From the NCBI GenBank assembly GCA_902768795.1, contig CACXMS010000004.1, forward strand, positions 109,479 through 173,478: DNA of 64,000 nucleotides. Reading direction: 5' to 3'. The notes under the pieces were generated by a model. That model did not search any database, had not been told where the DNA came from, and saw only the letters and a program-made list of their open reading frames with translations. Source of the DNA: an uncultured Eubacteriales bacterium (lineage in GTDB: Bacteria; Bacillota; Clostridia; Christensenellales; CAG-138). Made by a program: the position numbers and the translations under genes. Of this stretch, positions 1-64,000 are shown one piece after another. The first letter of the stretch is position 1; every line of letters starts with the position of its first letter.

Positions 1-83
1 TGAAGAAGCGCCGGAAGTGATTGACCGCTGTTTACAGCCTTCGACAGAAGAAATCGGCTTCTGTCACCCTTATCGGCAGTCTG

Positions 84-118
84 CCCCAGCGTGTCAAAAG
101 GTCTTTGACACGCTGGGG
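84..118. repeat. GCGTGTCAA...TTGACACGC palindromic intergenic element, copy 1
   Basis: CCCCAGCGTGTCAAAAGGTCTTTGACACGCTGGGG. Confidence 0.7.
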
Positions 119-208
119 GACGGAAAACTCGCAGTATGCGTTTTCCGTCCCCTTTGTTTCTTCCTTTTTTCGCGGCAGCGTCGGTGCGGGAACCGTGCCG
201 CCCGCTTA

Positions 209-237
209 TTGACAGAAGCGGGAATATCGGATAAAAT
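209..237 (+). promoter_or_regulatory. sigma-70-like promoter upstream of uvrA (TTGACA-17 nt-TAAAAT)
   Basis: TTGACA at 209-214, a 17-nt spacer, TAAAAT at 232-237, about 25 nt upstream of the uvrA ATG. Confidence 0.4.
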
Positions 238-260
238 GGAAGCCCCCAAATAAGAAAGAG

Positions 261-3149
261 ATGGCTCGCATGGAAAGCAAAGAAGTATTCAAGCAGACGT
301 ATCGCCGCAACGACGAGGACCTTCGCATCTACGGGGCGAAGGAGCACAATCTGAAAAATATCGATCTTACGATCCCGCGCAACAAGCTCGTGGTGATGAC
401 GGGCGTTTCCGGCTCGGGAAAGTCCAGTCTGGCGTTCGATACCATTTACGCGGAAGGGCAGCGGCGCTATGTCGAAAGTCTTTCCTCCTATGCGCGGATG
501 TTCATCGGGCAGATGGACAAGCCGGACGTCGAGCGGATCGACGGGCTTTCCCCGGCGATCTCGATCGACCAGAAGAGCACCGGGCACAACCCGCGTTCGA
601 CGGTCGGCACCGTGACCGAAATCTACGATTACCTGCGCCTGCTCTATGCGCGCTGCGGCATTCCGCACTGTCCGAACTGCGGCAGAGTCATCGAAAAGCA
701 GTCGATCGACATGGTTGTGGACCGCGTCATGGAGATGGCGCCCGGAACGAAGCTGCAGATCATCGCGCCGTGCGTCCGCAAGCGCAAGGGCGAGTTTACG
801 AAGCTGTTTGAGCAACTCCGGCGCGAAGGGTATGTGCGCGTGCGCGTCGACGGCGAAGTGTACCCGATCGAGGAAGCGCCCGCGCTCGACAAGAAATTCA
901 AGCATACGATCGAGGCCGTGATCGACCGGATCGTGCTGAAGGACGGCGTCGAAAGCCGGCTGACCGAGTCGCTCGAGCACGCGTTCGCGCTCGGACAGAA
1001 CCTGGCGATCGTCGCGCCGGCGGACGGCGAGGAGCAGCTGTTCTCGCAGAATTTCGCGTGCCCGGACTGCGGAATTGGCATCGAGGAGCTTGCGCCGCGC
1101 GCGTTTTCGTTCAACGCGCCGTTCGGCGCCTGCCCGACCTGCGCCGGCCTCGGCGAGCTGATGAAGATCGACCCCGCGCTCGTCGTTCCGAACCCGGAAA
1201 AATCGCTGAGCGAGGGCGCGATCCACGCCTCCGGCTGGAACAGCGACAGTCAGAATTCGATCGCGGAAATGTATTACCGCGCGCTGGCGAAGCATCTGAA
1301 CTTTTCGATGGACACGCCGTTTTGCGAGCTGCCCGAAAACGTGCAGAACGCGCTGCTGTACGGCACGAAGGAGAAGATGGAGGTCTCGTATTCGAGTCTG
1401 AATTCGAGCGGCAAATTCATGGCGGCGTTTGAGGGCATCATCCCGAACATGGAGCGGCGCTACCGCGAAACGACGAGCGACTGGACCAAGGCGGAGATCG
1501 AATCGCGCATGGCGCATACGGTCTGCCCCGACTGCAAGGGCAAGCGTTTGAAACGCGAAACGCTGGCGGTGACCGTCGGCGGGCTGAACATTGCCGAGCT
1601 TTGCGATCTGAACGTGAAGGCCTCGCGCGAATTTTTGAGAACCCTCGACCTCAGCCCGACGCACCGCACGATCGCGGCGGCAATTTTAAAGGAGCTTGAC
1701 GCGCGGCTCGGATTTTTGGTCAACGTCGGCCTCAGCTACCTGACGCTTTCGCGCGGCGCGACGACGCTTTCGGGCGGCGAGAGCCAGCGCATCCGCCTTG
1801 CGACGCAGATCGGCAGCGGGCTGGTCGGCGTGCTGTATATTCTCGACGAACCGAGCATCGGTCTGCACCAGCGCGACAACGCAAAGCTGCTCGATACGCT
1901 GAAGCGTCTGCGCGATCTCGGCAACACGCTGATCGTCGTCGAGCACGACGAGGAAACGATGCGCGCCGCGGATTATATCGTGGACATCGGCCCGCGCGCC
2001 GGCATTCACGGCGGCGAGGTCATGGCGGCCGGCACCCCCGAGGAGGTCATGGCGTGCGAAACGAGCCTGACCGGACAGTACCTTTCCGGCAAGCGGCGCA
2101 TCGAAGTTCCCAAAAGCAGGCGACCGGGCAACGGCAGGTTTTTAACCGTTCGCGGCGCGGCGGCAAACAACCTCAAGAACATCGACGTTTCGATCCCGCT
2201 CGGCATGTTCGTCTGCGTGACCGGCGTTTCCGGCTCGGGCAAATCGAGTCTGGTCAACGAAATCGTCAAAAAGCGGCTGCTGCACGATCTGAACCGCGCG
2301 CGCGTCCGCGCCAGGGCGCACGCCGGCATGGAGGGCATCGAGCATCTCGACAAGGTCATCGACATCGATCAGAGCCCGATCGGCAAGACGCCGCGCTCGA
2401 ATCCCGCGACGTACACGGGGCTGTTCGATCTGATCCGCGCGCTGTTTGCGGCGACGCCGGACGCGAAGCTGCGCGGGTACAACAGCGGCCGGTTCAGCTT
2501 CAACGTCAAGGGCGGCCGCTGCGAAGCGTGCAAGGGCGACGGCATCGTGAAAATCGAAATGCACTTTCTGCCGGACGTTTACGTGCCGTGCGACGTCTGC
2601 CGCGGCAAGCGCTACAACCGCGAAACGCTGGAAGTGCGCTACAAGGGCAAGAACATTTACGACGTGCTGGAGATGACCGTCGAGGAGGCGCTGCCGTTCT
2701 TCTCGGCGCATCCGAAGATCAAGGCAAAGCTGCAGACGCTGTACGACGTCGGGCTCGGATACGTGAAGCTCGGGCAGCCCTCGACGCAGCTTTCAGGCGG
2801 CGAGGCGCAGCGCGTGAAGCTTGCGACTGAGCTGAGCCGCCGCGATACGGGCCGCACGATGTACATTCTCGACGAGCCGACGACCGGCCTGCACACGCAC
2901 GACGTCAAGCGGCTTCTGGAGATTTTGAACCGCCTTGCCGATTCCGGCAGCACGGTGCTGGTCATCGAGCACAACCTCGACGTGATCAAAACCGCGGACT
3001 ACATCATCGACCTCGGACCCGAGGGCGGCGACGAGGGCGGCACGATCGTCGCAACCGGCACGCCCGAAGAGGTTGCACTGTGTGAACAAAGTTATACGGG
3101 ACAGTTCATAAAGCGCGTTCTTTCGCAGCCGCAGACGGAGGGCGTATGA
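261..3149 (+). CDS. uvrA: excinuclease ABC subunit A
   Basis: 962 aa. Two Walker A motifs ([10 protein letters not shown] twice), two ABC signatures ([16 protein letters not shown]), CxxC zinc modules, typical UvrA length and N-terminus. Confidence 0.97.
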
Positions 3150-3898
3150 AAATGCTGCGGATCGTACTGCTCGTGCTCGGATTGCTTCTGATCGCGGATT
3201 CCGCGGTCGTGGCGACGCTTTCCAATTTCAATCTCGGCGTGATCCTGCCCGCGTTTTTCGGCGTGCCGCTCGTGCTCCTCGCGTGGCTGCTGCCGAAAAT
3301 GGACCACGGCTTTTTGGCGGTACTCAAGTGGGCGGCGATCCTCGGCTACGCGATCGCGGGCGGGATCCTGCTCGTCTGCGGGATCCTGATGGGGACGGCC
3401 GCAAAGCGGAGCGAAGACGTCGACGCCGACGCGCTGATCGTGCTCGGCGCGGCCGTGCACGGCGACCGCGTGACATGGGTGCTGTCCAACCGGCTCGACA
3501 CCGCGGCCGCGTATCTGGAGACGCACCCGGACTGCGTCGCGGTCGTTTCCGGCGGGCAGGGCAGCGGCGAAAGCGTTTCCGAAGCCGCCGCGATGCAGAA
3601 GTATCTGATTGAGCAAAAGGGCATTGCGCCGGAGCGCATTCTCGTTGAGGATCAAAGCACGAACACGCGCGAAAACTTCGCGTTCTCCAAAGCGCTGCTG
3701 GATCGGGAGCGCCCCTCATCTTCCCGCGTTGCGTTTGTCACGACCGGGTTTCACGTCTTCCGCGCAGGCAGAGTCGCCCGCGCCGCCGGGCTTGACGCCG
3801 TCGGCGTCGCCGCGCCGGACGTCTGGTACATTGCGCTGAACAATTTCCTGCGCGAAAGCGTCGGCATTTGCGTGTATGCGCTGCGCGGACAGTTATAA
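3146..3898 (+). CDS. YdcF/DUF218 family membrane-anchored protein
   Basis: N-terminal TM helices followed by the [14 protein letters not shown]...VVSGGQG...E motif typical of DUF218 (ElyC/SanA/YdcF). ATGA overlap with the uvrA stop. Confidence 0.75.
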
Positions 3899-3994
3899 TC
3901 TTTTTCAAAATCGAAAAATATATATGGATGATGTCCTTCTTTCCAAGCAGCGTTACGCGCGGATGGAGCCACGCAATGAAATTTATTTGATAGT

Positions 3995-4085
3995 CGGAGG
4001 CGGTCGCATGACCGCCTCCGACTTTTCTTCCTGCAAGTATTCTTTTCCCAAATCCGCCGCAAACGGTCTGACCCCTTATTCGACA
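3995..4085. repeat. convergent-gene spacer element (hairpin plus CCTGCAAGTATTCTTTTCC core), copy A
   Basis: Shares CCTGCAAGTATTCTT and GCCGCAAACGGTCTGACCCCTT with copies at 22784, 24075, 43841 and 55341. Confidence 0.6.
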
Positions 4086-4103
4086 GGCTGCGGCAGTCTG
4101 ATT

Positions 4104-4553
4104 TCAATCTTTTTTGAGCGGAATCCAGATGCTTACGGTCATCTCCTGTTCGCCCTCTTTCGGCGGAAGGTAGACCTCGATATCATATTCTCCCGCAAGA
4201 GAATACCCCTGCAGCGCGGGCAGCCATTCCGACCGGATCTTTGTGTCGGTATCCTGCAGCGAGTGCACCGTGCACGGGAACTGCGCCCAGCAGCTTCCGG
4301 GAATCACCCGGGTTTCACAACCTTCCGGGATATCCTCCCACGGAAAATACAGATCCGCGATCCAGTAATCAAAGTCCTTTCCTTTCATATCGAGGCAAAC
4401 GCCGAAGGTTCCCATGATCGAACGCTTCTCGCCCTGCGCCAGCCATTCATCCCAAAACTTCGGTATTTCCTGATAACTCGTATCCGAATTGAACGGTCTT
4501 TTCACGCCGACAATCGTAAACGGCGCTTTTTCAACAATACGGTAATCCAACAT
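4104..4553 (-). CDS. GyrI-like small-molecule-binding domain protein
   Basis: 149 aa. The N-terminus resembles the effector-binding domains of AraC/MerR-type activators (SbmC/GyrI-like fold). Confidence 0.65.
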   Translation of the reverse strand: MLDYRIVEKAPFTIVGVKRPFNSDTSYQEIPKFWDEWLAQGEKRSIMGTFGVCLDMKGKDFDYWIADLYFPWEDIPEGCETRVIPGSCWAQFPCTVHSLQDTDTKIRSEWLPALQGYSLAGEYDIEVYLPPKEGEQEMTVSIWIPLKKD

Positions 4554-4590
4554 CGTTCCACCCTCTGTTTGTTTCGGAAGCGTCCGCCGC

Positions 4591-5469
4591 TTACCGATAA
4601 TACTGTTCGAGAAAGGTGTAAACGTCTTCGCGCGTGCCCATGAACGGACCGGGGGTCTCCATTTTCAGCGAAACGAGCGCCGCCGCGAATTCGAGCGCCT
4701 CGGGGATCTCATGCGTAAGCCGCTCGATCAGGTAGCCCGCAAACGTCGTATCGCCGCGGCCGGTGCGCCCGGCCAGCCCGCGCGGACAGAGCTTCGAACG
4801 GTAAATGCTTCTGCCGTCGCAGACGATCGCTTCGGTGTTGTGCGTGATCAGCACTTCCTGCGCGCCCCATTCGCACAGCAGAAACGCCGCTTTTTCCCGA
4901 TCCGCCGTTCCGGTCAGCACCTCGGCCTCGGCCGCGTCGGTTTTGAGATAGCGAATCAGCGGCAGAAGCTCCCGCTTCTCCTTCCAGTCGCGAAGCTCGA
5001 GCGTCCCGTCGTCGTTGCGGCAGCGCAGCATGGCCTGCACGTCGAGTCCGACGTCGCCGCGCTTCTGACACGCTTCGATCAGATCGCCGCCCATGTCCCC
5101 GGCGACCAGTCCGCCGAGATGATAGATCTTCGCTTCCGCGTCCGGCAGGTCGGCCGGCGTATACGGCTCGATGCCCTCGGTGTTCAGCCCGCGGCGCCGC
5201 TCGCGGTCCGGCGTGAAATACGTGTTCTGCATGACCGTGCAGGTCGGGGAATCGACCGGGAAAATGCGTTCGACCTTGCTTTTGGCAAAGACCGCGTACG
5301 GATCCAGCCGCGCGGCGTTGCCCTTCGGCACGACCGCGACCCGCCCGCCGATCGCGGCGGCGGCATAGCCGGAGAACGTGACCGCGCCGCCCGCGATGTA
5401 TTCCTCGCGGCCGTCATAGTCGATGTTGTGATCGAGCGTCATCTGCCCGATAATCATGGAATCAAACAT
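4591..5469 (-). CDS. PfkB-family carbohydrate/nucleoside kinase
   Basis: C-terminal GRTGRGDTTFAGY anion-hole/ATP motif typical of ribokinase-like PfkB kinases. Start trimmed to MFDSMIIGQ... (ATG at 5469), which overlaps the upstream gene end. Confidence 0.8.
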   Translation of the reverse strand: MFDSMIIGQMTLDHNIDYDGREEYIAGGAVTFSGYAAAAIGGRVAVVPKGNAARLDPYAVFAKSKVERIFPVDSPTCTVMQNTYFTPDRERRRGLNTEGIEPYTPADLPDAEAKIYHLGGLVAGDMGGDLIEACQKRGDVGLDVQAMLRCRNDDGTLELRDWKEKRELLPLIRYLKTDAAEAEVLTGTADREKAAFLLCEWGAQEVLITHNTEAIVCDGRSIYRSKLCPRGLAGRTGRGDTTFAGYLIERLTHEIPEALEFAAALVSLKMETPGPFMGTREDVYTFLEQYYR

Positions 5470-6172
5470 GGAGCAACGCCTCGCTTTCCGCAATGATATC
5501 TTCACGGGACGGGCAGCGCAGGCGATACGTTCGCGCGCGCAGCGCATCCATCATGGCAAAGGAATCGGTAATCCGCGTTTCAAACAGCATCGCGCTCCGC
5601 CCCTGATCGCCGTTGCGGTGCGCGTCGGACCCGACGGTCGGAAAAAGCTCGGGATGCGCCTGACAAAGCGCCAGCGCCCGGTCGTTCCGGCTGTCGTGCC
5701 GGGGGCAGGTATTCACAATCTCAAGACCGTGCACCGCGCCCCAGTCCACTTCATCGTTGTCACGGAACGGGTGCGCGTGAACGATCAGCACCTCGCTGCC
5801 GAACCGGTCGAAAAACTGCCGGTGATTCAGATGGCACATGTGCGGATTTTGCATCAGCCAGTCCTCGTCGATGCCGAACACCAGATAATCGCGGGTGTTT
5901 TCGGGGAACCGCAGCTCCGCGCCGAGAATCACGTCCATGCCGAGCGCGTCGCCCGCGGCCTTTGCCGCGCGGTAGCCCCTAAGATACCGCTCCATTGCTT
6001 CGCGCCAGCCCGCCCCGTCAAGCGACGGTTCGTAATAGCCGTCATGCAGATGGTCGGTCACGCAGACGCCCGCGTAGCCGAGCGCTTTATAAACGCGCAC
6101 CTGTTCGGCCGCCGGGACATGCCCGCAGCGGCTCGACTCGGCGGTATGCAGATGCAGTTCGTATGCGTACAT
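5462..6172 (-). CDS. PHP-domain metal-dependent phosphoesterase
   Basis: N-terminal ELHLHTAESSRCG (HxH PHP signature) and further His/Asp ligands (DHLHDG, HAHPFR, GSDAH). Confidence 0.75.
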   Translation of the reverse strand: MYAYELHLHTAESSRCGHVPAAEQVRVYKALGYAGVCVTDHLHDGYYEPSLDGAGWREAMERYLRGYRAAKAAGDALGMDVILGAELRFPENTRDYLVFGIDEDWLMQNPHMCHLNHRQFFDRFGSEVLIVHAHPFRDNDEVDWGAVHGLEIVNTCPRHDSRNDRALALCQAHPELFPTVGSDAHRNGDQGRSAMLFETRITDSFAMMDALRARTYRLRCPSREDIIAESEALLHV

Positions 6173-6180
6173 ACCGGTTC

Positions 6181-7185
6181 TCAGGAGCGCACGGCCCGGC
6201 AGGAGGAACGCAGAACGAGCAACGGCGGAAGAATCTCATGCGTATGCGGAAGATCGGGATTTTTGATCCGCTCGATCAGCATATCGACCGCGGCCTTCGC
6301 CATCCGCTCTTTCGGCTGATCGACGGTCGTCAGATCGATCGGCGGAAGCGCCGCAAAGGAAATGTTGTCAAATCCCATCAGAGAAAGACGGTTCGGAATC
6401 GAAACGCCGTTCTCGTACGCCGCCTGCATGACGCCGATCGCCAGCGAGTCGGACGCGCAAAGCATGGCCGTGTGCCGGATTCCGTCCTGAAAGTATCCGG
6501 CCGCCAGCCGATACCCCGCCTCCTGCGAGCTTCGCTCAAACGGCGAATACAGCACTTCGGGCGCGATCCCGGCGCTTTTGCACGCCTGCTCGTACCCCTC
6601 GAGGCGCAGCCGGTGCGTAACGCTGTTCGAGCGGCAGCCGAAATACAGGATGCGGCGATGCCCGAGCGAGTAAAGATACTCGGTCGCGGCGGCCATGCCC
6701 TGCCGGTTGTCGATTGCGACGTAGTTCTCCGGCAGATCCTGCAGGTTCTCGCTGATAAATACCGTCGGCACCTGCGCGGTGAGCTGCTGCAGCGACGAAT
6801 AGGAACCGCTGCCGACCGGGAGCAGAATCACGCCGTCCACCTGCCGGCCAAGCAGCAGGGAGAACACTTCCTTTTCCAGCTCCGTATCGTAGGAGGAGTT
6901 GCAGACCATCAGGTTGTATCCGTTGTGGCGGGCATGAATCTCGATGTGCGACGTCAGCTCGCTCATGAACGGATTCTCAATGCTGGCGACGATCAGGCCG
7001 ATGATGTTCGTCCGCTTCATGACCATCGACCGCGCGACGGCGTTCGGCGTATAGCCCATTTCCTCACACAGCTTCAGAATGCGCTTTCGCGTCTGTTCGC
7101 CGATCTCGGAGCTGCCGGAAAGCGCGCGGGAAACCGTCGCGTACGAAACGCCCGCGACCTTGGCGACGTCCTTGAGTGTGACCAT
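6181..7185 (-). CDS. LacI-family transcriptional regulator
   Basis: N-terminal HTH VTLKDVAKVAGVSYATVSRAL plus a periplasmic-binding-protein-like sugar-binding core. Confidence 0.9.
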   Translation of the reverse strand: MVTLKDVAKVAGVSYATVSRALSGSSEIGEQTRKRILKLCEEMGYTPNAVARSMVMKRTNIIGLIVASIENPFMSELTSHIEIHARHNGYNLMVCNSSYDTELEKEVFSLLLGRQVDGVILLPVGSGSYSSLQQLTAQVPTVFISENLQDLPENYVAIDNRQGMAAATEYLYSLGHRRILYFGCRSNSVTHRLRLEGYEQACKSAGIAPEVLYSPFERSSQEAGYRLAAGYFQDGIRHTAMLCASDSLAIGVMQAAYENGVSIPNRLSLMGFDNISFAALPPIDLTTVDQPKERMAKAAVDMLIERIKNPDLPHTHEILPPLLVLRSSCRAVRS

Positions 7186-7455
7186 GTGAATTCCCCCCGA
7201 TCAGTGCGAAAGCAGTTTACGAAAACGTTTTCGTAATTTTATTGTACACCCCGTTTTCCGGTTTGTCAATGCGCAACCGAAAGGGAAAACGGCTCGATTT
7301 TGGGTCGCTCGCGCCGGCTTTTCTCCTGCCCGGCGGCGCATCCGAACCGGATCGCGCATTTCTTTTTCTGCGTTCTTGCTTTTTTCCCCGGTTTCGGATA
7401 TACTGAAGAGTAAAGTGGTTTATGCCTCTGCATCCAACGGCAAAGGAGGATCGAC

Positions 7456-8544
7456 ATGTCGGATTTAATGGAATACAAATGCCCCTGCTGCGGCGCCGGC
7501 CTGAAGTTTTCAAGCGCGCTGCAGAAGATGAAGTGCGAATACTGCGACTCGGAATTCGACGTCGAAACGCTCAAGGCGTACGACGACGCTTTGAAAAAAG
7601 CTGAGGAAAAGAATCCCGAGGTCGATACGCCGACCGGCTCGGAATGGGCGCCCGGCGAGCAGGAAGGGATGCGGATCTATCTGTGCCAGTCCTGCGGCGG
7701 CGAGGTCGTCGGCGACGAAACGCTTGCGGCAAGCGCCTGTCCGTTCTGCGGCAATCCCGTGATTATGAAGGCTCAGTTTGCGGGCGATCTTCGGCCGGAT
7801 CTTGTGATCCCGTTCAAACTCGATAAGGAGGCCGCCAAGAAAGCGTTTGAAAAGCATCTTCTGGGCAAGCGTCTTTTGCCCAAGGTCTTCAAGTCGGAAA
7901 ACCACATCGACGAGATCAAGGGCGTCTACGTCCCCTTCTGGCTGTTCGACGCCGAAGTGGACGCCTCCGTGCAGTACCGCGGCACCAAAACGCGCGCCTG
8001 GTCCGATTTTCATTTCAATTACGTGGAAACCTCGCATTACTCGGTTTTCCGCGAGGGAAGGATGCGCTTTGAGGGCATCCCCGTCGACGGCTCCAAAAAG
8101 ATGCAGGATTCGATGATGGAATCGCTCGAGCCGTTCGACCTTGGCGAAGCCGTTCCGTTTCAGACGGCATTTTTATCGGGCTATTTTGCCGACCGGTACG
8201 ACGTCTCCGAAACCGAAAGTACGCCGCGCGCCAACGAGCGGCTGAAAATTTCAACCGAAACCGCGCTGAAAAACACGGTGTCCGGCTACGTGACGCTGTC
8301 GCAGGAGGGCTGCAACGTACGGAATATCGGCGGCCGTTCGCGCTATGCGCTGTTCCCGGTCTGGCTGATGAATACGACGTGGAACGGGCAGCAGTACCGC
8401 TTCGCCATGAACGGACAGACCGGCAAGTTCGTCGGCGACCTGCCGATGGATAAGGGCGCTTACGCGCGCTGGTGGCTGCTCGTCGGCGGCGGCGTCGCCG
8501 TTGCGGCATACGCGCTGCTGACCGCCTGCTCGGCGATTCTGTAA
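7456..8544 (+). CDS. zinc-ribbon protein with C-terminal TM anchor (function unknown)
   Basis: Three CxxC...CxxC pairs (CPCCG..CEYC, CQSCGG, CPFCGN) and a hydrophobic C-terminus WWLLVGGGVAVAAYALL. Confidence 0.6.
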   Translation: MSDLMEYKCPCCGAGLKFSSALQKMKCEYCDSEFDVETLKAYDDALKKAEEKNPEVDTPTGSEWAPGEQEGMRIYLCQSCGGEVVGDETLAASACPFCGNPVIMKAQFAGDLRPDLVIPFKLDKEAAKKAFEKHLLGKRLLPKVFKSENHIDEIKGVYVPFWLFDAEVDASVQYRGTKTRAWSDFHFNYVETSHYSVFREGRMRFEGIPVDGSKKMQDSMMESLEPFDLGEAVPFQTAFLSGYFADRYDVSETESTPRANERLKISTETALKNTVSGYVTLSQEGCNVRNIGGRSRYALFPVWLMNTTWNGQQYRFAMNGQTGKFVGDLPMDKGAYARWWLLVGGGVAVAAYALLTACSAIL

Positions 8545-8557
8545 GGGGGTGACGGGG

Positions 8558-9763
8558 ATGAAAAAACTGATTGCACTTGCCCTCACGCTGCTGCTGCTCG
8601 CCGTTCCGGTGCTCTCGCTTGCCGACGGCTCCATGCGGCAAAAGCCCCTGCTGGTCGATGAAGGCGATCTTTTGACCGTCGAAGAGGAGGCGACGCTCCT
8701 TGCGGAACTGGAGCGCATCAGCGCCGAGCAGAAATGCGACGTCGTCGTTGTGATCCCGCGCTCGCTCGGCGGCAAGTCCGCGACGGCATACGCCGACGAT
8801 TATTATGACGCCAACGGGTTCGGCTACGGCACGACCAAAGACGGCATCCTGCTGATGGTCTGCATGGAGGAGCGCGACTACGCGACCTGTACGACGGGCG
8901 CCGCGCAGGACTGGTTTGACGACGGCACGCTTTACGACATCGAAAATGCGTTCGTTCCGCTGCTGTCCGCCGGAAAATACTTCGAGGCGTTTTCCACCTA
9001 CGCGTCGCGCTGCGAGCGCGTGCTGCAGGGCGTCGACCGCCGGGAAGTGCTGTATCTTGACGACGCCGCCGGGCTTCTCTCCGAATCGGAGCGCGCCGCC
9101 GTGACGCGCAGACTGGAAAGCAACAGCCACGTCGCCGCGAACTGCGACATCGTCGTTCTGACCGTTCCCTCGCTCGGGCAGCAGTCCGCCGAGGACTACG
9201 CCGCCTCTATCTTCCACAGCGGCACGTATCGCCATGGCGCCGGATACGATAAGGTTGCGCTCGTCATCGACCGCGCCGCGGGCATGTGCTATTGCGTGAC
9301 CGACGGCAGCGCGAACACATACTTTCCGGAAAAAACGCGCGAAAAGCTCGCGCAAAACGCCGCCTCCGCCATCTCCTCCGGCGATATCCCCGGCGCTTTT
9401 TCGGAATTTGCCGAATCCGCATACCGGACGATTGATTCCTACTACCATACCCGCCACATCCAGTATTTCTCACCCTTACGGCTCGCGGGCGCTCTGGCTG
9501 TCGGCCTGATCGTCGGTCTGATCGTCGCAAGCGTTCTGAAAGGGCAGCTGAAATCCGTCAAGAGCCAGGTCAGTGCGACCGAATATCTGGTTCGGGATTC
9601 CCTGAACATGGTCGATTCGAAGGACCTGTTCCTCTACGCGAGCGTTTCCAAGACCGTGCGGCAGTCCGAAACGCGCAGCGGCGGCGGCAGCGGTCACAGC
9701 GGCGGCGGAAGCCACTTCTCGTCCTCCGGTTTTTCCCACGGCGGCCACAGCGGAAAATTCTGA
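8558..9763 (+). CDS. TPM-domain (YgcG-like) membrane protein
   Basis: Signal peptide, two TPM-like modules (VVVVIPRSLGG, IVVLTVPSLG), a TM helix and a Gly/Ser-rich tail GGGSGHSGGGSHFSSSGFSHGGHSG. ATG at 8558 preferred over the upstream GTG because of the GGGGGTGA RBS. Confidence 0.7.
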   Translation: MKKLIALALTLLLLAVPVLSLADGSMRQKPLLVDEGDLLTVEEEATLLAELERISAEQKCDVVVVIPRSLGGKSATAYADDYYDANGFGYGTTKDGILLMVCMEERDYATCTTGAAQDWFDDGTLYDIENAFVPLLSAGKYFEAFSTYASRCERVLQGVDRREVLYLDDAAGLLSESERAAVTRRLESNSHVAANCDIVVLTVPSLGQQSAEDYAASIFHSGTYRHGAGYDKVALVIDRAAGMCYCVTDGSANTYFPEKTREKLAQNAASAISSGDIPGAFSEFAESAYRTIDSYYHTRHIQYFSPLRLAGALAVGLIVGLIVASVLKGQLKSVKSQVSATEYLVRDSLNMVDSKDLFLYASVSKTVRQSETRSGGGSGHSGGGSHFSSSGFSHGGHSGKF

Positions 9764-9873
9764 CGGTTCACCCGTTTTAATCCCGTCCCGCGCATCCTGC
9801 GCGGGACGATTCATTTTTTGGAAGCGCGTCGCATACGTTTTGAACGGAGAACTACCCGAAAGGAGAATATTCG

Positions 9874-11340
9874 ATGGAGATACGGAAAACGGTGTTGTCG
9901 GCGGAAACGCTGGCGGGAAGCGCGTCCGCGCAGGCGCAGCTCGAAAGCGCGATCCCGCTGCCGGGCGGCGTGCGCTCGGAGAAGGTGCTTTCGTGCGAAC
10001 CGGAGGTGCGCGTGCGCGAAACGCTCTGCACGCGGGACGGGGTGCAGGTGACGGGGCTTCTGCTGCTGCATCTGGTCGTCGAGACCGACGCGAACAAGCC
10101 GCTGTCGTTTGACGCTTCGGCAACGTTCACGCACGAGCTGTCGCTGCCCGGCGCCCTGCCCGAAATGACGGCGCGCGCCGCGGCTTACGCGCCCGCGTGC
10201 ACCTGCCGCGTGGAGGAAGGCGGGCTTAGAATGCAGGCGACGCTGCTGCTGAACGCCGACGTTTTTGCAACCGTGCGCGAGACGTGCGTCGCGGGCGTCG
10301 ACGACGCGAAAGGGCTGGAAACGCAGGGAGAATCCGTGCGGCTCGTGCGGCGCACGCTGCTCGGCGCGCACGCGATCCGGCTGCAGGAAACGGTCGACGC
10401 GCCCGAAAACCTTTCGCTTCTGAAAACGAGCGGAACGGCGGAAATCGGGCGCATCGCAAACGGCGCAAGCGGCATGCCGGTCGAGGGGACGCTCACGGTC
10501 ACCGCTCTGTTTTACGACGACGAGGGCGGCGCGGTCTCCCGCGTTTACGCGATCCCGTTCACCGATACGATCGACGCCGAAGCGAACCCGCAGCCGAACG
10601 CGACCGCCGAGGTCACGCAGCTCGAAGCCGATTACGACGCCGACGGCGAGCTTGCGATCGAAGCCGTTCTGTCGCTCGGCGTTTACGGCGTCGCCGAGGA
10701 AAACGCATGGGTGCTGTCCGACGCGTACGACAGCGAGGGCAGCTTTTCCTGTGAAACAAAGTCCGTTCCGTGCCTGAACTACGTCGGCGAACGCACGCGA
10801 ACGACCGTCCTGCGCGAGCCGGTCTACCTCCCCGGTCACATGAAGGACGTGACGCGCGTGCTGTACGTCACCGCGACGCCCGCCGTCACCGATACGGTCA
10901 TTTCGGAGCGCGACGCCTCGATCGACGGGCTGCTGCTGCTTTCAATCGTGTACCGCGCCGACGACGGCCGGCTGTACGGATTCCGCACCGATCTGCCGTT
11001 TTCGCTGCCGCTCGAGCCGTTCGGCACGCTGCTGCTGCCGTCCGTAACGGTGCGCTCCGCGCAGGCCGCGGGCAGCGGGCGCACGCTGAGCTGCACGGTG
11101 GACCTGAAATACGGCGGCGAATGGTACCGGCAGGAAACCGCGCTGTTTACGACAGACCTTCGGCCCGGCGTCCCGCGCGATCCGCACGAGGGCATTCTCG
11201 TGTACTTCCCGGACCGCGGCGAAACGGTCTTTTCGATCGGCAAGCGCTTCGGCGTTCCGACTTCCGTGATCCGCGCCCAGAACCCGACGCTCTCCGAGCC
11301 GATCCCGGACGGCGCGCACGTACTGCTGCTTCGAAAATAA
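9874..11340 (+). CDS. DUF3794-like repeat protein with C-terminal LysM domain (spore-coat SafA-like)
   Basis: C-terminal LysM (YFPDRGETVFSIGKRFGVPTSVIRAQNPTLSEPIPDGAHVLLL) and a good RBS GAAAGGAGA. The DUF3794 assignment is from recollection of family architecture. Confidence 0.6.
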   Translation: MEIRKTVLSAETLAGSASAQAQLESAIPLPGGVRSEKVLSCEPEVRVRETLCTRDGVQVTGLLLLHLVVETDANKPLSFDASATFTHELSLPGALPEMTARAAAYAPACTCRVEEGGLRMQATLLLNADVFATVRETCVAGVDDAKGLETQGESVRLVRRTLLGAHAIRLQETVDAPENLSLLKTSGTAEIGRIANGASGMPVEGTLTVTALFYDDEGGAVSRVYAIPFTDTIDAEANPQPNATAEVTQLEADYDADGELAIEAVLSLGVYGVAEENAWVLSDAYDSEGSFSCETKSVPCLNYVGERTRTTVLREPVYLPGHMKDVTRVLYVTATPAVTDTVISERDASIDGLLLLSIVYRADDGRLYGFRTDLPFSLPLEPFGTLLLPSVTVRSAQAAGSGRTLSCTVDLKYGGEWYRQETALFTTDLRPGVPRDPHEGILVYFPDRGETVFSIGKRFGVPTSVIRAQNPTLSEPIPDGAHVLLLRK

Positions 11341-11400
11341 AGAAACACCGGGAAACCGTTCAAGGTTTCCCGATGTTTTTCGGTACAACGGTATTTCGGC

Positions 11401-12051
11401 TTACCGCCGCAGGGACGCGGCGCTGACCGGGAATGTAAAATATGTATCCGGATACGGCTCATCCCGCAAAACGAAGTGCCACCATTCGCAGTCAAGCGGC
11501 ATAAAGCCGTTTCGAAGCATGGCGCGCTGCAGCAGCATGCGATTTTCAAACTGTTCTTCAGAAATCCCCCGGTAATCGGGATGCGATACCTCGCTGAACA
11601 GGTCGAACGGACTGCCCATATCCAACTCGCGGCCGGTCCGCATATCCAGGAGCGTCACGTCGATCGCACTGCCGCGGCTGTGGCTCGACTGTTTTGCAAT
11701 ATAGCCCCTTTGAAAAAGCTCCTGCTTTTCGAGATCGGGATAGAAATACGGTTTCATGCGAACGTCCGTATCCTCGATGCCCCACAGGATGAACTGCCGG
11801 ACCGCTGCAACGGGCCGGTATGCGTCGAACACCTTCAACCGATACCCCTGCACGGCCAGCTCGGTCGCCGCGGCTTTCAGCGCGCGCGCCGCTTCGATGG
11901 AAAGCAGCGCAACCGGCTCCTCATACCCGTCGATCCGCTCGCCGATAAAGTTGAACGTGGAATAATACCGGATTTCCTGCACGATATGCGGCACAAAGTC
12001 GGACAGCAGAACGAAGCCCGACGCATCCGTCGGCAGCGCGGTTTTGCTCAT
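11401..12051 (-). CDS. D-alanyl-D-alanine dipeptidase (VanX/DdpX family, M15D)
   Basis: SSHSRGSAIDVTL (SxHxxGxAxD zinc motif) and CEWWHF catalytic motif, about 200 aa. Confidence 0.85.
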   Translation of the reverse strand: MSKTALPTDASGFVLLSDFVPHIVQEIRYYSTFNFIGERIDGYEEPVALLSIEAARALKAAATELAVQGYRLKVFDAYRPVAAVRQFILWGIEDTDVRMKPYFYPDLEKQELFQRGYIAKQSSHSRGSAIDVTLLDMRTGRELDMGSPFDLFSEVSHPDYRGISEEQFENRMLLQRAMLRNGFMPLDCEWWHFVLRDEPYPDTYFTFPVSAASLRR

Positions 12052-12076
12052 AGTATGCTCCTCCTGCTAAACCCCG

Positions 12077-13018
12077 TTACCGCTTGTCACGGTCGATCCA
12101 CTCGAGGGCGATCACGGAGACCAGCGCCGCCGCAAAGGCGATCAGCAGCAGCACGCCCCAGTGCTGCAAAACGAGCTGCGGATCGGAAGCGTACGCGAGC
12201 TTCTGATTCTGCTGGCCGGACCAGCGCAGCACGTCGTTGAGCTGATTGTTCTGAAAGACGGTGTTGACGTAGATCTGCACCGGCTTCATTCCGTCAATCT
12301 CCGCATTCCGCAGCTGATACAGCGTGTTCCAGAACGTGACCATCGGCTGCTCGTTGAACCGGCCGATGGAGCAAATGCTCTCCATGCCCCATTTGGAAAC
12401 CGTCAGGTATGTAATCTTCTGGGCAAAGCCGGAAAGCTCGAAGAACGCGCCGGAGAACACAAGCTGGAAAATCAGCATGAACGGCATCGTTTTCATCGCC
12501 GTGGTCGCGGTGCGAACCAAAGAGGAGATCATCAGCGCCATCATGTCCGCCGCAAACGTGATCAGAAGCAGCGTGATGCCCATATCGAGCACGCTCCACC
12601 GCGTGATCAGGCCGACCTCGGGGAACTGCACCTTCGCAAGGAAGCAGATGACCAGCGTCACGACGGTCTGCGCCAGACAGAGGATGAGCTGATAGATCAT
12701 GTGCGCCGCGATGTACGAGGTTATATGCAGGCCCGAACGGTGCTCGCGCTTGATGATGTCGCGCTCGCGGCAAACGACCTGGATCGAGTTGAAGAAGCCG
12801 TTCCAGATGCAGCCGCAGGTCAAAGCGAACGCGCCGTTGATCGTTCCTTCCTGCGTGACAAACAGATTCGTGCCGACGACGAACGTGACGACGGCGGCGA
12901 TCACGGCGCCGGCGGGCAGCGCCTTCCAGTCGTTCTGGAAGACGAACATCCGCAAAAACTTGCCGAGATAGATGCGCGTCTGCGCGAGCCGGCCCCTATA
13001 TTTCAGCGTTTTTTCCAT
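12077..13018 (-). CDS. ABC-2 type transporter permease
   Basis: Six predicted TM segments. The start overlaps the stop of the upstream ABC ATPase by 1 nt. Confidence 0.7.
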   Translation of the reverse strand: MEKTLKYRGRLAQTRIYLGKFLRMFVFQNDWKALPAGAVIAAVVTFVVGTNLFVTQEGTINGAFALTCGCIWNGFFNSIQVVCRERDIIKREHRSGLHITSYIAAHMIYQLILCLAQTVVTLVICFLAKVQFPEVGLITRWSVLDMGITLLLITFAADMMALMISSLVRTATTAMKTMPFMLIFQLVFSGAFFELSGFAQKITYLTVSKWGMESICSIGRFNEQPMVTFWNTLYQLRNAEIDGMKPVQIYVNTVFQNNQLNDVLRWSGQQNQKLAYASDPQLVLQHWGVLLLIAFAAALVSVIALEWIDRDKR

Positions 13019-14382
13019 TACGCAGCGCCCCCTTCCCGCACGGCGGTCAACGCGGCATATTTTTCCACGAAATGATCCGCCAGTCCTTCTCCGCCTTCCT
13101 CGGCGCGGTTGACCGATACGACGATGTCCTCCATCGTATCCCGTTCAAAGAATGCGCGCGCTTCCTGCGGCGTTCCGTAGAACGCAAGCCGACCGATCCG
13201 GTCGGAGTCCTTTGCGAGGATAATCACGCGGTCGAACAGATCGACGACGCGATCGGGCGTATGCGTAATGACGATGACGATCTTGCCGGTATCGGCAATC
13301 GCACGCAGCTTCGTGAAAATCTCGCGCGCGATCGCGCCGTCCAGACCGGAGTCCGGCTCGTCCAGAACGAACAGCTCGGGATCCGCAACCAGCTCCTGCG
13401 CGATGGCGATGCGGCGCAGCTGCCCGCCGGACTTCTTGCACACCAGTCCTCTGTCGCCCGCCAAAAGGCCGAGCTGACCGAGCACTTCCCGAACCCGTTC
13501 ATTGCGCTCCTTCCGCTTGATTCCGGTCGGCAGGCGCATCTCGGCGGAATCGCGCACCGTATCCTGCACCGTATCGTTGCCGCGCATCAGGTTCTGCTGC
13601 GGCACGAAGCCGATCCGGTATTTGAGATTCTGATAGTCCGCGTAAACGTCGGCGCCGTTCAGAAGGATCGTCGTGTCGGCTTTTTCGTAGCCGATCACGG
13701 CGTTGATGAACGTCGTTTTGCCGGCGCCCGAGCCGCCGAGCAGCATCACCAGCGAGCCGTTCGGAATTTCCACATTGATATCCTTCAGCAGATAGCGCTT
13801 CTTGCCGTAATCACGGACCGTGCGCGCGCGAAGGTTCACGCTGAGCCCGGACGCGGCAAGATGTGCCGGCGCCCGACCCGTCTCCAGACCGCTTGAAGGT
13901 TCTTCGCCGCTCTGCTCCTCGCCGAGTATGCTCAAAGCGGGCTGCAATTTTTTCGAGAAACCGAAGATCAGCATCGCGAGCCATTCCGCCGCGAGCCACA
14001 GCAGGATCCAGCGCGCTTTTTTGCCGAACACCTCGATCATCCGGAGGAACAGCCGGATGCGGTAAATGTACAGCGTGATCACGACGATTAGAAGCAGCAG
14101 CGCCCGAACCAGCGTCAGCCGCTCATTGTCCGGCTCCGGAATCAGACTCAGCACAAAATACAGCACTTCGAGAAGCCCGGCAAAGATCCCCTCAACCGGA
14201 CGGCCGAGCGCTTTTCCGAACGAAAAATACCGGAAGCCGGGAATCCACGCCGTTCCCGCGCGTTTCACGTTCAGCTTGCGAAGCACCTTATACAGGCCGA
14301 CCGAAAACGCGATCCACGCAAACAGCATCAGCAGGATCCGTATCAGAAGAGCGATCAGCCCGCTCCATAATTCCTCATTCAT
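13018..14382 (-). CDS. ABC transporter ATP-binding protein with N-terminal ~150 aa membrane domain
   Basis: Walker A GGSGAGKTTF, signature SGGQLRR, Walker B LFVLDEPDSGLD, preceded by about 4 TM helices. Confidence 0.85.
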   Translation of the reverse strand: MNEELWSGLIALLIRILLMLFAWIAFSVGLYKVLRKLNVKRAGTAWIPGFRYFSFGKALGRPVEGIFAGLLEVLYFVLSLIPEPDNERLTLVRALLLLIVVITLYIYRIRLFLRMIEVFGKKARWILLWLAAEWLAMLIFGFSKKLQPALSILGEEQSGEEPSSGLETGRAPAHLAASGLSVNLRARTVRDYGKKRYLLKDINVEIPNGSLVMLLGGSGAGKTTFINAVIGYEKADTTILLNGADVYADYQNLKYRIGFVPQQNLMRGNDTVQDTVRDSAEMRLPTGIKRKERNERVREVLGQLGLLAGDRGLVCKKSGGQLRRIAIAQELVADPELFVLDEPDSGLDGAIAREIFTKLRAIADTGKIVIVITHTPDRVVDLFDRVIILAKDSDRIGRLAFYGTPQEARAFFERDTMEDIVVSVNRAEEGGEGLADHFVEKYAALTAVREGGAA

Positions 14383-14466
14383 TGGTTTCTCTTCCCCTTT
14401 CCCTTCCTCCGATCAACGCGAAAGCCCCGAAAAGGCGGGGCTTTGCAAACAATGTCCGAATTCTGT

Positions 14467-15435
14467 TCAGATCTCGCTGTGCAGCTTTCTGAATTTCTCC
14501 GACTTGGAATCCAGCGCCGCAAAGCTCTCCTCCGAAGGAATGTCGTTCATGCCGGACTCCAGATAATTCCGCAGCACGCCGGTCAGAACGAACGGACGGA
14601 TGAACACGGAATGCAGGATCGCCCAGACGATCAGACCGCCGATCGCCGCAAAAACGATCGGAAGCGTCGCGGGGTTCTGCAGCAGTGACGCAACGAATCC
14701 CTCTTTTCCCGCCATCGACTGCGCGACCGAGGCATACATCCCGGACAGCGCTTTTCCCTGCGTGGACAGGATCCAGTAGAACAGACCGGTGAACGGGCCG
14801 CCGATCAGCACCAGCGACACCAGGCCGATGCCGAACACGCGCCCCATGTTTTTGGCGAACGTCTTGCCGTGCTTGAAGAACAGCACCGCGCCTTCGCAGG
14901 TCGCTTTCGCGGCGTTGACGCTCTTGCGGTAGAACACCCAGCCGAGGCAGCAGTCGCTCAGGTAGCTGATCACCGTCTGAATCACCGAGTTGACCGTGCT
15001 GCCGATCGCGCCGCCGGTATCGCCGCCGATCCGCTGACCGACCGCCGTAATCGCTCTGCCGATCTGGTTGAAAATTCCTTTGATCGCGTTCGTCACGGCA
15101 AAATAGATCGAAACGGTGGCAAAGCGCTCCTTGACCGCCTTCTTGCCTTCCGCGATCACGTTGTCCGGCAGCTCGCCCTCCGTCACGCCGCGCGTCATCA
15201 TCGCGATCTGTCCCGCCTTCAACAGATAGGAAATGTATCGGGAAATCAGCGCCGCCGCCACGATGCCGAGAATCAGGCCGATCAGAAGACCGATCAGGCC
15301 GTTCTGCATCAGCTTGTCGCTCAAAATAAAACCGACGGTGCCGAGCCCGAGCAGCAGCACGATCGTGAGTACGTCCCACACCATGCGGCGCAGGGAGAAT
15401 CCGAGCGTTTTTCTGTAAATTTCTTTGTTATCCAA
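14467..15435 (-). CDS. multi-pass membrane protein (function unknown)
   Basis: 322 aa with several hydrophobic helices, codon usage typical of the host, only 33 nt downstream of the STAS gene. Confidence 0.55.
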   Translation of the reverse strand: MDNKEIYRKTLGFSLRRMVWDVLTIVLLLGLGTVGFILSDKLMQNGLIGLLIGLILGIVAAALISRYISYLLKAGQIAMMTRGVTEGELPDNVIAEGKKAVKERFATVSIYFAVTNAIKGIFNQIGRAITAVGQRIGGDTGGAIGSTVNSVIQTVISYLSDCCLGWVFYRKSVNAAKATCEGAVLFFKHGKTFAKNMGRVFGIGLVSLVLIGGPFTGLFYWILSTQGKALSGMYASVAQSMAGKEGFVASLLQNPATLPIVFAAIGGLIVWAILHSVFIRPFVLTGVLRNYLESGMNDIPSEESFAALDSKSEKFRKLHSEI

Positions 15436-15468
15436 AGCTTTTATGCGTTTTTCCGACGCCCGCCGGCG

Positions 15469-15765
15469 TCACTCGATCGTAAGGAAATCCGAAAACCCGG
15501 TGACGTCGAAGACTTCCCGGATAATCTCGTTGACGTTTCTGATCTTCATGCTGCCCTGCTGCGACATGGTTTTCTGCGCCACAAGCAGGACACGAAGGCC
15601 TGCGGAGGAGATGTAATCCAGCTTCTCAAAGTCCAGGATCAGCTCCTCGACGCCTTCAAGCGCGTCCTTCAGCGCCGCCTCCAGCTCCGGCGCGGTCACC
15701 GTGTCCAGCCGCCCCTCGAGCGCCACCACGAGTTCGTTTCCGTTTCTTGTCTGTTGAATGTTCAT
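15469..15765 (-). CDS. STAS-domain anti-sigma-factor antagonist (SpoIIAA/RsbV-like), copy 1
   Basis: 98 aa. LEGRLDTVTAPELEAAL and the conserved phospho-serine context LDYISSAGLRVLL. Confidence 0.85.
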   Translation of the reverse strand: MNIQQTRNGNELVVALEGRLDTVTAPELEAALKDALEGVEELILDFEKLDYISSAGLRVLLVAQKTMSQQGSMKIRNVNEIIREVFDVTGFSDFLTIE

Positions 15766-15779
15766 GCTCCGATCCCCTT

Positions 15780-16298
15780 TCAGAATGATTTCCGCACTTC
15801 GATCTCAACGAGTCCGCCCTTCACGCCGATCCGGATCTCGTCGGCAAGCTTCCGCAGAATGGAACGCTCATACCGGTCCCACTCCTCGTCCTGCGGCGCT
15901 TCGTCTCTTGCGCGGCTGTTAAAGTCGTAGTAGACGCCGTCGCTCTCCGCCAGAAGCGCGTTTTCAAACTTATCGCGCAGATACCCGATAAATCCCTTTG
16001 CCGCCTCGTTTTTTCCGGAGGTGGAGGAATACATCAGAAGATACCGCTTGCTCGCGTCCATCTTTGTTCTGGTGGTCAGATGCAGGGAGAACGCGGTCCC
16101 CTCGCTCTCGAGCCAGAAGTCGGCCGTCGTTTCGCCGGTAATGCCGCGCGCCAGTCCCATGATCTCCTCCGTCATGATCTGAAGCTGCAGCGAGTTCTTT
16201 TCGTTCAGTCCGCGATACCGCGCCGCCTGTTCCGCCTGACGCAGCGCCGCTTCGATCCCTTTCCCCGTTTCGTCGATGACGATAATATCCGATTTCAT
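15780..16298 (-). CDS. hypothetical protein, paralog of 16668-17282
   Basis: 172 aa. Shares MK(S/T)D(I/V)(I/V)VI..G.GIE.A....E.AA..RGL, FW(L/V)ES.G.AFSLHL and STSGKN.AAKGF.G.LRD blocks with the neighbouring 204-aa ORF. Confidence 0.6.
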   Translation of the reverse strand: MKSDIIVIDETGKGIEAALRQAEQAARYRGLNEKNSLQLQIMTEEIMGLARGITGETTADFWLESEGTAFSLHLTTRTKMDASKRYLLMYSSTSGKNEAAKGFIGYLRDKFENALLAESDGVYYDFNSRARDEAPQDEEWDRYERSILRKLADEIRIGVKGGLVEIEVRKSF

Positions 16299-16357
16299 GT
16301 GGATGCTCCTTTCCGAACCGTCGGTAATGTTTGTGCCTGCTGCGGCAAAAAGCCGCC

Positions 16358-16654
16358 TTATTCGATCCGCAGAATGTCCGCGAAGCCGGTCACGTCGAAA
16401 ATCTCCCGCACGATCTCATTGGCGTGCGTGACCTTCATGCTGCCCTGCCGGTTCATCGTCTTCTGCGCCGAAAGCAGAACCCGAAGGCCTGCGGATGAGA
16501 TGTAATCGAGCTTCTCAAGATCGAAGACCAGCGTCTCGACGCCTTCGAACGCGTCCTTCAGCGCGGCCTCCAGCTCCGGCGCGGTCATCGTGTCCAGCCG
16601 GCCCTCAAGCGCGATTGCGAGTTCGGTTCCGTTCTTTTCCTGCAAAATGTTCAT
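16358..16654 (-). CDS. STAS-domain anti-sigma-factor antagonist, copy 2
   Basis: 98 aa, close paralog of 15469-15765 with the same LDYISSAGLRVLL motif. Confidence 0.85.
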   Translation of the reverse strand: MNILQEKNGTELAIALEGRLDTMTAPELEAALKDAFEGVETLVFDLEKLDYISSAGLRVLLSAQKTMNRQGSMKVTHANEIVREIFDVTGFADILRIE

Positions 16655-16667
16655 ACGTATTCTCCTT

Positions 16668-17282
16668 TCAGAATGCTTTTTCTATGACCATCTCCACGGC
16701 GTTCCCGCGGATAAAAATCTTCACGTCGTCCGCCACCTTCGCGGTGATCGACTTTTCGAGCTCGTCCCACTTTTCCGGCTCGCTGTCCCGGTTCTTTGCG
16801 ACGTCGTTCCGGTATTCCTTCAGCGACCATTCGTACAGCATCGCGTTCGGCAGCATATCCATCGAAGCGTCGAAATCCATGACGGCGACGTACGAATATC
16901 CGTATTCCGTCGTCGTTTCGGCCGTGAAGCTCGGTTCGGACATCTGTGCGAAAATATCCCGCAGCCGTCCCATAAAGCCCTTTGCGGCGGCGTTTTTTCC
17001 GGAGGTGGAAACGTCCAAAAGCGCGGTTCTCAGCTCCGGCGTGACCGTCGCTTCCGTCGAAAGGTGCAGCGAAAACGCATTGCCCTTCGACTCCACCCAA
17101 AAGCGGAACTGCGCTTTCCCGATCAGAGTCCGCAGCATGCCCGCCATTTCCTCGGCCAGCAGCCGCAGCCGCAGCGCCTGCTTCGGCTTAAGTCCGCGGA
17201 ACGCCGCGGCGCGCTCGGTTTCCAGCATCGCGTTTTCGATCCCGTCCCCGTTCGGGGTAATCACAACAACATCCGTTTTCAT
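16668..17282 (-). CDS. hypothetical protein, paralog of 15780-16298
   Basis: 204 aa, same conserved blocks as the 172-aa ORF plus an internal insertion. Confidence 0.6.
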   Translation of the reverse strand: MKTDVVVITPNGDGIENAMLETERAAAFRGLKPKQALRLRLLAEEMAGMLRTLIGKAQFRFWVESKGNAFSLHLSTEATVTPELRTALLDVSTSGKNAAAKGFMGRLRDIFAQMSEPSFTAETTTEYGYSYVAVMDFDASMDMLPNAMLYEWSLKEYRNDVAKNRDSEPEKWDELEKSITAKVADDVKIFIRGNAVEMVIEKAF

Positions 17283-17294
17283 CGATTTCCTCCG

Positions 17295-19334
17295 TTACAG
17301 ATTCTTTTGGAACGACAGAATGTTCCGTCCGTCCCGGTAAACATACTGTACGTTGTCCATGGTCTTTTTGACCAGGAACACGCCGAGCCCGCCGATCTTC
17401 CGCTCCTCCGCCGACGCGGTGATGTCCGGATCCTTTTTTCCCAGCGGGTCGTACGGCTTTCCGCTGTCGAGAAACGTGATGTGCGCCGCGCGCGGATCCT
17501 GTCCGAGCGTGATCAGAACGGTCGCTTTGCCTGTTTCCTGCTCGTAGGCGTAGTGCGCGATGTTCACGAAAATCTCCTCGACCGCAAGATCGATCTGCAT
17601 CTGCGTCTTCATCGGGCAGCCCGCTTCCTGCAGCACGCCGTCGATAAACTCCGTTACCGCGCCGAGGTTCTCCGGCGTCGCGTCCACGGTCAGCTCATGC
17701 ACGTCGTTTTTTTTGTCCGCGCCGATATAATGCAGACACAGCATCGTCAGATCGTCGAACTGCGGCGCTTCGCCGACAAACGCATCAACGCTCCCGTGTA
17801 CGCCCTCCAGAATTTCCTGCGGCGTTTTTTCGCGGTTCGCGTTCAGCGCGTCGAGCGTACGGTCCATGCCGAACATGCGGTTTTCACCGTCCGTCGCCTC
17901 CGGCACGCCGTCGGTATACAGGAACAGCTTGTCGCCCGGCTGAAGCTGCAGTTCAAAGTCGCGGAATTTTATGCCCTGCATTCCTCCCGCGACGAAGCCG
18001 TGCCGCGTTTTATAAAGCGCGAACGCGCCGTCCTTGGAGCAGACCGCGGCATCCTCGTGTCCGGCGTTCGCAAAGACGACTTTTCCGGTCGAAATCTCCA
18101 GGATGCCGAGCCAGAGCGTTACGAACATGTCCGCCTTGTTGTGCTCGCACAGGTTCCGGTTGACGTAGGTCAAAATCTCGCCCGGCGTGCCGCCCATGTG
18201 CGTGCGGTCGGAAAGCAGAATGTTCGTGACCATCATAAACAGCGCGGCCGGAACGCCCTTGCCCGAAACGTCGCCGATCACCATCGCCAGATGGTCGTCG
18301 TCGATCAGGAAGAAGTTGTAGAAGTCGCCGCCGACCTCCTTGGCGGGCGTCATCGAAGCGTAGATATCGAATTCGGTGCGATCCGGGAACGGCGGGAAAA
18401 TGTTCGGAATCGAATTTTCCTGGATCGTGCTGGCAAGCGACAGCTCCGCGCCGATGCGCTCCTTTTCCGCCGTTACCGAGGTCAGGTTTTCGATATAGGT
18501 CAGCATATCCGATTCCATCGTATCAATCGCGCCCGCAAGATCGTCGATCTCACGGAGGCGGCTGATCTTACCGAGCGGCTCGCCCTTGGTGTTTTCCCTG
18601 GCAAAGCGTATCGCTTCATCCGCCGTCTTCTGGATCGGCCGCAAAAACTGTCTGCGGATATAGAACGCGGCAAGCGCGCCGGTAACGGCGCACGAAACCA
18701 TCGCCCAGACGGCGACGCTCACCAGATACGGGCGGTATGCATCCCTCAGTTCACGCATCGGACGCTGGATGCAGAGAATGCCGACCGTATTGCCCGCGCT
18801 GTCCGAAACCGGCACCATCGTTGTGATATGCGGATTGTGTCCGTTCAGGCGCGTTGTGCGGTAGACGGTTTCATACGGCGCTGTCTTCTCATACATCGCC
18901 CGGTATTTCTTCCGGTATTCGTCGTTGGTTGTATCGCGCCGGAATCCGAGTTCCCATTCCGTGTAGGAGGTGTTGTCCACCGTGTTGTCGACGGAATTGA
19001 AGATCGAAACGAACCGCCCGTAGTCGCTCGTGTCCACGCAAATCACATAGAGCAGCGATACGTGCATCTTCCGGCAGTAAACGTCGAGGCGCTGCCTGGT
19101 CAACTCATACTCCTCCGCGGCTTCCCCGGCCGCGTAACCGTCGAGATGATCGCCGTTGATCAGCGCCGCCGCCGTGTTCGCCATGTAATACGTCGACGTC
19201 GCGTATTCCTTCTTGAACGAGTTTGTAAAGAGGATTGCGCCGATCGCCTGTACCATCACGGCGAACGCCGCCTGGGAAAGCAGAATCGCGCAAATAATCG
19301 TAAATGCAATGCCGGGACGGCGTTTTTGTTTCAT
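17295..19334 (-). CDS. membrane-anchored SpoIIE/PP2C phosphatase fused to an anti-sigma-type (RsbW/SpoIIAB-like) HATPase kinase domain
   Basis: Two TM segments flanking an extracytoplasmic region, a HAMP-like linker, PP2C motifs (GGDFYNF, GDVSGKGVPAALFM, LYTDGVPEA, DDLTMLCL), and a C-terminal HATPase_c_2-like region (LAVEEIFVNIAHYAY...GGLGVFLVKKTMD). Start set to MKQKRRPG (ATG 19334) with RBS AGGAAAGAGGA. Confidence 0.85.
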   Translation of the reverse strand: MKQKRRPGIAFTIICAILLSQAAFAVMVQAIGAILFTNSFKKEYATSTYYMANTAAALINGDHLDGYAAGEAAEEYELTRQRLDVYCRKMHVSLLYVICVDTSDYGRFVSIFNSVDNTVDNTSYTEWELGFRRDTTNDEYRKKYRAMYEKTAPYETVYRTTRLNGHNPHITTMVPVSDSAGNTVGILCIQRPMRELRDAYRPYLVSVAVWAMVSCAVTGALAAFYIRRQFLRPIQKTADEAIRFARENTKGEPLGKISRLREIDDLAGAIDTMESDMLTYIENLTSVTAEKERIGAELSLASTIQENSIPNIFPPFPDRTEFDIYASMTPAKEVGGDFYNFFLIDDDHLAMVIGDVSGKGVPAALFMMVTNILLSDRTHMGGTPGEILTYVNRNLCEHNKADMFVTLWLGILEISTGKVVFANAGHEDAAVCSKDGAFALYKTRHGFVAGGMQGIKFRDFELQLQPGDKLFLYTDGVPEATDGENRMFGMDRTLDALNANREKTPQEILEGVHGSVDAFVGEAPQFDDLTMLCLHYIGADKKNDVHELTVDATPENLGAVTEFIDGVLQEAGCPMKTQMQIDLAVEEIFVNIAHYAYEQETGKATVLITLGQDPRAAHITFLDSGKPYDPLGKKDPDITASAEERKIGGLGVFLVKKTMDNVQYVYRDGRNILSFQKNL

Positions 19335-19632
19335 CGGCAATCCTCTTTCCTTTCTTCGCAATACAGTGCAATACAGTCGGAAATCTTCTTCCCTATAATA
19401 ATATTATAATAGCATAAACGGATAGGCTTCGCAACAGAAAATGCAGTTTTTCTGCCGAAAAAACACGCTGACCGGCAATAACGGTCCGGACCGTTTTGCG
19501 GCATTTATTAAATGAATCCTTGCAGGAGGAAAATGCTCTTCAAAGGCGATTCTTCTTGCTTTTCCTCCGGCAAACGGATATAATTTCCGCAGAGGCGTTT
19601 TCCCATGCGGAAGCCAAAGAAGGAGGCGCGGC

Positions 19633-21051
19633 ATGATTTCCCTGATTTTATCCTTTGCGGTGCTGGTTGCCGGATACTTTCTTTACGGTCGTCTGACGGA
19701 GAAGGTGTTCGCGCCGGACGGCAGGCAGACCCCTGCCTATCTGAAACGGGACGGCGTGGACTTTATTCCGATGCCGACCTGGAAGGCCTTTCTGGTTCAG
19801 CTTCTGAACATCGCCGGAACGGGGCCGATCTTCGGCGCGCTGATGGGCGCGTGCTTCGGTCCGGTGGTATTTCTCTGGATCATTTTCGGCGCGGTGCTCG
19901 GCGGCGGCGTGCACGATTACATGTGCGGCATGATCTCGGAGCGGCACGACGGCGCTTCGATCGCGGAGCTTTCCGGCATCTACCTCGGCCCGGCGGCAAA
20001 GTGGATCATGCGCGTGTTCTCCGTGGTGCTGCTGCTTCTGACGGGCACGGTCTTCGTCAACTCGCCCGCGGCGCTGCTTGCGCGGCTCACGCCCGATTTT
20101 ATGAATGTGACCTTCTGGATCGTCGTGATCCTGATCTATTACGTTCTTGCGACGCTTCTGCCGATCGACAAGATTATCGGCAAGCTCTATCCGGTGTTCG
20201 GCGCGGTGCTGATCCTCATGGCGGTCGGCATTTTCGCCGGCATCCTGATCGGCGGCTACACGGTTCCCGAGATTACGCTCCGGGATCTGCATCCGGACGG
20301 ACTTCCGATCTGGCCGTTCATGTTCATCACCGTCGCCTGCGGCGCGATCTCCGGGTTCCACGCCACCCAGTCGCCGATGGTCGCAAAATGCATCAAGTCC
20401 GAAAAGCAGGGACGCAGAGTGTTTTACGGCGCAATGCTCTCGGAATCGATCATTGCGCTGATCTGGGCGGCCGGCGGCGTCGCGTTCTACGGCGCAACCG
20501 GCGGCCTGAACAACGCGCTGACCGAGCTCGGCCAGTCCGGAGCGGTCTATGACATCTCCACCGGCATGCTCGGGCCGGTCGGCGGGATTCTGGCAATCGT
20601 CGGCGTCATCGCCTGTCCGATCACGTCCGGCGACACGGCGTTCCGTTCGGCGCGTCTGATCCTGGCGGAAATCACAAAGCTCGATCAGAAGAAGATTGTA
20701 AACCGCCTCATCATCACCCTCCCGCTGCTGGGCGTCGGCGCCGTACTGACGCAGCTCGATTTCAACGTGCTCTGGCGCTACTTCTCCTGGGCAAATCAGA
20801 CGCTCGCGATGATTTCCCTCTGGGTCGCCACGTCGTACCTGCTCCGAAACGGCCGGCATAAGCTTTCAAGTCTGATGACCGCGCTCCCGGCGGCGTTTAT
20901 GACGGCGGTCAGCACGACCTATATTCTGATGGCGCAGGAGGGATTCCGGCTCGACGCCGCGATCGGCTATCCCGTCGGCATTGCGGCGGCCGCCGCGCTC
21001 TTTGCCTTCTATCTGGTCTTTCTGATCCGGCAAAAGCCATCCGCAGAATAG
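19633..21051 (+). CDS. cstA: carbon starvation protein CstA family transporter
   Basis: 472 aa polytopic protein. N-terminal block GRLTEKVF....TPA......DGVDF.P...W.....Q..NIAGTGPI.GA typical of CstA. Confidence 0.8.
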   Translation: MISLILSFAVLVAGYFLYGRLTEKVFAPDGRQTPAYLKRDGVDFIPMPTWKAFLVQLLNIAGTGPIFGALMGACFGPVVFLWIIFGAVLGGGVHDYMCGMISERHDGASIAELSGIYLGPAAKWIMRVFSVVLLLLTGTVFVNSPAALLARLTPDFMNVTFWIVVILIYYVLATLLPIDKIIGKLYPVFGAVLILMAVGIFAGILIGGYTVPEITLRDLHPDGLPIWPFMFITVACGAISGFHATQSPMVAKCIKSEKQGRRVFYGAMLSESIIALIWAAGGVAFYGATGGLNNALTELGQSGAVYDISTGMLGPVGGILAIVGVIACPITSGDTAFRSARLILAEITKLDQKKIVNRLIITLPLLGVGAVLTQLDFNVLWRYFSWANQTLAMISLWVATSYLLRNGRHKLSSLMTALPAAFMTAVSTTYILMAQEGFRLDAAIGYPVGIAAAAALFAFYLVFLIRQKPSAE

Positions 21052-21060
21052 CAAAATTTT

Positions 21061-21190
21061 GCGTGTCAAAAAACCTCTTGACACGCTGCACAGGCTGTTG
21101 ATAAGGGAGGCAGAATTCGCGTTTTCGTCCAGAAGATAGTACTGATGCTACATCGAGGGCGAAAACGCGGATCGTTTGCGGCGAATTTTC
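21061..21190. repeat. palindromic element copy 2 plus ~100-bp extension homologous to 55210-55335
   Basis: GCGTGTCAAAAAACCTCTTGACACGCTGCACAGGCTG..., then stem CGCGTTTTCG/CGAAAACGCG around GATGCTACATCGAG. Confidence 0.65.
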
Positions 21191-21291
21191 AATCCAAAAA
21201 AGGGCTTCAGAGGCTTTCTGTCAAGGGGGATTTCAAAAGCACAGTCTTTGCGAAAAGGCTGTGCTTTGTCCACTTTTATTTTTCACAATGC

Positions 21292-21870
21292 TTAATATGA
21301 TATAGATGATACGTCGATTTTCTTTAAATAATACCAATATGGTACGTCTTGCAGTTTAGTCCAATAGTTATCCTCACTTGAATGCAAAGCATCATAGAAA
21401 GTGGTTCTTTCCATTCCTCCGAACCCGTTTTGCGCCGAATAATCAATTGTGATGCCTACATACTTTTTCTTTTGCTCTTCACTCATCCACGATGATGTTG
21501 GCTCATGAAATTTAACCCCATGAATTTGTAATGATGCTGGATTTTTTAGTTGCCCCTTAAGGTGTTTTATAGCTAACGGATAATTTAATTTAGCCCAGAA
21601 CAATATTTGGCATTCTTCAATATACTGTGCTGAATCTTTATAGCTTTTAATCTGTTCGAATTTAGACTTTGCACCAGAGAAGTCACATTTTTCCATCCTC
21701 TCTTTTGCTTCTTGATAGATATCTTCGTTTTTCTCCTCTTGGGATTTTACATATGGCGTTTCTGTCGGTGCTTCGGTTTCTGCCGGTCCAATATGGATTG
21801 TGATGCTTTTACAAGAACAAAGGATGATTAGGAAAACTGCTACAAGGGTAAGACACACTATGCGCTTCAT
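21292..21870 (-). CDS. lipoprotein (function unknown), low-GC islet
   Basis: Lipobox LIILCSC, AT-rich codon usage unlike the flanking genes. Confidence 0.55.
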   Translation of the reverse strand: MKRIVCLTLVAVFLIILCSCKSITIHIGPAETEAPTETPYVKSQEEKNEDIYQEAKERMEKCDFSGAKSKFEQIKSYKDSAQYIEECQILFWAKLNYPLAIKHLKGQLKNPASLQIHGVKFHEPTSSWMSEEQKKKYVGITIDYSAQNGFGGMERTTFYDALHSSEDNYWTKLQDVPYWYYLKKIDVSSISY

Positions 21871-22091
21871 TGCTTCTTATCCTTTCTGAAAAACACGATT
21901 TTTTCCTGTACGGTCATTGAGTATCCCAACTGCTTGCATTTTTTAGCAAGCGCAGATCTTTTCAAAATATAATCAATCTTTTTCGGTAATGGAATACCCG
22001 TCTTTTTTTCATATTGCTCATCTGTTAATGAAAAGTCTTTGTTAGAAGCGAATAACGAGTTTAAGTTTTCTAATTTCGGATGTTTGCCCAT
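21867..22091 (-). CDS. small hypothetical protein, low-GC islet
   Basis: About 74 aa from MGKHPKLENL. The stop overlaps the lipoprotein start. Divergent from the XRE gene. Confidence 0.4.
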   Translation of the reverse strand: MGKHPKLENLNSLFASNKDFSLTDEQYEKKTGIPLPKKIDYILKRSALAKKCKQLGYSMTVQEKIVFFRKDKKQ

Positions 22092-22184
22092 ACCCTTTCT
22101 CCTTTTTTCTTTCATTATAGTCTAGATAACGACCATAGTCAAGAAAGAAATCAGAAAATACAATGCAATCATGGAGGTGAAAAT

Positions 22185-22403
22185 ATGATCGTCTATGAGC
22201 CGTTTTGGAATACATTGAAAGCGTCCGGTGAATCGACTTATACGTTGATTGTAAAGCATCATCTATCCAGTTCGACCATAGACAAACTGCGAAAAAACAA
22301 ACCATTAAATACGACAACAATAAACGACTTATGTCGAATCTTGGATTGTTCAGTAGAGCAAATCATGCAATATGTACCTTCAAATACAGATCAGATATTA
22401 TAA
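22185..22403 (+). CDS. XRE/Cro-type helix-turn-helix regulator
   Basis: 72 aa from MIVYEPFWNTLKASGESTYTLIVKH.LSSSTIDKLRKNKPLNTTTINDLCRILDCSVEQIMQYVP, preceded by a GGAGGTGA RBS. Confidence 0.7.
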   Translation: MIVYEPFWNTLKASGESTYTLIVKHHLSSSTIDKLRKNKPLNTTTINDLCRILDCSVEQIMQYVPSNTDQIL

Positions 22404-22823
22404 ACGGAATGCAGATGATGCAATCCGTTTTCCTTTGTATGGGAAATCCATACGCACGTCCCGATGCATCAGGGTATCACCGCCGCATGGTGGTGTATAA
22501 GTGCGCTCTTACGGTAAAAACGAGCTCCCCTTGTCAGGGGAGCCGGATCGCGAAGCGAGACTGAGGGGTAGTCATCTCTCCCTCCGTCACCTATCGGTGA
22601 CACCTCCCTCGTCAGAGGGAGGTCGAATCGTCATGCTGCAAGCTGTTGCGGCTGTTTGAAAACCACCCTTTTGAGAGTAGCTCTTCAAGGGAAGGTTTTT
22701 TCTTCGGTAAGGTTTGAAAAACACCCTTTACAGAATAGTTCTTCCCGGCCCTTTCAACCTACAGCAGTTCTATCATACATCCTCGCCGCAAACAGTCTGA
22801 CCCCTTTTCCGACGGCCTGCTGT

Positions 22824-23969
22824 TTACGGATCGATCTCCAGTTCTTTGAGCAGCTTCACGCGCTGCGCGCCGCGCTCATAGTCCTTTCCGAGCTGCGCGC
22901 CGTTTCGCTTCATCCGAATGCCCTGCCCGATGTATCGGAAAATCTGATAGATCCAGCAGAACGGCTTCAGCCACCGGTGCTTGCGGTACGCTTTCCAGTT
23001 GTCCTCTCCCGCCTGTTGCAGATATCGGAAAACGCCCTTCTGCCGCAGATTGGCAACGGCGGCTTCCACCCGCCTGCCGTCCGGACGCTTGAAACCGAAA
23101 TTGCCCGACAAAAACACGCTCTCCATCAGCTCCTCGCAGAGCTGCGGATCGGCGTCCCGACACCAGGTGAGCCGCTCCGAAAGCCCGAGATACCTTTGGC
23201 AAAGCCGCGTCGCCACCACCGCGATCGTCTCAAGGCCGCACGCCCGCGCCGCCGCGCCGAACGCGCTCTCCCAAAAAGCATCGTCCAGCTCCCGGTCCGC
23301 ATACAGCATCCAGTCAATGATCTGCCTCAGCCCGAGCCCGACGCGAAGATGCTGCCCCATGTGCGTCAGCAGCACCAGCCCGTTTTCGAGCTTCGGCAGC
23401 ATCGGAAACGATGTGCCGAGAAGCCGGGCGGTCTCGGCATGCTCCGCGCCCTTCTGGATATACGATTCCGTGACCGTTTCGCCCTCGCAGAAAAACCGGT
23501 GCATCTCAAACAGCACGTTGTCCCGGATCACGTCGATGTGCCGCGGGTACGTCGGATCCTCCCGGACCGTGTATCCGCTCTGCAGCAGCAGCGCCCTCGC
23601 GCGGTCAAAATGCGCTTTCGGCACCAGAAAATCGATGTCCCCCGTCGTACGCCGGGCCGGATTCGGATAATAGATCGCCGCGGCCGAGCCCTTGAGAATG
23701 ACCGCCGGAACGCCGTTTTTCTGCAGGATCGCGCAAAGCGCGCTCTGATAGTGCAGACTGCGGATCACGCCCGCCGTGACGGTGTTCAGGTGTTCCTTCC
23801 AGGCCCGCCGCACGTCCTCCGGCGCCGCGTCGATCGCAAGACCGAGCACGGCCTGCTCCTCGGCTTCCCGCAGCACCGCGTTCCAGTCCGTGTCCGCGGG
23901 AATCCCGTGATTCGTCTGAAACAGGGAATTCTGCAGAATCTGCAGCAGCGTCTGTTGTGCCTGTGTCAT
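22824..23969 (-). CDS. uncharacterised nucleotidyltransferase-family protein (NTP_transf_5-like)
   Basis: 381 aa. GDIDFLV and DVIRDNVLFEMH resemble the PF14907-type nucleotidyltransferase fold. Assignment from memory of the family. Confidence 0.5.
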   Translation of the reverse strand: MTQAQQTLLQILQNSLFQTNHGIPADTDWNAVLREAEEQAVLGLAIDAAPEDVRRAWKEHLNTVTAGVIRSLHYQSALCAILQKNGVPAVILKGSAAAIYYPNPARRTTGDIDFLVPKAHFDRARALLLQSGYTVREDPTYPRHIDVIRDNVLFEMHRFFCEGETVTESYIQKGAEHAETARLLGTSFPMLPKLENGLVLLTHMGQHLRVGLGLRQIIDWMLYADRELDDAFWESAFGAAARACGLETIAVVATRLCQRYLGLSERLTWCRDADPQLCEELMESVFLSGNFGFKRPDGRRVEAAVANLRQKGVFRYLQQAGEDNWKAYRKHRWLKPFCWIYQIFRYIGQGIRMKRNGAQLGKDYERGAQRVKLLKELEIDP

Positions 23970-24074
23970 ATTGTTCTCCGATGCGATGATATTAACAGTA
24001 TTGTACCACTCCCTGCGCGTTTTTCAATATCGGATCGCCGATTTCCCCGAAAACGCGCAATCCCGCCGCAAAAA

Positions 24075-24150
24075 AAGAAAAGACGGGGTTTCCGTCTTTT
24101 CGTCTTACAGAAATCTGTCGAAAACGGTCGGGCGCCTTTTGCGGCGATCC
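24075..24150. repeat. convergent-gene spacer element, copy D (lacks the CCTGCAAGTATTCTT core)
   Basis: AAGAAAAGACGGGGTTTCCGTCTTTTCGTCTTACAGAAATCTGTCGAAAACGGTCGGGCGCCTTTTGCGGCG. Confidence 0.5.
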
Positions 24151-24154
24151 TTCA

Positions 24155-24361
24155 TCATTCATGCGCTTCGTTTTCGTCCTTGTCCATATACCGGGCGCGA
24201 TTGAACCGGTCGTTCAGATCGGCCACGTTTTCCGTGATCCGCTCCTGCTCGGGCTGGGTCTGCCCCTTCTTCTTTGCGCGCCACGCCAGAAGAAACCCGA
24301 CGGCGAAAACCGCTGCGACGACGATCATGATCCCGACAAACAACCATCCGAAAAAGCCCAT
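24155..24361 (-). CDS. small single-pass membrane protein
   Basis: 68 aa with N-terminal TM FFGWLFVGIMIVVAAVFAVGFLLAW followed by a charged tail. Confidence 0.4.
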   Translation of the reverse strand: MGFFGWLFVGIMIVVAAVFAVGFLLAWRAKKKGQTQPEQERITENVADLNDRFNRARYMDKDENEAHE

Positions 24362-24450
24362 ACCCTTAGTCCTATCCTCCTGTTCTGTATTACGCTTTGC
24401 GGTGCGTCTTTTGCGGGGATATTACCATATTCCGGCGCGCCTGTCAAGAA

Positions 24451-25194
24451 TTATCGCTTCGGGAAGCGTTTCGGCGCGGTAAACAGGATCAGCGCGTACA
24501 GGACAAACGCGAAGGTCTTATGAATCGGCCACTGCGAAACCGCCGCGGACAGGGGAAGCCGGCGAAGCTGCGTGAAGCAATACGATCTGATCGGATACCC
24601 GTCCGGCAGCCCGCCGCCGATCGACATCCCGGCAAGCAGCGCGCTGACGGCGGGCGACAGCAGCGCCAGCAGTACGGCGCATACGCCAAGCGCGATCGCA
24701 AAGCCCTTCTTCTTCGCGCCGAGCGCAATGCACGCCAGGATCAGCAAAAGACACTCGATCCCGAACGGAATCGCCGCGTAAAGATTGCTGTAAGGCCGCG
24801 ACGCAAGAAGCGGCTCAATCGCCAGCCCGACGCCGACAAAGCCCGCGCCGATCGCGCAGAGGATCAGCGGGATCGCTTTTTTGGGCAGCAGCGCGCAAAA
24901 AACCGGCAGCAAAAACGCGACCAGATACGGGATCCAGCGCAGCGCAAACTGCGCCGGATCGCGCGGGATCAGCAGCATCCAGTTCAGCGCCGTCGGAACG
25001 GACCAGATCGGGACCGACTCGTCGCCGAACGCCCGCATCAGCCGGTTGCCGAGGACATACGCCGGGTCTTCGGGGCGCATCGTTCCCCGGATCTCAATGT
25101 ATTTCAGAACGGTTTCCGCCGCCAGACCGATCAGAAAGACGGTCAGCAAAATCCAGAACAGCGCCCACATCGGTTTGTTTTTTTGCTTTGCCAT
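24451..25194 (-). CDS. multi-pass membrane protein (function unknown)
   Basis: 247 aa, about 7 hydrophobic segments. Confidence 0.5.
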   Translation of the reverse strand: MAKQKNKPMWALFWILLTVFLIGLAAETVLKYIEIRGTMRPEDPAYVLGNRLMRAFGDESVPIWSVPTALNWMLLIPRDPAQFALRWIPYLVAFLLPVFCALLPKKAIPLILCAIGAGFVGVGLAIEPLLASRPYSNLYAAIPFGIECLLLILACIALGAKKKGFAIALGVCAVLLALLSPAVSALLAGMSIGGGLPDGYPIRSYCFTQLRRLPLSAAVSQWPIHKTFAFVLYALILFTAPKRFPKR

Positions 25195-25560
25195 GGGGAT
25201 TTCTCCTTATAGAACTGTTTTCAGAAACCAAAACCGGAAGCGATCCGCTGCCGCACCAGGTTCGAGCCGATCTGATCGACGTCCCTTTTCAAAATTCTTT
25301 GTTTGCTGTTGACGGAATGGGCCTGACCCGCGTATGCAACGTGCAAATACGGCGCAAAATCACTTTACCGTTACAGCATTTCCCTGTGTCGTCAGACCAT
25401 AATGGTACGAGAGCTTTTCTCCCTCGCCAGCTTTTCTTTCCTCGCCCGTATCACGCTGTCCCGTTCGATTATGACCCTATAGAATGTAACCGTTGTTGTA
25501 TCGGGATGCGTTTCCGCTTCCCTGCTTCCTCCGAAAAGTCCCTAATTCTGGACGTTTTGC

Positions 25561-25605
25561 TTATTTGAAGTATCTCTCCAGCAGTCCCTTGAACGCCTTG
25601 CCGCG
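25561..25605 (-). pseudogene. relic of a rubrerythrin 3' end (RGKAFKGLLERYFK-stop)
   Basis: The translated fragment matches the C-terminus of the intact rubrerythrin at 25829-26374 ([15 protein letters not shown]-stop). It lies immediately downstream of the 70-aa ORF. Confidence 0.5.
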
Positions 25606-25606
25606 G

Positions 25607-25819
25607 CTAACCCAGATGAGGATAGTTCTCTTTGACAAACGCCCAATAATCTTCAACCATGTTGTGATCTTCCTGCCACCAATGGCACTTTTGAATCACT
25701 TCTTCGTCCGTCATCTCTGAAATCTTTTTCAGACGATAGCGGAAAACGCGGTGATGTTTAAAGTACGCTCTTGCTGCGTCCGCGTAGTCCTTGGTGATGT
25801 TTTGATACGGCTCGGTCAT
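25607..25819 (-). CDS. hypothetical 70-aa protein
   Basis: Intact ORF with lower GC than its neighbours, bracketed by the rubrerythrin gene and a rubrerythrin 3' relic. Confidence 0.4.
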   Translation of the reverse strand: MTEPYQNITKDYADAARAYFKHHRVFRYRLKKISEMTDEEVIQKCHWWQEDHNMVEDYWAFVKENYPHLG

Positions 25820-25828
25820 TTGGTTCTA

Positions 25829-26374
25829 TCAGCCGAAGTACCGCTTTAAAAGTCCTGCAAACGCTTTTCCATGCCTTGCCTCGTCGCGCGCCATTTCATG
25901 GACGGTGTCGTGGATCGCGTCAAGGTTCAGCGCCTTTGCGCGCTTGGCAAGGTCGGTCTTGCCCGCGGTCGCGCCGTTCTCGGCTTCGACGCGCATTTCA
26001 AGGTTCTTTTTGGTGGAATCGGTCACGACTTCGCCAAGGAGCTCCGCGAACTTTGCCGCGTGCTCGGCTTCCTCATACGCCGCCTTCTCCCAATAGAGGC
26101 CGATCTCCGGGTAGCCCTCGCGGAACGCGACGCGCGCCATCGCAAGGTACATGCCGACCTCGGAGCACTCGCCCTGGAAATTGTTGCGAAGGTCCGCCAA
26201 GATGTCCTCGGGCACGCCCTGCGCGACGCCGACGACATGCTCCGCCGCCCACGTCATTTCGCCGGCCTGCTCCTGGAACTTCGAAGCGGGCGCCTTGCAC
26301 TGCGGGCAGCGCTCCGGCGGGGTCGCTCCTTCGTGTACGTAACCGCAAACCATGCAGATCCACTTTTTGTTCAT
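25829..26374 (-). CDS. rbr: reverse rubrerythrin (N-terminal rubredoxin-like domain plus ferritin-like di-iron domain)
   Basis: N-terminal CMVCGY...CPQC rubredoxin motif followed by ExxH di-iron motifs (EEAEHA, ARDEARH). Confidence 0.9.
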
Positions 26375-26655
26375 CTATGATTTCCTCCTGTTTTTTCTTT
26401 CTTATTATTTTACTTGCTTTTCACGAATTCGTCAACAACATTTGCAAAAAATCCCGAAACCCGGCGCGTCTTTTGCCGTTCGGACCGAAAAACCGGCGAT
26501 TCTACTCCCGGTAGAGCCGTTTTTTTCGATTCTACCGCGTGCGTTTTCGGAATAGGGCGCGTTGCCCGACCGATAGATTGACGCGGGCGGGTTTGGTCGG
26601 ATATGCTATTGTGCGAAAAAATACGTACGCATTCAGGCGGAAGGAGGTTTTTCCT

Positions 26656-27522
26656 ATGGCAGGTTTTCAGATTTTTGCGGACGCGGCATGCGATATCCCC
26701 GAAGCGACCCTCAAAGAGTGGGGCGTTGCAATGGTCGACATGACCTACCGCTTCACGGATGAGAACGACGAGCGGTTCAACAGCAAAACCGACATCCCGG
26801 ATTTCTACAACCAGATGCGCGCGGGCCGCTGCTCCCGCACCTCGGCGATCAATATGGCGACGTTTCTCGACGCGTTCCGGCCCACGCTCGAAGCGGGCAG
26901 GGATCTGCTCTACGTCGCGTTCTCCTCAGGCGGCTCGACGACCTATGAGCAATCGCTCGCGGCAGTCAAGCTTTTGAAAAAGGAGTTTCCGGAGCGCACG
27001 ATCCTTTCGGTCGACTCGCTCGCATTCTCGGGCGGTCTCGGGCTTTTGGTGTACCTGACCGCGAAAAAGCAGCAGGAAGGCGCTTCGATCGAGGAGACGT
27101 TCCGCTATGTGGAGGAAACGCGGCTGCATGTCTGCCACTGGTTCACGGTCGACGATCTCGTGTATCTGAAGCGCGGCGGACGCATCAGCACAACGACCGC
27201 GCTCGTCGGCGCCATGCTCGGCATCAAGCCGGTGCTGCACGTGGACGACGAGGGGCACCTGGTCAGCATGTCCAAGGCGCGCAGCCGCCGCCGCTCGCTC
27301 AAGGCGCTTGCCGACAAATTTGCCGATACCGCAATCGACGCCGCAAACGGCCCCGTATTCATCTGCCACGGCGACGCCGCCGAGGACGCCGCGCTGCTGC
27401 GCGATATGGTCCGCGAGATTTCCGGCAAGGACGTCGAGCTGCTGTCGTTCATCGGACCCGTGATCGGTTCGCACTCCGGTCCCGGCACGATGGCGCTGTT
27501 CTTCCTCGGAACGCAGCGGTAA
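26656..27522 (+). CDS. DegV-family fatty-acid-binding protein
   Basis: 288 aa. Typical DegV N-terminus (IFADAACDIP) and the SGG/ST motifs. RBS GGAAGGAGG. Confidence 0.9.
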   Translation: MAGFQIFADAACDIPEATLKEWGVAMVDMTYRFTDENDERFNSKTDIPDFYNQMRAGRCSRTSAINMATFLDAFRPTLEAGRDLLYVAFSSGGSTTYEQSLAAVKLLKKEFPERTILSVDSLAFSGGLGLLVYLTAKKQQEGASIEETFRYVEETRLHVCHWFTVDDLVYLKRGGRISTTTALVGAMLGIKPVLHVDDEGHLVSMSKARSRRRSLKALADKFADTAIDAANGPVFICHGDAAEDAALLRDMVREISGKDVELLSFIGPVIGSHSGPGTMALFFLGTQR

Positions 27523-27593
27523 TCCGGGCGGCTGCCGTAAAAGGGGAAGATCATTTTCGGCGGGTTTTTGAAAAGCTTTCCGCCGGCCTTTCT

Positions 27594-27622
27594 CAGCGTG
27601 TCAAAGCATATTTGACACGCTG
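27594..27622. repeat. palindromic element copy 3 (likely the degV terminator)
   Basis: CAGCGTGTCAAAGCATATTTGACACGCTG followed by ATTTTT. Confidence 0.7.
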
Positions 27623-27732
27623 ATTTTTCGTTTTTTTCCCGATCCCGGTTTTTCCGATTGCAAATCCCTCCGGTTTCCTGTATAATAGCGTCAGGATTCC
27701 ATAAGTGTTTTCAGATCGGGAGGAAAAGCATC

Positions 27733-29184
27733 ATGAAACAAATCCATCGCGCTTCATCTCCGCTGCAAAAAACGGCTTCCGCAAAAAAGCGGCCCGTCTT
27801 TGCGGCAGTTTGTCTTCTGCTGACGCTGCTCTTTTTGCTCTCCGCAACCGGCTGCAGCACGGCGGCCGTCGGACTGCGGGGACTTCCCCTGCTGTTTGAA
27901 ACGAAAAAAATCACCGACGTCGCCTATGACGACGTGCGCGTCGGCAGCACATATTATTTCGGCAATTACGAGCAGGACAATCGCCTGTTCAACGGCGCCG
28001 AGCGCATCGAATGGCGCGTGCTGGAGAAGAAGGACGGCGCTGTGCTGCTTCTGAGCCGCTATGTGCTCGACAGCGGCCGCTTCAACCGCAGCTCCGGCGG
28101 CTCTGCATGGGAAAACAGCGAAATCCGCACCTGGCTGAACAGCTCGTTTCTGGAGGTCGCTTTCACCAAAGACGAGCAGGCGATGATCCCGACGGTCACC
28201 GTGACCGCCGAGCCCAACGCGACCTATTCGACCGATCCCGGACGGGATACCGAGGATCAGGCGTTTCTGCTCAGCTCCGCCGAAGTCCGGTACTATCTCG
28301 GTTCTTCAACCGACCGCTCCTGCAAGCCGTCCGAAGCCGCTTCCAAAAAGGACCTTCTGATGGACAATGACTGCTGCTACTGGTGGCTCCGCACGCCGGG
28401 CAAGACGGAAAAATCCGCAATCGCCGTTGCGCCGGACGGAATGGTCCGCGATTACGGCTATGACATCTATTACACCCGGTACGGCATCCGTCCCGCAATC
28501 TGGGTCACGCTGGACGACGCCGAAGCCGCCCAAAAAGCGTCTGAATCGGAAAATCTGTCCCTGCCCAAAGCGCTTTCGGCCGACGTCGCGGTCGGAGAAA
28601 ACGTGCTGTTCGGCAAGTACGAGCAGGACGCGCGGCTGTTCAACGGCAAGGAGGACATCGAATGGATCGTGATCGCCAAGGACGATTCCTCGGTTCTTCT
28701 GATCAGCAAGTACGGTCTGGACTGCCAGCGCTTCCATCCCTATTCGAAAAACGGCATCACGTGGGAAAAGTGTGACCTTCGCGCATGGCTGAACAGCACA
28801 TTCTACCACACGGCGTTTTCCGAAGAAGAACAGAAGCAGATCGTGCCGTCCGTCGTCACGCCCGAAAAGAACCCGACGACCAACGTCGATCCCGGCGCGG
28901 AAACGACCGACAACGTCTTTGTGCTGAGCGCAGTCGAGGCAAGCTACTATCTGCCGACGGACATCGTACGCCGGTGCCGTCCGACGGCGTACGCCGCCGC
29001 AAACGGTGCGGAGCAGTTCAACGGATTCTGCTGGTGGTGGACGCGCACGCCCGGCTCCAGCAGCCGCCAGGTCGTCTGCGTCAATGACGACGGCGCCGTC
29101 GGCCGCGGCGCGTATGCCGGATACGATATGTTCTATCCCCGGTACGCGGTACGTCCGTCGATCCGCGTCGCCATCGGCGAATAA
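27733..29184 (+). CDS. secreted lipoprotein with two DUF6273-like repeats
   Basis: Lipobox LLSATGCS. Two internal repeats, each with IEW.V(L/I).K.D..VLL(L/I)S(R/K)Y.LD..RF......W(E).(S/C)..R.WLNS.F...AF. Family name from memory. Confidence 0.6.
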   Translation: MKQIHRASSPLQKTASAKKRPVFAAVCLLLTLLFLLSATGCSTAAVGLRGLPLLFETKKITDVAYDDVRVGSTYYFGNYEQDNRLFNGAERIEWRVLEKKDGAVLLLSRYVLDSGRFNRSSGGSAWENSEIRTWLNSSFLEVAFTKDEQAMIPTVTVTAEPNATYSTDPGRDTEDQAFLLSSAEVRYYLGSSTDRSCKPSEAASKKDLLMDNDCCYWWLRTPGKTEKSAIAVAPDGMVRDYGYDIYYTRYGIRPAIWVTLDDAEAAQKASESENLSLPKALSADVAVGENVLFGKYEQDARLFNGKEDIEWIVIAKDDSSVLLISKYGLDCQRFHPYSKNGITWEKCDLRAWLNSTFYHTAFSEEEQKQIVPSVVTPEKNPTTNVDPGAETTDNVFVLSAVEASYYLPTDIVRRCRPTAYAAANGAEQFNGFCWWWTRTPGSSSRQVVCVNDDGAVGRGAYAGYDMFYPRYAVRPSIRVAIGE

Positions 29185-29217
29185 AGCGATTGAAGCGAAT
29201 TTTACCGAAAGAAACGC

Positions 29218-29246
29218 TTGACAGATCGCAGCGCGGCTGTTATAAT
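29218..29246 (+). promoter_or_regulatory. sigma-70-like promoter of rplJL (TTGACA-17-TATAAT)
   Basis: Consensus -35 and -10 hexamers with a 17-nt spacer. Confidence 0.6.
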
Positions 29247-29249
29247 ATC

Positions 29250-29405
29250 CCACGGTAAAGTTCGCCGCCATAGACAGCCGGTAGCGCGAGAGCGTGTAAA
29301 TCCTGCCGAGGCAAGGAACAAACTTCCGTTTGTTTGTCTGTCCTCCCGTCTTGCGGCGGGAGGACTTTTATTGCGATCCGTCATCGCAGGAATCTTACAG
29401 GAGGT
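29250..29405 (+). promoter_or_regulatory. ribosomal protein L10 leader (autoregulatory 5' UTR with attenuator hairpin)
   Basis: About 160-nt structured UTR upstream of rplJ, ending in hairpin GTCCTCCCG-TCTTGC-GGCGGGAGGAC followed by TTTTATT. Its position matches the known L10 leader of Firmicutes. Confidence 0.55.
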
Positions 29406-29411
29406 GAAACC

Positions 29412-29930
29412 ATGGCAAATGCAAAGATTATCGAGAGTAAAGCAGCGCAAGTTGCGGAAGTCGCCGAAAAAGTCAAGAACGCGAAATCCGTGATCCTGTT
29501 TGACTATCGTGGTCTGACCGTTGCAGAGGTTACCGATCTCCGTAACGAAATGCGTAAAGAGAACGTGGAATACGTCGTTCTGAAGAACCATGCCGTCAAG
29601 CGCGCTTGTGAGGCCGCCGGCATCGACGCTTCGATCGAAGAAATGCTCCACGGCCCCAGCGCGTTCGCGTTCGGTCACGAAGACGCCGTTGCTCCGGCCC
29701 GCATTCTGAAGAACTTCATCAAGAAGGTCAAGAAGTGCGAGATCAAGGGCGGCATCGTCGAAGGAAAGGTAACGAGTGCAAAGGAAGTCGACGCCATCGC
29801 GGATCTGCCGAGCAGAGATGTGCTTATCGCCCGTCTCCTGGGCAGCATGATGTCCCCCATTTCGGGTCTCGCGATCGTGCTCGATCAGATTGCAAAGCAG
29901 AAAGATCCCGCAGCCGCTCAGGAAGCGTAA
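29412..29930 (+). CDS. rplJ: 50S ribosomal protein L10
   Basis: MANAKIIESKAAQVAEVAEKVKNAKSVILFDYRGLTVAEVTDLR... matches canonical L10. Confidence 0.95.
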   Translation: MANAKIIESKAAQVAEVAEKVKNAKSVILFDYRGLTVAEVTDLRNEMRKENVEYVVLKNHAVKRACEAAGIDASIEEMLHGPSAFAFGHEDAVAPARILKNFIKKVKKCEIKGGIVEGKVTSAKEVDAIADLPSRDVLIARLLGSMMSPISGLAIVLDQIAKQKDPAAAQEA

Positions 29931-29988
29931 CGGGCAAGAACCAATCACGACTCAAAAAAACTATTAAAAATTTATAAGGAGAATTATC

Positions 29989-30357
29989 ATGGATAAGGCA
30001 CAATTGATCGCAGACATTAAGGCGATGTCCGTTCTGGAGCTTTCTGAGCTCGTTAAGGCACTCGAAGAGGAGTTCGGCGTAAGCGCAGCGGCGACCGCAG
30101 TTGCAGTCGCAGGCCCGGCAGCAGCCGTTGAAGAAGTGGAAGAGAAGACCGAGTTCGACGTCATCCTCAAGGAAGTCGGCCCGGAGAAGATCAAGGTCAT
30201 CAAGGTTGTCCGCGAGCAGACCGGTCTCGGCCTCAAGGAAGCCAAGGCAGTTGTCGACGAAGCCCCCAAGGCCGTCAAGGAAGGCATCTCCAAGGAAGAT
30301 GCGGAGAAGCTGGTCGAAGCGTTCAAGGCCGTCGGCGCAGTTTGCGAAATCAAATAA
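29989..30357 (+). CDS. rplL: 50S ribosomal protein L7/L12
   Basis: 122 aa with Ala-rich hinge and C-terminal [26 protein letters not shown]... Confidence 0.97.
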
Positions 30358-30383
30358 TCCGGTTTCACCGACCGTATCAAGCA

Positions 30384-30409
30384 AAATCCTCCCGCAAGGG
30401 AGGATTTTT
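30384..30409 (+). terminator. Rho-independent terminator after rplL
   Basis: AAATCCTCCC-GCAA-GGGAGGATTTTT. Confidence 0.8.
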
Positions 30410-30443
30410 GTATCTTGTTGTTGAGCTTTTCCACGTTTCGCAA

Positions 30444-31613
30444 TTATCTATTGCCTTTTGCCCGATTGTGCGTTTTGCAAAGCATCTGACAGTTGGAAGC
30501 ATCCGTAGCCCCGCCATGGCTCCATGCTGTAACATGGTCCGCATCCATTTCCGTAATCTTCCATATCTTTTTGGCGTTTGCCTCAGGTCCTATTGCACAA
30601 AGCGGGCAATTTGAGATGTTTTCATTCTTTGCTTTCTCTGTTTGTACTTCATAGACCCTACGTTTTACACCTTCATCAAACACACGAACATCAAGAAGTT
30701 GCGGTTCTGTCTCCCCTCCGAGAACATAAGCAAAAATGTTGCGCCGATTATTCACATAGGGGTCTTGCATCAATTCTTTCACGCGGTTATTGATTGCGGT
30801 CCGGTCGTAAGCGGTCTCGTGGTATTTATCATAGTATTCTCCCCACGGAAGTCCGCGCACTTCGCTATCTGTGTAATCAAATAGCCCACCAATCCAATCA
30901 ATGACGGATTCAAAATGGTTTTGCAATTCTGCAATACTTGTATCATTTCTGTGTTGGCTCATGTACTGTTGAATGTTTCCATGCGACACCCACTCCAAAG
31001 CTGCCTTCAACACGTCTTGTCTCTTTGGATCGCCCTTGATATAAGTTAGCCATTTGTTCATGTTGGCATTGAGAGAATTTGAAAATACGCGACGCGCGGC
31101 TGTTACAAACGGTCCGTGATAGGAAGCATTCAACCGTTCCTGATCGTTTAACGGCTCACCCTTAATGTTTACTGTCTTAAACCACTTGTCGATTTCAGAG
31201 GGATCCCCTTCACAAACATAAACCACCATTTCCGTATCAAGAATTTTTTGTTGCATGTCAGGAGACAAGCTGTCAAAGTATCTCGGATTCCCTTCTTCAT
31301 CAGGAACGGAGAAAGGGTAAGTTGTGTTTACAAAACGCCCAAACGAAGTGATGCGTTGTTGTCCGTCCAACACTTCATACTTGTCCTCTCCCGTTTTAAC
31401 AAAGTATAACAAGCCAAGCGGGTAACCAACCATCAAAGATCGAATAACATCAACGTCTTTCCCGCCCTTATCATAGATGTAATTTCTCTGATACTCAGGT
31501 TGGATTGTCAGCTTGCCATTCAAGCCGAACAAGCCCTTGCCTTCCGCTTTACTGAAAGTGAAGCCCTTGCAAATATCGCGCACGGTCCATGTTGTAACAA
31601 GTGTTTTATTCAC
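30444..31613 (-). CDS. DUF262 (ParB-like NTPase/nuclease) protein with C-terminal HNH nuclease motif
   Basis: N-terminal [11 protein letters not shown] and [10 protein letters not shown] (the DGQQR signature of DUF262). C-terminal CPLC...[32 protein letters not shown] (HNH). About 40% GC. Confidence 0.75.
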
Positions 31614-32733
31614 AGCAGTAACCCTTCTTTCTTCGAATCAGAATACGTTTATACTGACCTTCACCTTTAACAACAGGAGCGTCGAATCGCGTGTGTGGAA
31701 GCTTTATCCCTTCTAATCTGCCATCACCGCCTCGATCTGTTGTCCAAACGATCTCGAACTGTTCAGGATTATATTTGTCTAAAAAAGAAACAGGAACCCC
31801 CATTATCCCATCATAATCCGAAGGAATTGCTTCCGTAAAAGGTACTTCTATTGCATCATAGTTTTCATATTTCGGGTACTTGGTGGAATCTCCAAACTTC
31901 TTTTCAAGTCGCTTAATCAGTGTTTTATTATATTTCAAATTATCAGCCATAGTCATTAGCTGTAAAGGTTCATGTCTTTTTCCGTGGTCAATATTCGTAT
32001 ACCAAAGGCAACTATTAGTCGCTACAATGCGTTTCCCGTTTTCTACTCTTGCTTCGGTTCCGTATAATTCATAATCAGAAGGAACAATAAAGCCGGAAAT
32101 CCATCTTCCCATGCCTGTTCCTAACCACATTTTGTTTTCTTTTAGATAAGGGAATACATCTTTATAGGTGATCGAATTGATGCTCGCAATAAACAAAAAC
32201 TGTTTCCCACTCTCTATTACCCACGAAAAAAACTCACTAAACAGGGTATTGAACGGTGGATTTGTGATTATAAAATCGGCTTCATCACGAAGCTTTGTAA
32301 CCTCAGCGCTCCGGAAATCACCATCACCTTCTAAGTATTCAAACTCCAAATCTTTATGGTCTATTCTTCCCGATCCGTCCACATCTCTTTCCAAAACGTA
32401 CTTTCTCCCATGCTGTTCATGTAATCTTTCATCATAGATAGGGGATGCTGTTTCAAACAAGCTCAGTTGATGAACATTCGCCCATCCTTTGGCGTAAGAA
32501 GTGGAAACAAGCTTTTTAATACCGAACCGCTCAAAGTTGGCCGCGAAATACTTGGTAAAATTGCTCCATTCAGGATCGTCGCAAGGAAGAAGGATAACTT
32601 TATCTCTGAACACATCGGGATTGAAGTCAACATAAGCATTGACTTCTTTTTCAATGTCCTCGTATTGTGTATAAAACTCGTTTCTATTTGCGGTCTTTGC
32701 GCTTGATAAGACGTCTTGTCTCGGCATTTTCAA
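31606..32733 (-). CDS. N6-adenine DNA methyltransferase (NPPF motif)
   Basis: Catalytic motif IV ITNPPF. N-terminal [13 protein letters not shown]...ILLPCDD resembles EcoRI-methylase-like family members (from memory). Overlaps the DUF262-HNH gene by 8 nt. Confidence 0.7.
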
Positions 32734-32976
32734 AGCTCCTTTTTCATGTATCCAAACTTATCAAGATGTGTTTCATTTTAACGAACAAATTATAACACGT
32801 TTCAACTTTTTTGAAAAGAGACAAAAGAAAATGCATTGCAATAATACAACTAATCCAAGCCCTTTATTGACAGAGGTTCTGTCACGGTCTTCTCCGATCT
32901 GCGGCTGCTTTTGAAAATGGGTGTAAAAACAGCCATCCCGGCCACAATGACCGGGATGGCACGGTTTGCTGTGTGC

Positions 32977-33456
32977 TTACGGGAGCAGCGGAATCTCCGG
33001 GAGCGTAACGGTTCCGACGTCGCCGTCCTGCTTCCCGGCCGGCGTTTCGGTCGGCTTCTCCGTAGGATTCTCCGTGGGAGCGTCCGTCGCGCCCGGCGCA
33101 GGCGTCTCGCCTGCCGCTGTCTGCTTTGGCTTTGCGGTCGAATCCGGCTTTTCCGTCGGTGCCTGCGTCGCGGCCTCGGTCGGGGCTTGCGTCGCGGACG
33201 GCTCAGCCGTCGGCTGTTCTGTCGGTTCGGACGGCTCCGATTCTTCCGGCTCCGGCGCAACCGCCTTCTCCGGCGTCCCGCTTTCGGGCTTATGCGTGGG
33301 GTCCGCAAGCGGCGTCTCCGACGGCGCCGCCGTCGCGGTCGGCGCTGCGTCCGGTCCGTTCCCCTTTGCGGCGCCTCGCACCGCGAAGAACACGCCGATG
33401 CACGCGGCAAGCAGCAGCACCGCCGCTGCCGCCGCAATCAACCATTTCTTTCGCAT
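32977..33456 (-). CDS. membrane-anchored Pro/Thr/Glu/Ala-rich protein
   Basis: N-terminal signal/anchor WLIAAAAAVLLLAACIGVFFA followed by about 130 aa of low-complexity PT/PE-rich sequence. Confidence 0.45.
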   Translation of the reverse strand: MRKKWLIAAAAAVLLLAACIGVFFAVRGAAKGNGPDAAPTATAAPSETPLADPTHKPESGTPEKAVAPEPEESEPSEPTEQPTAEPSATQAPTEAATQAPTEKPDSTAKPKQTAAGETPAPGATDAPTENPTEKPTETPAGKQDGDVGTVTLPEIPLLP

Positions 33457-33468
33457 ATTTCGCTTTGC

Positions 33469-33606
33469 TTACAGATCGTCCGAATCTTCCGGGGGCTCCG
33501 GGGGAACCGTTACTTCCGGCGTAATGGGCTCAAAGTCGGATGTGCAAATTATGTCCGAAAAGTTCAGACGCAGAACGGTCACTTTTGCTTCTTCATACTG
33601 TTTCAT
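33469..33606 (-). CDS. 45-aa peptide MKQYEEAKVTVLRLNFSDIICTSDFEPITPEVTVPPEPPEDSDDL (speculative)
   Basis: Short ORF between the 1073-aa surface protein and the PT-rich protein. Weak resemblance to the leader peptides at 60-63.7 kb. Confidence 0.3.
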   Translation of the reverse strand: MKQYEEAKVTVLRLNFSDIICTSDFEPITPEVTVPPEPPEDSDDL

Positions 33607-33628
33607 GGTATCACCTGTTTCTTTCTGT

Positions 33629-36600
33629 TCAGTTACTATGCGCTTCCGCATATTCTTTGGCTTTTACATAATACTGGTACATCGCGCACATGGCGTTCTT
33701 CGCGGCAGCCGTTTCCGAACCGGCCTGTTCCGCCAGAACCTTATAGGCATACGACAGACCGGAAACGTAGATCTTCACGTCGGACGTCGTTTCTTCGCCG
33801 GTCCCCGCGTCCGTCTTTGTCGCCTTCGCCCGGATGTCATACAAGTGCCCGAGCATGCCCGCGCCGATTCCGCTGATCGTGACGACATAGCGTCCGCTGC
33901 CGTCGACCGAAGGCGTATAATCCTCTCCGTCGATCGTGAACGCCGAAAGCACCGCGCCGTTCTGCGGCGTGATAAACACCTTAATCGCCGTTGCCGATTC
34001 CAGCAAAATCTGGAAGGAAACCGATGCGTAATCCGTGCTGTAGTATGCGCGCATCCGCTTCGGTTCGACCGCCGCCTTCACGTCGTCATAGGAGTACGAA
34101 TTCGTATAATGCACCGGCATCTGATCGAACTTTGCGCTGTAGCCCGAATGAATCTCGAACATGTACTGCTGCGCATAGTAGCCGTAGTCCGCGATCGCCT
34201 TGACCAGATCCTTGGCGTCCGATGCAGACATGCTGTTGATGGTGTCCAGATACTTCGGCGCGGAATAGTTGCGGACAACGGAGTGCTCCGCATTGTCCTT
34301 GCCGATGTAATGCAGCGTGGCCGTAAACGAACTCGCAAGCTGCAGGACGTTCTCGTAACAGGTGAAGCCGTACAGCAGCGTCGTGCCGGAGCTCATGAAG
34401 TCCGGATCATACTTTACCGTCTTGGTAACGGTCGTGCCGTCCTTCAGATGGATATCGAAGGTCACGTACAGCTTTTCGGGCGTCCGGTTGGCCGCCGGAA
34501 TTCCGAAATTGTCGGTGTTGTTGACGTCCCTGAGATAGACGTACATATTGACGCCGATCTCGCCGGAAAGCTCAAGGTTGCAGCTGCGGAACACCCATTC
34601 ATACAGCGCGGAAACCGTCACGTCCGCAGCCGGCATCATGAATACATACGCGCCGTTTTCGACTCTGACCTCCACCGCTGCGCCCGTATCGTCTCTGGTA
34701 ACGATCGGAAGGCCGAGCAACTCGCAGCCGCCGTACGGAACCGCGGTGACGGTCACGGTTTCATCCTTGGCCGCGGTCGACTTGTTCGCGCCGTTCTTTC
34801 CCCAGACCGGGTTCGGCTGAACGACCGTGACGTTGTAGACCTTCGGCACGAGGTTGATAATGACGGTCAGATCGCTTGCCACCATTGTGAATGTGATCTT
34901 ATTCGTCGATGCGTCATAGTTTGCGTTAAAGGTCGTGCCGTCGCTCTTTCTCACGACAACCGGCCCCTGCACCTCGTATCCCTCGTCCGGCGTCACGACC
35001 ATCGAGATCTGCTGACCGAGGTAGAGGTTGTAAACGTCGTTCGGCGAAGGCACGCCGTTGCCGTACTGATAATCGTTCGCGTCGTACGCCGTGCCGGTGT
35101 TGACCGTTACACTGCCGTTCGTCAGACGATAACCGTAGGTCGGATAGTCCTCCTGGTATGCTGTGTTGTTGTGGCTCTTGACCAGGTCGCCGCGCGTGTA
35201 GCTTGACGCCGTTCCCTGTGCGGAGCTCGTCTGGTATCCGCGCTGCACCGAGAAGCGCTTGCCGATGTTCCACTGCCAGTCGCCTTCGATCGCGCTGTTG
35301 TCGCCGCGATCGTGATCGAGCGCTTCCATGAAGAACAGGAACTGGTTGCCGACATAGGTGCCGTTGATCGGATGGTCGAGTCCGTACCATTGGGTGATCC
35401 GGCCGTTTTGCACATGGACGACCTTGATCGTTTCCCCGCTGTTCAGGTAAACGAGGCGCATCCACTCATGGTCAATGCCGGGATAGTTGTTGCCGTAATC
35501 CGGATTGTTGTAAACCTTGTCCGCAAGCGTGAGGTTTGCGACGTTCCAGTTATGGCGCGAGCCGATCATATAATAGCCGTCGGGAATACTTGCGGAACCG
35601 CCGGCGACGATGTAGAAATATCCGCCGAACGGACTGGCCCACGAGTCCTGGTAGTCCTTCCGGAAATAGATCGTTACGTTTCCGGAATGGCTTGCGTCGA
35701 CCGTGTACTCCGTTCCTTCGCCGTTGGGATACCATCTTCCTTCAGCGATCGCGCCGCTCTCCACCTTCACGACCTTGATCCTGTCGCCCTGGGCAAGCGT
35801 CGTCGAAAGCATGTATTCGTTCGCATCGTTCGGGTTCACGGTGAACTTTCCGTTGGTAAAGTCGATATAATCGACCGTCCAGCCGTTCTTGATCAGGTAA
35901 TATCCGTCCTCATAGGCCGTGCTGATCCAGATATGCCCGCCGAACGCGCTCCAATCGCTGTTGTAGGTCGATTTGAAATAGATCGTCTTGTTTCCGGCGT
36001 GCGCCGCGTCGACCGTATAGTTGCCGCCCTGATCCGGATACCACGCAGTAATCGTGCTGTTCTGAACTTTGACGACCTTGATTTCCTGCCCTGCGGTCAG
36101 CGTCGTCGTCAGCGTATGCTGACCCTGATCGTCCGTGCTGTCCGAGAATTTATCCGCATCCGTCAGGTTGCTCACATCGAACCCGTTCCGGCCGATCAGA
36201 TAGTAGCCGTCCAGAAGCCGCGTTGTGTAGATGTGACCGCCCTTCCAGCTGGAAGAGTCATGATAGCTCGGACTGAAGAAGATATACTGCGATCCGCCGT
36301 CAAGGGATACATTGCCTCCATCCGGATACCATGTCTTGATGGTGCTTCCGTCCTCGGAATACACAACCTTGTATCCGCCCGCCGTAAAGCTGCCGTAATG
36401 CTTCATGTATTCTTCCGGACTGTCCGACGTCTTTTGGGTGAATTTATACTGATCCTGCACCGACCAGCCGATCGGATCGCCGACCAGATAATAGCCCGCG
36501 CCTGCGTTGTTGCTCTTTTCCGTCCCGATCTCCTCAAGCGGCTCTTCCCCGGGCTCCTCCGGCTGCTCGCCGGGTTCCTCTTCGGGCACTTCCGGCTGCT

Positions 36601-36850
36601 CGCCGGGTTCCTCTTCGGGCGCTTCCGGCTGCTCGCCGGGTTCCTCTTCGGGCGCTTCCGGTTGCTCGCCGGGTTCCTGTGCGTTTTCTTCGGGTTCGAC
36701 CGTTTCCGCGGGCTGAACCGCCTCCGTCTGCTCCTCCATCGTGGGATCTTCTTCCGCGAGGGCGGTTACGCCCAGGCAGCCGAAGAGCATGAACGCCGCA
36801 AGCAGCAGCGAGAGGCCGCGCCTGGCTTTGCCGTACAAACTGTTTGCCAT
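33629..36850 (-). CDS. large secreted repeat protein (1073 aa)
   Basis: Signal peptide LSLLLAAFMLFGCLGVTALA, 33-nt tandem repeats encoding PEEEPGEQPEA, and four ~100-aa modules (GYY(L/M)(I/V)G...IKVVKV...WYP...YTVD...IYF). Start set to MANSLYGK (ATG 36850) with RBS GGAGAAAAAG. Confidence 0.75.
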   Translation of the reverse strand: MANSLYGKARRGLSLLLAAFMLFGCLGVTALAEEDPTMEEQTEAVQPAETVEPEENAQEPGEQPEAPEEEPGEQPEAPEEEPGEQPEVPEEEPGEQPEEPGEEPLEEIGTEKSNNAGAGYYLVGDPIGWSVQDQYKFTQKTSDSPEEYMKHYGSFTAGGYKVVYSEDGSTIKTWYPDGGNVSLDGGSQYIFFSPSYHDSSSWKGGHIYTTRLLDGYYLIGRNGFDVSNLTDADKFSDSTDDQGQHTLTTTLTAGQEIKVVKVQNSTITAWYPDQGGNYTVDAAHAGNKTIYFKSTYNSDWSAFGGHIWISTAYEDGYYLIKNGWTVDYIDFTNGKFTVNPNDANEYMLSTTLAQGDRIKVVKVESGAIAEGRWYPNGEGTEYTVDASHSGNVTIYFRKDYQDSWASPFGGYFYIVAGGSASIPDGYYMIGSRHNWNVANLTLADKVYNNPDYGNNYPGIDHEWMRLVYLNSGETIKVVHVQNGRITQWYGLDHPINGTYVGNQFLFFMEALDHDRGDNSAIEGDWQWNIGKRFSVQRGYQTSSAQGTASSYTRGDLVKSHNNTAYQEDYPTYGYRLTNGSVTVNTGTAYDANDYQYGNGVPSPNDVYNLYLGQQISMVVTPDEGYEVQGPVVVRKSDGTTFNANYDASTNKITFTMVASDLTVIINLVPKVYNVTVVQPNPVWGKNGANKSTAAKDETVTVTAVPYGGCELLGLPIVTRDDTGAAVEVRVENGAYVFMMPAADVTVSALYEWVFRSCNLELSGEIGVNMYVYLRDVNNTDNFGIPAANRTPEKLYVTFDIHLKDGTTVTKTVKYDPDFMSSGTTLLYGFTCYENVLQLASSFTATLHYIGKDNAEHSVVRNYSAPKYLDTINSMSASDAKDLVKAIADYGYYAQQYMFEIHSGYSAKFDQMPVHYTNSYSYDDVKAAVEPKRMRAYYSTDYASVSFQILLESATAIKVFITPQNGAVLSAFTIDGEDYTPSVDGSGRYVVTISGIGAGMLGHLYDIRAKATKTDAGTGEETTSDVKIYVSGLSYAYKVLAEQAGSETAAAKNAMCAMYQYYVKAKEYAEAHSN
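36555..36680. repeat. 33-bp tandem repeat (about 3.5 copies) inside the large surface protein gene
   Basis: Repeated unit TTCCGGCTGCTCGCCGGGTTCCTCTTCGGGCGC on the + strand. Confidence 0.8.
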
Positions 36851-37204
36851 CTTTTTCTCCTTCTTTTTTTCGGATGCGCCCGTATTTCTTTTTTTCCGCA
36901 AGCGCGCTGTTTTGATCGGATTTTCGCTTTTTTTCGTCGCGAAAATCCGCAATAAGCACACCCCGCCTTTTTCGGGAAAAGCGAACTGCCGCAAGCTTGC
37001 GGTATACCATGAGTATTATAGCATAGGCGGCCGAAAAAAGTCTACCTTTTTGCCTATGTACTTTTTGTATATTTTTTCCCAGATTTTGCAAGCCGACCGT
37101 TTTTTTGCCGTGCTCCCGGCGGAAAAAAGGAACCGCCCGAAGCCCCTTTCGGGGTCGGAACGGTTCCCTGGGTTTCATTGATTCGCGGATGTGCCGCGCA
37201 CCGG

Positions 37205-38395
37205 TTACAGGACCGGATCCGTCCATTCGCCGCCGGAGTTTCCGCCGCCGCCACCGCCGCCGGTGGTGACTTTCTTCGTGCTGACGTCTGTGCTCAGCAT
37301 GACGCCGACCTTGCTGCCGACCTTGACAATCAGAAGCGATCCGCACTCGTCGAGCACGCGCACCTTCGTGTTCTTCTTCTGCAGCGAGGGAACGTCGTAC
37401 AGCCGGTACTGGAGATGGAACGGCGCGTCCGCTTTCGCGTAGCCCTCCCATTCCTTGTACGCCGCGTCGTCCTCAAACATCAGCAGATCGGTTTCGACTT
37501 CGCCGGTCTTGCCGTTTGCCAGCACCGTCGAACGCGTCTTGCCCTTCTCGAGAACCTCGACCTTGTCGCCGCGATTGTACACCGCATAGTAGCCCTCGAC
37601 GCCGTCCGCGTGGATCTTGCCCTTGCCGGCCGTGAACTTCGCGGTCACAAGCGTGGAAGCGACGTTTACGGTCTCAAAGCCCTGCATCGGGGAAGCGGAA
37701 AGCGCGATATCGCCGCCGTCCTTGCCGGTCGATCCGCCGCCGGTGCCGCCGCCTCCGGTGGTCTTGTTCTTCTTTTTGCTGACCTCGGCAAGCGACATAT
37801 ACCCTTCGGTCTTGTCCGACAGCTTGACATGCACAACGTCGCCGTACACATCGTTCACGGTCACTTTCGTGTTGAGCGTCAGCGTCTTAACCGTCTTGCC
37901 TTCGAGATACGGGTTGTCATACACGCCCGCGCGGCTTGTCGCATAGCCCGTATAGGACTTTGCCGCCTTTTCCTTGCCCATAAAGACAAACCGCTTCTCC
38001 ACAAGGATGCTGCCTTCGCTCGGATCGTTGACCACATAGAAGTCGCCCTGCTGCGCCGTTACGTCCAGCTCGTCGCCGTCCGCGAACACCTTTGCGACCA
38101 CGCCGAGATTGTTGACCTTCGACTTTGCGGTCTCGCTCTCGGGAGCGGGCGTCGCCGTCGGTTCCGGCGTATCCGTCGGGGCCGGCGTGTCCGTCGGGGC
38201 GGGCGTGTCGGTCGGAGCCGGCGTATCCGTCGGAGCCGGCGTCGGCTCTTCGGTCGGCTCGGCCGTCGGCGCTGCCGTCGGTTCGACCGTCGGTTCGGGC
38301 GTCGCTGTCACGACCTCGGCGGCACGGTTGGTGTCACAGCCGATGACAGCCGCGATCAGCAGCACCGCCAGAATAATCCATCCGATTCGTTTCAT
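37205..38395 (-). CDS. lipoprotein with PT-rich linker and SH3b-like domains
   Basis: Lipobox LLIAAVIGC, (PTDTPA)n linker, several SH3_3-like segments (e.g. GYATSRAGVYDNPYLEGKTVKTLTLNTKVTVNDVYGDVVHVKL), poly-Gly tracts. Confidence 0.6.
   Translation of the reverse strand: MKRIGWIILAVLLIAAVIGCDTNRAAEVVTATPEPTVEPTAAPTAEPTEEPTPAPTDTPAPTDTPAPTDTPAPTDTPEPTATPAPESETAKSKVNNLGVVAKVFADGDELDVTAQQGDFYVVNDPSEGSILVEKRFVFMGKEKAAKSYTGYATSRAGVYDNPYLEGKTVKTLTLNTKVTVNDVYGDVVHVKLSDKTEGYMSLAEVSKKKNKTTGGGGTGGGSTGKDGGDIALSASPMQGFETVNVASTLVTAKFTAGKGKIHADGVEGYYAVYNRGDKVEVLEKGKTRSTVLANGKTGEVETDLLMFEDDAAYKEWEGYAKADAPFHLQYRLYDVPSLQKKNTKVRVLDECGSLLIVKVGSKVGVMLSTDVSTKKVTTGGGGGGGNSGGEWTDPVL
38160..38245. repeat. 18-bp tandem repeat encoding (PTDTPA)n
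   Basis: GGCGT(A/G)TCCGTCGG(G/A)GCC repeated about 4.5 times. Confidence 0.75.
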
Positions 38396-38408
38396 GCCGT
38401 TTTACCTC

Positions 38409-41400
38409 TTATCCCTTGTACTCGTCGTCGTACAGATTTCCGTACACGGCGTGGATGATCTCCCAGATGTACTTATACGCGGCGCTCGTCGACTTGAACG
38501 CGTTGCGGTTCTGATAGGCGATATAGCCGATGTTGCGCGTGATCATGCCGCCGTAGAGGACCATCACAGCGCCGTCGTCGTCCGCAACCTTCATGTACGG
38601 GCGCAGCACGAGATCCGGAATGCACTTGGCCATTTCCGTGAACGTCAGAACGTTCGTGTACTGGATCAGACCGTTCGCCTTGGAGAAGATCGGGTCGGTC
38701 TTCTTTTCCTTGCTGTACGCATAGTTGCTCTTGATGTTCGGCGTTTCGAGCGTCAGATCGCTTGTGCCGAGATCCGTTTTCCAGATCGCGATCGTGCCGT
38801 ACTCGAGCAGCTTATAGCCGTCAAGCCCGTTCTTGCCGATCAGCAGCGCGCGCTTGTCCTTCGGAACGCCCGTGATCATGCGGATGCCCTTGTTGCCGGT
38901 GATGCGGATCGAGCTGCCCTTGTACTGGAGAATGTTCTCGTAGTTCGGGGCATAGACCGCGACCTGCACGCCGCTCTTCTCCTGAACGAACCAGACGCGC
39001 ATCGCCGTCGGATAGACGGTGTGCGGATCGGCGGAAACCGCGTTGAACGCATACTGCGTAACGACCTTCGGCGTCACGCCGTCCGGCAGCGCAACGATGC
39101 CTTCGACGACCTGATAGGCCTTGCCGTCAACCTGGACGTTTTCGCCGCGCAGCGTGGACGCGTCTTCAAATACGATCGCGTTCGAAAGCGTGCTGAACAG
39201 CGTCGGAACCGTGACTTCCAGCTTCGTCGTGCCGGAGCCGGTCGCGTACTCGTAGACGAATTCGTCCGCGCCGGACGGGAATGTGATGATGCCGGTCGTT
39301 GTGTCGAGCGAAAGCGACGTGTCCGGCAGCGTGACGTTGGTCAGCTTGGCGATCAGCAGCGCGTTGACCTTCGTGAGATGGAACGTATAGATGCCGCCCT
39401 TGACTTCGCCGAGCAGCTTCTCGGTCGTCTGGCCGCCGCACTTGGCCGTCGTCAGCGCCGTATTGTGCGTCAGGTCGAGCATCGTGATATGGTTCTTCTC
39501 GCAGTTCAGGTTCTCAAGCGCGGTGTTCTTCGAAAGCTCCAGCTCGGTCAGCTCGTTTTCGGAGCAGTCGAGCGTCTTCAGCTTGGTGTTTTTGGAAACG
39601 TCGATCTTTTCGAGCTTGGAGCCGGTGCAGACGATTTCCGTAAGATTCGTATTCTCGGGGAACGACAGCGTCGTGAACGCGTTGCCGCTGCAGTGGATTG
39701 CCTGCAGCGCCGTGCACTTTGCGACGGTCAGCTCATCGAGCTTATTGTTCGAGCAGTCCAGCGCGACAAGCGCGGTGTTCTTCGAAAGGTCGAGCTTGGT
39801 GAGCTGGTTGTCGGAACAAAGCAGTCCGGCGAGCTTCTCGAGGTTCGTCGCGGTCAGCGCGGTCAGCTTGTTGTTCGAGCAGTCGACATACTCGATCTTG
39901 GTGTTCTTGGCCAGGTTGAGCTCGGTCAGCTCATTGCCCTTCACCGACAGGATCTGCAGCTTCGTGTTGTACTTCAGGTTCAGCTCGGGCAGCTTGTTGT
40001 TGTCGGCCGAAATCGCCGACAGCGCCGTGCACTTCGACACGGTCAGCGAGGTCAGCGCGTTGTTGCTGCAAAGCAGAGCCGTCAGCTTCGTGTTCTTCGT
40101 CAGCGAAAGCGACGTCAGCTTGTTTTCGGCGCAGTTCAGCTGTTCCAGCGCCGTGTTCTTGGTCAGATCCAGCGCCGTCAGCGAGTTGGTTGCGACGAGC
40201 AGGGTTTTCAGCTTCGTGTTCTTCGTTACGTTCAGCTCCGAAAGCAGGTTGTCCGACAGCGTCAGATTGATCAGCTTCGTATTCTTTGTCAGATCGACTG
40301 CGGAAATCTTATTGCTGCCCGCGTCCAGCTCCTCCAGATTCGTGAACGCCGAGATCTTGCCGAGGTTCGTGATGCCCTTGCCGCTGCAAACGATGCTCTT
40401 GACCGCTTCCACCTGCGCTTTGGTCATATAGTATCCGTCGGAAGCGTTGCCGCTGACCGCCAGATTCGCAATGATCCATGCGCGGAACGTCGCGTCCGGG
40501 AACGTCGTTTCATTGATCAGGAGCGCCGCGCCGTCGGGCGTGACCCAGAACGTCATCGGAACCAGGACTTCCATCCGGCTGTCGCCGATGCCGGTCGCAT
40601 AGGAGTAGCTGAACTCCGACACTTCGCTTGTAAACGTGACGATGCCGGAAGTCTTGTCGAGCGCGCTCGTCGATTCGAGCATCTTGACGTTCGACATCGA
40701 GGCCTTCGGCACAAGGTATGTCATGTCATACTTGAACTCCGTGCCGTTCTTCATGCCGGCCTGCGGGTTGGAGGTCTGATCGCCGATCTCGCCGTCAAAC
40801 AGCTCGAGGTCCGGATGCGTCGAAGCGCTGACGTCGAGCCGCGTCAGATGGTTGGTCTTGCAGATCAGTCGGCTCAGCTTCGTGTTCTGCGAAACGTCCA
40901 GCGTTTCGAGCAGGTTGTTCTGGCAGTACAGCGTTGTGAGAACGGGGTTGCCGGAAAGCTTCAGCGCAACGAGCTGGTTGCCCGAAACGTCCAGTTCCTT
41001 CAGTTTCGCGTTCTTCGTCAGATCGATGGTCTCGATCGCGTTGTCCTTGACGTTCAGCGTCGCCAGATTCGGGAAAAACTCGACGCCCGTAACGTCCGTA
41101 ATGCTCTGCGATGAGCAGTCGATCGCCGTAATCGCCGTCGCCTGACCCTTGGTCAGAACGTAATCGCCCGTTTCCGGATCCACCTCCGGCTTCGGATCCA
41201 GGTTGGCGATCAGCCACGCGCGGAAAGCCGCGTCCGGGAAATTCGTTACGTTGAAAACGACCTTTTCCTCGGTTTCGAGCCGTTCGTCCTCGATCTCCTC
41301 GGTCGGCTCCTCGCCGGGTTGCTCCGCCGGTTCTTCGCCGGGTTCTTCCGTCGGCTCCTCGGTCGGCTGTTCGGTGGGTTCTTCCTTCGGTTCTTCGCCG

Positions 41401-41603
41401 GGTTCTTCCGCCGGCTCTTCCGCCGGTTCTTCAGCGGGCTGTTCCGCCGGTTCTTCCGCCGGCTCTTCAGCGGGCTGTTCGGTTTCGGCGGCGACGACGG
41501 TTTCCTCCGTCGACGGCTCCGCCGGTTCCTCCGCAAACGCGGCGGGAACGACGGTGAACAGCATCAGGACTGCCAGCATCAGGGCAAGAATTTTCCGTTT
41601 CAT
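38409..41603 (-). CDS. leucine-rich-repeat (internalin-like) cell-surface protein
   Basis: Signal peptide, Glu/Pro-rich linker, and two blocks of ~22-aa LRRs (L..LD(L/V)S.NT.L..L.C..N.LT), each preceded by a related cap (FPDA(A/T)FRAW(L/I)IANL). Start set to MKRKILALML (ATG 41603). Confidence 0.85.
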   Translation of the reverse strand: MKRKILALMLAVLMLFTVVPAAFAEEPAEPSTEETVVAAETEQPAEEPAEEPAEQPAEEPAEEPAEEPGEEPKEEPTEQPTEEPTEEPGEEPAEQPGEEPTEEIEDERLETEEKVVFNVTNFPDAAFRAWLIANLDPKPEVDPETGDYVLTKGQATAITAIDCSSQSITDVTGVEFFPNLATLNVKDNAIETIDLTKNAKLKELDVSGNQLVALKLSGNPVLTTLYCQNNLLETLDVSQNTKLSRLICKTNHLTRLDVSASTHPDLELFDGEIGDQTSNPQAGMKNGTEFKYDMTYLVPKASMSNVKMLESTSALDKTSGIVTFTSEVSEFSYSYATGIGDSRMEVLVPMTFWVTPDGAALLINETTFPDATFRAWIIANLAVSGNASDGYYMTKAQVEAVKSIVCSGKGITNLGKISAFTNLEELDAGSNKISAVDLTKNTKLINLTLSDNLLSELNVTKNTKLKTLLVATNSLTALDLTKNTALEQLNCAENKLTSLSLTKNTKLTALLCSNNALTSLTVSKCTALSAISADNNKLPELNLKYNTKLQILSVKGNELTELNLAKNTKIEYVDCSNNKLTALTATNLEKLAGLLCSDNQLTKLDLSKNTALVALDCSNNKLDELTVAKCTALQAIHCSGNAFTTLSFPENTNLTEIVCTGSKLEKIDVSKNTKLKTLDCSENELTELELSKNTALENLNCEKNHITMLDLTHNTALTTAKCGGQTTEKLLGEVKGGIYTFHLTKVNALLIAKLTNVTLPDTSLSLDTTTGIITFPSGADEFVYEYATGSGTTKLEVTVPTLFSTLSNAIVFEDASTLRGENVQVDGKAYQVVEGIVALPDGVTPKVVTQYAFNAVSADPHTVYPTAMRVWFVQEKSGVQVAVYAPNYENILQYKGSSIRITGNKGIRMITGVPKDKRALLIGKNGLDGYKLLEYGTIAIWKTDLGTSDLTLETPNIKSNYAYSKEKKTDPIFSKANGLIQYTNVLTFTEMAKCIPDLVLRPYMKVADDDGAVMVLYGGMITRNIGYIAYQNRNAFKSTSAAYKYIWEIIHAVYGNLYDDEYKG

Positions 41604-41810
41604 ATTGCTCCTTTCTGTGCATACGGATTCACACGTAGACTTACTCACAGTTTACAGGGTCAGTATAGCAAAGTTTGGGAAACCCGTCAATGCGCCGCGC
41701 GCGGCGCATCTGCAATTGTGACAATTTATTTACAACTCCGGGACAGCATCTTTTTGCGCTCGGTTCTTTTTTGTCGCACCCTTGCATACATTTTGGCAGG
41801 AGGACGAACC

Positions 41811-42101
41811 ATGGAACTGAAACAAACGGATTCCGCGCGGCCGCACGGCGACGCGCATGCCATTCTGATCGAAGACCGCACGCACGTGCGGATCACCGGC
41901 GTCATCGACGTCGAAAGCTTTCATGAGGACGAAGCGACGGTCCGCACGTCGGCCGGCACGCTGACCCTTTGGGGCGAGGGGATGAAGCTCGGCAAGCTCG
42001 ACCCGGACGCGGGCCAGATCCTGCTCGACGGAACAGTCCTTTCGCTCGAATACGAGCAGCCGCAGCCTCAAAAGCGGTTTTCGCTGTTCCGCCGGACATG
42101 A
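41811..42101 (+). CDS. yabP: sporulation protein YabP
   Basis: 97 aa. H.ILIEDRTHVRITGVIDVESF.EDEATVRTSAGTLTLWGEGMKLGKLD...G.ILLDG.V.SLEY matches the YabP pattern. Confidence 0.8.
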   Translation: MELKQTDSARPHGDAHAILIEDRTHVRITGVIDVESFHEDEATVRTSAGTLTLWGEGMKLGKLDPDAGQILLDGTVLSLEYEQPQPQKRFSLFRRT

Positions 42102-42388
42102 TCGACGTCTTTTCCCAGGGGTATGCCGCGGCGCTGCTGCTCTGCGTCGGCATCGCAACGGGGCTTCTTTACGATCTGTTCACGCGGCTGCGGCTTTCGG
42201 CCGGCCGCGTGCTTTGCCATGCGCTCGACGGCGCTTTGCTCCTTCTGATGACAGCGCTGCTTGCGCTCGGCGTTCTGCTCGCCTCCAACGGGCGGATGCG
42301 CCTGTTTTACATCGTTTTCGACGCGCTCGGCGCCGTCCTTTCCGCGTGGGCGTTTTGGCCGCTCTTTTTCCGGAAGCCGCCCGCATAG
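42098..42388 (+). CDS. yabQ: spore cortex biosynthesis protein YabQ
   Basis: 96 aa, three TM helices, ATGA overlap with yabP, conserved yabP-yabQ synteny. Confidence 0.7.
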   Translation: MIDVFSQGYAAALLLCVGIATGLLYDLFTRLRLSAGRVLCHALDGALLLLMTALLALGVLLASNGRMRLFYIVFDALGAVLSAWAFWPLFFRKPPA

Positions 42389-42452
42389 CCGCCTCCGATT
42401 TTCCCGTTCGAAAGGAATTGCATTGACGCCGGATCTGTGCTATCATGGGAGC

Positions 42453-43805
42453 ATGGAATTTTTTCGGACGCACAAAACCGAATGCTGGATCACCGGCGGA
42501 TGCGCCGCGGCGCTGCTTGCCTGTTTTGCGCTGTACCTGATCGGGAACCCGATCGATTACTGGTATGAAGGCGTCATCGTGGTCTGCGACCTTGTTCTGT
42601 TCATGGTCGTCGGCGTGCTGTTCGTATTCCGCTGGATCGGCGCGTGGCGCGAGAAAACGCCGGACCCCGCCGCCCCGCGGGACGGGATTCGCATTTTCCT
42701 TCTGATCTTTCTCATCATGGCCCTTTCGCACGCGGTCCGCATCCTGCTTGCCTATCTCTGGCAAATCGCCGCGTTCGGCTTTGACAGCTCCCCGCTCGAC
42801 AGTCTTTGGACCTGGAGCGGTTCGGACACGCGCCACTACCTTGCGATCGCGGAGCACTGGTACGCGGATTACGACAATTCCGGCACCGTCTGGCGGCTCG
42901 TCTTTCTGCCGTTCTATTCGATCCTCGTCCGCTTGCTCGCGCAGCTGACCGGACATTATTTTCCGTCCGGCATGTTCATTTCGATCCTCTCCTCATGCTT
43001 TGCGGGCTGCGCGCTTTATGCGCTCGCGCGGCACGATTATGACCGCGAAACCTCGCTCAGAGCCATAAAATACTGCTGTATCCTGCCGGCGGCGCTGTTT
43101 CAGACCGCCGCGCTGACCGAAAGCACGTTTTTGCTGCTGTCGCTGCTCTGCCTGCTCGGCGCGCGCCGGAAAAACTGGCTGCTGGCCGGGATTGCGGGCG
43201 GGCTTGCCGCGTTTACGCGCTCGGTCGGCGTGATCCTGCTCGTGCCAGCCGTCTTTGAATGGCTCACCGAGGTTCTTTGCGCCGAAAAAAAGCGGGCGCC
43301 CCTGCTTTGGGGCTTTGCGCTGCTGCTGATTCCGGCGGGCCTTTTCGGATATCTTCTTATCAATTACCTTGAAACCGGCAGCGCGTTTACGTTCACGGTA
43401 CTGCAGAAACAGAATTGGGGACAGCAGCTCGGCTGGTTCTTCCATTCCGTGCGGTACCAGCTGAACTACTGTCTGCGCTGGCTCGGTTCCGACAAGCGCT
43501 CCGACGCGCTCGGACTCTGGATTCCAAACCTGCTCGCGCAGTTTTCGGCGCTTGGCCTGATGGCCGTCGGCGCAAAAAAACAGCGGCCGTCGTACGTCGC
43601 TTACTTTCTGATCTATTTTGCGGTTTCGATGGGCACGACCTGGCTGCTCTCCGCGCCGCGGTACCTGATGGTGCTGTTCCCGCTGCTGTTTGCGATGGCG
43701 GATCTTGGCCGCCGCAAATGGGTCGACGGCGCGCTGACGTTCTCGTGCCTTCTGCTCGGACAGCTCTACCTATACGCCTATATCGGGCGGCTGGACGTGT
43801 ACTGA
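42453..43805 (+). CDS. polytopic membrane protein, GT-C/PIG-V-like mannosyltransferase family (tentative)
   Basis: About 450 aa with more than 10 TM segments. The W.GSDTRHYLAIAEHWY....FLPFYSILVR motif resembles PIG-V type glycosyltransferases. Confidence 0.5.
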   Translation: MEFFRTHKTECWITGGCAAALLACFALYLIGNPIDYWYEGVIVVCDLVLFMVVGVLFVFRWIGAWREKTPDPAAPRDGIRIFLLIFLIMALSHAVRILLAYLWQIAAFGFDSSPLDSLWTWSGSDTRHYLAIAEHWYADYDNSGTVWRLVFLPFYSILVRLLAQLTGHYFPSGMFISILSSCFAGCALYALARHDYDRETSLRAIKYCCILPAALFQTAALTESTFLLLSLLCLLGARRKNWLLAGIAGGLAAFTRSVGVILLVPAVFEWLTEVLCAEKKRAPLLWGFALLLIPAGLFGYLLINYLETGSAFTFTVLQKQNWGQQLGWFFHSVRYQLNYCLRWLGSDKRSDALGLWIPNLLAQFSALGLMAVGAKKQRPSYVAYFLIYFAVSMGTTWLLSAPRYLMVLFPLLFAMADLGRRKWVDGALTFSCLLLGQLYLYAYIGRLDVY

Positions 43806-43840
43806 AGGGGCTGCTGCAAAAGGCGGCAGACCATAATCCA

Positions 43841-43935
43841 AGAAAAGACGGGGTTTTTCCGTCTTTTCCGCCTGCAAGTATTCTTTTCCAAAATCTGCCG
43901 AAAATGTTCTGGCGCCTTTTGCAGCGGCGCCCTTA
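43841..43935. repeat. convergent-gene spacer element, copy B
   Basis: AAGAAAAGACGGGGTTTTTCCGTCTTTTCCGCCTGCAAGTATTCTTTTCCAAAATCTGCCGAAAATG... Confidence 0.65.
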
Positions 43936-44829
43936 TTGTTTCGCTTCCGGCGGATCCATTGCCGTGCGCTCCACGGTAAACCCGCGGCCGCGCACCTCCT
44001 TGACCTGTGTCACCGTGATGAACGCCATCGGGTCGATCCCGCGGATCAGCTCCGTCGCCTGATACAGCTTCCGCTGCGGAATCACGCACAGCACGCCCTT
44101 TTGCTCCTGCCGCAGCAGTCCGGTCTCGATGACCGTCATCGTAACGCCGGCCTCGAGCTTGCCGAGCAGCACTTCCCGCAGCTGTTCATACTTTTCCGAA
44201 ACGACAAAAATCTGAATCTGCGATTTGCCGAGCATCATCGCGCGATCGAGCACGACGCTTTCGAGCAGCAGCACGAAAATGCCGAGCATCGTCTTTTCGG
44301 TCGGCGTAAACAGCGCCTGTCCGCCGATCACGACGATATCGCTGATCCATACGAACACCGCAACCGAACGGTGCGTCCACTTGGCGAGGATCAGCGCAAC
44401 GATGTCCATACCGCCGGTACTGGAGCCGACGCGCATCACGAGCCCGAGCGCAATGCCCATCAGCACGCCCGCAAACACCGCGGCAAGCACCGGATTGTCC
44501 GTCAGCCGGTCGACGCCCGGAATTCGCTGAAACAGCGCCAAAAACGCGGGGTACAGAAACGAACTCGCCACCGTCGTCGCCGCAAACTTGCGCCCGAGAA
44601 GAAGCAGCCCCATAAGCAGCAGCAATACGTTCAGAATCAGGATCAGCAGAGAAACGTCGAGCGCTGGGAAGATGTGGCTGAGCACGATGCCGATGCCGGT
44701 CGTGCCGCCCATCAGAATCCCGTGCGGAATGATAAACGCCGCGACCAAAAACGCGAGGATCGCGTTTCCGCCGAGGATGCTCACCGTCGTGATCAGCAGT
44801 TTCTTTTGCGGTTTGTCATAAGGTTTCAT
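43933..44829 (-). CDS. YitT-family membrane protein (DUF161 plus DUF2179)
   Basis: 298 aa. Repeated GGTTG/STGG motifs in the TM region and a C-terminal soluble DUF2179-like domain (FITVTQVKEVRGRGF). Confidence 0.8.
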   Translation of the reverse strand: MKPYDKPQKKLLITTVSILGGNAILAFLVAAFIIPHGILMGGTTGIGIVLSHIFPALDVSLLILILNVLLLLMGLLLLGRKFAATTVASSFLYPAFLALFQRIPGVDRLTDNPVLAAVFAGVLMGIALGLVMRVGSSTGGMDIVALILAKWTHRSVAVFVWISDIVVIGGQALFTPTEKTMLGIFVLLLESVVLDRAMMLGKSQIQIFVVSEKYEQLREVLLGKLEAGVTMTVIETGLLRQEQKGVLCVIPQRKLYQATELIRGIDPMAFITVTQVKEVRGRGFTVERTAMDPPEAKQ

Positions 44830-44865
44830 AGCTCTCCCCCGCGCCGCGGCTCCTGTGCAATCGGT

Positions 44866-46098
44866 TCAGAATGCGAAATTGCCGTCGATGAATACCGGGA
44901 TCTCCCTGCCGTCGAACGTCGTGCCCGTGATCGAAAGATCCTTTGCGCCGACCATAAAGTCGACGTGCGTGATCGAGTCGTTGAGTCCCGCCGCCTTCTG
45001 CTCTTCCTTCGTCATCTGCGTGCCGCCCTTCAGCGTGGACGCATACGCGTGCCCGAAGGCGAAATGGCAGGAAGCGTTCTCGTCATACAGCGTTTCATAA
45101 TAGAGCACGCCGGAGCGCCGGATCGGCGAATCGTACGGCACCAGCGCGACTTCGCCGAAATACGAAGCGCCTTCGTCCACGGAGATCGCATTCTTCAGCA
45201 CTTCCTCGCCGCTCGACGCATGCGCTTCGACAATCTTTCCGTCGCGCACCGTAAACCGGATATCCCGGATCACGTTTCCGTCGCGGCAAAGCGGCATCAC
45301 GGAGCAGATTACGCCGTTGCTTCCGGTACGGTTCGGCGCGGTAAAGATTTCCTCGGTCGGCATGTTCGGCATATAGGGCTGTCCGGACGCGGTTACGTCG
45401 CCGCCCGCCTCCCAGACATGGTTCACCGCCAGCATAACGGTAAAGTCCGTGCCGTTCGCGCTCTTGTAATGCAGCGATTTGAAGTTGTAATCGTTCAGGA
45501 TCTTCATGCGCCGGCGCAGGTTTTCCGTATGCTGTTTCCATGCTTCGACCGCCGTTCCGTCGCCCTTTACACGGACCGCTTCAAAGATCCGGTCCCAAAG
45601 CGCCTGCACCGCCGCGCTCTCCTCAAGATCGGGGAAAACCTTTTTTGCCCACTTCGGAGAGGACAGGCAGCCGATCGTCCACGGATACACGTTCCTGGCC
45701 GAAAGCGCGCGGTACGGCTTCTGTGCTTCGCCCGCGGCCTTGTTTGCCCGCAGGATACGCTCCGGATCGACGCCGAGCAGGTTTTCGGGGTCATTGGCGC
45801 GCAGATGCAAAAACGCCGCGCCCTGCTTGGCCAGCGCGTAGAACATGTCCGCCCGCCACTGGGGAAACTCGGAAAACACGGAATCCTCCGCGCGAAGATA
45901 CTTTGCCCGGACCATATAATTGTCCGTCCACACGTTGACGACTTCGCGCGCGCCGAGATCGTATGCCGCGTCCGCGCAAAGCCGCGCAAACGGCGCATGG
46001 TCCACCGGGCAGAACAGCACGAGCGTCTGTCCCTTTTGAATGTTTACGCCGACTTCAACGAGCAGCCGCGCGTATTCTTTCCATTTTTGTTCCATCAT
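44866..46098 (-). CDS. aminopeptidase, M29 (AmpS/PepS) family
   Basis: MMEQKWKEYARLLVEVGVNIQKGQ.L and C-terminal HFAFGHAY...H(V)DFM match thermophilic-aminopeptidase family M29. Start trimmed to ATG 46098 with RBS GAAAGGAAAG. Confidence 0.85.
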   Translation of the reverse strand: MMEQKWKEYARLLVEVGVNIQKGQTLVLFCPVDHAPFARLCADAAYDLGAREVVNVWTDNYMVRAKYLRAEDSVFSEFPQWRADMFYALAKQGAAFLHLRANDPENLLGVDPERILRANKAAGEAQKPYRALSARNVYPWTIGCLSSPKWAKKVFPDLEESAAVQALWDRIFEAVRVKGDGTAVEAWKQHTENLRRRMKILNDYNFKSLHYKSANGTDFTVMLAVNHVWEAGGDVTASGQPYMPNMPTEEIFTAPNRTGSNGVICSVMPLCRDGNVIRDIRFTVRDGKIVEAHASSGEEVLKNAISVDEGASYFGEVALVPYDSPIRRSGVLYYETLYDENASCHFAFGHAYASTLKGGTQMTKEEQKAAGLNDSITHVDFMVGAKDLSITGTTFDGREIPVFIDGNFAF

Positions 46099-46286
46099 TT
46101 CTTTCCTTTCTGTCGCTTGTACGATCAGTATGCCACAAATAATCGTATTTGTGAACACTTTTTTCCGTAAAAAAACGGAGCGGCGCAAAAACCGCGATTT
46201 TAACGCTTCCGATTCGAGTTTCGTCGAAAGCAACATTCGACACGCCGCTTGTGCTACACTCCTCCAAAATGGTTTCGGAGGCAAAC

Positions 46287-47324
46287 ATGAAGCATCAACG
46301 TCTGCTCGGTTTTCTTTGGCTCTTCCTGCTGCTCGGCGCAGCGGTCTTCTGCATTCTCTGGGGACGCGTCCCGACAAAAGGCGCGCAGACATACGTCGGC
46401 GCGTCCTCGACGATGTACGTCGTGGCCATCGAAATCACGGCCGACGCGACGCCGCGCCTGACCGCGCTGCCGATCCCGACGCCCGCGCCGACGCCGGTTC
46501 CGACCGAAACGCCCGATCCCGAGCCGTTCGCGCTGCTGTGGTATTCCGATACGCAGTATTACGCCTATAAGCGCCCCGAGATCTTCCGTAAAATGACCGA
46601 ATGGTCCGTCGAGCACGCGGCGGATTACAATGCGCTCGCAGTCGTGCATACCGGCGACATCGTCGACAACCATCTGTACGAGAGGCATTGGAACAACGCA
46701 GCGAGCGCGCTGAAAACGCTGGAGGGGCATCTGCCGCTCCTGTGCGTCGCGGGGAACCACGACGTCGGCGCCGATACCGTCGATTATTCCGCGTACCGCA
46801 AGGCGGCGTTCTGCTCGGTGACCAACAAAAAACAGCTGTTCCGGGACGGCGTCTGCTGGGTGCAGCCGTTCGCAAAAAAGCGGCTGCTGCTCGTCGGCAT
46901 CGGCTGGCAGAAGGATACGGCCTACCTCGACTGGGTGAAAAAGCGGCTCGCGGAATACCCCGACTACACGGCAGTGCTGCTTGTGCACAGCTTTCTCGAA
47001 AGCAACGGCACGCTGACCGACAACGGAAAACGGATCGAGCAGTCGCTGCTGCGCGAAGCGTCCAACGTCCGGCTCGTGCTCTGCGGACACATGGACGGCT
47101 CGGTCCGCTGGCAGAACACCTATGACGACAACACGCGCACCGTCAACGCGCTGATGTACAATTTCCAGGACGATAAGAAGAACGGGCTCGGCTACCTCCG
47201 GATCCTTTCGTTCGATCCCGTGCTCCGCACGATCGAAGTCACGACCTATTCGCCGTTCCTCGACGATTACGATTATTACGCCGATCCCTCGCTCGATACG
47301 TTTTCGCTCTGCAACGCTTTCTGA
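46287..47324 (+). CDS. secreted calcineurin-like metallophosphoesterase
   Basis: Signal/anchor sequence, then DTQYY, HTGDIVDN, GNHD and CGHMDG metallophosphoesterase motifs. Confidence 0.75.
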   Translation: MKHQRLLGFLWLFLLLGAAVFCILWGRVPTKGAQTYVGASSTMYVVAIEITADATPRLTALPIPTPAPTPVPTETPDPEPFALLWYSDTQYYAYKRPEIFRKMTEWSVEHAADYNALAVVHTGDIVDNHLYERHWNNAASALKTLEGHLPLLCVAGNHDVGADTVDYSAYRKAAFCSVTNKKQLFRDGVCWVQPFAKKRLLLVGIGWQKDTAYLDWVKKRLAEYPDYTAVLLVHSFLESNGTLTDNGKRIEQSLLREASNVRLVLCGHMDGSVRWQNTYDDNTRTVNALMYNFQDDKKNGLGYLRILSFDPVLRTIEVTTYSPFLDDYDYYADPSLDTFSLCNAF

Positions 47325-47331
47325 GCCGGGA

Positions 47332-47793
47332 TCAGCGCATCCCGAAAAAATCGTTCTGCCGCAGCGCCTCGTACAGAACGATCGCCGCCGCGTTCGAAAG
47401 GTTCAGCGAGCGCTGTCCGTCGCCCATCGGGATCCGGATCGCTTCGTCGGCGTGTTCCTTCAGCAATGGCTTTGGAAGTCCCGCCGTTTCCTTGCCGAAC
47501 ACGAGAAAGTCGCCGTCCGAAAAGCGAACCTCGTCGTACCGGTTCTTTGCGTGCGTCGAGCAATAGAAAAACCGCGCGGACGGAAACTGCGCCCAAACGT
47601 CCCCGATGCTGTCGTGATAATACAGCGTGAGGTACTGCCAGTAATCGAGCCCGGCCCTTTTGAGCGCCTTGTCGTCGGTCGAAAACCCGAGCGGGCGGAC
47701 AAGGTGCAGCGCGGTGTTCGTGATTGCGCAGGTGCGTGAAATGTTGCCCGTGTTGCTCGGAATCTCCGGCTCCACCAGAACGATGTGCAGCAT
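47332..47793 (-). CDS. trmL: tRNA (cytidine/uridine-34-2'-O)-methyltransferase TrmL (SpoU/TrmH family)
   Basis: 153 aa. LHIVLVEPEIPSNTGNI.RTC and LNLSNAAAIVLYEALRQ motifs. Confidence 0.85.
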   Translation of the reverse strand: MLHIVLVEPEIPSNTGNISRTCAITNTALHLVRPLGFSTDDKALKRAGLDYWQYLTLYYHDSIGDVWAQFPSARFFYCSTHAKNRYDEVRFSDGDFLVFGKETAGLPKPLLKEHADEAIRIPMGDGQRSLNLSNAAAIVLYEALRQNDFFGMR

Positions 47794-47803
47794 GCCGTCC
47801 CCC

Positions 47804-48730
47804 TTACCGCAGAAAACCGTTTATGATCTGCTCCTCGGCTTCCGCCTCGGTCAGACCGAGCGTCATCAGCTTGATCAGCTGCTCGCCCGCGATCTTGCCG
47901 ATCGCGGCCTCATGGAACAGCTCCGCGTCCGGATCGTTCGCCTCCAGACCCGGCACCGCAAGGATGCGGCCCTGTTCCATAATGATCGAGTCGCATTCCG
48001 TATGCCCGTGGCACGGCGCGTTTCCCGCAATCTTCGCGTCGAATTTCTGACAGGACGTTCCCTTTGCGACGGAGCGGGAAACAACGTCCGCGCTCGCGTC
48101 CTTACCGTTGAGCGCCACGTCGTAGACGCTGATCGCGCGCTGCTCATCGTGCGTCATCAGCCGCTCGCGGACGGTCAGCTTCGCGCCCGCCCCAAGCTCG
48201 GCGCGCGTCGTCCGCTCGGTGTCGTCGACGCCCCTGATCTGCACCATCTCCATCTCGACGACGCTGCCTTCCTCCTGGAACACCTCGGTCACGGGATTCA
48301 GGACGCGCTTGCCGCTGCCGCTACCGGAGCCGTAGTGCTTTTCCACATATCTGACTTTCGCGTTTTTGCCGACAAAGAAGCGGTGCACGCCGTCGTGCTG
48401 CGAATCCTGATTGCCGCAGTTGTCGATGCCGCAGCCGGCGACGATCACGACGTCCGCGTCCTCGCCGATGAAGAAATCGTTGTAAACCGTCTCCTTGATC
48501 CCGCTTTTCGTCAAAACGACGGGGATATGCACGCTTTCGTTCTTCGTGCCGGGCTTGATCCGGATCTCGAGGCCGCTGACGCCGGTCTTGGAAACGATCT
48601 CGATGTTCGCGGTGGACTGCCGCCCGACGGACTCGCTGTCGGAACGGATATTGTACGCGCCTTCCGGCACCTGATGCAGGTCGGCGATCTCCAGCAGCAG
48701 CCGCTTTTGAATTTCATCCAGTTTTACCAT
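47804..48730 (-). CDS. SufB/SufD-family Fe-S cluster assembly protein
   Basis: 308 aa. C-terminal EAAIGKIAGEQLIKLMTLGLTEAEAEEQIINGFL is typical of the SufB/D beta-helix family. Overlaps the sufC-like gene by 7 nt. Confidence 0.75.
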   Translation of the reverse strand: MVKLDEIQKRLLLEIADLHQVPEGAYNIRSDSESVGRQSTANIEIVSKTGVSGLEIRIKPGTKNESVHIPVVLTKSGIKETVYNDFFIGEDADVVIVAGCGIDNCGNQDSQHDGVHRFFVGKNAKVRYVEKHYGSGSGSGKRVLNPVTEVFQEEGSVVEMEMVQIRGVDDTERTTRAELGAGAKLTVRERLMTHDEQRAISVYDVALNGKDASADVVSRSVAKGTSCQKFDAKIAGNAPCHGHTECDSIIMEQGRILAVPGLEANDPDAELFHEAAIGKIAGEQLIKLMTLGLTEAEAEEQIINGFLR

Positions 48731-49479
48731 TCCGAAGACGCTCCTTTCCCCGCGCCCGTTCCGCGGCACATCTGCACCGCCGAAGCGGTTCCGATCAGTT
48801 CGGGCATCACCTCCGAACGGATCCCCTGCCGCTGCAGCGCGCCGTCCTTTAAGACGATGATTTCGTCGGCAATGTTCAGGATCCGCTCCTGGTGCGAAAT
48901 GATCAGGATCGACCGGTCTTTGACCCGTTCCCGCATGCTTTCGAACACCTCAATGAGGTTCTGAAAACTCCAGAGGTCGATGCCGGCTTCCGGCTCGTCG
49001 AAAACGGTCAGCTTCGCGTTCCGCGCCAGCACGGTGGCGATCTCGATGCGCTTGAGCTCGCCGCCCGAAAGGCTTGCGTTGACTTCGCGGTCAATGTAAT
49101 CGCGCGCGCAAAGCCCGACCGCGGAGAGATACTCGCAGGCATCGGAAACGGCGATGCGCCGCCCGACCGCGATGCGGAGCAGGTCGATCACGCGAATGCC
49201 CTTGAAGCGCACGGGCTGCTGAAACGCGAACGCGATCCCGCGGCGCGCGCGGTCGGTTATGCCGAGGTCGGTGATGTCCTCGCCGTCAAAAACGATGCGG
49301 CCCGAGGTCGGCTTTTCAACGCCCGCAATCAGTTTGGCCAGCGTCGATTTGCCGCCGCCGTTCGGCCCCGTGATGACGACGAGCCGATGATCGGGGACCG
49401 TTAAAGAGATGTCGCGGATGATTTCTTTGTCCGCGCCGTCGTCCGAAACGCCGAACGACAGTTCTTTGAGTTCCAGCAT
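48724..49479 (-). CDS. sufC: SufC-like Fe-S cluster assembly ABC ATPase
   Basis: Walker A GPNGGGKST, signature LSGGELKR, Walker B LTVFDEPEAGID, H-loop ISHQ. Confidence 0.8.
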   Translation of the reverse strand: MLELKELSFGVSDDGADKEIIRDISLTVPDHRLVVITGPNGGGKSTLAKLIAGVEKPTSGRIVFDGEDITDLGITDRARRGIAFAFQQPVRFKGIRVIDLLRIAVGRRIAVSDACEYLSAVGLCARDYIDREVNASLSGGELKRIEIATVLARNAKLTVFDEPEAGIDLWSFQNLIEVFESMRERVKDRSILIISHQERILNIADEIIVLKDGALQRQGIRSEVMPELIGTASAVQMCRGTGAGKGASSEW

Positions 49480-49615
49480 AAAAACCTCCGGGAAAAAAGC
49501 CCATATTCGGAATTAATTATAGCATGTTCCGGAAAAGAAGTCTGCCCCCTTTTCAAATTTTACAGACCGCCCGGCGCCCGTTCAAAAGACTTTGCGGCAT
49601 TTTTCCAAAAACCAC

Positions 49616-49644
49616 TTGACAGGCAAGCGCTTTTTGAGTATTAT
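49616..49644 (+). promoter_or_regulatory. sigma-70-like promoter of tRNA-Glu (TTGACA-17-TATTAT)
   Basis: Near-consensus hexamers 10 nt upstream of the tRNA 5' end. Confidence 0.6.
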
Positions 49645-49654
49645 AATTGCACTT

Positions 49655-49730
49655 GCTCGATTCGTCTAGTGGCCTAGGACACCGCCCTCTCACGGCGGTA
49701 ACAGGGGTTCGACTCCCCTATCGGGTACCA
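49655..49730 (+). tRNA. tRNA-Glu (anticodon CUC), CCA encoded
   Basis: Folded by hand into a cloverleaf: acceptor GCTCGAT/ATCGGGT (two G-U pairs), anticodon arm CCGCC-CTCTCAC-GGCGG, T arm AGGGG-TTCGACT-CCCCT. The internal sequence resembles canonical bacterial tRNA-Glu. Confidence 0.8.
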
Positions 49731-49958
49731 AGCCCCGCCGACCGGCGGGGCTTTTTATATCGAAGGGGGAGTCGAACCCGCGAGGGCGCGGCGGGAAAAG
49801 AAAAGCCCGCGGTGCGGGGTTTTCCCCGACGCGTTCGGGGCAGGGGCCCCGAGGCAGGTTTGCGAAGCAAAGCTGCCTCGACTCCCCTATCGGGTACCAA
49901 GCCCCGCCGACCGGCGGGGCTTTTTATATCGAAGGGGGAGTCGAACCCGCGAGGGCGC
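49711..49958 (+). repeat. 79-bp perfect direct repeat (49711-49789 and 49880-49958): last 20 nt of tRNA-Glu plus terminator plus 33 nt
   Basis: Identical strings GACTCCCCTATCGGGTACCAAGCCCCGCCGACCGGCGGGGCTTTTTATATCGAAGGGGGAGTCGAACCCGCGAGGGCGC at both positions. Confidence 0.9.
49731..49756 (+). terminator. Rho-independent terminator after tRNA-Glu
   Basis: AGCCCCGCCG-ACC-GGCGGGGCTTTTT. Confidence 0.8.
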
Positions 49959-50022
49959 AGAAGCGCCGCTGTTTTCGAACAGCGGCGCCTTTTGTTTCAG
50001 CAGATTTCGGCCGCGGGCGCGG

Positions 50023-51657
50023 TTATTCGGCTTTGCCGTGCAGCAGCCCGTGCGCGACGTTCAGCGCCTGGTCGGAACAGCGTTCGAGATCGGTACACAT
50101 GTCCGTGAAAATGACGCCCGCGAGCGGATCGCACCCGCTCTGCATCAGGCGGCTGATGTGGTTCTGAATGAACTGATCCTGCATATCGTCAACGTTCTGT
50201 TCGAGATCCTCCGCCTCCTTAAGCCGCTTGAACGATTCGGTTTCGAAGATTTCCATCGATACGTCGAGGCACTTCAGAACGCCGACCGAAAGCTGTCGCA
50301 GCTCCTCGAGCCCGGCTTCGGAAATTTTGACCTTTGCGTTTTGCAGGCGCTTTGCAAACTCGATCATGTTTTCGGCATGGTCGCTGATGCGCTCATAGTT
50401 CGAGGTCACGCGCACAAGCCGCGACAGCAGGAATACGTCGCGCTCGGGAAGCTGCAGACTTCTGAGCGTCACGAGCTTGTCGCTGATCGCATGATCGAGC
50501 CAGTCCACGACCTCTTCGGTCTCCTCCACGCGGATATACAGCTCCTCCCGCTCCGGGTAGAAGAAGTATTCGATCGCGCGCGTCAGGTTGTCCCGCGCGA
50601 TCGCGCCCATACGGACGACTTCGAGCTTCGCCTGGTGAACCGCCACCGCGGGAACCATGTTTTCGGTTCCGGCAAGATAGATCAGACGCTTGTCCTCCTT
50701 CTTTCGCTGCTCCTCCGGCAGAAGCGGCAGCGTCAGATACGTGAGCTTGATGATCAGCTTCGAGCAGGGCAGCATCACGGCAACCGCGACGACGGCAAAG
50801 ATCGTATGCGTATTGGCGACCTGGCGGGCGACGTCGTCCGGCGAGAGCCTCTTGATCCACTCGAGCACGATCGGGAAGACCGTGATTACGATCAGAAGCA
50901 GCGCGGCGCGCAGCACGTTGAAATACAGGTTTAAAAGCGCGGTGCGCTTGCCGTTGCGATCGGTCGTCAGCGACGCGAGCAGGTTCGGCGTGACGGCGCC
51001 GATCGCGGCGCCGATCACCAGATAGACGCACTGTTCATAGGTCAGAAGGCCTTCGACCGCAAACGCCTGAAAGATGACGACCGAGGACGACGAGCTCTGC
51101 AGCAGCGCCGTGAACAGAATGCCGAACAGGATCGCAAGCGCGGGGTTCGACAGCGCCGAAAGCACGCGGATGAACCCTTCGCTCTGGGAAAGCGGCGCGA
51201 TCGCCGTCTTGATCAGCCCGATGCCGACGAACAGCATGCCGAAGCCGAGCAGGATCCCGCCGATATGGCGCGGCAGCGGCTTTTTCAAAAACAGATACAT
51301 GATCGCGCCGGTGAAAATCAGAAACGGCGCGAACGCGGTCAGATTAAACGCCGTAATCTGCGCGGTCACGGTCGTCCCGATGTTCGCGCCCATGATGACG
51401 CCGATCGCCTGCATCAGATTCAGCAGACCGGAATTGACGAATCCGATCACCATCATGTCCGTCGCGGAGGAGCTTTGCACAAGCATCGTCACGACGATGC
51501 CGATCAGCACCGCGAGGACGCGGTTGGTCGTTACTTTTTCGAGGATCGTATGCAGGGAATCGCCGGCCGCGTTTTTCAGTCCGGTCGACATGACCGTCAT
51601 GCCGTACAAAAACAGCCCGACGCCTCCGAGCAGGGAAATGATCTCCCAGATAGTCAT
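50023..51657 (-). CDS. Na+/phosphate cotransporter family protein with C-terminal PhoU-like domains
   Basis: 544 aa. N-terminal repeated QSSSAT/QSSSSS NaPi-II motifs and a C-terminal PhoU-like helical region (ERISDHAENM, ERCSDQALNVA). Confidence 0.85.
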   Translation of the reverse strand: MTIWEIISLLGGVGLFLYGMTVMSTGLKNAAGDSLHTILEKVTTNRVLAVLIGIVVTMLVQSSSATDMMVIGFVNSGLLNLMQAIGVIMGANIGTTVTAQITAFNLTAFAPFLIFTGAIMYLFLKKPLPRHIGGILLGFGMLFVGIGLIKTAIAPLSQSEGFIRVLSALSNPALAILFGILFTALLQSSSSSVVIFQAFAVEGLLTYEQCVYLVIGAAIGAVTPNLLASLTTDRNGKRTALLNLYFNVLRAALLLIVITVFPIVLEWIKRLSPDDVARQVANTHTIFAVVAVAVMLPCSKLIIKLTYLTLPLLPEEQRKKEDKRLIYLAGTENMVPAVAVHQAKLEVVRMGAIARDNLTRAIEYFFYPEREELYIRVEETEEVVDWLDHAISDKLVTLRSLQLPERDVFLLSRLVRVTSNYERISDHAENMIEFAKRLQNAKVKISEAGLEELRQLSVGVLKCLDVSMEIFETESFKRLKEAEDLEQNVDDMQDQFIQNHISRLMQSGCDPLAGVIFTDMCTDLERCSDQALNVAHGLLHGKAE

Positions 51658-51893
51658 AGCGGAATCTCCTGTTGCGCTGAACGCATTCTCACCTATTTTA
51701 GAAATCCTGATACCATTATAACCGCTGTGCCGGCGTTTTGCAACCGGTAACCGGACGTTTCCTTTTCATTCTATGCAAAGGGGTTGTCTCAAAACGCTTT
51801 GACGCACGAAAAGGGGCTGCCGATAAAGGAGTACACACCGGGGCGGGGCGTTCGGAATATTATAAATCATCCAACCAAACAACGGAGGAACTC

Positions 51894-52640
51894 ATGAACG
51901 CTCCATTTCTGACTGTTTCGGACGTGTCTTTTTCGTACTTTACGGAGACGGAACAGACGCAGGCCGTTTCCGATCTGAATCTGACCGTCATGCCCGGCGA
52001 ATTTGCCGCGATCGTCGGGCCTTCCGGCTGCGGCAAGACAAGCGTGCTTTCGCTCGTGATGGGGCTGCTCGCGCCGCAGTCCGGCACGATCGCGTTCGAC
52101 CGGCCGGACGTTCGCATCGGGTATATGCTGCAGCGCGATCATCTGCTCGAATGGCGCACGGTGGAAAAAAACGTGCTGCTCGGGCTTGAGGTGCAGCACC
52201 GCCTGAACGATGCGACGCGCGAAAACGCGCGCGCGCTGCTGAACGCTTACGGGCTCGGCGGGTTTTTGCACTACAAGCCCGGGCAGCTTTCGGGCGGGAT
52301 GCGGCAGAAGGTCGCCCTGATCCGCACGCTCGCGCTCGAACCGGAGCTGCTGCTGCTCGACGAGCCGTTTTCCGCGCTCGATTACCAGACGCGGCTGCAG
52401 CTTTCCGACGAGGTTTACCGCATCATCCGCGCGCAGCGCAAAACGGCGATCCTCGTCACGCACGACATCTCGGAGGCCGTTTCGATGGCCGACCGCGTGT
52501 TCGTGTTCTCCAAACGCCCGTCCCGCGTGAAAACCGTGATCGAAACGGGCTTCGATCCGGCGCTGTCGCCGCTCGAGCGGCGCCGTCTGCCGGCGTTTTT
52601 ACCGCTTTACGACCGCGTATGGAAGGAGATCGACCGATGA
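51894..52640 (+). CDS. ABC transporter ATP-binding protein (NitT/TauT-like)
   Basis: Walker A GPSGCGKTS, signature LSGGMRQK, Walker B LLLLDEPFSALD. RBS GGAGG. Confidence 0.85.
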   Translation: MNAPFLTVSDVSFSYFTETEQTQAVSDLNLTVMPGEFAAIVGPSGCGKTSVLSLVMGLLAPQSGTIAFDRPDVRIGYMLQRDHLLEWRTVEKNVLLGLEVQHRLNDATRENARALLNAYGLGGFLHYKPGQLSGGMRQKVALIRTLALEPELLLLDEPFSALDYQTRLQLSDEVYRIIRAQRKTAILVTHDISEAVSMADRVFVFSKRPSRVKTVIETGFDPALSPLERRRLPAFLPLYDRVWKEIDR

Positions 52641-53419
52641 ACGACGCTTATCGACAGTATCTGAAACGGCAAAAGCGCGCGCACCGACGCGTGCGCGCCG
52701 CGCAGGTCGGCGTGCTTGTCGGCTTTTTCGGGCTTTGGGAACTGGGCGCCGCGCTCGGCTGGTTTGATCCGTTCATTCTCTCCAGCCCGTCCCGCGTGTG
52801 GGCGACGGTCGTCCGCCTTTGCGCCTCGCACGACCTGTGGCTGCACGTCGGCACAACGCTGCTCGAAACCGTGCTCGGCTTCGTTTTCGGCACACTGCTC
52901 GGAACGCTGCTCGCGGTGCTGCTGTGGTGGCTGCCGGCGCTGAATCGCGTGCTTGATCCGTATCTCGTTGTGCTGAACGCGCTGCCCAAAATCGCGCTCG
53001 GACCGGTGCTGATCGTCTGGATCGGCGCGGGTATGGCCTCCATCGTCGTGATGGGCATCCTCGTTTCGCTCGTCGTGACGACGGTCACGGTGCTGAACGG
53101 ATTTTTGACGACGACCGACGACAAGCAGCTCCTGATGAAGACGCTCGGCGCGTCGAAGCTGCAGATTTTCACAAAGATCGTGCTGCCTGCCGGGCTCAAG
53201 GACCTGATCGCCGCGCTGAAGATTTCGGTCGGTATGTCGTGGGTCGGCGTGATCGTCGGGGAATACCTCGTCAGCAAAGCCGGGCTCGGATATCTGATCG
53301 TGTACGGCGGGCAGGTTTTCAAGCTCGACCTCGTGATGGCGAGCGTCGTGATCCTGTGCGTACTGGCCGCGCTGATGTACGAAGCGGTCGCGCTGCTCGA
53401 AAAGCGGCTTACCCGCTGA
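52637..53419 (+). CDS. ABC transporter permease (NitT/TauT-like)
   Basis: Six TM segments, ATGA overlap with the ATPase gene. Confidence 0.75.
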   Translation: MNDAYRQYLKRQKRAHRRVRAAQVGVLVGFFGLWELGAALGWFDPFILSSPSRVWATVVRLCASHDLWLHVGTTLLETVLGFVFGTLLGTLLAVLLWWLPALNRVLDPYLVVLNALPKIALGPVLIVWIGAGMASIVVMGILVSLVVTTVTVLNGFLTTTDDKQLLMKTLGASKLQIFTKIVLPAGLKDLIAALKISVGMSWVGVIVGEYLVSKAGLGYLIVYGGQVFKLDLVMASVVILCVLAALMYEAVALLEKRLTR

Positions 53420-53463
53420 AAACCGGGCTTGGAAAACGCGGCCGGATGTGGTATACTGCCGAC

Positions 53464-54477
53464 ATGGACTGGCAAACCGACCTGATACAATGGTATACCG
53501 CATCCCGCCGCGACCTGCCCTGGCGCAAAACGCGCGATCCGTACCGCATCTGGCTCAGCGAAATCATGCTGCAGCAGACGCGCGTCGCCGCCGTGATCCC
53601 GTATTACGAGCGGTTTTTGGAGGCGCTCCCGACGGTAAGCGATCTCGCCGCCGCGGAGGACGACCGGCTGCTGAAGCTCTGGCAGGGGCTCGGCTATTAT
53701 TCGCGCGCAAAAAACCTCAAGCGCGCGGCAATCCGGATCGAATCGGATTTTGACGGCAAGCTTCCGGACACGTACCGCGCGCTTCTGACGCTGCCCGGCA
53801 TCGGCAGCTATACGGCGGGCGCGATCGCTTCGATCGCGTTCGGCGAGCGCGTGCCCGCAGTGGACGGAAACGTGCTGCGCGTGCTGGCGCGGCTGTTCGA
53901 CGACAGCCGCGACGTTGCCGATCCGCATACCAAAGACGCGGTCTTCGGGGAGCTTTCGACAAAGCTTCCCGACGACGCCGGCACGTTCAACCAGGCGATG
54001 ATGGAGCTCGGCGCGTGCGTCTGCCTGCCCAACGGCGCGCCGCTTTGCGAAACCTGCCCGCTTCGCGCGCACTGCAGGGCGCTGGAAAACGGAACGGTCG
54101 CGCTTCGTCCGGTCAAGTCCAAAAAACAGCCGCGCGCCGTGCAGCCGATGACCGTGTTCGTTCTGCAAAGGGGCGAATCGTTTCTGATCCGCAAGCGGCC
54201 CGAAAAGGGGCTTCTCGGCGGGCTGTACGAGCTGCCCTGCCGCGACGGAACGCTCTCCCCCGCGGATGCGGCGCAGGCGATCGGCGCAATGGGGCTGCGA
54301 CCGGTCGGCGCGATCTCGCAGTATGAGCGCAGACATATCTTCACGCACCGCGAATGGCACATGCGCGTCTTTGTCGCCGCCGTCGCCGCGGACACGCCGC
54401 CGGACGGCTGGCTCTGGTACGACGGGACGCAGTCGCTGCCGACCGCGTTTTCGGTCTGCCTGCCGGAAAAAACTTGA
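53464..54477 (+). CDS. mutY: A/G-specific adenine DNA glycosylase
   Basis: DLPWRKTRDPYRIWLSEIMLQQTRV, HhH-GPD LPGIGSYTAGAIASIAFG, 4Fe-4S cluster loop CVCLPNGAPLCETCPLRAHC, C-terminal NUDIX-like domain. Confidence 0.9.
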   Translation: MDWQTDLIQWYTASRRDLPWRKTRDPYRIWLSEIMLQQTRVAAVIPYYERFLEALPTVSDLAAAEDDRLLKLWQGLGYYSRAKNLKRAAIRIESDFDGKLPDTYRALLTLPGIGSYTAGAIASIAFGERVPAVDGNVLRVLARLFDDSRDVADPHTKDAVFGELSTKLPDDAGTFNQAMMELGACVCLPNGAPLCETCPLRAHCRALENGTVALRPVKSKKQPRAVQPMTVFVLQRGESFLIRKRPEKGLLGGLYELPCRDGTLSPADAAQAIGAMGLRPVGAISQYERRHIFTHREWHMRVFVAAVAADTPPDGWLWYDGTQSLPTAFSVCLPEKT

Positions 54478-54502
54478 CTTTTTTCGCGCGCCGTTCTATA
54501 CT
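54474..54502 (+). promoter_or_regulatory. sigma-70-like promoter of the thiT leader (TTGACT-17-TATACT)
   Basis: Hexamers with a 17-nt spacer overlapping the mutY stop codon. Confidence 0.5.
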
Positions 54503-54509
54503 GGTATCC

Positions 54510-54582
54510 GACGCAGGGGCGCGGCAAAGCCGCTGAGAAGTACCCTTGGAACCTGTTGGGTCATGCCATCGTAGGAAGCGTA
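54510..54582 (+). promoter_or_regulatory. TPP (THI-box) riboswitch aptamer
   Basis: Contains GGGGCGCGG...CUGAGA(AG)UACCCUUGGAACCUG(U)UGGGUCAUGCCA(U)CGUAGGAAGCG, which matches the conserved THI-box core. A GC-rich hairpin with a T-rich tract (about 54601-54632) follows, and thiT lies downstream. Confidence 0.8.
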
Positions 54583-54645
54583 GCAAATCTGCTTTTTGAT
54601 GCCGTCCCAGCGGGGCGGCAATTTCATTTCAAAAGGAGTTATACT

Positions 54646-55194
54646 ATGAAAAAAGGCATTCGTATGCTGGCGGAGGGCGGTCTGACCATCGCGCTTTCGC
54701 TTGCGCTGAGCTATCTGAAGATTCCGGTCGTCGGTCTCGGCGGATCCATCGACTTTGTGATGGTCCCGCTGATCATCTATGCCTACCGCTGGAGCGTATG
54801 GCCGGGACTGCTTGTGGGCTGCGCCTTCGGCACGCTCAAATTCTTCCTTGCCGGCGGCACGGCGGTCAACTGGCAGAGCATGCTGCTCGACTACTCGGTC
54901 GCGTACGCTTTCGTCGGCTTTGCGGGTCTGGTCCGCAGAAAGGACGGCCTGCTGCCCGTAGCGGCGCTGCTGGGCGGGATCGGACGGTTTTTGATCCATT
55001 TTGTAAGCGGTATAACGATCTATGCCGAATACGCGGAGCCGACGGCGGATTTCTTCGGCATGTCCATCGCAACGCCGAACGCGATTCTGTTCTCCGTCGT
55101 CTACAACGCAATGTATATGCTGCCGAATACGATCATCGCCATCGTCGTCTGCGCGCTGCTGATCCGGCCGGTCAAGCTGCTCGACCGGTTCTGA
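54646..55194 (+). CDS. thiT: ECF-transporter S component for thiamine
   Basis: 182 aa, six TM segments. LSYLKIP...GGSI, TPP riboswitch upstream, RBS AAAGGAG. Confidence 0.8.
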   Translation: MKKGIRMLAEGGLTIALSLALSYLKIPVVGLGGSIDFVMVPLIIYAYRWSVWPGLLVGCAFGTLKFFLAGGTAVNWQSMLLDYSVAYAFVGFAGLVRRKDGLLPVAALLGGIGRFLIHFVSGITIYAEYAEPTADFFGMSIATPNAILFSVVYNAMYMLPNTIIAIVVCALLIRPVKLLDRF

Positions 55195-55209
55195 AAACCA
55201 AACGACTCC

Positions 55210-55335
55210 GCGTGTCAAAAACCCTTTTGACACGCTGCACAGGCTGGCAAGAATGGACTCGAAAGCCGGTTTCTTCGCTCAAAGACGATACGGATGCTAT
55301 GTCGAGAGCGAAAAACCGGCTGGTTTTGCGGAAAA
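55210..55335. repeat. palindromic element copy 4 plus ~100-bp extension homologous to 21061-21190
   Basis: GCGTGTCAAAAACCCTTTTGACACGCTGCACAGGCTG..., then stem GCCGGTTTCTTCGCTC/GAGCGAAAAACCGGC around GATGCTATGTCGAG. Confidence 0.65.
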
Positions 55336-55340
55336 AATCA

Positions 55341-55426
55341 AAGAAAAGACGGTTTTCTCCGTCTTTTCCACCTGCAAGTATTCTTGTCACAAACAGATGC
55401 CGCAAAATGGTCCGGGCCCTTTATTA
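55341..55426. repeat. convergent-gene spacer element, copy C
   Basis: AAGAAAAGACGGTTTTCTCCGTCTTTTCCACCTGCAAGTATTCTTGTCACAAACAGATGCCGCAAAATG... Confidence 0.65.
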
Positions 55427-56326
55427 ACAGTCTGAGCCGTTTCGGAGCCGCTGCTCGATCGCCGCGGTCTCCCGGATTCCTTTCAGCTTTCTCGTCGCGT
55501 GGACGATCATCCAGAGCGCGATCCCGGTGACCGCCGCCGATACCGCGATGCCGAAGCCGCGGTTCATGTTCTGCCGGAACAGCTCGTCGGTGCCGAAATG
55601 CCGCAGCATCGTGTTCTGCAGAATGAAGATCGACATCAGCGCCGCCGACAGGTTCAGAAGCTTTGACGCCGACAGCAGCGGACGGTCGCTTTTCCGGAAC
55701 TTGACAAGCTGCAGGATCGCCGCCGTCAGGCGATAAAACGCCCAGAGCCCCGAAACATACATGACCGCCGAGAGTGAAACGCGGTCCGCGCCGCTTTGCA
55801 GCGACTGCAGGATCACGAACGTCATGGAAACGTCGAGCACCAGAAGCTGCCAGCCGCAGCTCCGGTACTTTTGCCACGCCTTCTGCGCGCCGCCGCGCCG
55901 GCCGGAAATCGTGCCGAACACGAGCAGGATGCGGATCAGCGACAGCACAAGGTAATAAAACGCTTCGGCGGCAAACAGCAGCGTGCGGTACCGCGCCGCG
56001 GCGAACAGCTTGAACACCGCGTACGCGAGGTTGATCAGCGTGCCGATCCCGAGCGTCACCTCCGAGCGCAGCTCCGCCGCGTCCAGGTACGTTTCGCTGT
56101 ACGTCAGTCCCTTTTGCGCGCGCCGCCGCATCCGCAGCAGGCGCGGAATCATCAGAAGCAGCATCAGCGCCAGTCCTCCGCCGACCGCATAGCTGACGAC
56201 CAGCATCGGCTGCGGCGAAGCGTCGATCGCGTTCGACAGCGCGATCAGCAGCAGATACAGCGGCCCGCCGATCAGAACGGCCAGCGTCAGCAGCACCAGA
56301 ATAAAACGGATCAAAAGCGGGCGCAT
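55424..56326 (-). CDS. multi-pass membrane protein (function unknown)
   Basis: 300 aa, about 8 hydrophobic segments. Confidence 0.5.
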   Translation of the reverse strand: MRPLLIRFILVLLTLAVLIGGPLYLLLIALSNAIDASPQPMLVVSYAVGGGLALMLLLMIPRLLRMRRRAQKGLTYSETYLDAAELRSEVTLGIGTLINLAYAVFKLFAAARYRTLLFAAEAFYYLVLSLIRILLVFGTISGRRGGAQKAWQKYRSCGWQLLVLDVSMTFVILQSLQSGADRVSLSAVMYVSGLWAFYRLTAAILQLVKFRKSDRPLLSASKLLNLSAALMSIFILQNTMLRHFGTDELFRQNMNRGFGIAVSAAVTGIALWMIVHATRKLKGIRETAAIEQRLRNGSDC

Positions 56327-56390
56327 CCGGCTTCTCCTTCCGACAAGATGCCGTTATTGTACCATACGCCCGCCCGGACGGTCAAGCGTT

Positions 56391-57257
56391 TCAGATCGTT
56401 CCGGTCACAACGACGGTCGTAACGCCCGGAACAAACGAAACCGCGCCGGTCGCCGGATCCTGCGTGTAGGTCGCGGCGGGAACGGTCAGCGCCGTTGCGG
56501 CGCCTTCCGCCGGCAGCGTGAGCACGTTGTTTTCAAACGTGAAGTCCGTTTCGGGTACGGCGACGCCGTCGACCGTGACGGCAAGGTCATTCAGCGGCGT
56601 CATAAACGCGTCGGTCAGGACGAGATCGACGGCTTCGGTGTTGCCGGTATTTGTGACGGTAAACGTATTCACAAGCGCGGCGCCGTCGGCGACCGGGTTC
56701 GGACTCATTTCCTTTTCGATCGTGACGGCGGCATACGCCTCCGCCGGAATCGTGTGCGACGCGGCGATCGGCTCGGCGCCGACAGCGGGCGTGAACGATG
56801 CGGTGTTGGTAATCTCGCTGCCCGCAAGCATCGGCGCGTATTCGTTCGGCTCGGCCTTGTAGAGGATCGTCGCATTCGATCCGGGCGCGATCGCCGGGAT
56901 CGTAAACGTCACGCTGCCCTCCGTAATCGCCGGCGTCAGTTCGGCGGAAAACACGCCGTCGAGGTACAGCTGCGCCGGGCCGATATAGGTCAGCGGCGTC
57001 GCCTGCGCGCCGGTCTGCGGCGCGTACGTGCCGAGATCGTCCTCGATCGTCACGTTCGAAAGCGCGGTCGAAGAACCGTTCGTCACCGTGATGACGTACG
57101 TGATCGGTTCGCCGCCGCGGTAGGCCGTCTCGAGCGAAGATTTTGTTACGGTCAGCGGATCGTTCAGCACGGTGCTCGCAAGGTTCGAAGCAACGGTCTC
57201 GGTCACGGCGCCGTACGTGTAGCGAAGATTCGCGCGGTTGGTAATGGTGGTTGCCAT
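56391..57257 (-). CDS. DUF11/conserved-repeat-domain protein without signal peptide
   Basis: Two repeats of the L(T/V)(V/I).K.......G..(I/V).(Y/F).(I/V)TV.N.G...(L/V)..V...D pattern. The N-terminus MATTITNRANLRYTYG has no hydrophobic signal. RBS AAAGGAGA. Confidence 0.55.
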   Translation of the reverse strand: MATTITNRANLRYTYGAVTETVASNLASTVLNDPLTVTKSSLETAYRGGEPITYVITVTNGSSTALSNVTIEDDLGTYAPQTGAQATPLTYIGPAQLYLDGVFSAELTPAITEGSVTFTIPAIAPGSNATILYKAEPNEYAPMLAGSEITNTASFTPAVGAEPIAASHTIPAEAYAAVTIEKEMSPNPVADGAALVNTFTVTNTGNTEAVDLVLTDAFMTPLNDLAVTVDGVAVPETDFTFENNVLTLPAEGAATALTVPAATYTQDPATGAVSFVPGVTTVVVTGTI

Positions 57258-57370
57258 AGTGGTCTCCTTTCGCGGACGCTTCGGGCGTCCCTACCACTAC
57301 TATATGCGCCGCGAAAACAGGCCGTGAAAGCTGCTTTATGCATGACGCCTGCATTTTGAGAACGATCTCC

Positions 57371-57402
57371 AAAAAACGCTGTCGCGCGGCCGGAGCCGCG
57401 CG
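57371..57402 (-). terminator. Rho-independent terminator closing the radical SAM operon
   Basis: Minus-strand reading CGCGCGGCTCCGGCCGCGCG-ACAGCGTTTTTT, 15 nt after the stop of the last radical SAM gene. Confidence 0.7.
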
Positions 57403-57416
57403 ATGCATTCATTTAT

Positions 57417-58742
57417 TTAAGCGTTGTCGTTTGCCAATGCGTTCCGCATGCCGAGCGAAAGGTTCATCGCATGCATTTCGCGGCAGCCGTAATCGGAAAC
57501 CGAGCAGCCGGAAAACGGCGTGCAGAGCGGCAGGTAGGGGCAGTTTCTGCATTTTTCCTGCCCGCTGTCGATCCTGCCCATGGCGTCCCAGCGTTCCCGG
57601 TCGGTAACACCGTCCCAGATGTTTCCGAACGACTTGTCTTCCTCGCAGTGCTCGCAGGCATACAGCTTTCCGTCCGGCGCAATCACGATTTCCCGGCCCC
57701 TTCCGTCCGCCATGCAGCCGTATAATTTCATACGGTCCGGGAAACCGTCAAAGTTCGGGGGAAATCCGGATTGCAGCAGATACCTGTCCGCTTCGATGAT
57801 TTTCTGATGCAGCTCCGCTTCCCGATCGGACATGCGCGAGGCAAAGAGCTGCGGAAACGCGATCCGCACTTTTTCCTTATCGGGAATCATACGCGCCGCG
57901 TCCGCAACAAAATCCGGGATCCGGTCCGCGTTTTCCGAATCGACGTTGCACCCGAGCAAAACCTGAATCCCGTTTTTCGCCAGGATTTCCGCATTTTTCA
58001 GAATATCGAAATACTGATTGCCGTAAACCGGGTACTGCTTCCGGCTCCGGTAAACCGCTTCGTCTCCCTCCATCGAAATCTGGACATGGTAGGTTTTCCA
58101 CAAACCGAGCATCTTTGAAAGGACGGAATCGTCGATCAGACTGCCGTTCGTGACGATCGAGGAACGGAAATCCACGCCTTCTTCCGTCAGCCGCCGCGAA
58201 ATCGCGTCGATGATCTGCGGGCGGGTCAGCGGTTCGCCGCCGAACCAGGAGAGCGTGATTTTGACCCGGTCCCGTTTCGTATCCAAAATGAAACGAACGG
58301 CCTGCTTTGCGGTTTCCTCCGACATCGAAACGATCCGATAGCCCTGCTCAAAGCAATAGACGCAGCGCGCGTTGCATCCGGTGGTCGGAAGGATCGTGTA
58401 CTTGAAATACCCTTCCTTTTCGTCCCTTTTCCGGAGCAGAAACAGGGTGCTCCGGTAAAACGCTTCGTCCTGAAAATCGACCGGCACCAAAAAATAGCGC
58501 TGCATCAGCCAAAAAAGCTGCGGGTCTTTTTCCACCGTTTCCGCGGAAAAGACGGAATCGGAAAAGCGTTCGTTCCGCAGAAGAACGCATTGCGTCGTCA
58601 GAGTGTGAAACAGGACCGTATTTCCGTCCTTTTCTTCCCAAACGCAATAGATCGACCGGCGGTACGAAGCCGACGGTTTGAGTTTCTGCTCTCCGATCAG
58701 GGACCGGAACGCGCTGTCTTGCTTTTGAATTTCTTTTCGCAT
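57417..58742 (-). CDS. radical SAM/SPASM peptide-modifying enzyme, paralog 1 (441 aa)
   Basis: CNARCVYC (CxxxCxxC) about 120 aa from the N-terminus. C-terminal Cys-rich SPASM-like region (CMADG...ACEHC...CRNCPYLPLCTPFSGC). The start overlaps the stop of paralog 2 by 1 nt. Confidence 0.85.
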   Translation of the reverse strand: MRKEIQKQDSAFRSLIGEQKLKPSASYRRSIYCVWEEKDGNTVLFHTLTTQCVLLRNERFSDSVFSAETVEKDPQLFWLMQRYFLVPVDFQDEAFYRSTLFLLRKRDEKEGYFKYTILPTTGCNARCVYCFEQGYRIVSMSEETAKQAVRFILDTKRDRVKITLSWFGGEPLTRPQIIDAISRRLTEEGVDFRSSIVTNGSLIDDSVLSKMLGLWKTYHVQISMEGDEAVYRSRKQYPVYGNQYFDILKNAEILAKNGIQVLLGCNVDSENADRIPDFVADAARMIPDKEKVRIAFPQLFASRMSDREAELHQKIIEADRYLLQSGFPPNFDGFPDRMKLYGCMADGRGREIVIAPDGKLYACEHCEEDKSFGNIWDGVTDRERWDAMGRIDSGQEKCRNCPYLPLCTPFSGCSVSDYGCREMHAMNLSLGMRNALANDNA

Positions 58743-60058
58743 CAGAACTCGTTTTCCTCAATCACTTTTTTAAACCCGCATTCCACCTGATACGCGGGAA
58801 GCACGTCGCATTGGGGATTCTTAAAGGGACAATCCTCAAAAGGCGTGCAAATGGGCAAATAGGCACAGTTTTCGCATTTTTCTTTGATCTTGCCGATTCG
58901 ATTCCGTTCTTTCCATTTTTCGGAATCGGTTATGCCGTTCCTGACATCGCCGAACGAAGTGCCTTCAATGCAATCCGAACAGCCGAAAAGCCTGCCGAGC
59001 GGATCTATGGTGACGCTTTCCGTTGTTCCATCATTCGGGCAGAAGAAAAACGGGACACAAGCAGGAAAATCATCAAATCGATAGGAGAATCCCATCTTAT
59101 GCGCGATATCGGCAAGTTCGAACGCCTTCTTCCAAAGAATTTCTCCGTGCATTTTTCTTTCCTGGAAAAGAGGCGCAAAGTAAACTTTCACTTTGGACGG
59201 TTCTCTGATCGCCTGTTTCAGATCGCCGAGGAACTCTTCCCCCTTGTCAATATTGTCCAAGTCAACATTGCACCTGATCACGGGCTGAATGCCGTTTTGA
59301 GCCAAACCGTTGACCGCTTCCATAACCGAATGATACTCGTCATGGTAATGATAATAATTTCTTCGTTTGATATACTCCTCTTCGGCGCAGTCCATGGAAA
59401 TCTGAACCAATTCAGTCGCCCATTCATGCTTCATTTTCCAAATGATTTTATCGTTGATCAGACTGCCGTTTGTAATCATGCACGAAGAAAAATCAATCTC
59501 CTCGTTTCGTAAACGATCCGAAATCAGATCAATGGCTTTTTCTCCCAAAAGCGGTTCTCCGCCATACCAGAACAACTGAAGTTTTGTGTTCTTCCGAAGG
59601 GTGGCAACGATAAAAGAAGCTGTCGCAAGCGCCGTTTCCTCTGTCATGGTTACTTTCCTCATTCCCTCTTCATAGCAATAAGGACATCTTGCGTTGCAGC
59701 CGCTTGTCGGCAAAATATAATAAATGGGGTATCCTTTCCCTCCCCGAAGCAAGCGAAGCATTTTATATATGCTGTAATAATTCTGACTTTCATTCAAGCT
59801 TTCTTTCACATAAAACCAGTCTTCCGTCAGAATCTTCAGTTCGGGATCCTTTTCGATTTCCGATCCCAAAAGCCGCTTTGGAAGCGACCGCAGGTCCAAC
59901 TGCCGGCATTGGGTTGTCAGGGTATGATACAAATACAAATGCTTCTCCGTTTCTTTCACAACAACGAAGGAGGAAAGCTTATACACAAGATCGACGCACA
60001 GTTTCTGTGCGCCGATTGTCTTCTTGATAACTCTATACGGTCTTTTTAATTCTTTCAT
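58742..60058 (-). CDS. radical SAM/SPASM peptide-modifying enzyme, paralog 2 (438 aa)
   Basis: CNARCPYC. C-terminal CPNDG...GCSDC...CENCAYLPICTPFEDC. Starts 3 nt after the stop of precursor 1. Confidence 0.85.
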   Translation of the reverse strand: MKELKRPYRVIKKTIGAQKLCVDLVYKLSSFVVVKETEKHLYLYHTLTTQCRQLDLRSLPKRLLGSEIEKDPELKILTEDWFYVKESLNESQNYYSIYKMLRLLRGGKGYPIYYILPTSGCNARCPYCYEEGMRKVTMTEETALATASFIVATLRKNTKLQLFWYGGEPLLGEKAIDLISDRLRNEEIDFSSCMITNGSLINDKIIWKMKHEWATELVQISMDCAEEEYIKRRNYYHYHDEYHSVMEAVNGLAQNGIQPVIRCNVDLDNIDKGEEFLGDLKQAIREPSKVKVYFAPLFQERKMHGEILWKKAFELADIAHKMGFSYRFDDFPACVPFFFCPNDGTTESVTIDPLGRLFGCSDCIEGTSFGDVRNGITDSEKWKERNRIGKIKEKCENCAYLPICTPFEDCPFKNPQCDVLPAYQVECGFKKVIEENEF

Positions 60059-60061
60059 AAA

Positions 60062-60217
60062 TCAAGCCGTATGGTACGAACCCGTGCAGGTATAATAAAC
60101 ATTCGCGTTGCAGGGCGTGGGCTCCGGCGTATCGGTCGGGGTCGGCTCGCCGCTTGCGGTAACGACGTCGTTCGCCAGGCTTTCGACGTCCATTTCAGGC
60201 GTGAAATATTTTTCCAT
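60062..60217 (-). CDS. candidate RiPP precursor 1: MEKYFTPEMDVESLANDVVTASGEPTPTDTPEPTPCNANVYYTCTGSYHTA
   Basis: 51 aa from the internal ATG with RBS AAAGGAG. Shares its leader with three other sORFs and lies directly upstream of a radical SAM gene. Confidence 0.75.
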   Translation of the reverse strand: MEKYFTPEMDVESLANDVVTASGEPTPTDTPEPTPCNANVYYTCTGSYHTA

Positions 60218-60277
60218 AAACTCCTTTTTCCCTTTCTTTTTTTCTGTATTCAAAAACAGGGCATTGTTCCGAAGCGA

Positions 60278-60409
60278 TCAATCAAAATAGACGCCGGGGG
60301 TATACGATTTCAACGTGCAGGGCGTGGACTCCGGCGTAACGCCGCTTGCGGTAACGACGTCGTTCGCCAGACTTTCAATGTCCATTTCCGGCGCTGTATA
60401 CTTTTTCAT
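60278..60409 (-). CDS. candidate RiPP precursor 2: MKKYTAPEMDIESLANDVVTASGVTPESTPCTLKSYTPGVYFD
   Basis: 43 aa with the same leader. Promoter-like TTGACA-17-TATGAT lies upstream. The RBS is weak. Confidence 0.65.
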   Translation of the reverse strand: MKKYTAPEMDIESLANDVVTASGVTPESTPCTLKSYTPGVYFD

Positions 60410-60440
60410 AAACGCTTCTGATTTCTCTTTGTTTTTTATT

Positions 60441-60469
60441 ATCATACGCAAAATACAGCTTCCTGTCAA
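60441..60469 (-). promoter_or_regulatory. sigma-70-like promoter (TTGACA-17-TATGAT) upstream of precursor 2
   Basis: Minus-strand TTGACA (60469-60464) and TATGAT (60446-60441) with a 17-nt spacer. Confidence 0.55.
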
Positions 60470-60486
60470 GTCCCGCGTGCTGCCGC

Positions 60487-61821
60487 TCATTTGCTTTCCG
60501 GGGCGGATTCGATCCTTGCGATCAGGTTTTCAAAACCCTGCGTTACGACGCGTCTCGGCTTTTCTTTGCAGTCTTCCTCTTCATGCGGACATCTGGAAAA
60601 CGGCGTACAGAGCGGCAGATAGGGGCAGTCTTGGCATTTTTTCCGGATCTCGCACAGTTCGTTGCTTTTTTTCCAGTTCTCCTGCTCCACGATCCCGTTC
60701 CGGACGTCGCCGTACAGGGCGTTCGGAATGCAGTCATGGCAGCCGTAGAGCTTTCCGTCCTGCGCGACCGTGATTCTGCCGCTTGCTCCGTCGAAAGAGC
60801 AGTAAAAAGGAAGGATATGAGAAGGCAGATCCGAAAATTGTCTCGAGAATCCTTCTTCTTTAACGAGTCTGTCCAGCTCGTAGGTTTTCTCCCAAAGCAA
60901 AGGCGAATCTTCCCGGCCTCTTGTTTCAACCAAAGGCTCAAAATAAACGACGACTTTGGAAGGATCCTTCACTTCCTTTTTCAGATCCCGCAAAAATCCG
61001 GCTCCTTCTTCCACGTTATCCCAATCGACGTTGCAGCGCACATAGGTCGCTATTCCGTTTTCGTTCAACGCATTGACGTTTTTCATGACGGAACAGTATT
61101 CGTCGTGATAGGAATAATAGTTCTTTCTCCGGATGTATTCCGCTTCTCCGGCGTCCATGGAAACCTGAACGGTATGGATGTTCCACCGTTCCTTCATTTT
61201 TTGCAGGATCCGGCTGTTGATCAGACTGCCGTTTGTCAGCATCGTTCCACTAAAAGGAACCTGATGCTCCCGCAGATAATCTGAAATCAGATCAATCTTC
61301 TTTTCTCCCAGCAGCGGTTCTCCGCCGAACCAGAACAGAACGATTGTTTCATTTTTACGATGCGTTTCCGCGATAAACTTTGCTGTCTGCAGGGCGGTCT
61401 CTTCCGTCATGCTTTTATGCTGCATCTCCTCATGGATACAGTACACGCACCTTGCGTTGCATCCGTTGGTCGGATACAAGATATAATTGTAGTATCCGCT
61501 TTTCGATTCAAGCGTTCTTAAAATACGCCAAAACCCGTAATAAAATTCGTTTTCATCTGTCCCTTTTTCGACATAAAACCAATTCTTCACCATCGTTTCC
61601 AGATCCGGCCGACCGGTAAGCTCCTCCGAAGAAACGGATTCTTTGAGAACGGTTTTTTCAAGCTGCAAGCATTGATGCGTAAAGGTATGAAACAGATACA
61701 GATACCTGTCCGATTCCTTTTGAACGGCAAAGCGGGACAGCTGATATTCCTTGCCGGACTGAATCGTCTGCGCGCCGATGATCCTGCCGAACCGGCGGTC
61801 TTGTTTCTTGATTTCTTTCAT
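60487..61821 (-). CDS. radical SAM/SPASM peptide-modifying enzyme, paralog 3 (444 aa from MKEIKKQD)
   Basis: CNARCVYC. C-terminal CSFDG...GCHDC...CQDCPYLPLCTPFSRC. Start chosen by alignment with the paralogs (an upstream in-frame ATG at 61896 is possible). Confidence 0.85.
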   Translation of the reverse strand: MKEIKKQDRRFGRIIGAQTIQSGKEYQLSRFAVQKESDRYLYLFHTFTHQCLQLEKTVLKESVSSEELTGRPDLETMVKNWFYVEKGTDENEFYYGFWRILRTLESKSGYYNYILYPTNGCNARCVYCIHEEMQHKSMTEETALQTAKFIAETHRKNETIVLFWFGGEPLLGEKKIDLISDYLREHQVPFSGTMLTNGSLINSRILQKMKERWNIHTVQVSMDAGEAEYIRRKNYYSYHDEYCSVMKNVNALNENGIATYVRCNVDWDNVEEGAGFLRDLKKEVKDPSKVVVYFEPLVETRGREDSPLLWEKTYELDRLVKEEGFSRQFSDLPSHILPFYCSFDGASGRITVAQDGKLYGCHDCIPNALYGDVRNGIVEQENWKKSNELCEIRKKCQDCPYLPLCTPFSRCPHEEEDCKEKPRRVVTQGFENLIARIESAPESK

Positions 61822-61947
61822 GGATTTTGTCCTTTGCCTTCGATTTCGCAGCGTTTGAATGCGTCGGAAATCCGCCCTGAACCGCTTCAAAAGCATCGGC
61901 GCACAATAATGTGCGCCGAAAACCTTCCGTACAATGTTCTAACGTGA

Positions 61948-62094
61948 TTAATCACTCCATGTGCAAGAATGAACCTGTGTCAACGTGCAGGGCGTGGGTT
62001 CCGGCGTGTCGGTCGGCTCCGGCTCGCCGCTTGCGGTAACGACGTCGTTCGCCAGACTTTCAACGTCCATTTCAGGCGTTAAATACTTTTTCAT
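61948..62094 (-). CDS. candidate RiPP precursor 3: MKKYLTPEMDVESLANDVVTASGEPEPTDTPEPTPCTLTQVHSCTWSD
   Basis: 48 aa, below the ORF-track cutoff, found by manual translation. RBS AAAAGGAG and promoter TTGACA-17-TATTAT upstream. Confidence 0.75.
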   Translation of the reverse strand: MKKYLTPEMDVESLANDVVTASGEPEPTDTPEPTPCTLTQVHSCTWSD

Positions 62095-62123
62095 AAAATG
62101 CTCCTTTTCAATCCTTTTTTAAA

Positions 62124-62152
62124 ATAATATATCGAAAGACATCCTTTGTCAA
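62124..62152 (-). promoter_or_regulatory. sigma-70-like promoter (TTGACA-17-TATTAT) upstream of precursor 3
   Basis: Minus-strand TTGACA (62152-62147) and TATTAT (62129-62124). Confidence 0.6.
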
Positions 62153-62221
62153 GCCCGAATATATGCGCCGGAGCGTTTTTTAACAGTTCGATCGGCAAAT
62201 GTCCGATTCCGGTTCCGTCTT

Positions 62222-63535
62222 CTATTCGTTTTCCGCGATGATGCGCTCAAGCCCCATATCGATCTCGTGCATGGGAAGCGCTTTGCAGTTCGCCTGCACG
62301 TGCGGACATTTGGAGAACGGCGTGCAGAGCGGCAGACAGACGCAGGTTTTGCACTCTTCGCGGATTTCACAAATCTCGTTGTGACTGTTCCACATCTCCT
62401 TGTCGACGACGCCGTTCCAGACGTCTCCGAAAGAGGTCCCTTCGACGCACGCTTCGCATGCGAGCAGGCGGCCCTCCGTATCAATCACAACGCCTTCCTG
62501 GCCGTCGCTCATGCATTTGTAAAGCGTAAAGAAATTGGGCAAATGCTCAAAGCGATTGGCAAACCCCTCTTCGCGTACGACGTGATCCAACCGGAACACA
62601 TTTTTCCAGATGCTGTCCCCGTCCGCGGCTCTCGACTGATGCAGCGGCGCAAAATACAGGGGAACTTTGGACGGCTCGCGGACCGCTTTCTTCAGATCGC
62701 GGATAAACTCCTCCGCGTATGCGATATTGTCCATGTCAACATTGACTCTGACCATAACGCCGACGTCGTTTTGAACCAGTTCGTTGACTTTCTCCATGAT
62801 GGTGAAATATTCGTTGTGATAAGAATAATAATTCTTTCTCCGGATATATTCCTGTTCTCCGCAGTCCATGGAAATCTGAACGAGGTCCATCTTCCAAAGA
62901 TCGTGCATTTTATGAATGATGCGTTCGTTGATCAGACTTCCGTTTGTGATCATATTGGAAAAATAATCAATCTTCTCATTTTGCAGATATTCCGTGATCA
63001 GATCGATCTTTTTTTCTTCAATCAACGGTTCTCCGCCCCACCAGGTCAAACAAATTTTTGCCCCTTTGCGATGGGTGGAAGCGATATATGCGGCGGCTTG
63101 CCTGGCGGTTTCCGCTTTCATGGACCGTTTTTTCATGTCCTCCTCGATGCAGTAAACGCATCTGGCGTTGCATTTGCTGGTCGGATAAATGAGATAGTGG
63201 ACAAATCCCTTTTCCGCCCGGAATGCTCTCAGAATTTTGAATACGCTGAAATACTGCCGGCTCTCGTCGTAATCCTGCTTGACATAGAACCACTCCTCCG
63301 TCAGCTTTTTGAGATCGGGATTGTTTTCAATCTCCTCGGCCGACAGTTGCTCCCGCATCAGATCCCGGTCCGTCTGATAGCATTGTTTTGTCAACGTATG
63401 AAACAGATAGAGATGGTTCTCCGTCTTTTTTGCAACGACAAAGCGGGAGCGGCGATACATAGTATCGGCGCACAATTTTTGTGCGCCGATAAATTTCCAC
63501 ACAAGCGGAACTTTCTCTTGTAATTCCCTCATCAT
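62222..63535 (-). CDS. radical SAM/SPASM peptide-modifying enzyme, paralog 4 (437 aa from MMRELQEK)
   Basis: CNARCVYC. C-terminal CMSDG...ACEAC...CKTCVCLPLCTPFSKC. The ATG lies 1 nt after the precursor 4 stop, and the longer track ORF overlaps the precursor. Confidence 0.85.
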   Translation of the reverse strand: MMRELQEKVPLVWKFIGAQKLCADTMYRRSRFVVAKKTENHLYLFHTLTKQCYQTDRDLMREQLSAEEIENNPDLKKLTEEWFYVKQDYDESRQYFSVFKILRAFRAEKGFVHYLIYPTSKCNARCVYCIEEDMKKRSMKAETARQAAAYIASTHRKGAKICLTWWGGEPLIEEKKIDLITEYLQNEKIDYFSNMITNGSLINERIIHKMHDLWKMDLVQISMDCGEQEYIRRKNYYSYHNEYFTIMEKVNELVQNDVGVMVRVNVDMDNIAYAEEFIRDLKKAVREPSKVPLYFAPLHQSRAADGDSIWKNVFRLDHVVREEGFANRFEHLPNFFTLYKCMSDGQEGVVIDTEGRLLACEACVEGTSFGDVWNGVVDKEMWNSHNEICEIREECKTCVCLPLCTPFSKCPHVQANCKALPMHEIDMGLERIIAENE

Positions 63536-63536
63536 A

Positions 63537-63689
63537 TTATGCGGTATAATATGGGTTGTGACCGTAGACATACGTCATCGTGCAGGGCGTGGGCTCCGGC
63601 GTGTCGGTCGGCTCCGGCTCAGCGCTTGCGGTAACGACGTCGTTCGCCAGACTTTCGATATCAATTTCAGGCGTCAAATATTTCTTCAT
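63537..63689 (-). CDS. candidate RiPP precursor 4: MKKYLTPEIDIESLANDVVTASAEPEPTDTPEPTPCTMTYVYGHNPYYTA
   Basis: 50 aa, below the ORF-track cutoff, found by manual translation. RBS AAAGGAG and promoter TTGACA-17-TAAACT upstream. Confidence 0.75.
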   Translation of the reverse strand: MKKYLTPEIDIESLANDVVTASAEPEPTDTPEPTPCTMTYVYGHNPYYTA

Positions 63690-63726
63690 AAAAATATTAT
63701 ACTCCTTTCGCTCTTTTAGCTCAATG

Positions 63727-63755
63727 AGTTTATCTCATAAGTCTTGTTCTGTCAA
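63727..63755 (-). promoter_or_regulatory. sigma-70-like promoter (TTGACA-17-TAAACT) upstream of precursor 4
   Basis: Minus-strand TTGACA (63755-63750) and TAAACT (63732-63727). Confidence 0.55.
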
Positions 63756-63921
63756 CCGTTTTCCGCGGCTTTTCACATTTTGTAAACATTTTACTTGCGC
63801 AGTAACGGCGCAAACTTTTACCCTCCGCCGCGCGACATTTTGCGCCGCGAATTCTGTCGGCGGCATTGCTTTTTGCCGGGGAGTATGGTATCCTTTTTTT
63901 AAGAAAAAAAGGGAGAAGCAA

Positions 63922-64000
63922 GATGCACGCAAAGGAACCCGAACGGTTTGATAGGAAGCGTCCGCCGATGCGGACCGCCTGGTATCTGCGTCCGCTGACG
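63922..64000 (+). CDS. 5' end of an unidentified gene (MHAKEPERFDRKRPPMRTAWYLRPLT...), truncated by the window edge
   Basis: ATG preceded by AAGGGAGAAG. Only 26 codons are visible. Confidence 0.3.

Follow-up and report, generated by a model that had tools for sequence, protein, structure and literature searches.

A stripped-down multi-cassette radical SAM/SPASM RiPP locus in a rumen Clostridia bacterium

The stretch of DNA analysed here (the window, 64,000 nucleotides) comes from a rumen Clostridia bacterium and carries a genuine, stripped-down multi-cassette RiPP locus whose enzymes and peptides belong to uncharacterised families. Four leader-sharing precursor genes are interleaved with four radical SAM/SPASM enzyme genes on the minus strand at positions 57382-63755, a gene pattern far beyond chance expectation. 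The four enzymes very probably act on the four peptides. Gene anatomy, sequence motifs and conserved precursor neighbours all support the proposal, made in a sequence-only reading of this DNA, of a locus in which several RiPP precursors are matured by radical SAM/SPASM enzymes. Such multi-precursor radical SAM RiPP loci are already known, and the enzyme family is a large one, frequent in rumen MAGs.

RiPPs made by radical SAM/SPASM enzymes have proved to be a source of novel peptide chemistry, and of signals and narrow-spectrum antibiotics in gut communities. The enzymes and leaders of the window represent families that abound in Clostridia of the rumen and gut yet are missed by curated NCBIfam models. 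A SCIFF-based ranthipeptide rule is listed for antiSMASH-based detection in a Hungate1000 survey (PMC13289728); this rule is also blind to both families. Because the four cassettes come without accessory genes, the locus is a convenient test bed. Its eight small genes could reveal the function of the family, whether paralogues are core-specific or cooperate, and the minimum core length (12-16 aa) cyclised by such enzymes. How RiPP loci diversify could be learned from strain-level cassette shuffling, and how they tune stoichiometry from the coding-embedded hairpins.

Gene organization and transcription units

The eight genes were all found in the proposed order (Table 1), with four enzymes of 437-444 aa and four precursors of 43-51 aa according to ORF analysis of the locus. 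Matches of the leader HMM in the window are confined to the four precursor ORFs (E 1e-14 to 1e-16), and those of the enzyme-family HMM to the four rSAM enzymes. The tight coupling claimed earlier (gaps of 1-3 nt or 1-nt overlaps) holds for P4 and rSAM4 (1 nt), P1 and rSAM2 (3 nt), and rSAM2 and rSAM1 (1-nt overlap), but not for P3 and rSAM3, which are separated by 126 nt with a hairpin within, or for P2 and P1 (60 nt).

Table 1. Positions of the genes and candidate regulatory elements of the locus in the window.
Feature	Position	Strand	Remarks
Promoter-like site 5' of P4, TTGACA-17-TAAACT, 10/12	63727..63755	-	consensus match only
Overlapping alternative P4 promoter-like site, TTGAGC-17-TATAAT	63724-63696	-	consensus match only
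Precursor P4, 50 aa, MKKYLTPEIDIESLANDVVTASAEPEPTDTPEPTPCTMTYVYGHNPYYTA; leader, Pro/Thr/Glu spacer and core A	63537..63689	-	leader HMM E 2.9e-13
rSAM4, A-type radical SAM/SPASM maturase, 437 aa	62222..63535	-	
Hairpin, 11-bp perfect palindrome, within rSAM4 5' coding region	63465..63489	-	dG -22.7, z -4.8
Promoter-like site 5' of P3, TTGACA-17-TATTAT, 11/12	62124..62152	-	consensus match only
Precursor P3, 48 aa, MKKYLTPEMDVESLANDVVTASGEPEPTDTPEPTPCTLTQVHSCTWSD; core B	61948..62094	-	
Hairpin and T-tract in P3-rSAM3 gap	61896..61919	-	dG -26.7, z -5.4
rSAM3, A-type radical SAM/SPASM maturase, 444 aa	60487..61821	-	
Promoter-like site 5' of P2, TTGACA-17-TATGAT, 11/12	60441..60469	-	consensus match only
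Precursor P2, 43 aa, MKKYTAPEMDIESLANDVVTASGVTPESTPCTLKSYTPGVYFD; core C, short spacer	60278..60409	-	
Precursor P1, 51 aa, MEKYFTPEMDVESLANDVVTASGEPTPTDTPEPTPCNANVYYTCTGSYHTA; core D	60062..60217	-	
rSAM2, A-type maturase, 438 aa	58742..60058	-	
Hairpin inside rSAM2	59991-60015	-	dG -21.2, z -4.5
rSAM1, B-type maturase, 441 aa	57417..58742	-	
Intrinsic-terminator-like GC-rich hairpin (9 pairs, 8 GC) then T-run; locus end	57382..57403	-	

The genes form three units, P4-rSAM4, P3-rSAM3 and P2-P1-rSAM2-rSAM1, each headed by a promoter-like site. The earlier proposal of promoter-led units with a closing terminator is matched by these consensus-like sites and by the terminator-like hairpin. Promoter-like sites, which are consensus matches only, number 16 against 5.9 +/- 3.1 in shuffled sequences. 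In every unit a strong RNA hairpin lies 29-48 nt past the stop codon of the last precursor; these hairpins (folding dG -21 to -27, z -4.5 to -5.4) are located only after precursors and would probably raise the precursor:enzyme transcript ratio. The rSAM4 palindrome lies 48 nt beyond the P4 stop, and its loop has the inverted orientation in some strains. The hairpin in the P3-rSAM3 gap aligns in sequence with this 5' coding palindrome of rSAM4 and is likely to be an attenuator, a terminator or a recombination scar.

Enzymes and precursor peptides

Membership of the radical SAM superfamily is supported by PF04055 scores of 48-56 bits for all four enzymes, against a gathering score of 29.5. In an alignment of 18 homologues the CNARCxYC motif, GGEPL and eight C-terminal cysteines (C341, C360, C363, C395, C398, C404, C410 and C417) are invariant, as is G355, which bears out the CNARC(V/P)YC cluster motif noted earlier in the four enzymes. 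All four window enzymes retain CxxxCxxC, GGEPL and the eight SPASM-region cysteines. A SPASM domain is defined by a seven-cysteine motif, Cx9-15Gx4C ... Cx2Cx5Cx3C ... C, that binds two auxiliary 4Fe-4S clusters; the 18 sequences share C341-x13-G355-x4-C360(-x2-C363) ... C395-x2-C398-x5-C404-x5-C410-x6-C417, with x5 in place of the canonical x3 spacing. The fold alignment to CteB and anSME also covers their SPASM region. The Pfam SPASM model PF13186 stays below threshold, with 18.9 against 21.5 bits for rSAM1 and no match for rSAM2, rSAM3 and rSAM4. The assignment of a SPASM-type C-terminus therefore rests on the cysteine motif and the fold match, and in that form the earlier claim stands. The description of the enzymes as diverged paralogues is borne out by pairwise identities of only 37-52%. 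The B-type rSAM1 shares 37-39% identity with the A-types and 56% with the second enzyme of a related locus, L002.

None of the four enzymes reaches a curated NCBIfam cut-off, the best score being 119 bits against 525. The best alignments are with maturases of Cys-rich or thioether peptides, namely TIGR04463 (rSAM_vs_C_rich; 93-119 bits, cut-off 525), CefB (86-107, 600), the geopeptide maturase (86-107, 400), Clo7bot (80-103, 600) and the PapB ranthipeptide maturase NF047865 (69-85, 340), and the top-ranked alignments reach into the N-terminal domain. Scores are lower for the SCIFF maturase TIGR03974 (41-63 bits, cut-off 425) and the RumMC model (35-42, 720), while the triceptide (three-residue cyclophane) maturases AmcB, GrrM/OscB and YhhB align over the radical SAM core only (32-50, 310-445).

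The AF2 model of rSAM4 (pLDDT 89) has CteB (5WHY/5WGG) as its best full-length fold match, with E values of about 1e-17 (9e-18 for the best), followed by TigE; anSME (E 1e-12), SkfB and SuiB are further full-length matches. CteB, TigE and SuiB align to the full-length enzyme fold, and CteB also ranked first in a sequence-profile search of the PDB (7.9e-23). The N-terminal 110 aa or so had been proposed as a PqqD-like leader-recognition domain. An RRE is a PqqD-homologous, leader-binding winged helix-turn-helix of three strands and three helices, and the isolated domain model (pLDDT 92) has a compatible strand/helix order. Its best PDB matches are ThcOx, TbiB1 with leader and lasso B1, all weak (E 0.035-0.9, TM 0.2-0.4). 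Sequence similarity to the discrete PqqD proteins of relatives was not detected by hhalign (probability 0.6%), and the domain has no Pfam match. The evidence is only suggestive of a PqqD-like domain: the proposal gains from fold matches to leader-binding proteins and loses from the profile comparison.

The precursors share the leader consensus KYxxPEMDVESLANDVVTAS. At the DNA level the leaders of the four genes are 83-93% identical, against 62-66% for the enzyme genes. The cores are unrelated to one another, 13-16 residues long and rich in Tyr, His and Trp. Each peptide has one or two cysteines, and throughout the window clade, in its six core types and every strain variant, core position 1 is a cysteine. 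An aromatic pair lies 1-2 residues from the C-terminus in all clade cores (YYTA, WSD, YFD, YHTA, YYR, YYA). The precursors have no NCBIfam match and no SCIFF signature, and the clade cores lack the CxxxD repeats of PapB-type precursors (Cys-X3-Asp/Glu). Enzymes, leader and cores match no curated family and nothing in the searchable literature, in agreement with the earlier view that leader and cores fall outside the characterised RiPP families.

Relatives and known systems

Relatives were present in 82 of 82 fetched genome loci, mostly from rumen and gut Clostridia. At 50% clustering the enzyme family comprises over 150 representatives (full-length E < 1e-91), and the six wider-family members that were tested miss every NCBIfam cut-off. 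Many of the homologous enzymes have a leader-like peptide with a hypervariable core immediately 5'. A conserved leader and a hypervariable core encoded beside a modifying enzyme in unrelated genomes are what defines a RiPP precursor. The sequence-only reading had made its case depend on conservation of the short ORFs beside homologues; since leader-bearing ORFs lie directly 5' of enzymes across dozens of genomes, this objection fails. Loci of relatives also contain a discrete PqqD (45/82), HprK/ScmC-like (32/82) and signal-peptidase-I-like genes (26/82) and an ABC exporter (24/82). All four are missing from the window clade, no peptidase or exporter gene adjoins the window locus, and leader removal and export must rely on genes elsewhere. 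Enzyme and leader families are common to the window and a wider 'MEKYEKPVMEV-leader' family of rumen and gut Clostridia MAGs, to which the clade adds the Pro/Thr/Glu spacer, the B-type enzyme and the four cassettes. No other example of the family seen here is as compact or as multiplied as the window locus, with its four cassettes and zero accessory genes.

At least 8 metagenome assemblies, independent of one another, contain the locus intact. Identical or near-identical copies of P4 occur in 8 metagenome contigs, and for the P3 gene 36 index blocks were positive and 22 contigs were read. In contig L095 core A is still joined to rSAM4 after a rearrangement with its junction within the leader. 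This short-read contig of 958 nt could have been misassembled as a chimera through the repeated leader.

CteB, the best sequence-profile and fold match, acts in the SCIFF system (thermocellin; PDB 5WGG, 5WHY). It shares a three-part architecture with the window enzymes (N-terminal domain, radical SAM core, SPASM domain with two auxiliary clusters), and in both cases the locus is minimal, consisting of precursor and enzyme only. Identity is about 16-17%. The SCIFF precursor (TIGR03973) has six cysteines (a six-Cys-in-45 core) and the window precursors one or two, and the window has four enzyme paralogues and four precursors. Thuricin CD (TrnA, TrnB, TrnC, TrnD) has transporter genes nearby. Its gene order, two precursors followed by two diverged rSAM/SPASM enzymes, is that of P2-P1-rSAM2-rSAM1 and of L002. 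A thuricin CD-type system is defined by this order together with an obligate complex of the two radical SAM enzymes. However, no close sequence relationship was detected, and TrnC/D-type models are absent from the best NCBIfam matches. The window cores are also much shorter (12-16 aa, one or two cysteines), and the window, unlike thuricin CD, has no transporter genes at the locus and two further precursor-enzyme cassettes. Ruminococcin C (RumC1-C5, RumMC1, RumMC2) likewise combines multiple precursors with multiple rSAM enzymes in gut Clostridia (PMC10470295, PMC8188230), but at a ratio of 5:2 instead of 4:4 and with cores of about 44 aa carrying four thioethers. The TIGR04463, CefB, Clo7bot, geopeptide and PapB families are maturases of short Cys-containing peptides, and the window enzymes score far below their cut-offs.

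Possible maturation mechanisms

In view of the above, a mechanism can be considered in which the N-terminal domain of the enzymes would bind the shared leader, and the Pro/Thr/Glu spacer would bring the 13-16 residue core to the active site. The radical SAM cluster would form a 5'-deoxyadenosyl radical that takes a hydrogen from a core residue. Intramolecular capture of the core radical could then give a small macrocycle, most likely through the invariant position-1 cysteine at an auxiliary SPASM cluster, which would yield a sactionine- or ranthionine-type thioether. In these classes the cysteine sulfur is bonded to an alpha carbon (sactipeptides) or to a beta or gamma carbon (ranthipeptides) of the acceptor. 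This explanation as a whole, with hairpin-tuned units, leader binding and radical macrocyclisation of the cores, is considered likely; for a cysteine thioether as the cross-link the balance is only slightly favourable.

That the enzymes are anaerobic sulfatase-maturating or cofactor-biosynthesis rSAMs next to fortuitous short ORFs is highly improbable. The anSME fold match would fit such a role, but with the anSME, heme, NirJ and MoaA models the enzymes reach 35-53 bits (cut-offs 231-650), ORFs with the leader recur 5' of homologues, and in many relatives the locus includes PqqD, an ABC exporter and a peptidase-like gene. An anSME identity, which would call for a sulfatase neighbour and no N-terminal extension, was rejected in view of 49-53 bits against 349 for TIGR03942, the 110-aa N-terminal domain and the peptide neighbours; the enzymes thus do not score as the sequence-only reading had feared. 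A rather doubtful option is a C-C or C-O cross-link on the conserved Tyr, His or Trp (cyclophane-, streptide- or darobactin-like) or another modification, with a different role for the cysteine. The aromatic pair near the C-terminus of all clade cores would suit this, and the second-best fold match, to TigE, is with an enzyme that forms C-C bonds. Cores without cysteine also occur in relatives, such as L003 (GDPIVEQPTAE) and L057 (GGGDMQAEH), so that thioether formation is not uniform across the wider family. However, alignments to the cyclophane maturases are confined to the radical SAM core, Cys-rich-peptide maturases and CteB give the best full-length alignments, and the cysteine at position 1 is invariant in the clade.

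The division of labour among the enzymes is less evident, and the earlier suggestion that each paralogue matures its own core is unproven. A functional unit of a core and its downstream A-type enzyme, with the B-type rSAM1 assisting as a partner or catalysing a second step in the P2/P1 module, is given a little less than an even chance. It is conceivable, at a somewhat lower probability, that A-type and B-type enzymes act jointly in a complex or sequentially on the same peptides, like TrnC and TrnD, which work as one tight complex in thuricin CD and are inactive on the precursors individually (PMC12093266). Five RumC precursors are likewise served by two maturases (PMC10470295). The precursor-precursor-A-B order with overlapping A and B genes is common to the window and L002/L096, and B-type enzymes were found solely as the second enzyme gene of this module, in two species only. 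In L044, L051 and L057 two or three enzymes in tandem follow a single precursor. The four leaders are near-identical, and with a leader common to all the precursors rSAM1 may have every one of them as substrate. Core A is nearest to core E of L002, the precursor of which is not beside the closest orthologue of rSAM4. Against joint action are the 4:4 count, the private A-type enzyme and own promoter of both P4 and P3, an enzyme divergence that fits substrate specialisation, the core A-rSAM4 linkage retained in L095, and the repeated precursor-enzyme cassettes in L008 and L021.

Beyond the thioether mechanism, the clade could represent a RiPP class that combines an undescribed cross-link with a recombining cassette array, which we regard as unlikely. 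The link could run from the N-terminal cysteine to the C-terminal Tyr/Trp/His pair, or A-type and B-type enzymes could make different links. Homogenised leader DNA would allow strains to exchange cassettes of core plus enzyme, and the hairpins inside the enzyme coding sequence would fix the precursor:enzyme ratio.

Organization, precursors and strain variation

The locus comprises eight genes in three units on the minus strand (window 57382-63755), in which precursor peptide genes (P1 to P4) are interleaved with genes for radical SAM/SPASM maturases (rSAM1 to rSAM4). The layout given by the sequence-only reading holds in general, but the tight coupling described for neighboring genes fails at the P3-rSAM3 and P2-P1 junctions, where 126 nt of non-coding DNA and 60 nt intervene, respectively. 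Several longer reading frames were rejected. Longest-ORF starts giving 469 aa for rSAM3 and 449 aa for rSAM4 overlap a precursor or the non-coding hairpin and have no homology support. In the 63-aa (P1) and 70-aa (P2) ORFs, leader homology starts only at an internal Met, and the P2 promoter-like site falls within the span of the 70-aa ORF.

Features of the precursor-maturase locus, in order of transcription
Feature	Position	Strand	Remarks
Unit 1 promoter-like site	63755-63727	-	promoter-site scan
P4, 50 aa	63689-63537	-	unit 1
rSAM4, 437 aa	63535-62222	-	unit 1; begins 1 base past P4
Hairpin 1	63489-63465	-	inside rSAM4 coding sequence
Unit 2 promoter-like site	62152-62124	-	promoter-site scan; near-consensus, 11/12
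P3, 48 aa	62094-61948	-	unit 2
Hairpin 2	61919-61896	-	non-coding P3-rSAM3 gap; T-tract after
rSAM3, 444 aa	61821-60487	-	unit 2
Unit 3 promoter-like site	60469-60441	-	promoter-site scan; near-consensus, 11/12
P2, 43 aa	60409-60278	-	unit 3
P1, 51 aa	60217-60062	-	unit 3; 3 bases to rSAM2
rSAM2, 438 aa	60058-58742	-	unit 3
Hairpin 3	60015-59991	-	inside rSAM2 coding sequence
rSAM1, 441 aa	58742-57417	-	unit 3; 1-nt overlap with rSAM2
Closing hairpin	57403-57382	-	GC-rich, with T-run; end of locus

The four precursors share the leader M(K/E)KY..PE(M/I)D(V/I)ESLANDVVTAS(G/A), followed by a Pro/Thr/Glu spacer (EPEPTDTPEPTP in three precursors, the shorter VTPESTP in P2) and by four unrelated cores of 13-16 residues with Cys in first position (CTMTYVYGHNPYYTA, CTLTQVHSCTWSD, CTLKSYTPGVYFD and CNANVYYTCTGSYHTA). 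At the DNA level the leaders of the four precursors share 83-93% identity, as compared to 62-66% for the enzyme genes and 54-69% for the cores in short gapped alignments. This much higher identity indicates that the leader is undergoing homogenisation, or that its duplication came well after that of the enzymes. Scanning eight peptides against Pfam and NCBIfam gave no match.

At least eight independent assemblies of metagenomes contain the same locus with the same four cores, and several of their sample names indicate rumen data sets. The nearest other species is represented by a Clostridia MAG (GCA_045132395.1; locus L002, and again L096). The order in L002 is MKKYIAPEMTIQDFSKDVIVTSG-CSTTHIHDPYYR, MKKYVAPEINVQNFEKDVIVTSA-CTSYYNSHQGTYYA, an A-type enzyme and an overlapping B-type enzyme, with 63% identity to rSAM4 and 56% to rSAM1, respectively. 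It is the identical precursor-precursor-A-B module as P2-P1-rSAM2-rSAM1, and the cores likewise start with Cys and end with an aromatic pair. A search of metagenomes for further B-type enzymes recovered only this species.

Three strain contigs carry new combinations of leaders and cores, which could also be assembly chimeras across the repeat. In L095, rSAM3 is followed by a fusion in which core A (the P4 core) stands behind the promoter and leader of P2, and then by rSAM4. In L094 a variant of core C (from P2) is joined to the P4 leader, with a further precursor, MKKYLTPEMDVESLASDIITASADPNAAP..., behind it, and L093 holds a variant of core D (from P1), CNARVYYSCTSTNYYD. The GC content of the locus (57417-63755) is 0.49 as compared to 0.58-0.62 in the flanks, with rSAM2 at the low end (0.446) and rSAM1 at the high end (0.549). 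For the L002 module (7414-10292) the GC content is 0.43 between flanks of 0.51-0.54. These values below the flanks suggest, and are consistent with, horizontal acquisition. Carriage of the window clade by phages is unsupported since a scan of viral contigs gave only distant relatives, with at most 31% identity.

Hairpins behind the precursor genes

In each unit a strong hairpin lies 29-48 nt past the stop codon of the last precursor gene. All three fold with a dG of -21 to -27 kcal/mol and z-scores of -4.5 to -5.4, and they share an 11-bp palindrome, TCGGCGCACA-N-TGTGCG(C/T)CGA, present in three copies where chance would give zero pattern matches. The two hairpins within coding sequence encode IGAQKLCAD or IGAQKLCVD. 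The one in the P3-rSAM3 gap aligns to the 5' coding sequence of rSAM4, and the gap looks like a remnant of the 5' end of an enzyme gene. In rSAM3 and rSAM1, which have no precursor directly before them, the corresponding codons show no folding (z about 0). The stem is preserved in the L002 orthologue, with a single compensatory pair and a single mismatch. In other bacteriocin operons stem-loops set an excess of precursor, and by analogy the pattern found here would fit such a role.

In 3 of 11 assemblies (L090, L092 and L095) the rSAM4 hairpin carries its 5-nt loop (63475-63479) in inverted form, ATTTT in place of AAAAT. The inversion replaces Lys21 by Phe and is a small polymorphism within the gene. 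Gene calls also vary at this position. Of the seven assemblies listed with an AAAAT loop, six (L085-L089 and L091) have the rSAM4 start called at Met26, just past the hairpin, which gives 412 aa; for L093, which also has AAAAT, a 426-aa protein was called. For L090 and L092, with the ATTTT loop, the coupled Met1 was used (437 aa). The difference may be only a caller artefact, because the upstream DNA is otherwise identical.

Maturases, predicted chemistry and enzyme-core pairing

All four enzymes match PF04055 in a Pfam scan. In an alignment of 18 sequences the CNARCxYC and GGEPL motifs are invariant, as is a SPASM-type set of cysteines (C341-x13-G-x4-C360-x2-C363 ... C395-x2-C398-x5-C404-x5-C410-x6-C417). 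The Cys-rich region proposed from sequence is thus present, but the Pfam SPASM model scores below its threshold. By these motifs none of the four appears to be a dead paralogue. The A-type enzymes rSAM2, rSAM3 and rSAM4 are 46-52% identical to one another, and the B-type enzyme rSAM1 shares 37-39% identity with them. The AlphaFold2 model of rSAM4 (pLDDT 89) matches CteB (5WHY/5WGG), the SCIFF thioether synthase, over its full length (E about 1e-17), followed by TigE, anSME, SkfB and SuiB; a sequence-profile search of the PDB also placed CteB first (7.9e-23). Among NCBIfam models, those for maturases that act on short Cys-rich peptides (TIGR04463, CefB, geopeptide, Clo7bot, FlmE/OhkG and PapB) align best, at 69-119 bits and all far under the curated cut-offs of 340-600. 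Models of anSME and of cofactor enzymes reach only 35-53 bits; the four do not score as sulfatase maturases or cofactor enzymes, a possibility that the sequence-only reading had set against its own proposal. In GenBank, homologues from Clostridia MAGs are labeled only as radical SAM protein or 4Fe-4S cluster-binding domain-containing protein.

The first 110 residues or so had been proposed to form a PqqD-like recognition element. Sequence comparison does not bear this out: hhalign against the genuine discrete PqqD proteins of related loci gave a probability of 0.6%, and Pfam returned no match and only noise at E <= 10. The structure is more suggestive. The full rSAM4 model aligns to CteB, TigE and SuiB, which all bear an RRE, along their entire length. 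Modeled separately (pLDDT 92), the domain has ThcOx, leader-bound TbiB1 and a lasso B1 protein, all leader-binding RRE proteins, as best PDB matches, weak ones with E 0.035-0.9 and low TM. On balance the region is a likely candidate for a PqqD-like recognition element.

Radical SAM enzymes of the SPASM type act by removing a hydrogen from a carbon of the peptide, and those that synthesize thioethers bind the Cys of the substrate at auxiliary cluster I. Homology with CteB-type enzymes suggests a mechanism of four steps for the enzymes studied here. The N-terminal domain would dock the leader, the spacer would reach across to the active site, the core's invariant first Cys would be linked to a downstream residue, and a small macrocycle would be the product. 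The system would work like CteB/SCIFF, thuricin CD and ruminococcin C, although it fell below every family-membership threshold tested. We lean modestly toward a thioether as the bond formed. Another chemistry, which seems less likely, is kept in view by cores without Cys among the relatives, with the fold match to TigE, which forms a C-C bond, and with the conserved C-terminal aromatic pair, which suggests Tyr/Trp chemistry.

It had further been proposed that each enzyme matures its own core. The equal numbers of precursors and enzymes (4:4), the private promoter-like sites of P4-rSAM4 and P3-rSAM3, and the strong divergence of the enzymes are in favor of this. Relatives with repeated precursor-enzyme cassettes (L008 and L021) and the L095 contig, in which core A moved jointly with rSAM4 with the junction within the leader, point in the same direction. 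However, the near-identical leaders mean that any enzyme could bind any precursor, and the conserved precursor-precursor-A-B module has the gene order of thuricin CD, in which TrnC and TrnD are each inactive alone and modify both precursors as a tight complex (PMC12093266). Loci with a single precursor ahead of three or two enzymes in tandem (L044, L051 and L057), and the position of the L002 core closest to core A, which does not adjoin the rSAM4 orthologue, also argue against strict pairing. Core similarity was rejected as a guide to pairing: core A resembles core E of L002, which puts similarity at odds with adjacency, and the cases are too few to decide. A mixed model, with A-type enzymes tied to the upstream core and rSAM1 as a partner or second-step enzyme, is only slightly favored.

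Wider family and genomic surroundings

A profile search with the enzymes yields over 150 representatives (50% clustering) that match along their full length at E < 1e-91, and 4,124 representatives at E <= 1e-30. A genome scan confirmed at least 513 relatives among the first 600 matching stretches. Most of the 80 retained loci belong to Clostridia MAGs of the rumen and gut and a few to other phyla, and six members of the wider family reached no NCBIfam cut-off. In many of these loci the enzyme is immediately preceded by peptides that have a related leader, MEKYEKPVMEV..(D/E)VILTS, and very diverse cores; the short ORFs are therefore conserved beside homologues. The three computational findings that, by the sequence-only reading, would have spoken against a RiPP locus were all absent, which supports that reading.

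Discrete PqqD (PF05402, 50.9 bits) is encoded in 45 of 82 loci, an HprK/ScmC-like protein in 32, a small signal-peptidase-I-like protein (~154 aa) in 26 and an ABC exporter in 24. None of these four occurs beside the window locus or L002, and no peptidase, exporter or PqqD gene adjoins the window locus. Searching the 64-kb window for PqqD-like, signal-peptidase-like and HprK-like ORFs gave none; the sole match was a weak NTP_transf_5-like ORF (22827-24023, E 9e-5). The window clade is thus a stripped-down derivative of a common, unnamed RiPP family.

A literature search on the leader, the cores and the enzyme family found no description, with incomplete coverage that leaves room for a prior one. 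The Hungate1000 survey relied on antiSMASH to detect BGCs and has the SCIFF precursor model TIGR03973 as its rule for ranthipeptides (PMC13289728); by such a rule the window locus would be overlooked. The locus gives clean and compact access to a large, uncharacterised family, and its cassette dynamics are unusual. A new principle would emerge only if the chemistry turned out to be novel, which we consider unlikely.

Upstream the locus is flanked by a divergent acyltransferase, and downstream by genes for a DUF11-repeat protein and for a membrane protein. The 288-aa DUF11/DUF7507-repeat protein (56391-57257, minus strand), just past the terminator, and the 300-aa multi-pass membrane protein (55424-56326, minus strand), without a Pfam match, lie on the same strand as the locus, have host-like GC and are probably unrelated to it. 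The region upstream of P4 differs among assemblies L085-L092, beyond the window end at 64000. In L085 two small ORFs take the place of a 535-aa HAD-like gene, and further upstream the L085-L092 contigs encode TPR-TIR_2, RHH and Band_7/SHOCT proteins. On the plus strand, a TPP riboswitch (54505-54594; Rfam RF00059, 61.9 bits) lies ahead of an ORF (54556-55194) with a Thia_YuaJ thiamine-transporter-like gene as counterpart in matching metagenome contigs, and a tRNA gene is located at 49655-49727 (Rfam RF00005, 55.2 bits).

Follow-up and report, generated by a model that had tools for sequence, protein, structure and literature searches.

A cluster of short precursor genes and radical SAM enzymes

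The window, the whole stretch of 64,000 nucleotides that was analysed, holds a rumen-bacterium cluster on its minus strand, in which four short ORFs (P4, P3, P2 and P1) are interleaved with genes for four RRE–radical SAM–SPASM enzymes (E4, E3, E2 and E1; Table 1). The four peptides that an earlier note had translated by hand are all minus-strand ORFs with exactly matching coordinates and translations, and the two it reported as missing from the ORF track (P3 and P4) are both shorter than that track's minimum of 60 aa. A Shine-Dalgarno-like GGAG precedes P4, P3 and P1, with a weaker one before P2, for which we favoured the MKKY start because the promoter match at 60441-60469 falls within the longer 70-aa ORF. 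The P1 stop and the E2 start are 4 nt apart, and the E2 stop and the E1 start share 1 nt. The P3 peptide stands on at least 22 contigs and is indexed in 36 blocks.

Table 1 Genes and sequence signals of the cluster, with positions in the window
Feature	Position	Strand	Basis or remark
Promoter-like site 5' of P4, TTGACA-17-TAAACT	63727..63755	-	consensus match only
P4 precursor, 50 aa: leader MKKYLTPEIDIESLANDVVTAS, insert AEPEPTDTPEPTP, core CTMTYVYGHNPYYTA	63537..63689	-	GGAG RBS; on several contigs
P4 hairpin AUCGGCGCACA-loop-UGUGCGCCGAU, ~45 nt past P4 stop, within E4 CDS	63464..63490	-	z = -5.6
E4, RRE-radical SAM-SPASM maturase, 437 aa from ATG at 63535, E2-type clade	62222..63535	-	
Promoter-like site 5' of P3, TTGACA-17-TATTAT, 11/12	62124..62152	-	consensus match
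P3 precursor, 48 aa: core CTLTQVHSCTWSD	61948..62094	-	same peptide on at least 22 contigs
P4-type hairpin, ~30 nt past P3 stop, 5' of E3 start, then UGCUUUUG	61896..61919	-	z = -5.1
E3, RRE-radical SAM-SPASM maturase, 444 aa from MKEIKKQ, E2-type clade	60487..61821	-	444-aa gene calls
Promoter-like site 5' of P2, TTGACA-17-TATGAT, 11/12	60441..60469	-	consensus match
P2 precursor, 43 aa, MKKY start: short insert GVTPESTP, core CTLKSYTPGVYFD	60278..60409	-	
P1 precursor, 51 aa, MEKY start: core CNANVYYTCTGSYHTA	60062..60217	-	highly divergent allele in strain L089
P4-type hairpin, ~45 nt past P1 stop, within E2 CDS	59990..60016	-	z = -3.6
E2, RRE-radical SAM-SPASM maturase, 438 aa	58742..60058	-	AlphaFold2 model, Foldseek
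E1, second-type RRE-radical SAM-SPASM maturase, 441 aa	57417..58742	-	57% to RUG416 L011 second enzyme
Terminator-like GC-rich hairpin and T-run, immediately 3' of E1 stop	57382..57403	-	sequence

Sigma-70-like promoter matches (10-11/12 each by consensus scoring) lie before P4, P3 and P2, and a conserved hairpin is present 3' of P4, P3 and P1. The promoter-like site near 63755 and the terminator-like hairpin, the latter the likely cluster end, are the apparent limits of the cluster, which appears to comprise three transcription units. Neither the cluster nor RUG416, its nearest relative, contains a gene for a protease, an exporter or immunity.

The leaders of P1-P4 share the consensus M-[K/E]-K-Y-x-x-P-E-h-D-h-E-S-L-A-N-D-V-V-T-A-S. 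Past the leader, the only invariant residue is the Cys after TP, as the earlier note had claimed, and the cores have one or two Cys each. At least 22 metagenome contigs, independent of one another, carry the P1-P4 peptides, which are therefore conserved and not chance ORFs. The four short ORFs and four radical SAM enzymes form a real cluster for modified peptides, of a general kind already known. The proposed arrangement of a leader and a variable core beside maturases was likewise recovered, with RiPP-type precursors adjoining radical SAM/SPASM enzymes, and we consider it highly probable that P1-P4 are precursors of radical-SAM-modified RiPPs.

The enzymes are of two types

E1, E2, E3 and E4 all had Radical_SAM and Fer4_12 Pfam matches, and the CxxxCxxC motif plus eight C-terminal Cys were invariant in 22/22 aligned enzyme homologues. 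Their best full-length likeness in NCBIfam was to maturases of Cys-rich peptides (TIGR04463, CefB, Clo7bot, geopeptide, PapB, SCIFF and CcpM). None of the four reached the curated NCBIfam cut-offs (best 119 bits vs 525), so a function is not transferable to them. The top Foldseek matches of the E2 AlphaFold2 model (mean pLDDT 88.8) were CteB, TigE, anSME and SuiB. The alignment to CteB (5WGG/5WHY) was full-length (441-465 columns, E 9e-18), and the enzyme alignment profile matched CteB with E 1e-22.

E2, E3 and E4 form one clade, with E1 apart. At locus L011 of RUG416, E1 groups with the second enzyme (57% identity) and E2/E3/E4 with the first (54%). Because this pair of an E1-type and an E2-type enzyme is kept in RUG416, the two types probably catalyse steps that differ or that follow one another. 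Both enzymes are intact in a RUG416-lineage variant with a single precursor.

A wider leader family, mostly in rumen Clostridia

A total of 78 genome loci were located through enzyme homology, and the short ORFs in them were then found with an iterated leader HMM, which returned 91 unique sORFs, mostly immediately 5' of the enzyme and on the same strand. This uncurated leader family (M-x-K-Y-x-x-P-E-h-[E/D]-h…D-V-[I/V]-x-T-S) adjoins homologous enzymes in about 78 loci, mostly from rumen Clostridia, and most other loci have one enzyme with several diverse precursors. The earlier note had asked whether the motif is mainly the N-terminus of larger unrelated proteins; the search found it almost confined to peptides of 31-78 aa.

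Cys is present in 86/91 related cores and accounts for 10.6% of their residues (Y 3.1%, W 1.7%, F 1.7%, H 1.4%), and an acidic residue (D/E) 2-6 residues after the Cys is common in single-Cys cores of the wider family. Cys-less peptides (5/91, plus most matches of one further search) share the same leader, therefore the family chemistry need not involve Cys. At least some of the Cys-less peptides belong to loci of the wider-family type, in which a 163-aa gene and an ScmC-family gene come next and the contig stops short of where a radical SAM gene could be seen. Frequent neighbours of the enzymes across the family are an HPr-kinase-like gene, an uncharacterised nucleotidyltransferase and an ABC exporter, none of which is in the P1-P4/E1-E4 cluster. 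At locus L100, an ScmC-family gene occupies the position of the HPr-kinase-like gene.

Leaders are homogeneous and cores variable

The 27-nt leader string GCTTGCGGTAACGACGTCGTTCGCCAG occurs in four exact copies, one per precursor, with zero mismatches and was absent from 100 shuffles. Between the leaders of P1-P4, identity is 82-91% for protein and 85-92% for DNA, whereas pairwise identities of E1-E4 are 37-52% and 49-63%, bearing out the reported disparity between near-identical leaders and strongly diverged enzymes. The predicted leader-binding RRE domains of E1-E4 have a mutual identity of only 30-52%. The same codon is used in all four copies at 17/22 invariant-residue columns of the leader vs 26/101 of the enzymes (Fisher p ~1e-5), that is, nucleotide identity exceeds amino-acid constraint. 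In natural deletion variants (L095 and L096-L098) the junction lies within paralogous leader copies. Strong constraint or concerted evolution acting on the leader had been suggested before; the synonymous-site identity and the leader-junction deletions support concerted evolution of the leader DNA.

Change between strains is far greater in the cores than in the enzymes. In strain L089, E4 and E3 diverge by 0.2-0.7%, vs 8% for the P4 core and 31% for the P1 core, and P4 strain variants include the cores CMSTYVY... and ...GHNSYYTA. The Pro/Thr/Glu stretch is 7 to 13 residues long across paralogues and strains. The linker ending in TPC described in the earlier note is seen in P1-P4, but it is no feature of the family: RUG416 has no such stretch, with the Cys one residue past the leader (VTSG-C, VTSA-C), and the first Cys lies 0-3 residues past the leader in 64/91 related precursors. 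The stretch is therefore a lineage-specific, length-polymorphic insertion.

Relationship to known radical SAM peptide systems

The closest solved structure belongs to CteA/CteB (thermocellin, Clostridium thermocellum), a thioether-forming system with the same RRE-rSAM-SPASM layout and a Cys-containing core encoded directly 5' of the maturase. The CteB leader is bound by the N-terminal RRE, which has been described with bound peptide (PMC10878394). Sequence identity to CteB is only ~16% and the precursor sequences are unrelated; the present cluster also differs in its four precursors, four enzymes of two types and aromatic-rich cores. The maturases of ranthipeptides (PapB/freyrasin, SCIFF) are radical SAM/SPASM enzymes that form Cys thioethers, and the PapB model matches the rSAM core (E 1e-19 to 1e-24). 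The D/E 2-6 residues after Cys in many wider-family single-Cys cores recalls the C-x3-D of PapB, but the matches cover only part of the model at 69-85 bits (cut-off 340), and P1-P4 have one or two Cys, not six. SCIFF cassettes are minimal (precursor and enzyme) and widespread in Clostridia, with an unknown role (PMC13289728).

The TIGR04463, CefB (Cys-every-fifth), Clo7bot and geopeptide models align over enzyme positions ~33-413 and model positions ~4-397 (E 1e-22 to 1e-34), although at 80-119 bits vs cut-offs of 400-600 and with different partner peptides. To our knowledge, the chemistry of these maturase families is not established either. Several paralogous precursors with more than one radical SAM maturase occur together in a gut Firmicute at the ruminococcin C locus (RumC1-5, RumMC1/2) (PMC10470295, PMC8188230), and thuricin CD is made with two cooperating radical SAM enzymes (TrnC/TrnD) (PMC12093266). 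RumC has four thioether links per peptide (PMC8188230). The RumMC model scored only 35-42 bits vs 720; the leaders of both systems show no relation to those of P1-P4, and both loci have been linked to antimicrobial activity.

The triceptide, GrrM/OscB, YhhB, AmcB and DynA systems are similar in their rSAM/SPASM enzymes, aromatic-rich cores and aromatic-x-x motifs, notably C-terminal ones. They differ in their scores (36-68 bits vs cut-offs of 310-450, core domain only) and in having neither an invariant Cys nor family-wide Cys enrichment. At the motif level only, K-Y-x-x-P-E-h resembles the YxxP of Firmicutes lasso leaders (paeninodin family) bound by PqqD-type RREs. A related precursor weakly matched the NCBIfam paeninodin model (E 0.13), and no lasso cyclase or B2 protease was among the most frequent neighbour gene families checked in Pfam. 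The ScmC-family gene at L100 recalls the SynChlorMet (Scm) cassette.

Candidate crosslinks of the cores

We tentatively suggest, at slightly less than even odds, that the invariant Cys forms a thioether. This is the most reasonable reading of the family-wide Cys-rich cores and of the likeness to CteB and the maturases of Cys-rich peptides, and it is our best guess. Against it, an acidic residue 2-6 positions past the Cys, which is common in related single-Cys cores and defines PapB-type C-x3-D sites, is missing from the P1-P4 cores. TigE, the second-closest structure to the E2 model, makes cyclopropylglycine from valine with no Cys involved (PMC10878394).

The enzymes could instead form aromatic crosslinks, with the side chains of Tyr, Trp or His entering C-C, C-O or C-N bonds as in the triceptide, darobactin, dynobactin and streptide cyclophanes. 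The Cys would then have another use: to begin the peptide once the leader is cut off, to bind an auxiliary Fe-S cluster transiently, or to form a disulfide. All subfamily cores end in aromatic-x-x(-x) (YYTA, YHTA, WSD, YFD and YYD; YYR and YYA in RUG416), with additional Tyr and His inside, and the aromatic positions are preserved in strain variants. Cyclophane maturases (AmcB, YhhB, GrrM/OscB, DynA) are among the NCBIfam matches, and SuiB, a structural neighbour of the E2 model, makes a Lys-Trp crosslink. We consider this unlikely, as the cyclophane models score lower (36-68 bits, core domain) than the full-length matches to models of Cys-rich-peptide maturases (93-119 bits), and the cores beside the enzyme homologues are defined by Cys rather than aromatics.

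Each peptide could also receive two chemistries and become bicyclic, one type of enzyme, such as the single-copy E1, placing a shared modification on the Cys and E2/E3/E4 making core-specific aromatic crosslinks, or the reverse. The P1-P4 lineage and RUG416 have both kept the pair of types, which persists with a single one-Cys precursor in the natural RUG416-lineage variant; a second type suggests a second function, since most family loci need one enzyme for several precursors. A precedent is thuricin CD, for which PMC12093266 describes two radical SAM enzymes acting jointly. However, with peptides and enzymes at 2:2 in RUG416 and at 4:4 in the present cluster, each peptide may equally well have an enzyme of its own, and the one-precursor variant is a recent deletion in a 99.5% identical background, where the second enzyme may merely await decay; we think such a division improbable.

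That the short ORFs are regulatory upstream ORFs or chance ORFs in repeated intergenic DNA, with the radical SAM substrate elsewhere, would fit the missing protease, exporter and immunity genes and a hairpin after three of them readable as an attenuator, but is extremely unlikely given leader-plus-core peptides conserved across strains and a second lineage, 91 related sORFs adjoining homologous enzymes in 78 loci, promoter-like sites and RBSs of their own, and an RRE-like N-terminal enzyme domain typical for peptide modification.

A proposed pathway and the diversification of its products

Taken as a whole, we propose that the region is a compact RiPP biosynthetic cluster working as follows, an explanation to which we assign a probability of roughly 0.5. 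Each radical SAM/SPASM enzyme would dock with its N-terminal RRE on the common leader of P1-P4, and the Pro/Thr/Glu stretch of variable length would present a short core with the invariant Cys at its start and an abundance of Tyr, Trp and His. The enzymes would take a hydrogen atom from a core residue, whose carbon would most likely bond to the sulfur of the Cys, the linkage of sactipeptides and ranthipeptides, giving one macrocycle per peptide, or two if a second Cys is present. The E1 type and the E2/E3/E4 type may divide this labour as two different or sequential steps. Recombination would homogenise the repeated leader DNA, which would also mediate the loss or exchange of core cassettes, while the cores diversify fast between strains.

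Gene organization of the precursor-enzyme cluster

The four small peptides that the earlier note had translated by hand are encoded by minus-strand ORFs lying between 63689 and 60062, and our translations match them exactly. Each of these precursors (P1-P4) joins a common leader to a Cys-containing aromatic core, and they are interleaved with four radical SAM-SPASM enzymes with a predicted RRE (E1-E4, 437-444 aa) in the minus-strand order P4-E4-P3-E3-P2-P1-E2-E1. Within 6.3 kb, the compact cluster combines one leader with four short, very unlike cores and with four enzymes that fall into two types. GGAG-type ribosome-binding sites were found for P4, P3 and P1. Sigma-70-like sites (10-11 out of 12 consensus positions matched) lie 5' of P4, P3 and P2, and the E1 stop is followed by a terminator-like GC-rich hairpin and T-run; these signals suggest three transcription units and a cluster extending over about 57382-63755.

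One 11-13-bp hairpin (AUCGGCGCACA-loop-UGUGCGCCGAU) recurs 30-45 nt past the stops of P4, P3 and P1. Two copies lie within the coding sequence of enzymes (IGAQKLC), the third is non-coding and precedes E3, and a weaker form occurs at the equivalent place in RUG416, the genome carrying the nearest relative of the cluster. Its role may be to set the ratio of precursor to enzyme, as an attenuator or by stabilising the mRNA.

Positions of the cluster features, and the inserts between leader and Cys in P1, P2 and their strain variants
Feature	Position	Strand	Sequence or detail	Basis
P4 precursor	63537-63689	-	whole peptide MKKYLTPEIDIESLANDVVTASAEPEPTDTPEPTPCTMTYVYGHNPYYTA	translation
E4 enzyme	62222-63535	-		
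P3 precursor	61948-62094	-	C-terminal part CTLTQVHSCTWSD	translation
E3 enzyme	60487-61821	-		
P2 precursor	60278-60409	-	MKKY start; C-terminal part CTLKSYTPGVYFD	translation
P1 precursor	60062-60217	-	MEKY start; C-terminal part CNANVYYTCTGSYHTA	translation
E2 enzyme	58742-60058	-		
E1 enzyme	57417-58742	-		
Recurrent hairpin after P4	63464-63490	-		
Recurrent hairpin after P3	61896-61919	-		
Recurrent hairpin after P1	59990-60016	-		
Insert, P1			GEPTPTDTPEPTP (13 residues)	
Insert, strain variant of P1			GEPTDTPEPTP (11 residues)	
Insert, P2			GVTPESTP (8 residues)	
Insert, strain variant of P2			GVPEPTP (7 residues)	

Enzyme class and domain architecture

All four enzymes matched Pfam PF04055 (Radical_SAM, E 1e-12 to 1e-15) and Fer4_12. 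Across 22 aligned sequences (E1-E4 and 18 homologues), the CxxxCxxC motif (C121/C125/C128) is invariant, as are eight C-terminal Cys at positions 340-417 in the SPASM region, where at least seven conserved C-terminal Cys are expected for two auxiliary clusters. The Pfam SPASM model fell below threshold in E1 only (18.9 vs 21.5 bits). An AlphaFold2 model of E2 (mean pLDDT 88.8) had CteB as its best structural match (Foldseek, E 9e-18, 441-465 aligned columns), followed by TigE, anSME and SuiB, and its alignments with CteB, TigE and anSME extend across their SPASM domains; the enzyme-family profile also matched CteB (E 1e-22). CteB is the thermocellin thioether synthase and has its auxiliary cluster I ligated by the substrate Cys; the count of eight SPASM Cys in the window family fits either arrangement, with or without such ligation. 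Residues 25-105 of the E2 model are predicted to form strands and then helices, within a full-length alignment to the RRE-bearing CteB and TigE. TigE acts on valine as a cyclopropylglycine synthase (PMC10878394), and the structural neighbourhood therefore sets the enzyme class, not the reaction.

As modelled, this architecture fixes the window enzymes as putative RRE plus radical SAM plus SPASM peptide maturases, and three hallmarks of the general class (CxxxCxxC with a Radical_SAM fold, SPASM Cys, a leader/variable-core gene beside the enzyme) are present. The precursor interpretation of the earlier note is sound, with small leader/variable-core genes standing beside enzymes of this class, and we put the probability that P1-P4 are radical-SAM-modified RiPP precursors at about 0.9. 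Despite many matches, none of E1-E4 reached any NCBIfam curated cut-off. The top full-length matches were to TIGR04463, CefB, Clo7bot and the geopeptide maturase (80-119 bits vs cut-offs of 400-600), and those of second rank, confined to the core domain, were to PapB, DynA, QhpD, SCIFF, CcpM and cyclophane-forming enzymes.

Distribution of the enzymes and the leader

E2 has 1,469 homologues at E<1e-20. The scan of species-representative genomes recovered 78 enzyme loci, almost all from rumen Clostridia MAGs, along with cultured strains, some of them from the Hungate collection; the cultured carriers include Ruminococcus flavefaciens YL228, ND2009 and YAD2003, Ruminococcus sp. YRD2003, Sarcina sp. 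DSM 11001 and Erysipelotrichaceae NK3D112. P4 as a query against 5.8 billion proteins retrieved only nine relatives (48-78 aa), all of them variants of the four core types seen in P1-P4. A leader HMM iterated over all sORFs of the 78 loci collected 91 unique peptides with the leader pattern M-x-K-Y-x-x-P-x-h-E-h-h-x-h-x-x-(D/E)-D-V-I-x-T-S, most of them encoded on the same strand as the enzyme and immediately 5' of it. Cys occurs in 86 of the 91 cores, where it makes up 10.6% of core residues, and in 64 peptides the first Cys lies 0-3 residues past the leader T-S.

A profile search run exhaustively over 1.84 billion representatives gave 32 matches, 30 of which are peptides of 31-70 aa that begin with the leader; the other two are long proteins aligned only via Pro/Thr-rich segments. 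The motif is therefore not chiefly the N-terminus of larger proteins, and the refuting result that the earlier note had named did not occur. For ten family members, neither NCBIfam nor Pfam gave a curated precursor model with the threshold relaxed to E<=10, and literature searches, including the leader strings EDVITTS and NDVVTAS, returned no account of the leader or of the enzymes. What the Hungate1000 survey calls 'ranthipeptides' corresponds to the SCIFF rule TIGR03973, which is another family (PMC13289728), and the searches on FlmE/OhkG yielded just a paper about peptide arginases in orphan pathways, uninformative for the window cluster (PMC12703449). A hybrid peptide joining the P2 leader to the P4 core was set aside, as it came from a 958-bp Logan contig and would require non-adjacent cassettes to recombine; it is possibly an assembly chimera across a 34-nt exact repeat and was excluded as evidence.

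Some relatives carry the leader and lack Cys. At L094 (216-679), the only hit of a metagenome scan with the precursor alignment and a distant relative, a Cys-less peptide with the family leader adjoins a stand-alone protein that is PqqD-like by eye, and at L100 (187-1679) and L101 (139-1631) Cys-less leader peptides lie beside a 163-aa protein and a ScmC-family protein. The leader therefore serves beyond Cys-containing cores. A lasso-peptide precursor role was considered for these relatives, given the YxxP motif in the leader and cores that start with Gly and have D/E at positions 7-9, but it is unsupported: at L100 and L101 the peptide is followed by the 163-aa and ScmC-family genes, not a lasso cyclase. 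A fifth sORF in the window (33469-33606, minus strand; MKQYEEAKVTVLRLNFSDIICTSDFEPITPEVTVPPEPPEDSDDL) has a related leader (leader HMM E 1.3e-5 among 12,858 sORFs), a Cys-less Pro/Glu/Thr-rich tail and an AGGTGA ribosome-binding site. It is flanked by genes for a 1121-aa surface protein and a 159-aa membrane-anchored Pro/Thr/Glu-rich protein, and no radical SAM gene is nearby.

A lineage-specific insert between leader and Cys

The linker ending in TPC that the earlier note had described is present in the window lineage and is not an architectural rule, being missing from the RUG416 locus L011, whose precursors MKKYIAPEMTIQDFSKDVIVTSGCSTTHIHDPYYR and MKKYVAPEINVQNFEKDVIVTSACTSYYNSHQGTYYA have the Cys one residue past the leader and no Pro/Thr/Glu stretch. 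This absence, together with the length variation in the window lineage, indicates that the stretch is a lineage-specific, length-tolerant insertion. The simplest reading is a flexible spacer. In other family members, whole Cys-less cores are rich in Pro/Thr/Glu, often with (D/E)-T-P-E, so the insert may instead be descended from such a core and have some function.

Two enzyme types in the window and in RUG416

E2, E3 and E4 share 46-52% protein identity, and E1 is 37-38% identical to them. In the neighbour-joining tree, E1 groups with the second enzyme of L011 (57% identity) and E2, E3 and E4 with the first (54% to E2). The L011 module of two precursors, an E2-type and an E1-type enzyme sits between pgi and a glycerophosphodiester phosphodiesterase gene, and no other RiPP-related genes were seen nearby. 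The window has an L011-like module (P2, P1, E2, E1) plus two additional E2-type precursor-enzyme pairs; in most other family loci, one to three precursors share a single enzyme. In three samples, a variant of the RUG416 lineage (99.5% identical) lacks one of the cores and still has both enzymes. The balance leans slightly towards two non-redundant steps on each peptide over one enzyme per peptide.

Signs of concerted evolution in the leaders and turnover of cores

The near-identity of the leaders noticed earlier extends to a 27-nt string found four times in the window with zero mismatches and 0 times in 100 shuffles. Among columns with one residue shared by all four copies, the codon is likewise identical in all of them for 17 of 22 in the precursors vs 26 of 101 in the enzymes (Fisher p about 1e-5). 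The presumed leader-binding domains are 30-52% identical, no better kept than the rest of the enzymes, so enzyme recognition alone cannot account for near-identical leader DNA. Two kinds of variant, one in each lineage, are deletions between adjacent leader copies: in L095 (window lineage), the interval separating E3 from E2 contains a fusion of the P2 leader with the insert and core of P1, and in L096-L098 (RUG416 lineage), the first leader is joined to the second core via a clean 123-nt deletion.

The cores vary far more than the enzymes. In a strain that is 98% identical over 4 kb (L089), E4 differs from the window by 0.2% and E3 by 0.7%, vs 8% for the P4 core, 19% for the P1 insert and 31% for the P1 core. 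Along L089 4510-4762 (window 59990-60277), divergence climbs to 18-31% between the start of the P2-P1 spacer and the end of the P1 core, and it is 9% over the initial 68 nt of E2, at which point the L089 contig stops; either this stretch has recombined or is hypervariable, or L089 has a diverged allele of the entire P1-E2 unit. The excess codon identity and the deletions between leader copies support the constraint or concerted evolution proposed earlier for the leader, with recombination as the mechanism of homogenisation; the cores are the fast-evolving part.

Possible chemistry of the peptides

The K-Y-x-x-P motif and the domain architecture suggest that the leader would dock on the RRE of the enzyme, which, as is typical of its class, would abstract a hydrogen in the core by a radical mechanism. 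A bond to the sulfur of the Cys, invariant in the four window cores, would then form, as two observations suggest: Cys is enriched directly behind the leader throughout the family, and the enzymes are most similar to thioether synthases and to models of Cys-rich-peptide maturases. P1 and P3 each contain a second Cys. We give a thioether at the invariant Cys somewhat less than an even chance. The window cores (starting CTMTY, CTLTQ, CTLKS and CNANV) lack the PapB-type C-x3-D/E motif that is frequent in remoter members of the family, and none has an acidic residue up to 8 positions from the Cys, whereas related single-Cys cores usually show the PapB-like feature of D/E 2-6 residues after it. E1-E4 scored 35-85 bits against the sacti- and ranthi-synthase models (PapB, SCIFF, RumMC, StsB, CcpM, QhpD), which have cut-offs of 340-720. 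For PapB, linkage of the Cys to the C-terminal residue was reported (PMC12373016), so by analogy a near head-to-tail macrocycle in the window peptides is conceivable, as speculation.

A rival explanation is aromatic cyclophane-type crosslinking. All window cores end in aromatic-x-x(-x) (YYTA, YHTA, WSD, YFD), and aromatic-x-x triplets (YVY, HNP, YYT, WSD, YFD, YHT) are present in them, though this motif is too loose as a diagnostic; against the cyclophane-forming models (GrrM/OscB, YhhB, AmcB), E1-E4 scored 36-50 bits with cut-offs of 310-445. Another rival assigns the two enzyme types two different chemistries, one each. We regard as unlikely the more far-reaching reading in which two cooperating enzyme types make an undescribed radical SAM crosslink, for example from the leader-proximal Cys sulfur to Tyr, Trp, His or the C-terminal residue in a macrocycle spanning nearly the whole 13-16-residue core, while a recombining leader cassette swaps and diversifies cores within one rumen species.

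Neighbouring genes

In the wider family, the enzymes are frequently accompanied by an HPr-kinase-like protein (32 loci; at L100, Pfam places the gene in this position in the ScmC family), a small S24-like peptidase (29 loci) and an ABC exporter (18 loci), none of which is found beside the window cluster or in L011. The nearest analogy to the window cluster is the SCIFF cassette, which is minimal, common in Clostridia and without known activity (PMC13289728). Directly downstream of the cluster, and kept in contigs of the window species, are genes for a 288-aa DUF11/CLIPPER-repeat protein without obvious signal peptide (56391-57257, minus strand) and a multi-pass membrane protein of 300 aa that matches nothing in Pfam (55424-56326, minus strand). 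Both were rejected as cluster members because tblastn was blank in the 78 related loci, nearest relative included, and the terminator-like site follows E1.

The only window homologue of a co-occurring family is an NTP_transf_5 gene (PF14907, E 4e-39; 22824-23969, minus strand), which is alone, 35 kb away and without RiPP-like neighbours; in several related loci such nucleotidyltransferase homologues are close to the radical SAM gene. At 30444-32733 (minus strand), a gene for an adenine methyltransferase of EcoRI type (PF13651, E 2e-117) adjoins a GmrSD-N/HNH endonuclease gene, and the pair is likely a module for restriction or defence. Some contigs of the same species (L001 1320-3230, L002 765-2210) carry, upstream of the cluster and beyond the window, a gene for a TPR protein with a TIR_2 domain (636 vs 481 aa), possibly a defence gene, beside one for a small ribbon-helix-helix protein.

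Significance

The window cluster is a leader-guided radical SAM/SPASM peptide system within a sizeable, mostly rumen family for which no curated model and no published account of enzyme or precursor turned up. Leader-guided radical SAM enzymes are a main source of new peptide-cyclisation chemistry, and the cluster is a natural specificity experiment, small enough for full combinatorial co-expression. Should the chemistry be a known thioether, the cluster would provide four small macrocycles not seen before, along with a leader for use in engineering; a new chemistry would mean one more reaction class. The homogenisation of leaders, the deletion of cassettes and the rapid turnover of cores between 98%-identical strains offer a concrete example of RiPP library evolution in a gut community.
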